Source: Chiloscyllium plagiosum | Lineage: Eukaryota | Direction: 5' to 3' | DNA: 50,000 nt | Assembly: GCF_004010195.1 (NCBI RefSeq) | Contig: NW_025214741.1 | Location: 1 to 50,000 of the forward strand | Part shown: one piece after another, positions 1-50,000 of the stretch | How positions within the stretch are numbered: position 1 is the first letter of the stretch | Layout of the letters: each line of letters begins with the position of its first letter | Position numbers and translations under genes: made by a program | Notes under the pieces: model-generated | The model's input: the letters and a program-made list of their open reading frames with translations, nothing else | Told to the model about the DNA's origin: nothing | The model's database searches: none

Positions 1-1519
1 TTAGTTAAATCCCCACTCTGGCATGTAAGTGTATTGTGCACATGTGTTGGTAAGCATTCGTGTTTTAATCTCTATCTCCATTAAAAAAAAACTTCCAAAT
101 AAAATGTAATTTCCCAGTGGTTAAATCTCTTTCCTTCCCGAGCCATGGGCAAGGACAATGCAGAAGCACCTTGACCTGCTCCATACTGCAACAGTCCTGG
201 TTCACTGAACCTAGATAGAACAAATCTTTGGTACTAAAGGGATTGATCAGTTTCTTCTAGTTCCTGGAAAAGGATAAGTGGGGACAGTACACCACGCAAC
301 CAGTTTTGGTTTCAAACACAGTTTAGTAGCAAGCAGGGATGAACATACCAGATCCCTCTGGTATACTGAGCTGAAGGATGACCTGAAAAGGTAGTGACAG
401 TTTGGATTACGCAGGCGAGCACAGAGACAGATAACATTGCTCACAGGGTCATCATGTACTGCTGTTGCAGGCTGTCTCTCCTACACTTATCTGTCCACAC
501 ACTAGCAGAGGAAGAGAAGGTGTAATAGCTAGAGATAACTGCTTTGTGCTGATGTGATATCACTGAATATATGCCAGCTTTGATAGATGTTTTATAACAT
601 CACAATTTCAACTCAAGTAGAAACATCACAACATAATACAAGGTTTCAACTTTGAGAAATTACTTGCATTTATGTTATGCCTTTTGCAACATTGACAATA
701 TTTTTCAGCCGATAAACTTACTAAAGTACTCTCCGAAATGCTGCAGCGATTTTGTGCTAAGTAAGACCCCAGAACAGCAAAAAGTGACTAGTTAAATCTG
801 ACCTGGGTGGTGGAATTCTACATTGAAGATACTGGGAGAACACGGTCCTCTTTCAAATAGAGGCGATGGGATTTCTTCCAATCAAATCAATTCAAAAGAT
901 GGTACCACCCTCAGTACTGCACTGAAGTGTCAGCCTAAGTTTGGACACAGCAATTGAGCACGCTCCCATCAAACCAAACTTGTAAAAAAAGATTGTTGAC
1001 TATTGTTTTAGAAAGTCAAATAAAAAAGAAAGTGCCTGTTCCTTTTTCACCAAAATCATTAAGCAGTTTCAAAATTATAATAATTTTATTAAAACTCAAA
1101 AGAAATCCTAATTTAAACTAAATTGCGTTGGAATGAAGAGAGTTGGAAAGAGGAACGTTCATTGGAACACTTCACACAAAGTACAACAGAGATAGGAGGA
1201 TATTAATCCAAGATCACTAAAACGAACTGTAAAAGCATCAAAAAGATGCGTTTGAGAAAGAGAAGGAATGAGATATACAGTGAGAAAACGTGTAGTTGAG
1301 GTAGATTTCTGAATAAGGAATATTATGTTTAAAAGCTTTTCCTAAATCATTAGAAGTGTACATACAACACGTGCTCAGCATGTTTCTCTGTCTGCATGTG
1401 AGTGCCTCTGGGAATAGTCTAATTTAGAAATTGTACATTTAACAAATTTCATGAAGCTGGGCATTTACCACCCTCTGCAGAACACTGTCAGAACTGCAGT
1501 CATAATAGGGGAGAGAATA

Positions 1520-2557
1520 GTGAAATGAAGACCGTTCAATCCACACAATTTCAATTTAGAATTGGGAATCTGGCCCCTGGTTCATCCCTACTCCAGGGAT
1601 GAACAGGGATTTATTAAAGGACTAGGACAATTAATGACAGGGACCAGATTTACCATAGAAGTACAGTGGGCAGTGCCCTGGAGACCCTCCAGAGACAGAC
1701 TGGCAGCCCAATGGACTAAGCTGGAAGCTGATGAGTAAGAGAGAAGAAGGGGAAGGAAAAGGCAGGTCAACAATTTTAAACTTCAAATAGCCACAGCTAC
1801 CTGGCCATGATCATGAGGGACAGCCTGTCTAATGAGGTAGCCAACAGTCACACCTCTGGCGTGGTCATCATTATGGGTCATGGGGGAGGGCCAGATCTTT
1901 TCTTGATCCATCACCACTGTCTCCCACCATTGTTTGCTCCAAGTTCATCCTGTTGACCTGGACAACTCAGGATTAGGGATTGTGGCAGTGAGCCAGCACA
2001 CAGAGGCTAGTCACAAAGTCATACCCCTGACAGCCTCCAATCCAGACCCCGCACCATTTAAAAATTCAACCCAATAGCTATAGACACATCCCCCACACAT
2101 TTTCTATGAGAGAAACACTGCATAATAAATACTCCCAAATCCTCAGATAACCAAACAAAAAGTCCATTAAACACCGATTGAATTATCTCCAATTGCAAGA
2201 TGCCCACCCATTGTTCACACCAGTTGACTACATGTCAAATGTTCCCTTGCAACCTACTGATATGCCCAAGCCCTCATACAGGTAACTGTGGCTGTCCTAG
2301 GTTTAAAATTGTTGACATGCCTTCTCCTTCTCCCTTACTCACCAGCTTCGTCAATTGGACTGCCTGTCTGTCTCTGGATGGTCTCCAATGGCCCTCCAGC
2401 CCCAGGGCACTGCCCACTGTACTTACTAGCATGGTAAAGTGGTCCGTCATTAATTGTCTCTGAAATAGACCACGTCAGGGCAGAACCTGGGGTGAACCAG
2501 GTGCCAGATTCCCAACTCTAAATGGAAATTGCGTGAATCAAACGGTCTTCATTTCAC
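1520..2557. repeat. Long diverged inverted repeat (arms about 1520-1820 and 2270-2557); possible old MITE or non-autonomous DNA transposon
   Basis: gtgaaatgaagaccgtt (1520) is the reverse complement of aacggtcttcatttcac (ending 2557). Internal blocks also pair: agtacagtgggcagtgccctgg / ccagggcactgcccactgtact and gtcaacaattttaaac / gtttaaaattgttgac. Confidence 0.8.
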
Positions 2558-3535
2558 GACCAGCCTCACTGTTCCAGTAACATGCAGAGGAGATGATTAT
2601 CTTCATTATAGATCTATAGGCCACCCCTCTGCAGCTACAGGAAAACAAACACAGGGTCCCCCTCCACCTCATCAGATAATATTGATGGGCTCAAGTCATT
2701 ACTTCTGAAAGGCAGCATTAGCAATGCAAAGAGTATTATAATTGCTGAAAACAGGTTTCATCCAAAAGAGGCAAGCCAAATACATACAATTACAGAAGCC
2801 ATGCAACAAGCAGACAAAGAGGAGTCTTATGTCCATTTATGGGAATGAGTGTTACTGGCAAGGTGAGAATTTATTCCCCATTGCCTGGGGAGAAGGTGGA
2901 AGTGAGCTACATTCTTGAACTTTTACAGTCCCTGGGAAGATGATAGTCTCACAATGCTATTAGGAGCAAAAAGGCCAGGATTTTAACCCAACGATAGAAA
3001 ACCAATATGTTTCTACACCAGGATGGTCTGTGACTTAAAGGAGATTGGTCTTGCAGGTTGTGGTATTCTTGTGTGCTTGCTGCATGTTCTGCAAAAACAA
3101 AAGTCTGACCCAAACATCTCTAGTACATTTGCATATGGGTCCCAAAGGTCCTTGAAACAAGTTTGAATACATATATGCTTCTGTGTTAGCAATATAGATC
3201 AGCACCACCTTGGGGTCATCTGCTACACAAATTCGGGATTATCCATTTTCCCAAAAAAATATCCTGTAGCTAGCTCTGTCAGGGTTAGCTGACTTGAAAG
3301 CCTGCTATATAGCTAGGACAATAGCCAATAAATATTTAATTGAAAACGTGTCCCCTACATTTCACACTGGGAGATTAGCTGCCTGCTGGTTTCAATGTGT
3401 TTACTGCACCAATACAACTCAGAGCCAGAATCCAGAAAAGTACAGATTGCAAGACCATATAGCCCCAGTCGGAATAGGTTTCAGCGCCACTATGGAGTTT
3501 ACAGAAGCTGTATTAATACTGTGAGTAAAGGCTGA

Positions 3536-3558
3536 TTACAAAAGTTAGTGTTCATTAG
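3536..3558 (-). promoter_or_regulatory. Putative QKI response element downstream of the microexon
   Basis: Minus strand reads cTAATgaacACTAACtttgTAAT: core ACUAAC (3544-3549) with UAAU half-sites on both sides, about 30-50 nt into the intron. Confidence 0.35.
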
Positions 3559-3586
3559 GATCAGGAATATCCATGTAAACACTTAC

Positions 3587-3610
3587 GTCAACACTTCAGC
3601 CCGCCACCCA
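3587..3610 (-). CDS. RAB3IL1: Candidate 24-nt microexon of RAB3IL1 (phase 2-2)
   Basis: ttctttctctcttttag|TGGGTGGCGGGCTGAAGTGTTGAC|GTAAGT: strong polypyrimidine tract, consensus donor, frame-preserving, no stop; gives ...GGP-N-GWRAEVL-T. Confidence 0.7.
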
Positions 3611-3706
3611 CTAAAAGAGAGAAAGAACATTAAATCAAGAGGAGAATCAGACCAAATTAACAATAAATCAGATCAAAGGCTATAAGAGTGAAGAATGTGC
3701 TCTTAC

Positions 3707-3819
3707 TTTGGTCCTCCACACTCTATTGCTGAGGCCTTGACGACTGGTAATGCCTGGGCAGCAGCTGGCTCAATACTCAAAGTATTGTTCTCCACAGCAG
3801 CTTGGACTGCTTCAGTCAG
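3707..3819 (-). CDS. RAB3IL1: RAB3IL1 coding exon (113 nt, phase 0-2)
   Basis: ctctctcag|CTG ACT GAA ... CCA AA|GTAAGA; encodes [37 protein letters not shown]. Confidence 0.95.
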
Positions 3820-4578
3820 CTGAGAGAGACAGGGCGAGAGAGAGCGCGCAAACAAAAAAAGACACAGATCATGGGAAAGTAGAGGCAAAAGTAAACAGGA
3901 CATATAGCAAGGTAGAGTGCAAGACAAAATCAGAGCATGCAAGTCAAGCAGGACAGCAAGAAAGAGAAACAGAATAAACACTATTAAATACAAGGGCAAT
4001 TCAATATTTGTTCACAAGAGTTTTATTTTACCTGTAAACCAATTGAAGTAAATAAAAAGTCAATCATGTTGCTCATTCTCTGGTCCCACCCCCAATGCGG
4101 ACAGTCTCTCTAGGCAGGGAGCGAAAGCAGCCCACAGTCTCCCTCCAGTTTATTTGCCTCACTTGTTAGACTTCTTTGCCATCCTGCTGCTGAAGTGCTC
4201 CAGTCAACAAACACAGTGCTTTTGAAAGTTGAACCATCAAACACTGGGAGGAAGTTTGGAAGCATAAAGCGGGATAAAATGTGTTAAAGAACTCTCAACT
4301 GCAGTCATCAGGAACTCCCAGAAGTAGTAACCAACCCCTCAAACAGAAACCAGGTACAAAAAAACCCTCAAAAAAACAAAGGACTCATTCCTCATACACC
4401 ACGAGCACCAAGCTGCCCCTTAACAAAGGCACCAGTCCAGGCACAACGTGAGGTCTATGGGCTTTCCAGAAGCTAAAGATTCATCCTCCAGAACTCTATT
4501 TGCCATCAGGCAATCATTGTGCTCTGTCTAACAGCAGCTCATTCCAAAGGGTTATCTATTTTCAGCCACCAAGCTCAC

Positions 4579-4707
4579 CTCATGTTTGGCAAAGGAGAGA
4601 CATGGGATGATATCTTCCTGGTAAATCCTCTCCAGAAATGGACAAGCCTTATCCAGGGTTGGATCCTCCTTCCACGATTGGAACTCCTCGAATAAAATCA
4701 GGTCGAT
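4579..4707 (-). CDS. RAB3IL1: RAB3IL1 coding exon (129 nt)
   Basis: ttacag|ATC GAC CTG ... CAT GAG|GTGAGC; encodes [43 protein letters not shown]. Confidence 0.95.
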
Positions 4708-4795
4708 CTGTAAGGAGCAAGATACGAGCATCAGGAATAGCAGTATTACCTTGAAACCAGAGGTTAGGCAGGTAAGCAAGCATCTCCTTCTTATA

Positions 4796-5117
4796 TTAGA
4801 TTAGATTACATTACATTACAGTGTGGAAACAGGCCCTTCGGCCCAACAAGTCCATACCGACGCGCCGAAGCGCAACCCACCCATACCCCTACATTTACCC
4901 CTTACCTAACACTAAGGGCAATTTAGCGTGGCCAATTCACCTGACCTGCACATCTTTGGACTGTGGGTGGAAACCGGAGCACCCAGAGGAAACCCACGCA
5001 GACACGGGGAGAACATGCAAACTCCACACACACAGTCAGTCGCCTGAGGCGGGAATTGAACCCAGGTCTCTGGCGCTGTGAGGCAGCAGTGCTAACCACT
5101 GTGCCACCGTGCCGCCC
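4796..5117 (-). mobile_element. Full-length tRNA-derived V-SINE (HE1-like elasmobranch SINE)
   Basis: The minus strand has an A-box TGGCACAGTGG, a B-box GGTTCAATTCC, the V-domain gtggagtttgcatgttctccccgtgtctgcgtgggtttcc, a CR1-like tail ggccgaagggcctgtttccacactgta and a (TAATG/TAATC)n end. Confidence 0.88.
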
Positions 5118-5631
5118 TTAGTGCCAAGGCTACTTGTATTCTCCCTACTCCCCAAACATTAACTCTCGATTACTCCATGAGCACCAAGCACACACTCCTT
5201 CAGTCTCATCACTTTTTGTAAGTATGGATGTGGAATGGCAGTAAACTGTCAATGGCTTCACATCACTAATGGGTTAATGAAATGATAAACCTGTTCTGAC
5301 TCCAATAAGTCACTTACAACACAATTATTCCAGATGCATATTTTTCATTCTTCTAGTGACATTCCAAATTCGTGCCCTTGCTTATATTGTACCATAAATC
5401 ACACTGGAAAACGAAACCCTAACTCCTTTCAGCTCATTTCTGTCTCAGAGATAGCAGAATAAGCATTAGCCATTAGCCTAGGCTGAAGGGTTTAATTCAC
5501 CACAACACTGTCCTTCAATTCTTTTTACCCTAGTTTAACATCAAGAGGAGTAAACACAAAGTACATCTCTATGACAAAGATCATTCGCAGCAATATGACA
5601 GGACAATTGGGGCACAAGGTGACAACTGTAC

Positions 5632-5748
5632 CTGATGCTCCTGCATTGACGATGGCTTGGTAAGATGCCCATACGGCTCAGGTGTGACATAAATCGCCCT
5701 CCCAGGTACGATGCAGAGCAGCAGAGAGAGGAGAGTGGGCACCCCTGC
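5632..5748 (-). CDS. RAB3IL1: Candidate alternative cassette exon of RAB3IL1 (117 nt, phase 0-0)
   Basis: ctgaag|GCA GGG GTG ... CAT CAG|GTACAG; open in frame (AGVPTLLSLLLCIVPGRAIYVTPEPYGHLTKPSSMQEHQ). Two CTAAC branch-like motifs at 5775-5779 and 5784-5788 lie in an AG-free zone of about 80 nt. Confidence 0.6.
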
Positions 5749-6179
5749 CTTCAGGAGCACCATGAAAAATCAGTGTTAGCAGAGTTAGAATATTAGAACA
5801 GACAGACAGGGAATTGACCATAAACCAATAGTCTCAAGGAGCACTTCTTGTGAGTTCAACTCAGCATGCCTTTTAAGATAGCATCAGGTCCCAGTTGATG
5901 AATAAATTTAGTCTTTAATTGATTGTTCACCCATTTTTAAATTCTAAATCAACACTTTTCTCTCAAAGTGCCAAACACATTCAGTGGTCACTAACAACTC
6001 GTGAGCATTTATGTGGACAGTTACAAGTATATGTTGTTGTACACTTCCCTTAACCCTCCCCTAATCAGGGCTGACAAGGGGCTTCCACCACTTACTTTTG
6101 TGTGAGGCCAGGTATTAGGTCAATAAACATGATGCCACCCCTCCAAAATCAATTTAGTACCGAGGTTCAGGTTTACTAG

Positions 6180-6311
6180 ATTCTTCCTGAAGAAGGGCTA
6201 ATGCCCGAAACGTCGATTCTCCTGTTCCCTAGATGCTGCCTGACCTGCTGCGCTTTTCCAGCAACACATTTCCATCTCTGATCTCCAGCATCTGCAGACC
6301 TCACTTTCTCC
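6180..6311 (+). mobile_element. Short Penelope-derived element (family A) with hammerhead motif
   Basis: 13-bp TSD tcaggtttactag (6167-6179 / 6312-6324). The 3' end gcatctgcagacctcactttctcct matches the end of the GIY-YIG-encoding element at 26834. Confidence 0.8.
6185..6216 (+). ncRNA. Minimal type I hammerhead ribozyme motif (weak helix I)
   Basis: UC-CUGAAGA-A-GGGC UAAU GCCC-GAAA-CG-UC^-GA: intact core, 4-bp helix II, palindromic ACGU helix III, GUC cleavage triplet; helix I only 2 bp. Confidence 0.55.
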
Positions 6312-6638
6312 TCAGGTTTACTAGTGGCAGAGCATTAGAGCTATAGCAGACAGATTCAAGGCCCCAGCTATCTCAATCTCTGCAAACCTACAGAATTGCC
6401 CCAGTGGTGGGTTGGAGTTAAAATTACCCAGGATTTGTTCTGCTGATGTCACATTTAATCAAACAAGGTACTGAATCACATTCCCACTGAGGGGCACATA
6501 TCTCGACCCAGACAGGTAGAATGAGAAACAAGCAAGGCAAGACAGCAAGGCAAGCAAGCCAGGAGAAGCAGACAAGAGAAGACCGCTAATGAGACAGACA
6601 AGTGGACAGAGAGTGATCAGAATAGTTTCCACACTCAC

Positions 6639-6854
6639 CTCCCTACCATCTTTGCTGATTGGCTTTAACTGGGTATTCTGTGTCGCTGCCGTCACAATGG
6701 CACTACTCAAGCTTTTGTTGCGACTATGGCCCTTCTTAAAGACCACCTTAGAGGGGCTCTGGAGCTGGGGGTGCAGCTCCCTATTCGGAGAAGATGGTGT
6801 AGATGTAATCACAAGGGTCTTCAGTGCTGTTACCTCAGCCAAAAGCATGTCAAT
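6639..6854 (-). CDS. RAB3IL1: RAB3IL1 coding exon 5 (216 nt)
   Basis: cttag|ATT GAC ATG ... AGG GAG|GTGAGT; encodes [48 protein letters not shown]...KDGRE. Confidence 0.95.
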
Positions 6855-7329
6855 CTAAGATGGGGTGGGGAGAGGAAACAGAGAAAGTCAAACATTACCC
6901 AGCCAATCATTTGAATATGGTAGTGGATGCTAATCCTGAAGAACAAATCAATTAATTTCAGACACCCAAGAATTGATTGTAACAAGACCTGCAATATGGA
7001 AACTGAGCAGATGGGGTTTGGGCTCAGTTTAAAATTGCCCAGAGGATCCGTGCCAATGTCCTGCTCCTATCCCACATTTTTCCAATTTAAATATACTTTT
7101 CTGAGCACATGCATTAGACACTTGTAGGGAACTGCAGGATATGTCTTCGTGTCAATTGGATTCTGATGACTTCATTGAATTGAATTTGTTATTTTAACTA
7201 CTGATCCACATGCAGAAAATATCCCCATCGAGTGAATCAGGCAGGTTAAATGAAAAGAGAGTCAGGACTGAGAGGCATCCAAAGAAAGTTAGCTTATATT
7301 TACATTTTCATATAGAAACAGGACCATTG

Positions 7330-8120
7330 ACAATCTGCAAAAGGACCATTAGAAATCAGAGAATTGTTGATACAGCAAAGATGGCCATTAGTTCCACTGT
7401 GCTTGCACCTCTTGAAAGAGCTATCCTCCTCTTTCCCCACAAACCAGCAAATGTCTTCCCTTCAAAAAAGGTGTTAGTGAATTACTTTTTGAACATGGAC
7501 ATTTATTCAATCAGCCTTCCAGATAATACATCCCAGACCATGACTCATCCAGCTGAAATGTCGTAGCCAATGTTGTATTTGGTTTTTGTTTGACAATCAC
7601 CTTAAATCTGTGCCTTATGATTATCAAATCTTCTGCCACTTGAAACAATTTATTTACTCTATCAAAACTATTCAAGATGTTGAATACCTTCAAATTGTCC
7701 GCAGTCTCTCCGCTCTTGTCCAGGCTCTCCACATACATAAATCTTTAAATCATTGATACCATTCTAATAAACCCCCTGTAAACCATCTCCAAGCCCATCC
7801 TATTCTTCCTCATGTGTGGGACAGAGAGTTGGCCATAATCTACAGCTGTGAGCTAATTAGCATTTTGTAAAAAAAAAGATTAGCACAGCTGCCTTCCTTT
7901 CACACATAAATCTTTCCAATGAAAAAGCCTGCATTAGATTTTTTTTAAGGAAATGGCCATCTCATCTTGCCATGTCACCTTTGAAGGATTTGTCTCTTGA
8001 TACCAAGATCTCTATCTTCCTGCACTATTTTAATACTGTCTCATTTCCCTCATTGCCTCTTCTCATTCTTAATGAAATTAATCACTTCACACTTTTCCCT
8101 GCCAGGTGCTTATTTATTTC
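7330..8120 (-). mobile_element. Highly decayed CR1-like LINE fragment
   Basis: Weak reverse-strand similarity to the CR1 3' region (ggccattagttccactgtgc, ccttaaatctgtgcct, attctaataaaccccctgtaaaccatctccaa). Confidence 0.45.
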
Positions 8121-8514
8121 ACCAGTTTGTTTATCTCCTTAAGTTACTGCCCCCTCACCACCTGCTTTATTTCTAAGTTTCATGACATTTGCAATCCTTA
8201 AAATTATAGCACATTCCTAAATCCAGGTAATTACCCTTATATGAAAGAGAGCAGTGGACCCAACTGTGACTTCTCAGGTCTACCATTGCACACATGCTTT
8301 CCCTAGTCTGAAAAACAACTATGCATGTCAGTTGCGGTCTCTTAGGTAATTTCACATTCACTCAGCCACTGTCCTTTTAAACCCACCGTTTTGCTACAAA
8401 CTTTTACCACAAAATAAATTCTAAGTTTGAGATCCAGAAAATGGTATAAAGAATCCTGGAACATCTTGCATGTACTCAATGACACCCAAACGTTATTTGC
8501 ACTTTCAACAAGCA

Positions 8515-8745
8515 GAAATATAGAAAATAAAAGTAGGCCATTTGACCCTTCAAGCCTACTCCACCATTCAATATGATCATGGTTGATCATCCAACTCAGT
8601 ACCACATTTCCACTTTTTCTCCATGGCTCTAAAGTAAATATATCTGACTCCTTGAAAACATTCAATATTTTGCTGTCAACTACTTTGTGGAAAATAATTC
8701 CATAGGCTCACCACTCTCTGGGTGAAGAGATTTCTCATCTCAGTT
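8515..8745 (-). mobile_element. CR1-like LINE 3' end
   Basis: gtaggccatttgacccttcaagcctactccaccattcaatatgatcatgg...ctcaccactctctgggtgaagagatttct; a related piece lies at about 24100-24220. Confidence 0.65.
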
Positions 8746-8950
8746 CCCTCTGTCCTTTAATCACCTCAACCACTCAGGAGACTACACAACAAACTATGGT
8801 CAATATTGAAGACCAGGGTCAGCTCCTTCTGAAAAAGATGTTGCTACAACTTGAAGCTATAATGCTACAAATCCTTCTGAATCACCCTACAAGTCATCAG
8901 GTAGCTTGTGGGACACACGTCTGACCACATGGTGAGGAGAAGTTACCTAC

Positions 8951-9028
8951 CTTGCCTTGGGCTTCTCGGAGTTGCTTCTCAGCTGTGGCCTGTTTAGTGT
9001 TTGCTTCCCGCACCATCTTATGCGCTTC
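8951..9028 (-). CDS. RAB3IL1: RAB3IL1 coding exon 4 (78 nt), Sec2 coiled coil
   Basis: aacag|GAA GCG CAT AAG ATG ... GGC AAG|GTAGGT; encodes [26 protein letters not shown]. Confidence 0.96.
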
Positions 9029-9170
9029 CTGTTCATAAGAAACAGTAACAATTACTGACCATGAGCAAAGAGCATGGGTTAGATGACAGGGTCAAAGGAC
9101 AACAGCTCAAGAATATATTGGCATCAAACACCCAGGTTTGAAGCCCCAGAAATCACAGAGTTGGCAATAC

Positions 9171-9266
9171 CTCAAAGAGACTGGCTGTCAGCTCTTCCAG
9201 TTCCTGCTCCAATTGCTCCCGCACTTTAGATAGTTTCTCACATTCTTCATCCTTGAGCTTCAGCTC
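9171..9266 (-). CDS. RAB3IL1: RAB3IL1 coding exon 3 (96 nt), Sec2 coiled coil
   Basis: ttttag|GAG CTG AAG ... TTT GAG|GTATTG; encodes [32 protein letters not shown]. Not in the ORF track. Confidence 0.96.
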
Positions 9267-9439
9267 CTAAAACAAGGAACAAAGACATGTCAGTCACATC
9301 AATGACTTAGGAGAATAAATGGAGCGTCCAATGCAGTACAGAACCAGGAATGGCTCCAAGCCTAATATCAATTCAGTGATAATTTCACCCAGGATGGAAG
9401 TAAATTTGGCAATAGTCAGCCATTCTCGGGGTGGACTAA

Positions 9440-9603
9440 GAAGTCACATGACACCAGGTTATCATCCAATGGACTTACTTGAAACAACAAGCTTTTGGAA
9501 CACTGCTCCTTTGGTACCTGACAAAGGGGCAGAGCTCCAAAAACTCGTCATTTCAAATAAACCTGTTAGTCAATACTCTATTCTCAGAAGTCACACGACA
9601 CCA
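9440..9603. mobile_element. Decayed head-to-head Penelope-derived element (family B-like) with mutated hammerhead
   Basis: Inverted halves ttgaaacaacaagcttttggaacactgctcctt / aaggggcagagctccaaaaactcgtcatttcaa; core remnant CTGACAAA at 9518; gaagtcaca(t/c)gacacca occurs at both ends. Confidence 0.55.
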
Positions 9604-9619
9604 AGTTTACAAGAACGGT

Positions 9620-10030
9620 ACCTGGACTTCAGGGGTTAAGTTAGGAGGACAGATTATATAAATTATGCCTGTTTTCTCTAGAATTAAGAAGGTTAGGGGT
9701 TAAGCAAAATCTCCAAGCTGACAGGAAAGGACACGTAGATAAAGATCAACTGTTTCCATTAGTTGGAGACTTTAGAACAATGGGGCTTAGTCTGAGAATT
9801 TAGGCTCAGACCATTTAGGAGAGATGGTAAGAAGCACTTCTTCAAAGAATAGTCAAGGTTTGAACTTTATTCCACAAATAGCAGTTCATTTTTAAAATTG
9901 GAAACAGATAATTTTTTGTAAAGATAAGGTCTGAAGAGATACAGGCCAAAGTAGGTATATAGCGTTAGATCACAGATCAGCCATGATCTCATTGAGCAGC
10001 AGGACAAGTCAGGGGCTTCTGTTCCTTGGC
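9620..10030 (+). mobile_element. Old CR1-like LINE 3' fragment
   Basis: ttttctctagaattaagaaggttagggg...gatcagccatgatctcattga resembles the other CR1 3' ends in this window. Confidence 0.6.
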
Positions 10031-10796
10031 ACCATTTCTCTCACCCTTACCCTGTACCCCACATATAATCACCCACGTCATGCTCCAAATCCCTGTCCAG
10101 ATACACTTATTGGTAAACACTTGTGTGCATGAACATCAGATGTGAGCTAAGGATGGAAAGATGACAGGACTGTGAGGTGTAGTCCATAATAGCTTTACAG
10201 TCAAAGACAGCTGAAAAGGTGGAATGAGTTCTAAAACAAAGGGTGGCTAAAATACACAATGATAACAATGCTACTGCATAGGAGTATCAGCTGTGTCAAA
10301 AGTTGACGGTAAGGTGATTTGATGCAATGCAGACCAAGAGGCTACACAGTCTAATAAACTCTATGCTGTTCAGCTGTCAAGGTAGAGGTGTGTTTCACAT
10401 CCCAAAGTGGAATCCTCAAAAATAACCAACCAGCTCAATTAACGGATGGTTCCTGCTGCATGGTAACGTTTATCCATAGATGGGTAAAAAAAGGGTAAAT
10501 CAGATGGTCAGCTCTAGCTTTTATATAGTCTTTACTACAGATCTAAAGTGCAAGATGTCTCCATCATATTCAGTTATAAATATATGCTCAGGAATGAATG
10601 TGCTAACATTTCATTTGCCACAATCAAAAATGTAGAGCAGACAGTAAACTGCAGATTCCTTCAACCCGGTTTTATTCTATTTACTTGTACCCTCTCAAGT
10701 AAGCATCATTCAACAAAATACACAAATATTTATACTAAAACATTTAAGCAGAACTAGAAAGCTTTTGAAGTCATACACTGCAACCTGCACTCTTAC

Positions 10797-11052
10797 CCTC
10801 TGCGCCTTTGCCAGCTCCTCCTTCAGCCGTTCTGATCCTTTCTCCCGTATTTCCACAGAGGAACTCCGCAGCCGGGAGAGGTGGTACGCATTGCGAAGCA
10901 TCTCCTCGCTCATGGGTTCAGAGGCTTCCTGCTGAGCTTTTGCTGCATGCTGCTCAGATCCTGCTTCATCATCCCCAGGCATTGCCTCCTTCCAGGTGCT
11001 GAGCACAGTTTTACTGGCCAAACACTGGCTCCCAGCAGTTAGCTTCTGATCC
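10797..11052 (-). CDS. RAB3IL1: RAB3IL1 coding exon 2 (256 nt)
   Basis: Acceptor ttcgtctcatcag|G GAT CAG AAG; donor CAG AGG|GTAAGA; encodes ...HLSRLRSSSVEIREKGSERLKEELAKAQR. Confidence 0.88.
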
Positions 11053-14000
11053 CTGATGAGACGAACAAATTAGGACCATCAGGAGTAGGTATAACTCAGT
11101 CAAAGCAACATAGCACAGCTTCAATCTTTCACAAAGAAAAACAAATTCAGCTGGTCTGGCAGCATCTGTGGAGACAGAAACAGTCAACTGTGACCCTTCC
11201 TCAGATTTCTGTTTTTCTCTTCAAAGATTAGTCAGATCTGCCAAGTTCTCTTGAAACTTTTATTTATCGTTTGTCTGAGATCTCCAGCATCTGCAGTTTT
11301 GTTGTTTCATTTTAGTGTTAAATCTTTAACTGGGTACAAAATGTGAGAAAAAAAGCACGATACAGGAAGGACAAGAGAAAGGATGGAAAAAGAGGTAAAG
11401 ACTCTGAGAATGAGCAAGGGTGAAAGAATAAGAATAATAAAGGGATTAAAAGTAAAAGAGGCATTGAGACCAAAAGATTGAGAATAAAGATCTACAGTGG
11501 GAAGAAAAAGAGTAGCAGAGCTGAATAGGAAAAAGACACAAGGACAAGTAATTGAAAAAAACTTCAATGGTGAACAGGGACGGAGTTGTGAATCCACACA
11601 TTTATAAAACATTGCAAGTTGTGAAGATAAAAGTCAACTGCAGGCCACAGCCTGTAACTGAAAATCAGAATTTAAGAAACACTAGATGGCGACCACACTC
11701 CATTGGGAAGACTGGGCATTTATCCTCAAATTTTCTTCCCTTACGGGAATTGGTAGGGTGCAGAGTGAAGCCATTTGGCCAATTGTGTCTGCATCTTCAC
11801 ATCCATCTGCACAGATGACAGGATTGAGATGGAAAACCTGGCACAGATTTCTGAGCTTCTAAAGCTGGAGTCATTAACAATCATTTTGTGCTGCAGGACT
11901 TGCATATTGCTGAGAAAAAAAAAGATACATTTTCCAAAGTTTTTCATCAGGACAATTTGCAATAAATAGCAATGTAAAAGGAAATCAATTCTTTCGTTTC
12001 ATGCTGTTACTGTGCAGTAGCACTGAGTGGAGTGCGCCACTAACAGAATGTAGACATCAAGCTAATGAATTTCAGCATCATGGAGATATTAGGTACACCA
12101 CAAAGACTGGCAGATTACATTAAACAGCTTATTCCTACTGTTGTTTGCAACCAAAGTACCCAACCAGGCAATGCTTGCAAAACTCCCAATGAACAACATT
12201 TACTAAATAAAGTCTGTGCACACAAAAATCTACACTGATAAACAATTGGGAGATTGCTAGTCCCATTTGCAGTGTGGTACACTTTCACATACATAGCACC
12301 CTAACTTTTGCAGACAGAAAGAATGTGTACACACTGCATCCATTTCAACTCAAAACAGGTGACCGCTTATTCCCTGGTTCATTTCCCAGGGGAATGCCTT
12401 TAATGAGCATCAACCCGACTGTTTAAATTTAAGCAAGTTTGTCAATTAATGGTCAGTCATTATCTAGGAAAAAAAGCTTATTCACTGAACAGATTAATTA
12501 CTAAATGAATTAATAACATGTTAAAAACAAGAAAAAGGTGAATAAGATCAGCTTAAAAAACAGATTGGTCTCTAAAATTGTTCATAAAAAGAGATGATTG
12601 AACATAGCAGCTATTGTAGTGGCCATCTTATCGGTAGCACGGATGTTGACAGTTGATTTCAATATCCTTAGTTTTGCAGAATAGTTACAATTCTATAGGT
12701 CTGATTCCTTTTGACCATGACTGAATTCCATATGCAGGGTAAGGGAGAGTCAATTTATTGTCCTGTTTCCTTTAGTTTAAACTAGTTTGCGGCACCCAGA
12801 TATTAAACCTCCAACACAGGAGTGACTCAGGAGTAGATCTTAGACTGTAAAAAACACTCAAACCCAAGCTAGTACAGACAACATTCACTCCTACTAGTAC
12901 ACTCTAGTAGAGTTAAAACTGGTTTTCTTAGCCTTGTTCTTATGTTCTTCAAAAGGAACAACATTTCTGCAGTTTGAGACCTAATCCACAGGGGGATGGC
13001 TTGCTTTTGAGCACAGGATCATTAGCCCCTTTGATTACTTCTGACTACAAAGACAACATGTCCAGTCCATTTGAAGTTTCTAGCTATTGCATCCTATCAG
13101 TCCCACACAATTTTTCATATTTGCAGTTACTTGGTCTCTGTAGAAACAGAAACAGAAACAAAAAACACATTTTAGAACCAAGCGCTAAACATTCCAGTTT
13201 TACTTTGGGGTTCCAACCACCAACTGGCATTACATCATACAGAGAAACAGAATGTAAAGTGTTCATGGAACAACAGGAAAAGCAGTGCTTTCAGGGCGAA
13301 ATAGAGGGCAGAAAGCCAGCCAGGCCAAATAAAAATCCACACACCAACAGGGAGACTTAAAGAACCATCCCTGGGCTGCGACCCACAGGAATGAAGAATC
13401 AACATAGGAATCACTCCATTCCCCAGATATTTGGACTGAGAGGGTTGCCAGTGTCAATATCAATTGCTGCTGTCTGCTGGAACTACAGTAGACTCAGGCC
13501 TATTGCAGCTGCTTTATAGCCAGGCCAATAGTGTCGTATTCAGCTCTCAGAGGGACACTGTTACTTAGGCCACACAGCAACAAAATTACACAGGTAATCT
13601 CCCATCTAAATATCCACAGGTGCGCATACACATTGGTCTCACCCAAGGACATTCTTACGGGGCATAAAATGCCCCAGTTATCATACTCCAAACTAAGTAG
13701 AATTTACATATAGTGGACTTTTTAAAAAGAGATTTCAAAAAAAAGTGATCCACTTGCAGAAGAGATGGCTATCAGGTGGTGATCTTTTGTGGTTTCTATA
13801 CAGGAATGTTTAACTCAAAATTTTTAGGATCTATGGGATTTGAATTGATGTCTCAGGACACAAACCTGGAGTTCTGGACATCTACCTCAGTGACATGACC
13901 ACTACTGCACCACCCCCACCCCCCACCTCCCCCCTCCTAGGAGAGGTGTGTCTGTTTTGGCACTTACACTTTTGGGAATGTGTGTGAATAACGATCTTTT

Positions 14001-14149
14001 TTCCTTTGGATTTAAAATACCAGTAGCTTACCTTCAAGTCTATTCCTAAAAGTCACAATACCAAGCAATTTTAAAAGATTCACTTTAAAATAAACATTTT
14101 ATGAATGACCAAGAGATTTTGTAAGATAAATCAGAGCAGGACTTATCTA

Positions 14150-14845
14150 CTCAAATGGTAGGGTTCTGGAGAGTGTTGCTAAACAAAGAGACCGAAGAGT
14201 GGAGGTTCATAGGAGAGCGAAGGCAGTGTCGGGTACACTTGTTTTTGTTGGTCAATGTTTTGACTATAGGAATTGGGACGTCATGTTGCAGCTATTCAGG
14301 ACATAGGTTTGGCCATTATTGGAATAGTGCGTGCAATTCTGGTCTCCCTCCTATAAAAAGGATGTTGTGAAACTTGAAAGGGTTCAGAAAAGATTTACAA
14401 GGACTTTGCCAGGATTGGAAAATTTGAGCTATAGGGAGAGGCTGAATAGGCTGTGGCTATTTTCCCTGGAGCATTAGAGGCTAAGGGGTGACCTTGTAAA
14501 GGTTTATAAAATCATGAGGTGCGTGGATAGTCTAAACAGACAAAATGATTTTCCCCAGGGTATGAGAATCCAAAACTACAGGGCATATGTTTAAAGTGAG
14601 GAGGGAAAAAATTTAAGAAGGGACCTAAGGGGCAACCTTTTCACGCAGTGTGGAGAGTGTGTGGAATGAGCGGGCAGAGGAAGTAGTGGAGGCTGGTACA
14701 ATTACAAAATTTAAAAAGGCATCTGCATGGGCATATGAACAGGAAGGCAGGGTTTATAGTGACATGGGCCAAAAACTGGCAAATAGGGCGAAGTTCATTT
14801 TGGATATCTGGTCCAAATGGGGTCTGGTTCCATGCACTGACGATG
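14150..14845 (+). mobile_element. CR1 (HER1-like) LINE 3' fragment
   Basis: CR1 ORF2 C-terminal signature (tgcaattctggtctccc...ttgaaagggttcagaaaagatttacaagg...gaggctaaggggtgacctt) and 3' UTR; no intact ORF. Confidence 0.85.
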
Positions 14846-15689
14846 TGCAATGGGGGAATGTTACCCCACCACCTCTCTCCTAATAATAGACATTCTATTT
14901 GTACTCCATAAACCCAATTCACAAGTTTAGTCAGCAGGAATACAAGTTATGTAAAGTGAACATTTCAGTATCAAGTGAGGAAGAGATCAGGGTTTGATCA
15001 GGCGTGCAAAGATGCCATTTGAGATGTCCCACTGCCACTACAAGACTGCTGGTGGCGATAGAATTGCAGTCAAACAAGAGTCAGTGCCTGCTGCAGTGCA
15101 GACAGAAAAATGGAAAGAAATGGAATGGAAGCAAGCCAAAAGCATGGGATGTGTTTCAGATTAGTAAGTGAAATGGCTGCTGATGCTGGCCACATTTTAA
15201 GTGGTATAAGCAACTTCTTTGAAAAACACGTACCTTCCCATTTTAGGAACAAAATGGGATTGTAAACTGGTGAAAGATTCATTAGTGCAGTCAGTTTCAT
15301 ACAAGACCATTAGACGGATTCTTCCTGCTTCAAAACATTAGGCGAGAGGACAAACTGATCACAAGACAGGCACTCACTCAACGTACAACATCTCTATACA
15401 AACCAGTCTGGATAACAGGAAAAAGCTTGAACATTTTTGAAAAGCTAACATAATAATACTTAATATGTGAAAACAAGTAATTCAATAGTACATGCAAAGC
15501 AATGGAATCGCCAACCTATGACCTTTACTGTCATTTAGCACTTGCTAACAAGTATGATTAACTAGCGACAGGGAATTTCCTTGGTGGACATGGGCTCTGG
15601 CGGCCCCCGTGTGGCTGATAAACTTGATCCTAGAAGAGCATCTCTGACCATGAATTTGGAACGTGCTTCCAAGAGCTAGAATTGGTCCT

Positions 15690-17290
15690 TGGTCTAGAGA
15701 CCATTGGCATTCCTTCTTCCAGTTCATTTCCTGCATTTCCTCTTGCTGCCCTATGTTCTTTAAGAATTGCCCCTTCACGTAGGAGTTTCCTCCAAGTCAG
15801 TCTCTTCTGAATGTTAGTGTCCCATGGATTGACATCTATGCTCTATTTCTTGAGTTAAGCCTTCAAGGAATCTTGGAAACACTTCTTTTGTCCACCTCTC
15901 ATTCGAGTACCTTCCTTGAGCAGCTGAATGAAGGTGGTTTTGTTTTGGCAGTTGGAACTTGGACAACCTAAACACATGGCCAGTTTATTCCAGATGATCA
16001 TATTCTTGATGCTGGTGTTGTCAGCTGCTTCAAGGATATTGTTGTTAGTATGGCTGTCCTCCTGCTGATGTGGAGAACCCATCACAAACAAACAAATCAT
16101 GTTGCTGGTACCTCAAAAAGGCCTTGATGTGACATCTATATCCAAGTAGTCAGAGTCATACAGAACAGTCAGAAAGATGACCACATTGTATAAAAGGATC
16201 TGGTACTAGCACAGACGTCAGTGGAAGATTCTCGTCCTTCGGTGTTCAAAAGGCAGCACACGCAGACTGGATAAAATGTTGAATCACCCCATTGATGGCG
16301 AGTGAGGATTTTGTCAATCTTAAAAAGGAGAGGTGAACTTGAAACTGACCTGGCATGAGTGGCAAAGGATGCATGATTTCCTGAGGCGGAAGCTAATTCT
16401 TCCACAACTTTCCGTGAAAGCTGTAAGCGAGGCTTGAAGATTCCATTCAGAGAGAGAGCAAAGGTGATATTTTCATCTGCATGCTGAAGTTGCACAAATG
16501 AGGTCAGTGCTGTTTTCTACTGGGATTTCAACTGGTTGGAGGTTGAAAAGTTCGCTGTCCATCCTGTAGACAATGCCCACATCACTATGAAGCTTGTTCT
16601 TGACAAAGATGAGGAATGATGGCAGTGAAGATGAAGAAATGGTTGGGAAGGGGTGATGATGCATCTCTGCTTGACCTCAAAAAAAGAATGTTATATAACC
16701 ACTGGTGAGGATCACTGACATAGTGCCATGGATGAGATGAAGGATGTTGATGGTCAGCCAGCCTTTGACAGGACCTTAAATACCACTTCCTGATTGGAGT
16801 GAAAATGGTTGGTCAAGTTGATCAAGACCATGTAAAGAGTGGTTAGTATTGTCCCTGGCATTTCTCTTGGATTGCTGAGTAGTGAAAAATCATATTGCTA
16901 ATTCCATGGTTTGTTCAAAAGTCACAATGGCTTTCAGGAAGGATTTCTTTCGGAATTATGAGAAGGTGCCTAACAAGAATTTCGGTGATGATCTTCCCAG
17001 TATTAGAGAGTCGAGATTCCTCTATAATTCCCATAGACTGTCTTGTCTCCTTTCTTGAGGAAAAAAAAGGTGCTGATGGTGGTGTCCCCAAGATCGGCAA
17101 GGATTTCGGCCTTGTCCCAGATTTTCAGGAACAGTTGTTGTGGATGAAGGGTAAGCTCAGCTCCTTCAAGTTTGAAATTCACCACCAGAAATCCAACTAC
17201 TCCTGCAGCTTTTCTATTCTTCCTGTGTCTAATAGAGGCTTTAAATGTCCACCACACTGGGTGGGAGTCCAAGATCATCTTTGATAGGGG
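15690..17290 (-). mobile_element. Decayed RTE-clade LINE fragment
   Basis: Fragmented minus frames give KKGDKTVYGNYRGISTL, ILPESHCDF, GIVYRMDSELFNL, LQHADE (decayed YADD) and RGGQKKCFQDSLKA, all typical of RTE-clade RT. Confidence 0.8.
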
Positions 17291-17428
17291 ATTTCCTTAA
17301 AAAAAAAAAGTCCTCATTGATGATGACATGACTGTTTCAAATATCTAAAACTGTCTCTCCCTTGGAGACAGATGTTTTGACTAACAGAGGGTTCAATTCT
17401 TACTCTGCACTGGTTTGAGGCCAAGGGA

Positions 17429-17565
17429 GTTGAAAGGAATTATCAGGAATGTGCTTTGGCAAGCTTATGCCCAAAACTTTGATTCTCCTACTCCTCAGAT
17501 GCTGCCTGACCTGCTGTGCTTTTCCAGCATCACACTTCTAATCTCCAGCCCTCACTTTCTCCTTA
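17429..17565 (+). mobile_element. Short Penelope-derived element (family A), hammerhead lost
   Basis: Body gatgctgcctgacctgctgtgcttttccagc...ctcactttctcct; flanking duplication aggccaaggga (17418-17428 / 17566-17576). Confidence 0.7.
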
Positions 17566-19789
17566 AGGCCAAGGGACCTGGGTTTGTATACCACCTTGGT
17601 GACACTGAAAAAAACCCAGGTAAAGTCAGAGGAGGAACAACCAGACAAAACACAACCCAACCCAAAACAGGTCCTCAACTGGCAGAAGATATTTGAGATA
17701 TAAAATCAACCTTTGCTGTCAGACACAAAGTACAGTTCACTTCACTGAAGGGGGGAAACTAAGCAGCGAATATGCAGAGTGCATTCTGGGAAAGTCTGCT
17801 CTTTTCCCTCCTAATGAATTCTGGGCCCTTAGCTTGAATTTACCAGCATCTTGAACCCACCATAACGCAAAGATGTTCCTGAAAACAATTTGTTGTTTCA
17901 AAAATGTAAATGAAGTAGCTGCACAGACTTCAATGAAGTTTTACAGGAAGCTGATTCTCACACTGCGCTAAATATGGGTTTTTTTTTTAAATCTCAGCCC
18001 ATATCTACAACCATCCCAGGAGCAGTGCTTTCAGAATGCAAAAATCACAATGTCAGTTCCAGCCATTGGTCAAGATCTATCAAAGGGCTGATCAGGCTCA
18101 ACGGCTAGATGGCTAAACTCTGCTCCCAAGTTTAGGGCAGATGACAAACTGAAAGAGGGGGCATAAAAAGGCTTAGATTTATAAAATGCAGGATACCTCA
18201 AAAGATCTTTTCCAAAAAAAAAACTGAAAGAAGCCCAGAGGCAAGTGGCTGATTAGAGTCATACAAAATACTTATTTAACTAATTAAAATGTATTTTAAG
18301 GACAAATTAATGTCACAAAAATGATAAAAAGGTTCACTATATATTTTTTCCTCTTTCATGAAGTTGATGAACCGTAAAATATTCTTTGGCTTTACAACAT
18401 TGTAAACACATGTTTTTCATCCTTTCAAAGCATTTAGGTCGGGGTTTCTTTTGATGCACCGTACAAGACTGGATAAGAACCTCTATCTAACACAGTCTAG
18501 GAAGTTTGGCCAGAACCTGCTGGAGACATCACTGGCTACCAGAGGTATCCAGGTGTACCTGCTCTTGTTGCTCTAGCACTATATAAAGGAAAACAGATAG
18601 TTTCAAAAAGGGCCATAAAGGCCTTAAAAACTGAAGCAAATTAATTTACTTCACCCATGGCAGAGCCGAAATGATCACAGTTCCAGTCTAATGGCCGGCA
18701 TGGAGATGTTACTGCACAGAGTTGGATGGAGGAAGGGTTTGCAATCCAAAGCACTGAAAAAGACCTGGAATGCTGCATACAGAATCACAAAGACTCAAAC
18801 AGACGCAGACGTATCCTTGCCTTGTTCTGGCGTGATAGTTGACTCTTCAAAAATCAAGTCACAACACAGAAGATAAATTGCCACCAATGAGCTCTTTCAT
18901 AATTTAAGAGAAACGGCATCAGAAATCCCACTTTATATGTTATCTTCTCGGGGTTGTACCACTGGCAGGCCAGTTACAGCAAGTGAAGGAATTTAAGAAT
19001 TCGAAATTAATTGTAATTGTCATGTGTACTCATAGGGATACTGGAATAGTGAAGAGTGTACAAAGTTGCCACTCGGAGCACCATTTTAGCTACAAGGTAG
19101 TTAACTACAAAAAGAAAAAATTAAGTACATTATTGACTTTGAACTTAGCTTTACAGTTCTTCTCGATATAAAGTGAGGGGAAGATTCCCCAACAGCTGTT
19201 CACTCAAAGCTTTACTGGAGACTAAGATCCTGAAAATATTGAAGATTCAAACCAGCAATATGGGATTGTAGCTTAGAAACCAATAATGCTACCAACTGAT
19301 TCAACTAAAACACGAAATTGCATATTTATCTTCATGCAATATTTAATGTTCCTTTTAATACCATTACTGGAAAAAAAACTGTAAATCAACATTCCAATGA
19401 GAATTCAGAGTATTGTTTTATTCTTCAGAGAATGTCTTTGAGAAGTCAAAACCAGAATTCCATTTGGTTAGAACTAAGTAAAATAAAATAAAATGAGCCA
19501 TTGCATTACTTGGTACATTTTATAAGCCACCAAATAGCAGGAGAAACAGAGGAAAGCAAAAGATAAGGAGTTGCTTAAGGTGTGCAAAAACTACAAGTTC
19601 ATAGCAAAAGACTTCAACTAACGCAATACTGAATTTAGTTTCCTGACAGAAAAAGTGAAGAAGAATTTCAGAAGTGTGTGCCCAGTGGCAAAGAAGTTAT
19701 TATATGTAGCCCTGGGAAATGAAAGGAGTCAAGTGTAAAATGTCAGTTGGCAGCACATTGAAAATATAATGTTCATAACATCAAATTTT

Positions 19790-20820
19790 AGATTAACAAA
19801 GAAATTGAATACAAAATTGGCTTGAAGGCAGAAAGTAGAGGGTGGTGGTGGAGGGCTGCCTTTCAGACTAGAGGCCTGTGACCAGCATATGCCACAAGGA
19901 TCAGTGCTGAGCTCACTTTTGTCTGTCACTCAAATGTTGTGGATGTGAATATAGGTGGTGTGGTTTGTAAGTTTGCAAATAAAACCAAGGTGGTGTAGTT
20001 GACAGTGAAGATCTTAAGAGTACAATGGAAATTAATCAGAAGGGCTAATAGGCTGAGGAATGGAAGATAGAGTTTAATTTAAATGTGAGGTGTTACATTA
20101 TTGATAAGTCAAATAAGGACAGGACTTATACAGTTAAATGTAGCTAGAGCCCTGGGAAGTGTTGACAAATGATGAGACCCGGGTGTATACATGCATGGTT
20201 CCTTGTAAGTGGAGTCATGGGTAGACAGGTTAGTGAAGGTGATTGGCACACTTGTCAGATTAGTCAGAACATCGAGTACAGGAGTTAGAATGTCATGTTA
20301 CGGCTGTGTAAGACATTGATGAGGTTACCTATAATACTGCATATTATTCTGGCCACCCTTCTACTGGAAGGATATTGTTAAATTGGAGAAGGTGCAGGCG
20401 ATATTTACAAGGATGTTACTGGGACTGAAGGGTTGGAGTTTAAAGTGAGATGATGAACAGGCTGAACAAGGAGAAAGAGGCTGAGGGGTGATCTTAAAAT
20501 CACGGATAGGTTAACAAGCCAAGATTTTATTCCTCGGGCAGGGAGTCCAAAACTAGAGGGCATAGGCTTATGGTGAGGGGAAAGATTTAAAAAACAAAAA
20601 CCTGAAGGGTAACTTTTCCACAGAGGATGATGCATGTCTGGAATAAGCTGCCAGAGGAAGGGATGTTGCAGGCTGATACAATTGCAACATTTAAAAAGGC
20701 ATCTGGATGGGTATATGATTAGGAAGGGCTTGAGAGTGATATGGGCCAAGTGCTGGCAAATGGGACAAGGTCAGATTGGGAATGTCTGGACCAACGGATC
20801 TGTTTCTGTGCTATGACTAA
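19790..20820 (+). mobile_element. CR1 LINE 3' fragment
   Basis: Decayed GVPQGSVLG (gccacaaggatcagtgctgagc) and KFADD-like (aagtttgcaaataaaacc) regions, and the same 3' end as 14150-14845. Confidence 0.82.
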
Positions 20821-21496
20821 GTCAGCTGGAATTAAATTCCAATTATTTAATCTAAAATTATGATGGCATTGATTGGTTTGATTAGCTCCAACACTACAGG
20901 TGGGAGAATGGAATAACCATTATATAATTCAAAAGATAAGCAAGGTTGTAAGGTTGGTTCAGTTATGTTTACAACCATCAGCTTCTTTAAAATTCAGTTG
21001 TCAGTTATTTAAAATCATGGACTCCAGCACCTGTGTGTGTCAGAATATTTCAAAGAACCAATCAAACATTTGAAATCAGAGACAGTCAGAATAGAAATTT
21101 CAAGAGATACACGATATCAGTGTAGCACCTATAACATTAGGCAATAGAGGAAATGAGCACTCAGCATTCAAAGTGAGTTCCAAACATTAGTAATTCAGTC
21201 AAGCTACAAAAATAAAAAAGCATCTTATGTCATTACATTTAGAAAGTATGTTTCTGTAAATAGAATGCATTTAGTCACCTTTTTTGATGATAAAACTCAA
21301 AGTCTGAAACAAGTTCTAATGATGTGATTCACTCCCAGCTATTTTTAAATACAAAATAGAATCTGTGCACGAACTGTCGTACTTAAAGATAATTAATGGG
21401 AAAGTTTTTCTTAGTTGCCATCCTAGGCATGTTACTCAAAGCAATTAGGGGGAAAGTGAGGGTGCAATAGAGTTCAACTAAGTTCAGTGATCCAGC

Positions 21497-21877
21497 TCTG
21501 CTCAGTGGTTAGTATTACTGCCTCAGGTTCAATTCTCACCTCATTCGACATTCTCCCTGTGACTGCATGGGTTTCCTCCCACAAACCAAAAGATGTGCAG
21601 GTCAGGTGAACTGGCTACGTTAAATTGCCCATAGTGGAAATAAGCTTTATTCCTAATGAAGGGCTTTTGCCTGAAACGTCGATTTTACTGCTCCTCGGAT
21701 GCTGCCTGAACTGCTGTGCTTTTCCAGCACCACTAACCCAGAATCTACAGTCATTGTCTTTACCTAAATTGCCCATAGTATTAGGTGTAATAGTCAGGGG
21801 TAAGTATAGGGTAGGGGAATGGGTCTGGGTGGGTTACTCTTCCGAGGGTCAGTGTAGACTTGTTGGGAATCTAATTA
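21497..21877 (+). mobile_element. Degenerate V-SINE interrupted by a Penelope-derived insertion
   Basis: Head gctcagtggttagtattactgcctcaggttcaattc, V-domain remnant, then tail sequence resuming after a duplicated taaattgcccatagt. Confidence 0.75.
21636..21764 (+). mobile_element. Short Penelope-derived element nested in a V-SINE
   Basis: 15-bp TSD taaattgcccatagt (21621-21635 / 21765-21779); mutated hammerhead CTAATGAAGGGCTTTTGCCTGAAACGTC. Confidence 0.78.
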
Positions 21878-24800
21878 TATCGAAAGAAATCTGTTCACAG
21901 GATTGAGGCTGCCATTGGCAATGTGGGAATGAAAGAAGACAGTGCCACCTGTAGCACCCCCCCCCACCCCATCATCGGGAAACCATGAGAAGTTACTCTA
22001 TTTTATCCCTTGAGATCAAACCCTTGGCCCACATGGATGTTTATTTTCTTCTTGCTATTTTTCAAAACCCATATTCTCTCTACAGAACTACACTGTCATG
22101 TGAACGTGCGAGTTTGGGATAAAGCGGATATAATTTAATTCCACATAGAAGCTTTGTTAACCAGTTTGACTACTTATGGGAAGAATAAGATTATAAACAA
22201 GTTATTTTTGAGTTTAGTACATAAAATCTGGTGTAAGTTTGTATTACTATCCAGAATTAAAAAACAAATTGACCTTTTATGAATAAAATACACTTTAAGC
22301 ACCGCTTCTGTAGTGCTTGGGATTGATTACCCATGCACTCCTCCCAGACTCATAAGCTATCCTGTTCAACTTAAATTAAGTTTGCTTTCCAGTGATTTAA
22401 TCAGAGAACCTCAAACATAAAACACAAACTTTATTTGAAATGTTTTCCTTCTGGAGGGAAAACATCTACCTTGAATGCACGTGGACAGATTCATTGGCTA
22501 TGTGCCCAGCAAATGGCCTAATTTTCAAGTTAATGGAACTACTTGATGGTAGGGCATATTTACATTAGCTACCCCTAGAAATAAATGGCATGGAAAAATC
22601 CCAAAGGGATGAATTTTAAAATAAGTCTGAAAAAATGCTAAGGACATATTGCAAAACTGGAACATATACAAAAAGGCAATATGACATTGACTCAGATGTC
22701 CCACCATCCATGGAGATTTCCTCAGACATTCTATACAGTCAAATGCAACATACAGCAAGATCTAATCCCAAGCAGATGGAAAATAGTGTTGGCCCTCATT
22801 ATAATGCACCATGATATCTTAGTGAATCTGTGAAGCATTTTTATGAAATGATGTGCCAGCGGATGACACTCAGCACTAAAACAATGCAGACCTGGCCACA
22901 AGGAGCAGACCCAGATTTTTATGACAAAGCGACTGTTCCAGTCCAACAAAACAGGGACTGGAAAACATACCCATTAATAGGGTATGTTAAAAACCACCAG
23001 GCCTACTTCATAGGTGGGTTCAATTAATCTTGCTCCATCTCTAGAAATGCAGCACAATCATGGCAAAAAACATTAAAATTATGCTCTTGCTTTCCAAGTC
23101 TCTCAGATGGTTAGCAATCTCCCGGTTTTATCATTTGAACAACCTTAGAGTCCAGAGTGGAAAGAGCCCAAGAAGCAATTACCACAAAGACAAAAACTGG
23201 CTACTAATCTGGAGAACTAGGAAAAGCCCTTCTCAGACAGATGAAAAATTAAGCCAAGACACGACAGTATTTTTTAATTCTCCCCTCAACTTAGATTGAT
23301 CTTGGACTTTAATTAGTAATTGGGTTAGATCAAATGGTGGCACTGACTTGAGAGAGGACCAGCATTAGGATAATGGACTGTGACAGAGAGTGGGAGCAGT
23401 AAGAGATAATAGAAATTAAAAGCTATAAAACTAAAAGGATAGGGAAAAGGAAGTGTTAAGAATTTGGAGTATTGGAAAGTTCCATCTTGGCAGCAGGATT
23501 AAAACTCAGCATTAACCTAGAAACTAATCCGGAAAAGAGTTATCTAACACTGCTTTGACTTACAAATTATATCATAATTCATCTCATTGAAATCTTTGTA
23601 TCTGCTAAAAAACACAGGGGCTGAAGTAATTTGTTTAGCCCAAGGCACTTAACCAAGGAATATCCAATAATATTCAGCGATCAGATGTCACATAACAAAT
23701 TAACTTAATTTCCAGTACATTGCCCAAGGTGGTCACCTCTTCCTGTAAAACTGGGATTTGTCACAGCAAACAGACTGGATTTATCTGGAATTTACTTACT
23801 TCATGTCCTGAAATTGCATAATTCAGATCCTGTACGTTTATTCATTCTTGCATAAAGGTAAAACACAGAGGGGCAGGATTAATCAAACTATTCTACAAAC
23901 ACCCAGCACAAGCACGATCAACCAAATGATGTTCTTTTGTGACATATCATTTTGATTGTCATATTTGGACACTTGTCCCGCCTGAACTCAGGATTAATTT
24001 ATTTTTAAAGTGGCCAAATCATATCCCATTTTCACAATACTCTCAATGTATCAATTTAGATAAGGTTCTGCCCAGACTCACTTTCCATAAAGGTCAAAGG
24101 AATTGACCCCTGAAGCCTGCTCCATTATTCAATAGGATCATTGCTGATCCAACATTCCTCACACTGACTTCCCTGTACTTTCTCCATAAGCTTTAATGCT
24201 CCTACAGATCAAGAATTTTTCACCCTTAAAATATTCCCTATATACACTATACATCAATTCATGATAATGGAGCTGATTTTTAAAAAACATCCAGTGGACA
24301 CTGACATTAGACATCTTGAAATGATTTCATTCTCTTCAACAGTGGGAGACAGCAATCAAAAGGAAGTCAGTACAGTGCTAGCAGTCCTGATTGGCCAATC
24401 ATAGACATGGAGAGGCCACACCTTGGACTTCTATGTCTACATGGAACGTTAGCAGAACGTGCAGAAACCAGGCAAGAGGAGAACACTATGGGTAGAGAAG
24501 AGCTAAGAATGATCAATTGCAATCTGCAAATGTATATACATTTTGTTTCCTGCTTTGAGAAGCAAACAGATTGAAATTCAAAGGGAAACAACAATATGTT
24601 AGCTTATGTTATACATAAAATAATGTTGTCTGATAGGGTTTTAAGGATCTAAGTCATGACAATCAGGTCACATGATACAAAATTGACCTCTATCCCTCGC
24701 ACATATTTTGTAACAATCTTCCAGAGATTGCCTGGATTGAGGGACAGGACTAACTGAAGGTGAGCAATAGCATGGTACACTGAGAGGAGCAGTTCTGCCA

Positions 24801-25109
24801 AAATGTGTTTACAGGAACAACTAATCATTGCACAGGAACCAGTTGTGATGCAGCAACTGTAAAATATTTCAACATGCTTTCACTTCCTTCAAATAGAGCC
24901 CTCTTTACCACACTCTTTAATGCAGCAAGGGGACAGTCAATGTCAAGGATTGTTCTGCTTGTTAGATTTTCAGTTTTCAAACCATGGCTAAGTATCAGGC
25001 AGAGTCTAAGACTATATCCTCAACTGAACTGATTTCTGCATGGTCCTAATGCCCATCTGATGTAAAGTCTGTGGCCAAGCATATGACTATAATTAGCCCC
25101 TGTGGCTAA

Positions 25110-25685
25110 TGGGGAACATACTTGGAGTACTGAATGCAGCTGTGGTCACTCAACTATAGAAAGATTATTATTAAACTAGAAAGAATGCAAAAATGATTTA
25201 CTAAGATGCTACCCAGACGAGAAGGTTGGGTTGTAAAAGGAGGTTGGGACCATTTTTTTTCCCTTGGAGTACAGGAAAGTGAGGGATAATCTTATATAGG
25301 TCTATAAAATTATGACAGACATAGATAAGGTAGATAGCCAATAGCTTTTCCCCTTGGTAGGAGAGAGGACGACTCGGGGGGGGCTGGGGGTGGTGGTGGT
25401 CATAGGTATTAGGTGAGAGGGGACAGATACAAAGCAGGCCCAGAGGAGCAGTCTTTTCACACAGAGGGTGGTGAGGGTAAGGAATGGGCTGCCAGAGGTA
25501 ATGGTGGAAGCAAGTACAACTTTTTTATTTTAAAAACATTTAGACAGGTACATGGATGGGATAAGTATGGAGAGGTATGGACTATATGCAGGCAGAAGGG
25601 ACTAAATTAATTATGAAAACTGGGTGGCATGGGCACGTTGGGCCAAAGGGACTGTTTCCACGCTATAGACCTCTATGTCTCAGAA
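25110..25685 (+). mobile_element. CR1 LINE 3' fragment
   Basis: ttggagtactgaatgcagctgtggtcac...ttttcacacagagggtggtg...gggccaaagggactgtttccacgctata tail, shared with the V-SINE tail. Confidence 0.8.
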
Positions 25686-25909
25686 TAGAACATCATAAAT
25701 CAGCTTGTTAATTTACAATGGCCTCAATCACTGGAGTTCTTAAAAAGCAACCTTTAGGAAGATAGAATTAATATAATGGAAACGTGTGAACTTAGTCACC
25801 AGAGAACAAAGGCTGTTGTGGTTACAGCTACGTTTTCTGTTAAGGGACTAAGCCAGAGCTTCACAAACATTTTCCCCACTGTACCTCCATTTTAAAGCTT
25901 TTCCTAATT

Positions 25910-26190
25910 TATTCCTGGGTTGTGTCATCACTGGCTAGGCCAGCATTTATTGCCATTCCCTAAATCAGAGGATAGTTAAGAATAAACCATATTACTGTGT
26001 CTGAAGTCACATGTAGGCCAGACCAGGTTAGGACAGCAGATTTCCTATGAAAACACAAAAACGGCATCAGTGATACAAATGTCTTTATAAAAAAGAAAAA
26101 TTGCCAGTGATTATACAATGATGGTTAGATCTTTATTGTTTTTTTAAATAAATTTAATCTGCCAAGGTGGGATTTGAACCCATGCCCCCA
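25910..26190 (+). repeat. Interspersed repeat fragment (LINE-end or SINE-like); related copy at about 2835-3080
   Basis: Shared start cactggctaggccagcatttattgcc / tactggcaaggtgagaatttattccc; family not determined. Confidence 0.45.
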
Positions 26191-26833
26191 GAAAAAACAC
26201 CACACACCTATTCATGCTTTTTTATTGGACCTCAGAGCACAAATTAAAAAAAAAGAGAAGTGACCCAAACTGTGGTCACGTTACACAGGTTAAAAGAAGC
26301 ACTACCCTAAACTCTGGAAGTTCCTTCTCAAATATCTCCACTTCTCATTTTATTAAAAGTTGTTTGACCCACCTTTAGGTCATCAAATTTAAAACGTACT
26401 TGATGTAACTTTGCTTTATCACCAAAAAGGGGTCAGAGGGGGTTAATAGGATGGTGTGAGGGAACCTGTTTTAGTTTGTCCACTGCAAGTAGCAGTCATG
26501 TGACCAAGGCAGCACAAACTTCATGGAGGATCAGGGTTGACCAGTGGGACAAGATATGTATATTTGCATGAGAAGTGTTTACGGAGTCTGAATGCTGTCA
26601 GTCTTTAAAATACACACTTATCACATATCTCATGGCAAACAAAAAATGGATTTTTGCCATCTCTAGAAGCTGTCTATTTCGTGGGTATGATTCTAGAAGC
26701 AGCAGCTCTCAAATCATTTTAGTGATCACTTTTCACTTGTGATTCCAGGCAATAAGCACCAGTAGGATTTATAAGAAAGAGCACCATGACACATGCATTT
26801 CCCAAAGCTCCAAATACAAGCTGGAAGTGTTCC

Positions 26834-28020
26834 AGGAGAAAGTGAGGACTGCAGATGCTGAAGATCAGAGTCGAGAGTGGAGTAGGAGATAGGTCAGAGT
26901 GGGGAGTGATGTGAAGGTCCAGAGGATGGTGCCGAGTTGGAGACTTGGCTCTGGCATAACGTGGAGGGAGGGGAAATGAGGAAGCTGTTGAAATGCACAT
27001 TTATCCCGTGCGGTTGCAGGATCCCAAGGTGCAATGAGGCGTTCCTCCTCCAGGCGTCAGGTGGTAATGGTTTGGCAATGGAGGTGGCCCAGGACCTGGA
27101 CGTCCTTGATGGAGTGGGAGGGGGAGTTGAAGTGTTCAGCCAGCCACAGGGCGATGGGATTGGTGGGTGCAGGTGTCCCAGAGATGTTCTCTGAAACAAT
27201 CCGCAAGAAGGCTTCCTGTCTCCCCAATGTAGAGGAGACCACACCGAGTGCAACGGATGCAGTAAATGACATTGGTAGATGAACAGGTAAACTTTTGATG
27301 GATGTGGAAGGATCCATTGGGGCCTTGGATAGAGGTGAGGGGAGTGGTGTGGGCACAGGTTTTACACTTCCTGCATTGGCAGGGAGTGGTGCCAAGAGTT
27401 GGGTGTGGGCCTGACGAGGGAGTCGTGGAGGGAATGGTCTTTTCAGAACGCCGATGAGGTGGGGAGGGAAATATCTCTCTGGTGGTGGGGCCCATTTGCA
27501 GGTGGAGGAAGTGGTGGAGGATGATGCATGGTATGCAGAGGTTGGCGGGGTGGAAGGCAAAGACCAGGGTAGTTCTGTCCTTGTTGCATTGGGAGGGGTG
27601 GGGTTCAAGGGCGGTGGTGCTTGAAGCCAGCGTCAACCAACTGGGAAGAGAAGTTACGATCATGGAAGGAGGCAGCCATCTGGAATGGTCACCTGTTCCT
27701 CTGCTACATCAATGACTGTATTAGCACCGCCTCATGCTCCCACAAGGAGGATGAACAGTTCATCAACTTTACCAACACCTTCCTCCCTGACCTCAAATTC
27801 ACCTGGACCATCTCGGAAACCTCCCTCCCCTCCCTGGACCTCTCCATCATCATCTCTGGCAACTGACTAACCACAAACATATCACAAGCCCACTGACTCC
27901 CACAACTACTTAGACTACACCTCCACCCACCCTACCTCCTGTAGGAAATGCCATCCCTTATTCCCAATTTCTCTGGCTCCACCGTATCTGTTCCCAGGAT
28001 GACCAATTCCACCTCAAAAG
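26834..28020. mobile_element. Decayed Penelope-like retroelement (Neptune-type): GIY-YIG part on minus (26834-~27625), RT fragment inverted on plus (~27685-28020)
   Basis: Minus ORF 27136-27663 has CQCRKCKTC...FTCSSTNVIYCIRCTRCGLLYIGETG...FREH (Cys knuckle plus GIY-YIG). The plus frame has LFLCYINDC...FTNTFLPDLKFTW...LPSLDL (decayed YIDD region). Stops and frameshifts are present. Confidence 0.85.
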
Positions 28021-28039
28021 TCAGCTAATTAGTACTCTC

Positions 28040-29455
28040 GTATCCTGGTGGCTAGCTCCCTACCTGTCTGTCCAATGTAAATGTTTGTTGCAGTTCTTGC
28101 CACTCCACCCACTCAACCTAGGAATTCCTCAAAGACACCAAGGTAGAATATGACAAGTTTCCTTCAATGTGACGGCTCTACTCATACCAATAAACATCAC
28201 CCTGACCATAGAAACACTGGCCTCAGTTTGAGACAAACCAGGGATACAAACACCTGACACCACCAACTCCAATCAGCACGAACAGCATCCTCAAACTATT
28301 AGACCTGTGCCTCACAACCCACTTCCATACAAATCAATGGAACACCTATGGGATCACCAATATCAGGACTATTAGCAGAAGCAGTTATGCAGAGGTTAGA
28401 ACGAACAACCCTTCCCATAATCCAGCCCAAGCTTTGAGTCCACTATGTGGATGACACCTTTGTCATCACAAAACGCAATAAATTTGAAGAAACCCACAAA
28501 ACAACAACATCCTTACCAGTATAAAGTTCACCAAAACAGGGAGAGAATAATAGACTCCCCTTCCTAGACCTCACAGTAGAACGAAAAACCAATGGACAGC
28601 TGCAGACCAGCATTTACAGGAAAGCCACACACACACACTGACTAGATACTCAACTACAGGAGCAACCATCCCAACACCCACAAACAGAGCTGCATCAGGA
28701 TGTTATTTAAATGGGGCACAATACACTGCAGCGCCCAGGAACTACGAGAAGCGAGGGGAAAACTCCTATACAACTTATTCAGGAACAAGTACCCATTAAG
28801 CGCAGTCTGCCAATTCCTACATAGACCTAAACATACAACGACGACATGCCCAAAGACTCTCGCCACCCTGCCATACAAAGACATTTCAGAGATGACGACC
28901 AGTCTACTCCAGCCCCTAGACATCATGGTTAGCCCACAAACCTACCACCACACAAACAGCTCCTGATGACTTTAAAAGGACCCCCTTACCAACAACCAGC
29001 AGAATGAACGTCATGTATAAAAAAATACCCCGCAAGGACTGCAATAAACATTACATTGGACAGACAGCAGGAAACTAGCCACCAGGATACACGAGCACCA
29101 AATAGTCACCAAAAGACATGACCAACTAGCACTAGTACCCACACAAACGAAGAGGGACACCAGTTCAACTGGGACAATACATCCATCCTAGGACAGGCTA
29201 AACAAAGGCACGCACGGGAATTCCTAGAGGCCTAGCATTCAAACCGGAACTCCATTAACAAACAGGTTTGGACCCCATTTACAAACCTCAGAAACAGAAC
29301 AGAAAATGATATCACCTACCACAACAAGCCGAGACAGAAATAGCAAGCAAGACAGAACACCAACACTTCAGAGGCTCACTGATAATATTACCTAGCATGG
29401 TGACAAAATATCAGAGAACAAATCTACTAGCTCAGAAAGCAAAACTTTACAACCT
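28040..29455 (+). mobile_element. Decayed Penelope-like retroelement (Poseidon-type), RT plus GIY-YIG plus 3' repeat
   Basis: QINGTPMGSPISGLLAEAVMQRLE (from about 28330), HYVDDTF (28441), LPFLDL, CNKHYIGQT and LATRIHEH (about 29040-29100). Multiple stops and frameshifts. Degenerate hammerhead at about 29376-29415 (CTGATAA...ttacc/ggtga...AAAATATC). Confidence 0.85.
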
Positions 29456-32400
29456 GACAATCATTGTTTTTATTTTTCCCAAAACAATATTAGACATGTT
29501 TGAGAAACAGGAATTCTCGCTGCCTCTAAAACATGCCAAGTCAGCAGTCTTCATGCAAAATCTCAGCAAAAGGATTTCTGTTACTTCATGCTGGAGATCA
29601 GAGTGACAGAATACCATACAAACATGATGCAGCATCATTAACATGCAGTCCTTTGTCTTTGAAACAAAATAGAAACCTGGCAATTTTTTTTTGTTTTGAA
29701 GTAGTGGTGGGATTTGGGCCTAATTACAACAATCCAGACCCAGCTGCTGCTTCCAATCTCTAGTGAGTTAGCTGATATCAGCTACAATGAGCAGCAGGGA
29801 CACTCTAATTTGACTATTTCTAACATCAATGGGTACAAATCAACCAGATATCCAGTTAGATGTTGCACAAAGTTTCTTTGTACTATTCTATCAAATACTC
29901 CTGTCAGACCAGGCAAAGTAGAGGCTAAATTGCGAGCCTGATTCAGCTGCTAACACATGCGAATGAACAAAACTATCATACATTTGTGCATGAAATTCTG
30001 AACTTGAGTGATTCAGTTGAAAATGTTGACCTTTGACAATATTTATTTTTAAAATATGATAATCCTATCACACTATTTGAAGAATAGCAGGAAGATTTCC
30101 TGCATTTTCGTCAGATTGTTCTCTCACTAAACCAACACCACCCCTCAGAGCAGTGTAAATTGTTGCTTTGTGTGCAAACTGAAGGGAAGGAAAAAAGTCC
30201 CTTTACAAGTCATCACTCCAATCTTTCCAATTTTCCAAATGTTCATTGTAGCCAGTCAATCCAGCATAGGCCCAGCATTGAAGAAAGATCTTACAATCTG
30301 GAATGCACTGCTTGAAAAAGGGTGATGAACACACTTGCAATGCCAGCTTTCAAAAGGCAAGTGAAGACATACTTGAGAAAGGAGATATTTGTAGGAGATG
30401 GGGAAAGCAAGCGGAGATTGTGACTATTTGGGCAGCTTGGCATTTATCAATACATAATTCCATGAAGTTTTAGAGCTTTAAAAACGATTAGAGGTTTTTG
30501 CAAACTAAACTGATTGTTATAAATAGACATCATTCAGAGCAAGAGCAAAAGCAGGGTATTTGAAGCATCTGGACTGACAGCACCAGCAACCTTCTCCAGC
30601 AAGACTGGAGCTCCTGCTTAGACCCAATTCAGACCAATAATGGTGTATTGTGCAGACTAGTCATGTAAATTTAGACAGATGCTTCAAAAAGGGACAAGGA
30701 GTTTGTTGGGAGGTCTAGGGGATTATGAATTATAGCCACTTACTTTCATTATTGATCCCCTAACCACCTGTTGTTTTGGGCATGCACACAAATTTGCCTC
30801 AGCTTCTGGGATTTCTCACCTGGAAGCTGCCCATTTTCCACAAGCTAGAGAAACAAACACAAACAGTTATTCCCTGCACTTATCCCTACAACAGCTGGCG
30901 AGGAACAAAACAGAAAACAAGAGCACTAAGACTCAAGTTGCAATTGAAGATGCAAGAGAAGTCACCCAGAAAAAAAATGTCTGAGCTATTTGCAACAGAA
31001 AACTTAGTACAAAATAAATTCTTTTCTCCATTAGAACTTTTTCCCCCTGGAGAATGCTGCCCTGAATGTCTCTTGTCCTTCCAAACCCAAATTTCCTAAC
31101 TATGTTCTTTGTCCTTCTTACTGCTGTCAGTGTTCTGATCTCAAAGCCAGGTTCTCCAACTCTACCCTAACCAAAACATTAACTCGTTCAAAAATGTTTC
31201 TTCTTTCTCCAGTTCAAGACTATTACATTGCTTAAATCACTTTCACTGTTCAGCCTTATTCCCGAACCCTTCATCTAATGTATCTTAATAAAACTTACTG
31301 ATTTAAAATTGAAGCCATACATTAGCAAATAACGTATATGGGAACCACCCAAGTCATGGCTCCCTTTGTAGCAGGGTTAAAATAATAAAAAACTAAAAGA
31401 TCCCTGGCTTCATTCCCAGTCCACAGAGAGTTGGTTTATATTGGTCTAGATGGTGTCAAGATTCTTAACCATTGATGATTTCATTCCCTGAGCTGGGGGT
31501 GCAGGCAAGAGTCAGCCAGAGTTCAGATTTCATGTTGACATTTAGTGCCTCTTTCTAGAAAATGTGCAAATGTAGGCTTGGGTCACAAAAAGGTTTGTAT
31601 TTTTCAGTGATGACTCAGATGAATAGTTGAGTTCATTGTACTGCTCAAATAAAGTCTTTTGTACATTTAGATCAGAGTCATACATATGTGGACACGAGTT
31701 ACAGACTGGAATCTAATTGAGAAGTTTGGAGTTTTTATTTAACAGATACAGAGTGAAACCATGATTCCAGTTGATCTAAGAGAAAACCAAGCAAGCCAGT
31801 CCACAGCCCTAGAAAAATCACAGCAAGCTATTCCTCAAGATATTCTCCTCAGCTCAACACTTTGTTTTGGGCTAACAGACTAGGACTCAAAACAAAATGT
31901 TTAAACTTAGTGACAGATATTAACACCAGATCCTGCCAGACAGACAATGGCCACCTTCCACAAGATGGAAAGGCCTAACCACCTCAGGCTGACCTCCTTC
32001 ATCCCTCACCCATCAACATCCAGGGGAAACCATTGATCAGAGACTTAACTGGAAGATCCATTTCACAAATGCTACAACATCAAGAGAGAGGCTGTGACAA
32101 TGAGGGTCACCTCCTGATCCCAAAGTCTTTCCACTATTTAGAATATGCAAATCAAGAATGCGACAAAATGTCAATGGCTATTCAGCATGCAAGGAACTTT
32201 TTACTGAGAAAATAACCCACTTATTTGAAGTGTGCCATTGGTCTTAATATCCACCCCTCTGCCAGCATACAATGGTTGCCTTATACAGTATATATCCACA
32301 GAAACCCCAGTGTTTATTCCTATGCTCAAACTTAAATGGATTCCAGTACTGTTCAGCGCCCCTGGAGATATTACCTTCAAATCTTCTTGAAGTTCAAGTT

Positions 32401-33296
32401 GTTTCTTATCCAAGAACTTTCCTATTACACTGAAAATATGCCCACTGCAATATGGTCACTTCAAAATATTGGCTTCAGAATTTGTTAGCAAGGCTATATA
32501 GTGGTGAATAAAGAGTAAAAAGGAAGAGGAGAGAATGAATAAGTTTGCAAAAACTAAAGTATTTATTGAATTAAAATCCCATCCTTTGTGAACAATGTGA
32601 CAGATGTGATTTAACAATATTTATGCTTTTTATAAAAGACAATGCCTTGTTACTGTTAAGTCTTTCATCTATAGATTGCCTGGAGTAAATTCCTCACCTG
32701 AAAACTGGCCTAAGGCTAAAATTTCTAATCCATTCATTTCCAACCATTATCTCAAAGTCCAAACAGATTCACTCAGTCCTCCTTAATATTTACAGAACTG
32801 GAAATGTTTTCTTCTCATCAAAGCTTAATTCTGAAGAACATATAACACACAGGAAAAATTTCTTTGTTTTTGTACAGTCCCAGGGTTTGGCAAGAGGTGG
32901 TCAGGAGTTGAGGAAAGAAAACAGGATCAGTTTCCACAAAGTTCTTCTGACAAAATATTTTGTGGCCAGAAAAGCAAAGATTTCCTGTGAAGAGAGAAAG
33001 CAGTCCCATTGGAAGCTACACCAACACTGAGGTCTATTAACTGCGTCTGGAAAACAGCTATGGTTTAATCCTGCTGGTTGCAACAACACTTTTTCAGCCT
33101 AACATTCAAAACTATTCTTCCTTCTGATGATCAGTTCTTGCTTGTTCTGCAAAATCTTTGCCAGGCATGATGCTGCTTTACTGTTAGTCACTATACTCCT
33201 TTGGACAAGAGGGGAACAGATGGTTATTGAAGGGATTACAGCTGTGAAAATCCTGTGGTGCTCATAAATTATCCAAGTCTCCAGTTAGAGCTGGAC

Positions 33297-33340
33297 AATA
33301 AATAGATAGATAAAATAAAATAAATAAATAGATAGATAAA
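33297..33340. repeat. Low-complexity (AATA/GATA)n microsatellite
   Basis: aataaatagatagataaaataaaataaataaatagatagataaa. Confidence 0.8.
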
Positions 33341-33853
33341 AGGAACTTTTGTTGTCTGCCCATATTCTGTTTTTACTGAAGTCAGGAGACAGATTTCATG
33401 GGTGAGTCAGAGAATTCAGTATAGTATAACTAAAATGGGTGTTTGTCCACTGGTAGAGTGGAGTGTTTTGGTCTACAATGGAATTTTCATGCGATACATG
33501 CTCAGCGAAAACAGCAAATGGAAGCTATTATTTACATATTTCATTTTTAAACCTCACTTTAAAAGTCAAGAATACATTGTACAATGATGTGCAAGATGTG
33601 ACAACTGAAGTTCTTATCTCGAGGCCCTGAAATATCAGCCTTTGTAGTGAACTTGGGGCAGGATACATTTTCCTTTTTTAATTAATCAACAAAACACAGG
33701 AGGTAAGCAAATTATAATTAAAAGTTTTATTTTCTTTCTATACTCAAGTTCATTTAATAAACTCAAATTATTAAGACAGCCAGCTTCTAGATTTCTCAAT
33801 TTGAAATGTTTTATAAATTTAAAATCCCAAAACCTTCAACATGCATATAATTA

Positions 33854-34035
33854 AAAATCACACAACATCAGGTTATAGTCCAACAGATTTAATTGGAAGC
33901 ACTCTAGCTTTCGGAGCGATGCTCCTTCATCACCTGATGAAGGAGCATCTCTCCGAAAGCTAGTGTGCTTCCAATTAAACCTGTTGGACTATTTTTAACT
34001 TTGTACACCCCAGTCCAACACCGGCATCTCCGAAT
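33854..34035. mobile_element. Head-to-head inverted Penelope-derived element (family B)
   Basis: 14-bp TSD catgcatataatta (33840-33853 / 34036-34049); 58-nt inverted arms 33875-33932 / 33935-33992. Confidence 0.82.
33931..33965 (+). ncRNA. Minimal type I hammerhead ribozyme motif
   Basis: CAC-CUGAUGA-A-GGAG CAUCU CUCC-GAAA-GC-UA^-GUG: helix I CAC/GUG, helix II 4 bp, palindromic AGCU helix III. Confidence 0.62.
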
Positions 34036-34965
34036 CATGCATATAATTAGTATTGTCTTACTTTCTCAATTTGAAAAGAAACTAGAAAGAAAAACTAAAC
34101 AATGTTTTTGAAATAGATTTTACTGGAAAGCAGTGAAAATTAATGTATGCAGGGTTTCTCTATTGCAATGGTCATGTATTTTTTATTTTGTGCTTCATGG
34201 TTGTAGACAAAATTAGAAAGTATTGTTAAAGAAGTGTTTTAAGGAATTGCAGCATATTTTGAAAAGTAACCTGACACTTATGGCAGGCACTGGATTTGTA
34301 CAGCTATTTGAACAAGCAGCAATTGAAGAGGACTCAACTGTGACCATTGCAGCCGCGATGGGAAGATGTTAATTGACCTATGGACTAGTGATCACTTATT
34401 GATACAATGTTCTTTTGCCTGCCAACAGCTATGTAATTGCTTTCAGGTAACTAAATGGCTTGGGACTGGGAACTTGTCACCTGCCAGCTCAGAAATGGAG
34501 TTGGTTCTCTGTCGTCAAAGCTTACCTTAAACCTGAAGAAAACCAATTTCTTTCCTCCTGCAGTTGCTGCAAGTTATGACTTCTAGTTAATAAATCATAA
34601 TTTTACAAGTTGAACAAATCAACATGTCTCAAAAAAAAAAAAAATCAGTGAAAGCATTCAGAAAAGGAAAGCCAGGAAGAAACTTTCAGACCAGCGTGAC
34701 AGAATTTGTGGACAACAACGATTGAACTCTTTCCAGTTTCCCCTCAATTCCATCCATCTTTTTTCCTGTCTGTACATCTGACCTGTATGAGGAGTTTAAA
34801 AAGGGAATAAAGAGGTGCATTCCAACAGTTTAACTGTTTACTTGTAGCTACAATCTAATTACTTTTAATAAACGGTAATTCTTGTTCAGTACAGAAACCT
34901 GGGCCATGCTTCCTATCAAACTGGGTCTAAAAAAAAATCAGAAATTGAAGCACTTAATGTAACGA

Positions 34966-35214
34966 CTGTGTTGAGTTTGCACGTTCTCCCAGTGTCTGTG
35001 GGGGTTTCCTCCGGGTGCTCCAGTTTCCTCCCACAGTCCAAAAATGTGCAGGTTAGGTGAATTGGCCATGATAAATTGCCCATAATGTGAGGTGAAGGGG
35101 TAAATGTAGGAGAATGGGTCTGGGTGGGTTGCGCTTCGGTGGGTCGCGCTTCGGTGGGTCGGTGCGGACTTATTGGGCCGAAGGGCCTGTTTCCACACTA
35201 ACTAATCTAACCTA
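34966..35214 (+). mobile_element. 5'-truncated V-SINE (HE1-like) with an internal 15-nt tandem duplication
   Basis: Near-identical to the 4796-5117 copy in opposite orientation; ggtgggt(t/c)gcgcttc is repeated at about 35123-35152. Confidence 0.85.
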
Positions 35215-37230
35215 ATGTACTTATTTTGAAAGTTTTTACTTCTGTGGCAAATTCAGGAACAACAGGTCTTGATTTCTTGCACATAGCCACACTGACTCAT
35301 GACACTAATCTGTCACAACTGAAGTGCATGAGCCATGGAAATGCTGGCAAAACAGCATCGGCATAGACAAGACCCCTCCCCCCACAGGAATCCCACCCTA
35401 CCCTTAATGCTGCAGTCGCTGAAGAGTGTACATTATACAAATGCTCAAACAGATTAATAGTATTCCTTCTCTCGGCAAATGTATAAATCCTATGATTTTG
35501 AAAGAAAGAGACTCAAAAAGTAGAACCTTCAATGAAGACATTTTAAAAACGACAAATTTAAATCCATTGCAATAACATTTCAATATTTTAATTATTTGAT
35601 GTTTAAAATATTTGACATTTGAAATCAGCAATTTAAGATAATTTAAATGATGCAAAAAAGTCACTTTATGTTTCTCAAACTGTTTAATTGCTAATAGCTG
35701 ATAAAATTACAGTTATACAGTTATACAAAGTTCAAAATTATGACAAAGTATGGCTTCTGAAGTTAAAATTTTGTGTAAATCAAAGTTAGACTACATTTTA
35801 TCTTCAGTTTTTACCCAGCTTCCTCAAACACCATCCCTCACTCTAAAAGGTTCTGCTGAGCTGCAGTTAACTAACTCTGGTACTTCAACCAGACTTTGTC
35901 AGCTTTCACATCTGTAAATGATCAGGGGTCAAACATTGACATCTGCCTGATCAGAAACAGACCCCAACTGAAGTCAGCAGCTTTTGCAGACAGCGTAAGT
36001 TGGACAACAATGCTAAGAGATCTTACTGAGCAACACTGTTTCCACCCAGTGGTCCACCATTCACCACCTCTCCTCTACAACCAATTACATTCCAACTGCA
36101 CACCAGGCTGTGTTCTCCCAGTTCCTGAGGCTATACAACTGTGCCAGTAAAAGCAGGAGATTGAACAAAGTTGCACAAATTCTATTGTAATTACACACAC
36201 AAAAAGGAAATTACATTTGTATAGCATCTTAAAGTGGCTGGTAGGCCAATTAAAATTTCAAATCATAGTAACTGATGTAGAAAACATGGAAGCTAACTTG
36301 CACACAAAACACCCACAAGCAACAGAGGTAGGACAAAACACTTTGGGGAAGACATTCAGCTCCAGTTTTTGAACTGAAATTGAGGCTGCTACAAAAAGGG
36401 ATTTTTAAAAAAATAAGTTCAGCTACTAGCACTACCAGAAAAACAACAGCTTTTCAGCTGGATTTCCATGGGTCTGGCTGTGTCTCTGTGGGTTTGTTTC
36501 AAAAACAGTTTGTCTGCACTGCAGAGCACAAACTGGAGTTTGGCAGTAACAACTACAGTTAGTGTGGTTAAAGTGTGTAGGTGGTGAACAGGCCGACTTG
36601 GGACAAATTGCCCAAATTCAGTCCCAGTGCTCAAGTAGCAAATAACTCACTCATGCAAAATCGACAGCAAAGTCACAGACAAAGACTTGCACTCCCAAAT
36701 ATCCTCCCATCCGGGACTAAACATTGCCAAATAACATCTAAAATTCCTAAACTCCACTAAACAGTCAAAAACCCTGTGCCAATAAACTCCTAAATATCCC
36801 CAATTCACTAAAAATTAAAATTCCCTCACATGAAATCTAACTCTCACTCTCCATCCACTAACACTGAATTACCTCAGGTATTATCTATTCTCCAATTATG
36901 TTCAAACTTTGCCCATGGCTATTGCAAGAGAGTTCCCACCACCGTACCCGCCTCCCCCCACCCCCCCAAAACCCCAGTGAATCTAGACAAACAGATCAGG
37001 ATTTTCAGATCCCATTTAGTTTGGAACCAGATCAAGCCTGAAAAATGAGGCAGCCAAGCAATTAGGCTCATTAATAGCCATGTTAAATGGTAACTTTAGG
37101 AGGCTGACTCAATAGCATGCACCAAAAGACCACACTGTAGAGACGACCCAATTCTACCACATCTGTGGTTTTCTTGATGTAGCCTACATCGTAGCCGCAA
37201 GAAAACTGCCTTATTGTAACAGTCTCAGTT

Positions 37231-37550
37231 CATAGAATCCCTACACAGTGAGGAAAAAGACCCTTTGGCCCAAGAAGTCCACACCGACCCTCTGAAGAGT
37301 AACTCACCCATTCCCCTATATTTACCTCCGACTAATGCATCTAACCTACACATCCACGAACACTATGGGCGACTTAGCATAGCCAATTCACCAAACCTGC
37401 ACATCTTTGATTATGGGAGGAAACCAGACCACCTGGAGGAAACCCACACAGACACAGGGAGAATGTCCATACTGCATACACAAAGTTGTCACAGTCTGGA
37501 ATCGAACCTGGGTCCCTGGCCCTGTGAGGCAGCAGAGCTAACAACTGAGC
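37231..37550 (-). mobile_element. V-SINE copy (related subfamily)
   Basis: Same V-domain (aaacccacacagacacagggagaatg on +) and B-box (gaatcgaacc on +); tail catagaatccctaca. Confidence 0.8.
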
Positions 37551-40500
37551 GAGGTACTCCTCTGAAGCGGAGATGGTTCCCGGTTGATTATTCAGCTTTC
37601 ATAGCCCGTCCATTGCCCTTATTTGGACTGGTCTCCTTGCCAATTGAGGGGTCACCTCAAATTCCCAGTGGGTAACTACTTACTCCCTATACAACCACAT
37701 GGGGGAAAACAACTCCCCTAGCCCCACTCCAAAAGCAATTCAGCCTGACACTGAGGGCTAGAAGAATGACAAAGCTATGTTGCCCAGTGAATATTTCACT
37801 GGGCCATTAGGTGGTGAATGGCCCGTCCCCCCAAAAAAGCACTGTAGCTCAACTATAAGCTTTACCCTATTTAACTCTAGCCAACAGCACAGGCTGCTCA
37901 GATTCAGACACACAAGCCCACATAACTCGACACTATAACCAAACAATGTGTTTACTCAGTAAATTAATCAGGACTGCAGTGAAAGTGAGCTTAACTTGTT
38001 GACAGACATATCACTGTGTATTATTCTCAATGTGCACACAATTCACTCCCTCATCTTCTGATAATCAGCCAAAGCATATATAAAAAAATAAGAAAAAGCC
38101 ATCCACACGACAGTCACTGACCGGAGTGCAGAGCTGTATTAATGCAGCATCAGCTCACTGTTATTCCAAGAGCCAGTCGATTCCCCTGCAATTCCTCCAG
38201 TGACGTGTTTGTTGAACTTGGCTCTCACTAAAAAGAGTGAGCACTTGCACAGCCTGCTCCTCATTTCAAAGTTACTGAGAGATCTGTGATTTTGAACTGT
38301 TTGAGTGGATTCATCTGTGCAGACTGGCAGAATGGAACCACACTTCCTCTTCCAAATCCCCAAACCACATGCAAAAATAACATTGGGCGCAGAGTCAGGA
38401 ATTTGTCTTTGAAATTGCAAACCCTTCAAAAATAAAGGAAGAGAAAAAAACCTTGCATTTCCAAAGTCACATCTTTCAGATAGATGTCAACCTCGCTTAT
38501 AAAAATGGGTGTTCGTGCACCATTACTGCAATCATGGATGCTCACAGTTAGGCCACCTTCAACTTTATCTTGAATCCAGATAATCTCTGCACTTTTAAGC
38601 GCACCACCTCATGTTCAGTCCTACCAGAACTAGGACCTTACTCAGTACCAGTCATGTGCAGGCTGAGAGGCAGTGAGCTCCAAAACTTTTCATCGCTGAT
38701 GACTCAGTTTAGAACGTGATTTTATCTTGACCCAGCATCAGCACACACTGCAACCAGTTAAGAGTCATTTCATAGCGAATTATTACCATAAACTGGACAG
38801 TCTGTTGGTTAAATAACTATTTCCCAAAGAAAGTTTTGGGTCTTGAATTCAATAAAATTTGGTCTTTTGCAGGTTATCATGACACAGGAAAGCTGAAAGA
38901 CTGCAATTTTAAAAAGTTAATCTTTTGCTTGGTCTTTACAATAACTCCAGTGATTAACTTTTAATACCCTCTATGGTCTAACAACCATCAACCATTAGCT
39001 TCATACAGCCACATCCCAGTCGTGTCTGTATTAAAAAAAATCAGGAGCGAGACATGAATAATCCTCCCTCTCCTTAGATCAATCCTTAGCATTGTCACAA
39101 GCCTTTTACGTACTATAAAAATATTTACATGGAAAGATTTACAATTCTCCAATTTTCCCCTCAGTTTAATAACTTTTCACTAATTTCAATAAGTTTAAGG
39201 ATGTTCTGAATTGCCAAATACTCAAAACATTAGGGGTTAGAAGCTCAAATTAAAAAAAAAGTGCATTATGTACTAAAGTTAATCATTATTTGATACTTGG
39301 GCCAGTACAATGACTGTACATAGATGCTATCAGCACAAGTGTCCAAAGTTGTTTAGTACATTTCCAAAGAAATGTACTAAAGTTGATTAGATACTGTGGC
39401 ATTGTAGCCCACGTCAAACAATCAACATTTGGAGCCAAGGAATTGTACATTCAAAGTGGGACCAGATGGACCTTTTGTCCTTAGGATTGTATCAGAAGGA
39501 CAAAGAGGAGAATAATCACCTTCAACCTCCCACAGCATACTAACTAAGCAACCTATGGTCTGTGCTACAAGGACAAAGGCAATATTATCGTACTAAAAAT
39601 GCTGCAATTCAGAAAATTAAACCTTTGGGAAATAGGGTGCCTTAATAATGTTTAGAACAGACAATTGAGGGAGATAGATTGTGTGTTTGACATATTTTTC
39701 TCCCTTGGTTTCCACTTAAAAGATTCTTACTATGATGGGGCATAATGCCAGAGGTCATTCTTCATCCGAGAGTCTGGACAGCTCTTCCCTTCTTGGAGGA
39801 TCACAGTCAAGGTCCAATTTGCACTGTCTTGCCATTCACTTCATTACACTGTACAATGCAGACCAATATATAATGATCAGAAGTAGGAACAATAACTGAC
39901 ACTTCATTCTGGAAAGGCATTGGTTAACTTGCACATCAATAATTGTCCCAGCATGCCAAAGAATCAAGCCCTATTCCAGAGAATTGAGCACGTCAGGTAC
40001 TGAGGGATTATTGTTTCAATGGTACAGTATGCTAGAGTGCAATCTGTTGTCTGAGGTTAAAAAATTCCAGGGCAATACTTGAACAAGGGTAGAGCAGTTT
40101 TCCTGATGTTTTGGCTAATATTTAACCTCAACGAACATCTTTACAAACAACGTGTCTGTCTCTGGTGTGAGAAAGAACCTTTATGGCCATATTCAAAGAC
40201 ACCTTTCTATATGTGAAAACCAGTCGAGATATCCCAGGCAAGTGAAAAGGACTATTTTAGAGCAATATTTTTCCTTTACATGGTGGGATATAGAATTAAG
40301 TCCAATCTGTAAAGCATTCCCAAATCAAAGTACTGACTGGTCTGAGGTTTTGTTTAATAACCCCAGGAACATACCTCAGTCTTAACCCCACAAAAAGGGT
40401 CATCCCATTTTGTCCACTTCACATACCAATTATCCCATTCTCTCTAACTCAAACTGATGGTTTATTGTGGTCTGGGTTCAAATCAGTTAAGTCACACCAT

Positions 40501-42488
40501 GGTCAACTGTTGGACCCAAAGCTTTACAAAGAAAAAAAAAGTTAAATGAAATTAGAGTTCTGGTGAATGGTTTTGACTAGGTTTCTCCCCACAGATAATG
40601 CCTTAAAGACAGCGTGTTTTCCGATTTTGTGTTTTGAGATTTCCAGCACTGGTGTATTTTGCTTTAGTTCAAGATTACTGACATGAATTGATACTACATC
40701 AGCATCTCAACAAGCTCAGAAATACAACCATTCATCAAGATCATAAAGGCACTTACATTTCATATGTCATGTATTTCTAAAATGGTTTAGTTGCAAGCAC
40801 CTGCTCATTGTGTTAATTATCATAGGTAAAACCTAACTGATATCACCTGATAAACAAGTTTATGGACTTCAAAGTCATTGGATAGAAGTTAGGAGTAGGA
40901 GTTTTCATTGATTTTCCCCTCTTAGTTCAGAGGCTTAGAAATCAGTTTATGATACCCTTAGTTTGAATAAGCACATATCATGGAACACTCAAGCCGGTGT
41001 CTTTCTACTCTCAGTCACTCTTTACCGAAAGTCATCGGGGAGGCCCAGCTATGCCCTTAAAAGACTTTGTGCCCAGATGAGCACCTTTTTGGGTATGCAA
41101 GACTTAAACAACCATCATCTGTACCAACAAACAAAGGGATTTAACACAATCTTGCTTGGGATTTGAATTGCCACCAAGTACATGACACCAAAAACATTTC
41201 AACACAATCTGAAATTCAGTACAGAATTACTCGCAAAAGTTGAGGTTTACCAAATTATTCTTCAGGAGTATGGTATCCCTTTAAGAATGTGTATGGTTAA
41301 AAAACATTGCAAAGTTTCTCAATATTACATCAAACCACAGTTATGTTAATCTCACAGGGTGGAAAAAAATTCTAAAGAACACCACCCAGCAAGAGAACAA
41401 TCTAGACTCAGTAAGTCAGTACAGGAGCAATCTAGCATCTCAATTAGGGAATGACCATCCATTGCAATATAAAAATCAGAAAGCTGCAATTTAACCTGAA
41501 GTCTGAAGAAGCAATCTCAGCCAGATCAGCAGCAGGGTAACTATAAAGGTCTCAGCAACCCTGGCTAGATAAAGGAAAAACTGTTTCGCCTTCCTTTCCC
41601 TGATCACAATGATGACCCACTCTGCGAAGTGCAAACATGTGACTAGATGAAGACAATGTTGGCTCAGTTGTGATGCTTCCACAACAGAATAATCCAAATG
41701 TCACTGTCGAGACTCAATCATCAAGAATGGCTCCTATCCCATGGTACCTGAAGTTCTGTTGACCATGAATTACTGAGAGAAAACTGGGGGAAAGGTTAAA
41801 GTACATACATATGAACAGTATCACTTTTCACATAAAAAGTGCAAAGGCTTTACAAGCTTTGAACAGTACAGTAAAGATCACTCCTTGATTTAAACAAGGG
41901 ATAAAGCAAAGAAAACAACTGCCAATGTCAGGAACAAACCACAAAGTTATTCTGTTGATGCACAAGTATCCTTCTCGTTCCCTAGTCTTTTACTTGCCTT
42001 TCTAGCTTCAAATTGCTAAGACTGTATATCTATTTTGAAATAAGCTGGAGTGGCTTAATGCCCCTTTTTCATCCCTGACTTTTCTAAAGTTCCTGCGTTT
42101 ACAATTACATCTTTGTGAGGTTCTATGTATTTCAAATACAAGGATGGATAAAGAGCTCCTCCTCAGAAGTCACAAATCAACATTTAATTTACACCTTTCA
42201 CCAAATTGTAGTGTCTGAAACACATCAATAAACAGCAGTTTAAAATCATTGCCTGGTTGTAACTCTGGCAAAAAAAAAATCAGAATTTAATATAGCAATA
42301 CCACTACAAAATGTAGCCCAGTTTCCCATCCCACACATTTCCAGCTCACTATCTCCACTAGCCTCAAGCCTCCCCAGTACATTTCCTGTCAGAGACACCA
42401 CTAGGTTTGCAATAGAACTGGTGACGACAGGAGCTTCCCTACTGCTAACACAGGAAAGAAGCTGTAACTCAACAGGATTCAGACTTAC

Positions 42489-42499
42489 CGTTTCCACAT
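42489..42499 (-). CDS. RAB3IL1: Putative first coding exon of RAB3IL1 (11 coding nt, M-W-K-R split codon)
   Basis: Minus strand reads ACTACT ATG TGG AAA CG|GTAAGT: consensus donor, A at -3, in-frame TGA 7 codons upstream. The phase-2 end matches the phase-2 start of the 11052 exon and parallels the human MWSG start. It lies in a locally GC-richer segment. Confidence 0.7.
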
Positions 42500-43050
42500 A
42501 GTAGTGGGGGCTTCCCCTCACCCCACCACAGCACACCACACCTAGCTGTCCACTGCGACAGTTTGCAGCTGTTGCTCCATTACACACAGGCCCACGAGGG
42601 GCCAGGATGCCAGCTTCTGGCACCGAAACAGCAGGGGAGCGGGGGAAAGATTTCCCCCATCCACCGTCCTCCACGGGCCAACAGCCCCAACTCTGCCTCT
42701 CTCCACTTCACTGCATTCGACAGCACCGAGCACGCACAGAACAGCTCAGCAGCCCAGACAGAATATCACATGATCAAATGCAGCTCGCTCACTCAGGGTT
42801 TTTTTTGAATAAGGGAAACATGTGACCTTCCCTCCGGAATCTTATGACAAATAGACAGACAAGCAGCTCCAGCTGACAGAGAGCAACAGAATAAAGGTCT
42901 GACTGAAAAAACAGCTTTAACTTTCACCCAAAATGCCTGGGAGAGAGGCTTCCCTTTCCAAGCAAAACTGACACCCACATCCGGCCACCTGAATAATAGA
43001 AAGAGCTGCTGAGTCAATGGCTCCAGACTCCTCTCTCGCACACACTCCAT
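42500..43050 (-). promoter_or_regulatory. Probable 5' UTR / promoter-proximal region of RAB3IL1
   Basis: GC-richer, repeat-free stretch upstream of the putative start exon, with short uORFs, a CCGGAA (ETS-like) motif near 42834 and TGAGTCA (AP-1) at 43010-43016. The TSS cannot be placed from sequence alone. Confidence 0.35.
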
Positions 43051-43298
43051 CAGCAATTTCCAACTTGTGAAACAATTTGCGTCTCAGAAGCTCGGCAGCT
43101 GCTCAACTCACAGCTAGAGAAGTGAACTGAAATACAAGTAATCCAGCCTGTTATTTAAAAAGTTGTTTCAGACAGAGCAATTTTTTGCCTCCTTTTCAAA
43201 GGTACCCACTTCACCTTAGTGGATGTAATTATATGGGGCACCGGTCAGCGTCCATCACTTTCTTCACGTGGTCAGATTTCTACATCCATTCGTGGCTG

Positions 43299-43344
43299 CA
43301 TCCTGACCCCTCAATATTCACCATCCTGACCCCTCAATATTCAC
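43299..43344. repeat. Perfect 23-nt tandem duplication
   Basis: catcctgacccctcaatattcac occurs twice in direct tandem. Confidence 0.9.
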
Positions 43345-43607
43345 CTTCCTTCAGAGTATCTTGCCTGATTTTCCTAACTCAGGGACTAACTGTGGATCCA
43401 GCTAACTCAACCTAGAATAGCACTCAATTTCCAGGCATCTGGAACTCCGTATTGTATACATGAAGACTGGTAGCTGGTGAAAGTGAGTTGTTTGCTGTAT
43501 ATTCTTACAAAGCTTCGAACATAGCTAATTAAAATTGTGCACGAGGTCACAAAGTGTAGAATTATTATTAATGCCAGGGCATAACTGACATGAACAAACC
43601 TATGGAA

Positions 43608-44104
43608 TTATAAAATCCCTACAGTGCAGAAACAGGATATTTGTGCCATCAAGTCCACACTGACCCTCTGAACAGTATCTCAGCCAGGAGAAAATGTGAG
43701 GTCTGCAGATGCTGGAAATCAGTCGAGAGTATATTGCTGAAAAAGCACAGCAGGTCAGACAGCATCCGAGGAGCAGGAGAATCGACGTTTCAGGCCAGAG
43801 TCTGATTCCTGATGAAGGGGTCTAGCCTGAAACATCTATTCTCCTGCTCCACAGTATCCCACCCAGGCCCACCCCTCTACCCTATCCCATCGTGAAATCA
43901 ACCTAACTTACACATTCCTGGACACTATGGGCAATTTAGCATATCCAATCCACCTAACCTGCACATCTTTGGTCTGTGGGAGGAAACCCACACAGACACA
44001 GGGAGAATATGCAAACTCCACACAGTCCCCCACAGCTGGAATTGAACTCTGGTATCTGATGCTGTGAGGAAGTACAGCTAACCACTGAGCCAATGTGCCA
44101 CCCC
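43608..44104 (-). mobile_element. V-SINE copy interrupted by a Penelope-derived insertion (about 43686-43850)
   Basis: Head gctaaccactgagccaatgtgccacccc on +, V-domain, and tail aaaatccctacagtg; the tail is split by a degenerate duplication acagtatc(t/c)ca(g/c)cc. Confidence 0.78.
43686..43850. mobile_element. Inverted-duplicated Penelope-derived element (family A) nested in a V-SINE
   Basis: A minus-oriented body (aggagaaaatgtgaggtctgcagatgctgg...) is joined to the plus-oriented ttcctgatgaaggggtctagcctgaaacatctattctcctgctcc; degenerate TSD. Confidence 0.72.
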
Positions 44105-44879
44105 AAATATTGTTTTATGTATGAACTGCTACTACCAAGCTACTATCACAGGGAGTGTCCACCTCCCTTATTCTTCTTGGGTTTAGAGACCCTGTCAGGA
44201 CAGTTGGAACATATGTGATAGCATTTACACATCACACACCTACCTCACACATAGCAATATAATAATCAGAGCTGATACCAGCATAAAATACTGCCAATGG
44301 GTTTTAATAAGCACCAGTAAACAAAAAACAAAATCTCTTCCAGGTAATGTTTCAGCCATGACTCTGTTGATAGATTTCTTAGCACTGAGTCAGGAAGTCA
44401 AGGATTCAAGTCCCACTCCAGAGTTGTAATCTCAATAAACTCCCAAGCCAAACTGCCCAGCATCAAGGCAGCAATTACACAAGTTCAGTTTGATTGAGCA
44501 GGATACTTCAATTCTATGCCTGATACCAGACATCCAAAACAATTGCTTTACTCAATACAGAGTCACTGAAGGAGCCTCCAGGAAGGACAGCAGGAATGCT
44601 TTAAGGATATCATCAAATTTTCTCTGAAAACATCTCCACCAACTCATGACATTCCCTAGCCTGTGACTAACTAAAATGAAGAAAACCCATATGAAGAGCT
44701 GTATCAAGAACACACAAACCTCCCAACAACTCATCTGCCTGACCCTTCAAATGCCATCTCCCCAGGCATGTGACTGAGTCTGCAGACCATACAATAAACT
44801 AATCAACCAGCTGAACTCAATGAATCAGAATTCAAACAAGTTCATCCTTGATCCAAAGGGACTGCCAAAAAGCAAGAAA

Positions 44880-44995
44880 CTGTTGCTAATCTATTGGCTG
44901 CCTTGTTTCCTACAATACAACACTGACTATACTTCAAAAGTACATCATTGGCTGTAAATTGCTTTGCAAAGTCCTAAGGTTTTAAAAGACACTTT
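44880..44995 (+). mobile_element. Deu-type SINE (SacSINE1-like) 3' fragment
   Basis: attggctgccttgtttcctacaatacaacactgactatacttcaaaagtacatcattggctgtaaa resembles the recalled consensus. Related remnants lie at about 780-945 (minus), 39960-40145 and 44375-44425. Confidence 0.5.
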
Positions 44996-45044
44996 CTACC
45001 ACCATGCAAAGGTTTTAAACACTTTTTAAAATAACTTCTAGCAT

Positions 45045-45160
45045 TAATAGGAAGGGTTTGGAGTGATATGGACCAAGTGCTGGCAAATGGAACTAGGTTA
45101 GAATATCTGGTCAGCATGGACCGAAGGGTCTGTTTCCGTGCTGTATATCTCTATGACTCT
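45045..45160 (+). mobile_element. CR1 LINE extreme 3' end
   Basis: aggaagggtttggagtgatatggaccaagtgctggcaaatgg...ggaccgaagggtctgtttccgtgctgtatatctctatgactcta, nearly matching 20721-20818. Confidence 0.75.
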
Positions 45161-47291
45161 ATATTACCCACAAACAATATCAAGAGGGGTCTAATTTGCT
45201 TCAATTCTATCCTCTTTTTGTCATCTAACTTTACCTTACATGAATCTAATACTTGCAGCTGCATTGACCAGTCAGAAATTTAATTTCCAATGTTAATCAC
45301 AATATAAAATTCTTCAATACATTTGACAAACTGTCCTGTGACCAGTTTTACTTTACCAGTCCCTAATTCCAGTCAATTATCTAACCTTATCCACACTGAT
45401 CCACCTTGTGACCTTTGTGGAAAATATCTCATTTACAGAAAAAAGGTGCCATCCAATGCAGGATCCAATTTAATGACATAAATTAGAAAAAAGGACTGAA
45501 CATAGAACAGATCCTTTGAGCATTCCCAGAAACTTGGATATACAAAATTAAGATTACCATGATCTTCCAGCAAAGTAATTCAATATCTTTCGCAATTCAA
45601 TTGTCCTGCATTCTGTACGGTCTGGATAGAAGGACATAGTAAAACTACCAGCTCACAGGCCTTCTCCATTAGCGCAAATCACCAACCTGATTCTCAAGTG
45701 TGCAAACTGGTTGTTGTCTTTGGACAGGATAAGGCCTGCCCATAAAAGCTCAGCCTCTGGCACTCTCCATTTCTACAAATTACAATCTGTGAGTGAAATT
45801 TGATGCACACATACAGAGAAGAAGGCAATTCCCTTAATCCTGGACCTTGACAGTATGTTGCGATTAATTTGATCAAATCCAAAAAGCAAAAACAAACTGG
45901 ATCGCTGTGAAGTGAGTGTCAGTAACTCCTCCCAGACAGCACTGTCTTACTCACCACACCTCCGATGAGTCTAATCCAGTTTCGTCACATTGTCAGGCTT
46001 AATAAATACTCCCATATTACTGATGGTATCACTATTGATATTACTTCAATTACTTTGCAGTGTTGCATTTGTCATAATTCTTTACAATAAAGGCTTTGAG
46101 ACTTCATTTGCTCATTGAATCATTTGGTGTGGTGCTGAACCACACAGACCAACAAGTATCAAATTCAGTTGTTGGTGTTCAGTTTGCTGATCTTAGCAGT
46201 CAAAGTATTACACTTAGCTTCAGAGCCTTAGGCTGACAATAAGAGTTGGATAGGATTCCTGCTTCTCCAATCGTTTCTGCAAGAAAGTGAATCTCTAAGG
46301 GCACCCCAAGCCCAGGTTCCCCAAAATTGAATTAATTGTAGCACATGGTATTCAGATTCACACAACCCACTTTTGGAAACTCCTAGGAGACAATGTCTTC
46401 TGAAGTGGATGGGAGAAAATTAATCAGGTGAAGTGAGGTTTTTGGGAGACTGGTTACTGCAATCAGGAGCAAAGGCTGAACAACTCAAAAAAAAAGCGGA
46501 GTAAACCTATAGATAGTTTACAAATAATGTATATTTCTGAAATTTAAAAGAATGTAAATGCATCATAGTCAGGTTCAATTTTCAAAGGTCATGCATACTT
46601 TTCAAAGGGGTATGTGCATCCTGGTCAGCAGAGGATCCCAAACTGACTGCTTTCCTTACTTGCCCAGGTGTTTAAAGTCAATTGTGGAACCACTGCCATT
46701 GCAATGAACAAAATCAGCACGGATGATGAAGTGACTTTTTATTCTGTGGAGCAGTTCATTTACTAAACCATCAAGAGCTCTCCTTTCAGTTGTTCACCAT
46801 AAGAGAGACACCCATTCCGGGTAAAGGTGTTAAGAGAGCCTGACACAAATGTGATAAAGAATTTCATTAAAAATACTTTGAACAAACTTAATCACCGCAT
46901 ACAGACTTGCAACATCACCCAGACAGTTGCCAGAAGTCACTGAGTGCAATGATAGAATTCTAGATCATGATAACCAAGATAATTATTGTAAGTTACAGTA
47001 TAAAGCTGGACTATCCGATAATGTACCGCACCTAAAACTGATGCAAATTTAATCCCTCTCCTACTGTAATGCAGGAATAACATAGAGAGTGGGTTTTAAC
47101 CAGTACAAAGCTTTGTACTCACAGAGTAATAGTGCCTCAAAATAAATATTGAAGGGCTATTGTGAGAACAAAATAAGACAAAGTAAATGAGCTATGGTGA
47201 AAGATTGGACAAACCTAAATGATACAAGATTAAAGAAAAGAGAGGAACTATCTCTATCTCTAAAGCGAGGAACTATCACTATATCACTTCA

Positions 47292-47483
47292 TGAGTTGGA
47301 GATGCCGGTGTTGGACTGGGGTGTAATAATTTCAGTTACATCACACTGTAAACTTTTGCTATAAATTCTGTGTCTTACAATTGTGTCCTCCACAACCACC
47401 TGATGAAGGAGCAGTGCTCCGAAAGCTAGTGCTTCCAATTAAACTTGTTGGACTATAACCTGGTGTTGTGTGATTTTTAACTT
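47292..47483 (+). mobile_element. Penelope-derived element (family B) with an inverted 3' piece at its 5' side
   Basis: 12-bp TSD tatatcacttca (47280-47291 / 47484-47495). The first ~33 nt are the reverse complement of the family end tacaccccagtccaacaccggcatctcc seen at 34004-34031. Confidence 0.82.
47397..47431 (+). ncRNA. Minimal type I hammerhead ribozyme motif (best-preserved copy)
   Basis: CAC-CUGAUGA-A-GGAGC AGU GCUCC-GAAA-GC-UA^-GUG: complete core, 5-bp helix II, 3-bp helix I, palindromic helix III. Confidence 0.7.
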
Positions 47484-48543
47484 TATATCACTTCAAAGTG
47501 ATTAAAATCAAAATGTGTACATTTAGATTAGGAAGAACAGTTTAAAATAGACAGTTTAAATGTAAATATCCTGGTATTTCCAACATAACAGCACATCACC
47601 ACATAGACTGAAGCAGTTCAACAATTCAGTTCAACGCTGTTTTCAAGGGCATTTAGGCATGCACTTTAAATGCAGGTCTGATAGTGAATAAATGAACAAA
47701 TAAAAACTTTAAACAGCAAAATACTGCAGATGCTGGAGACCTTATCTAAAAACATAAAGTCCTCAAGAAGTACACTATGTAAGACAACATCTGTGGAGGG
47801 AGGAATGAAGTTAATGTGTCAAGTCAATGTGACTTGTAAAGGCCCTCACTACTTTTGTTTTTCTTATTTCTTTTGGTTTGCAACTGTGAGATGTGCTTAA
47901 GAGTTGAACTTGGAATAACAGCTTGTTCTAAAAATGAGAACAAAGACAGATGTTGGCTGTTGGCAACTGGCCTTAATCAACTTAATTACTGTTTTAAGGA
48001 CACTTAGAGAAATCAGTACTGAGCTGTTTCAGTGCTCAGGCCTGGCAGCTGGTTGGATCTTGAAGAAGGGAGAACCGGCACTAACAAAGCAACCACCGAA
48101 ATCTTTTTTCTGATTAAATTTCTGATGAAAGATCATCAGCCTGAAGTATTATTTCTCGCTCCACAGATCCTGCCAATTGACTGGCTGTATTTCTAACATC
48201 TTCCAAGTCTAGTCAAAATTCCCAACATCTTCAGTACATTCACATTCATGATTGATGCAAAGATTAAAAGTATGCAGTGCTAAATGATCTTATAAAGATG
48301 AAAGTAAGGTCAGTTTGTTATCATTGAGGCTGGTTTGCTTGAAAGTTCTTTTCAGGAGGAAAAAGGATTGAGACCATGAAGCCAAATTTCCGTATTTATG
48401 ATGGCTTCTGTAGTCAAATAGCTTAAGGCTTCTCCCGTGAGTAAGCAGAGCTGAACAGGTTCTGAAAGAAAATTAAGGAATCTTTACTTCACGTTGAGGA
48501 TAGTGTGCTTTGTGGCCTTTGGTGGGGTCGTGCAGTAGTCTAG

Positions 48544-48774
48544 AGCTGAAAATGTGTTGCTGGAAAAGCACAGCAGGTCAGGCAGCATCCAAGGAACAGG
48601 AGAATTGACATTTCGGGCATGAGCCCTTCTTCAGGAAAGAAGAAGGGCTGAAGAAGGGCTCATGCCCGAAACGTCGCTTCTCCTGTTCCTTGGATGCTGC
48701 CTGACCTGCTGTGCTTTTCCAGCAACACATTTTCAGCTCTGATCTACAGCATCTGCAGTCCTCACTTTCTCCTA
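48544..48774. mobile_element. Head-to-head inverted Penelope-derived element (family A) forming a 93-bp hairpin
   Basis: 14-bp TSD gtgcagtagtctag (48530-48543 / 48775-48788); arms 48542-48634 / 48648-48740 with 3 mismatches; CUGAAGA...GAAA cores on both strands. Confidence 0.85.
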
Positions 48775-50000
48775 GTGCAGTAGTCTAGTTTGCCTTCTTC
48801 CATCTCTCTGTTGAGAATCTGCTTAGATGGTCTCTTCTTGGAATTCTGAAGAAGTGGTCTCTCACAGCCTGTCTTATCACAATCAAAGCAAGAAGGCTAC
48901 CACATTAACAATGATGAGTCATTGTATGACAAAGGTAAGTCAATAATGATGAAATTCCTTATGGTGTCCTTCCAGTGTCCTGCTTTCCCAGGAGCTTTGA
49001 AATCTCACACCTCCAGGAGGACCAATTGGGTTGTCCAGAGTTAATCAAATTCTAAATGTGTTCCTTTGTGATTGATGCTGAGATAATATATCAGTCTGAC
49101 TGTTTCATTGGCTGTATCAACAAAGGCAGTAATGTGACTTCAGGATCCACATTACAGGTTTCTGTGTAAATTATTACAGATTAACCTAGTTTACAAGTTA
49201 TGTATTAAAGTTACACAGTCATGATACTTGCCAGAGTGCTGATGACAATAATTGCTGTACTACTAACATTGCCCCTCATTGGAATTGAGATAACTCAACA
49301 CTGACTAGGAATCAAATCTAGATCCATTTGATCAACACAGTTCAATATCAAATCAGTGATTCCCTCTAATTAAATGACCATTGGTGAACAGAAACAGCAG
49401 TGAAAGCGCAGGAATTAAAAAAACTCAAATACTGATAACTTAAGTTGTGTTCATAGCATTTAGAATGTGGCAATTATCAGATTACATTTCTCCTTCAAAG
49501 TTAATCTTTCATGATCTTATATTTACTTAGACCTTACACTTCATAGTAATAGTCAGAACACAAAGGACTCTGAATAAGGTTTCTATTTGCAAGGGAACAG
49601 ATTAGGATATCTGAAAAGAACTTGCAGTCCACTGTATATGATGTTTATATTGGTTGCAGGCCAAAGCTCAGTGAATGATAGAGAGCTAACTCATTTGTTT
49701 GAATAAGGACAATTCAGCATTGGCCAAGGTGAACTTGGGGCAGTTTGTCTATTGTGAACAGCAACTGCTCAACTTCAGTGGAAGTAAATATATACTCCCA
49801 TAATTTATATATATATATATACTTTTTTGTATCTTTTCCACTCATCCAGTGATAGAGTTCAGAAGCCAGGGAACTGGTTCCAAACCTCTTCCATCCTTTG
49901 CAAGACCACAAAACTACATTGCTGCTACCCTACTGTTCAAATTACACCACAAGCTACTCAGGGTATATTTCCCCGAATAATCAAATAAGTGAACATTGCA

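Follow-up and report, generated by a model that had tools for sequence, protein, structure and literature searches.

A 50,000-nt stretch of Chiloscyllium plagiosum DNA, referred to here as the window, carries at 47.3 kb a short, repeat-flanked insertion with a hammerhead ribozyme motif. This raises the questions of what kind of element left the insertion behind, by which route it entered the site and whether its ribozyme acts at this locus. The first-pass annotation had read it as an intact minimal hammerhead carried by a non-autonomous Penelope mini-element.

The hammerhead motif and its relatives

On the plus strand positions 47397-47431 read CAC-CUGAUGA-A-GGAGC(AGU)GCUCC-GAAA-GC-UA^GUG, in which the core CUGANGA / GAAA / UH is complete, the G10.1-C11.1 pair is provided by G47408-C47420, A47407 is the extra nucleotide between 9 and 10.1, and the palindrome AGCU is the remnant of helix III (Table 1). 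Helix I consists of 3 bp followed by a C-C mismatch and another 2 bp. The motif first described for this site is borne out letter by letter, i.e. core, extra A, 5-bp helix II, 3-bp helix I and AGCU, and the word "intact" holds for it as a motif sequence. An extra base between 9 and 10.1, G10.1-C11.1 and a palindromic 15/16 are features of the minimal hammerheads (min-HHRs) known from fish Xena, Poseidon and Neptune elements, from coelacanth and from Xenopus (Cervera and De la Pena 2014, PMC4209133). With its type I core, extra nucleotide, palindrome and short helix I the shark motif resembles the min-HHRs of metazoan EN+ Penelope-like elements (PLEs), and it is unlike the Schistosoma min-HHRs in having a helix II of 5 bp instead of 7-8 bp (PMC4209133).

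A strict descriptor, requiring the core together with at least 3 bp each in helix II and helix I, matches the window at three sites (33934, 47400 and 48648), helix III being palindromic at two of these, compared to a mean of 0.005 sites in 200 dinucleotide shuffles. The loose core pattern without helix constraints is weak, with 13 matches versus 6.3 expected. Rfam returned no hammerhead match at the gathering score or at E<=10, the two rows present at E<=10 being unrelated chance matches, so that of the model and descriptor searches suggested beforehand the descriptor gave a positive and Rfam a negative answer. A chance hammerhead likeness within an unrelated repeat could draw on this Rfam result, on the monomer fold with a z-score of only -1.0 and on the chance-like appearance of 3 of the 8 metagenome pattern matches presented below. 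We regard it as close to negligible in view of the palindromic match being found in 0 of the 200 shuffles, of compensatory changes in helices that the search pattern had left free, and of the position of the motif downstream of PLE endonuclease sequence in relatives.

These relatives were obtained with a degenerate pattern, which retrieved 8 metagenome loci; five of them keep helix I and represent ~3 families, L002 and L005 having one hammerhead sequence and L001 and L003 being close to each other. The GC-rich loci L006-L008, being devoid of helix I, were dropped as chance. Covariation was counted only at positions free in the search pattern and concerns ~3 independent outside families, i.e. 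small numbers. Helix I varies between CAC/GUG (window; 5 bp in L002/L005), CUC/GAG (L004, 5 bp) and UAU/AUA (L001/L003, 4 bp), pair 3 of helix II occurs in the three variants A-U, G-U and C-G, and the palindrome AGCU of family 1, to which the 47.3-kb copy belongs, is swapped for ACGU in family 2 of the window. The covariation that the first-pass annotation had named as a check is thus seen for helices I and II across these relatives. Pattern scans, including a stricter version, gave 0 matches in viral contigs and prokaryote genomes, and the exact shark 3'-end pattern gave 0 matches in metagenomes.

Penelope-like RT or endonuclease sequence is present in 3 of the 5 hammerhead loci, all from marine metagenomes, and was found in neither L001 nor L003. 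The L005 hammerhead, identical to that of the window at 33 of 35 positions, lies ~780 nt past a PLE endonuclease domain (E about 1e-36), the L004 hammerhead lies ~210 nt past an endonuclease C-terminus (E 4e-4 and 1e-3) with a similar pLTR and tail downstream, and L002 has an inverted RT alongside its hammerhead. The endonuclease identity in L005 and L004 comes from tblastn to two RT-bearing proteins; Pfam recognised neither the L005 endonuclease nor the L004 fragment. These loci suggest that such hammerheads sit at the 3' end of coding PLEs, a placement taken from the marine relatives rather than from shark family 1. In L004 (520-1000) the Penelope-like 3' end stands between prokaryotic or phage-like frames, a chimeric contig being probable. 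L003 (2025-2065, minus strand) and L001 (1120-1160, minus strand) show the same minimal hammerhead in a dispersed ~150-nt eukaryote repeat, and L003 also has a 1135-aa frame that we take to be kinesin-like.

By the sequence tests the 47.3-kb hammerhead belongs with the PLE minimal hammerheads, a class described in 2014 (PMC4209133). It adds a shark example to this class, which carries little weight alone. No shark example is present in the text and searchable supplement covered of PMC4209133, and no shark Penelope hammerhead was found in the literature searched, which takes in few of the subscription journals; an example may already be in print.

The insert, its family and the coding copies

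An exact 12-nt direct repeat at 47280-47291 and 47484-47495 encloses 192 nt, and a repeat of at least 12 nt at the same spacing occurred in 1 of 2000 random placements, which agrees with the insertion of ~190 nt and the 12-bp repeat claimed before. The repeat, 75% AT, is a TSD by inference, because no empty site is present among the joints listed (15 of 300). The left 34-36 nt of the insert (47290/2-47325) are the reverse complement of the end of the 33.9-kb copy (34/36 identical) and the remainder, 47326-47483, is a sense arm; in other copies this tail stands in sense orientation behind the main 3' end.

Table 1. Coordinates of the insert, of its hammerhead motif and of related features (window positions unless a metagenome locus is named).
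Feature	Position	Strand	Remark
Left copy of 12-nt putative TSD	47280..47291	.	last 2 nt also match tail end of element
Inverted element tail, AC-rich, 34-36 nt	47292..47325	-	34/36 identical to 34004-34039
5'-truncated pLTR (PLE 3' end), to main 3' terminus	47326..47483	+	loose ends both sides
Right copy of 12-nt putative TSD	47484..47495	.	first T also equals next element base
Minimal type I hammerhead	47397..47431	+	sequence and descriptor match
Hammerhead helix I	47397-99/47429-31	+	3 bp
Hammerhead core	47400-06	+	CUGAUGA
Extra A of hammerhead	47407	+	between 9 and 10.1
Hammerhead helix II	47408-12/47416-20	+	5 bp, 3-nt loop
Hammerhead GAAA	47421-24	+	
Helix III palindrome AGCU	47424-27	+	
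Predicted cut	after A47428	+	
Segment predicted to pair with tail, enclosing main 3' terminus	47447..47455	+	weak prediction
Predicted post-ribozyme/tail stem, both families and L004	33982-34020, 6231-6297, 48692-48758; L004 933-990		
Family-1 fold-back, centred on hammerhead 5' edge	33840..34049	.	tail on sense arm, 14-nt TSD
Family-1-related old decayed fold-back	9441..9600	.	core broken, no clear TSD
Family-2 short copy, minimal hammerhead and tail	6167..6324	+	13-nt TSD
Family-2 fold-back, two hammerhead cores head to head	48530..48788	.	tail on one arm, 14-nt TSD
Family-2 fold-back, decayed	43672..43858	.	8-nt TSD
Family-2-type short copy	21621..21779	+	one core change, 15-nt TSD
Family-2-type decayed copy	17418..17576	+	11-nt TSD
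Broken coding copy: family-2 tail, GIY-YIG region (-), inverted RT fragment (+)	26834..28010	-	
Decayed hammerhead-like stretch, end of 28-29.4 kb element	29376-29425	+	

Of 24 runs listed, three of DNA and one of RNA (X22) were aligned to 47100-47700 at 85% likeness, the RNA run placing 0 reads, which does not bear on expression. Per DNA run, 67,000-79,000 contigs were placed, almost all on the insert, at a flank depth of ~8-12, so that family 1 is very abundant, the summed contig depth not being a copy number and some joints being uncounted. With depth not being a count, family 1 seems far more numerous in the shark than the 4,000-9,000 copies quoted in PMC4209133. Upstream of 47326, 162-192 contigs per run extend into common sequence with an agreement of 0.68-0.73, read for ~20-30 nt. 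At the other end ~500 contigs per listed position of 47481-47483 break off into heterogeneous, unrelated AT-rich DNA, and 1485, 1445 and 1369 contigs in the three runs proceed after 47484 into the tail in sense orientation. These continuations and loose ends suggest 47326 being a truncation point, 47481-47484 the common 3' terminus and the tail an optional extension; the main 3' terminus at 47483 would correspond to RT start site 1.

Depth over the hammerhead exceeds the upstream plateau 3.3-fold in all three runs, a ratio confounded by subfamily divergence at 47373-47396. This suggests that most copies are short, which would fit a self-amplifying short element too. Across the cut site depth shifts only 1.1-1.2-fold and shows no step, so the cleaved RNA seems not to be the main template. 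The G12 change G47421A is found in 15-19% and C47420T in 21-24% of family depth, a loss of G12 and its CpG partner as expected if dispersed copies undergo CpG decay neutrally. All core positions other than G12 remain below the 3% listing threshold across the shark family and, because the 3' arm is mostly as quiet at its non-CpG positions, we read the quiet core as youth rather than selection. The 47.3-kb copy has 2 listed differences from the family majority in 47397-47483. A 2-nt insertion variant just past 47428 makes up 4.7-5.7% of depth in runs X1 and X9 and 0.1% in X14, X9 and X14 sharing an organism label despite this difference.

The window contains 8 short loci, three of family 1 (9.5, 33.9 and 47.3 kb) and five of family 2 (6.2, 17.5, 21.6, 43.7 and 48.6 kb), besides coding elements at 26.8-28.0 and 28.0-29.4 kb, which matches the first-pass count of at least eight copies from two short families plus a longer element. 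TSDs of 8-15 nt flank seven of the 8 loci, the exception being that at 9.5 kb, where none is clear; the TSDs of the copies other than that at 47.3 kb are 36-79% AT. The three family-1 loci show three different architectures. The palindrome ACGU is intact in 3 of 5 family-2 arms and broken by one transition in the other 2; the 6.2-kb hammerhead combines it with a 4-bp helix II and a 2-bp helix I. No tandem array of the unit was found in the window, 0 of 4 TRF rows matching it. A dispersed repeat of ~250-300 nt, presumably SINE-like, recurs at 4797-5117, 21500-21870, 34964-35219, 37232-37550 and 43850-44103, and copies of it surround or adjoin two of the family-2 inserts (21.6 and 43.7 kb).

In the broken coding copy the family-2 tail (26834-26870) is physically joined to GIY-YIG/RT sequence. 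This 26.8-28.0 kb element (window 27136-27708) and L005 both have a cysteine-rich linker, which when located between RT and EN marks the Neptune/Nematis type (Craig et al. 2021, bioRxiv 2021.04.23.441226), and the mobiliser likely has a cysteine-rich RT-EN linker of this type, as in these two elements. The second RT/GIY-YIG element, at 28.0-29.4 kb, is decayed and Poseidon-looking; no cysteine-rich linker was found in it across three frames, the hammerhead-like stretch at its end differs in type from both short families, helix II being extended and positions 8 and 12 of the core being changed from G to A, and the element is probably not the partner. Its GIY-YIG part is duplicated in inverted orientation at its left end (28025-28100, 29032-29105).

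Our main reading, to which we assign a probability of about three in four, is that the motif is a standard minimal type I hammerhead in the pLTR of a very high-copy EN+ PLE, probably of the Neptune type, the coding links coming from the marine-metagenome relatives. The 192-nt insert is in all likelihood a 5'-truncated pLTR plus an inverted tail, i.e. a dead-on-arrival fragment and no separate element. The Penelope kinship proposed before stands in so far as a PLE minimal type I hammerhead lies in a TSD-flanked retro-insertion; the separate non-autonomous family of ~190 nt is not supported, and as a discrete mini-element the insert fails on the family extending past both ends of the sense arm and on three layouts in three loci. 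The solitary, truncated state also resembles the PLE min-HHRs of PMC4209133, which are mostly single dispersed motifs from truncated PLEs. The parent of family 1 is possibly a longer non-coding element.

A short ribozyme-bearing non-autonomous family with its own transcription, mobilised in trans by Penelope RT/EN in a retrozyme- or SINE-like manner, appears rather improbable. It would account for the depth lying mostly between hammerhead and 3' end, 3.3-fold over upstream, and for every family-1 locus of the window being short; trans-mobilisation of other sequences by pLTRs can occur (Arkhipova et al. 2013, PMC3846280), and animal retrozymes are pLTR-derived. The insert shares with non-LTR retrozymes a short, non-coding, low-GC and pLTR-derived sequence with a type I hammerhead as well as larger TSDs (Cervera and De la Pena 2020, PMC7229834; bioRxiv 2026.07.22.740005), and one chondrichthyan is among the retrozyme-positive species (Li, Clavereau and Pollet 2026, bioRxiv 2026.07.22.740005). 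Retrozymes, however, are tandem arrays with mostly canonical ribozymes and circular RNAs, whereas the shark copy is solo and truncated and has a minimal motif and an inverted tail. A helix I of about 6 bp with loop-loop contacts, as in canonical retrozyme ribozymes, is absent at 47.3 kb, and the window shows no tandem units. The common continuation beyond 47326, the differing architectures of the three family-1 loci and the joining of the family-2 tail to coding sequence likewise argue against a short family of its own.

Two arms and two proposed priming sites

L1 twin priming leaves an inverted and a truncated arm between TSDs, the two being adjacent on the template. The 47.3-kb insert resembles it in the adjacency of inverted and truncated arms on the template and differs in having no poly(A) and in that both primers would start at fixed internal pLTR sites. 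On the uninterrupted element, with the 33.9-kb copy as reference, the sense arm ends one base short of the start of the inverted tail, and at each outer junction 1-2 nt are common to insert and target. These abutting arms and shared junction bases are most simply read as one RNA primed twice, once per site.

Canonical PLE insertions show 5' truncation, an inverted pLTR, a one-ended tail of 30-40 bp and a TSD of 8-10 bp (PMC3846280; bioRxiv 2021.04.23.441226), a layout likewise given in Schostak et al. 2008. The insert has the truncated arm, the inverted arm, the one-ended tail and the flanking repeat in common with these and differs in that the inverted arm is the tail alone, abutting the 3' end of the sense arm on the template, and in its 12-nt TSD. 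In biochemical work a PLE protein introduces nicks into the two strands of AT-rich DNA and extends them, synthesis beginning at two adjacent internal sites (PMC11167929). In the Anolis Poseidon PAc two adjacent 3' termini follow the hammerhead at a distance of ~75-115 nt (Frangieh et al. 2024, PMC11167929), which resembles the shark family, as do 3' termini delimiting an AC-rich tail, an AT-rich target and no sign of cut RNA as the main template (PMC11167929). Differences are that the PAc hammerhead overlaps the ORF start (PMC11167929) and that the shark parent is likely to have a cysteine-rich linker.

In the model proposed for this copy, the RT/GIY-YIG protein of the element would place nicks 12 nt apart in the two strands of an AT-rich site. 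From one nick cDNA would be primed at the main 3' terminus, which would extend for 158 nt and stop; the other would prime at the tail end and copy the tail alone. Joining of both cDNAs would yield the inverted tail and the truncated sense arm between TSDs. The model is drawn from one copy. The same element could have acquired its inverted tail by self-priming on the antisense template or by endonuclease resolution, which we consider a doubtful yet tenable route. Junction palindromes have been read as self-priming (Arkhipova et al. 2013, PMC3846280), the tail has been ascribed to EN-mediated resolution (Craig et al. 2021, bioRxiv 2021.04.23.441226), and the fold-back arms at 33.9 and 48.6 kb overlap, which a single pass over one pLTR cannot give, so that these copies need two passes over a pLTR. 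At 47.3 kb, by contrast, the arms abut at a one-base gap without overlap and the junctions share 1-2 nt with the target, and in vitro the extension of both strands begins at two adjacent sites bounding the tail (Frangieh et al. 2024, PMC11167929), which speaks against these routes at this copy.

A broader proposal is put forward tentatively, with the odds against it: priming on each nicked strand would occur at either of two fixed start sites, tail-only inversions such as that at 47.3 kb would result where one RNA is primed at both, the short copies would mostly be run-off cDNAs from the pLTR copy lying upstream in the transcript, and the ribozyme would stay uncut in the template. By eye, the 5' edge or fold-back centre lies within ~10 nt of C3 in 5 of the 7 other short loci, the exceptions being the 21.6-kb copy, which starts at -17, and the 17.5-kb copy, which is too decayed. 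If the run-off reading is true, a transcript 5' end at the 5' edge of the ribozyme rather than at the cut site would explain both this pattern and the 3.3-fold depth over the ribozyme, the ribozyme marking the RNA start; the "mini-elements" would then arise as an inherent by-product of an autonomous element, and shark genomes would preserve a record of PLE insertion numbering perhaps tens of thousands of copies, or more. The fold-back centres or 5' edges at 33920-33947, 48620-48660, 9500-9530, 43790-43815 and 6180-6190 cluster where the core begins on its 5' side, away from the cut site.

The role of the hammerhead in EN+ PLEs has been stated to be unclear (Craig et al. 2021, bioRxiv 2021.04.23.441226), and the steps after priming as not yet validated (Frangieh et al. 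2024, PMC11167929). In a family that is young, very abundant and readable at its junctions, both points could be addressed by counts of 5' ends relative to core and cut site and of the relation of the two arms on the template. The residual interest of the locus lies in its two arms abutting at a one-base gap, as if one RNA had been primed at both RT starts.

Folding, cleavage and the host gene

In the fold of the monomer only helix II is reliable. A double hammerhead formed via AGCU reaches -17.7 kcal/mol versus -31.4 for the dimer MFE, which pairs the helix II strands between molecules in an inactive form; these energies omit tertiary contacts. In the parent RNA helix III could not close alone, so that the RNA would be cut only as an AGCU dimer or with the assistance of protein. 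Published min-HHRs show weak cleavage, restricted to dimers or to constructs given an engineered helix III (Cervera and De la Pena 2014, PMC4209133), and the Anolis hammerhead needs the element protein and is dispensable for insertion (Frangieh et al. 2024, PMC11167929). Cleavage by the shark hammerhead would be slow and would belong to a step not needed for insertion.

A stem between the post-ribozyme segment and the tail is predicted in 5 of 8 MFE folds (33.9, 6.2, 48.7 and 43.7 kb and L004), L005 having a different long stem and L001/L003 none. None of the stem z-scores is below -1.6, those of 33960-34039 and L004 being only -1.2 and -0.6, and this stem may serve as a weak lead only.

Minus-strand exons of the window are 99-100% identical to Chiloscyllium Rab-3A exchange factor (RAB3IL1-like) proteins, which identifies the host as a bamboo shark. 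The coding exons span 3586 to 11057, alternative first exons lie at 38154-38264 and 44243-44359, and the first 51 residues of other RAB3IL1-like isoforms were not found within the window. This exon map and the missing 51 residues place the hammerhead upstream of the RAB3IL1-like gene or in its first intron, in antisense orientation. The single 47.3-kb hammerhead, antisense to the host gene, is most likely silent. That it is functional, matters to the host and cleaves a transcript made from this locus is very improbable. Core, G10.1-C11.1 and palindrome are all intact here, with G12, the hammerhead general base according to a review, lost in 15-19% of family depth, and the left junction is also covered by runs that bear the label of a second organism, reaching 22 nt into the insert and falling short of the bridging rule. 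The copy is, however, single and without helix III, lies antisense to the gene and has its nearest same-strand family-1 core 13.5 kb away, folded into a hairpin; with 2 listed differences from the family majority its intactness needs no selection, and a single min-HHR failed to cleave in vitro (Cervera and De la Pena 2014, PMC4209133). The hammerhead arms lying sense to the host gene, at 33899-33939 and 48601-48640 (both minus strand), are too few for a reading in terms of selection; both are damaged, the types of damage being a core cut by the junction and a broken helix I and palindrome.
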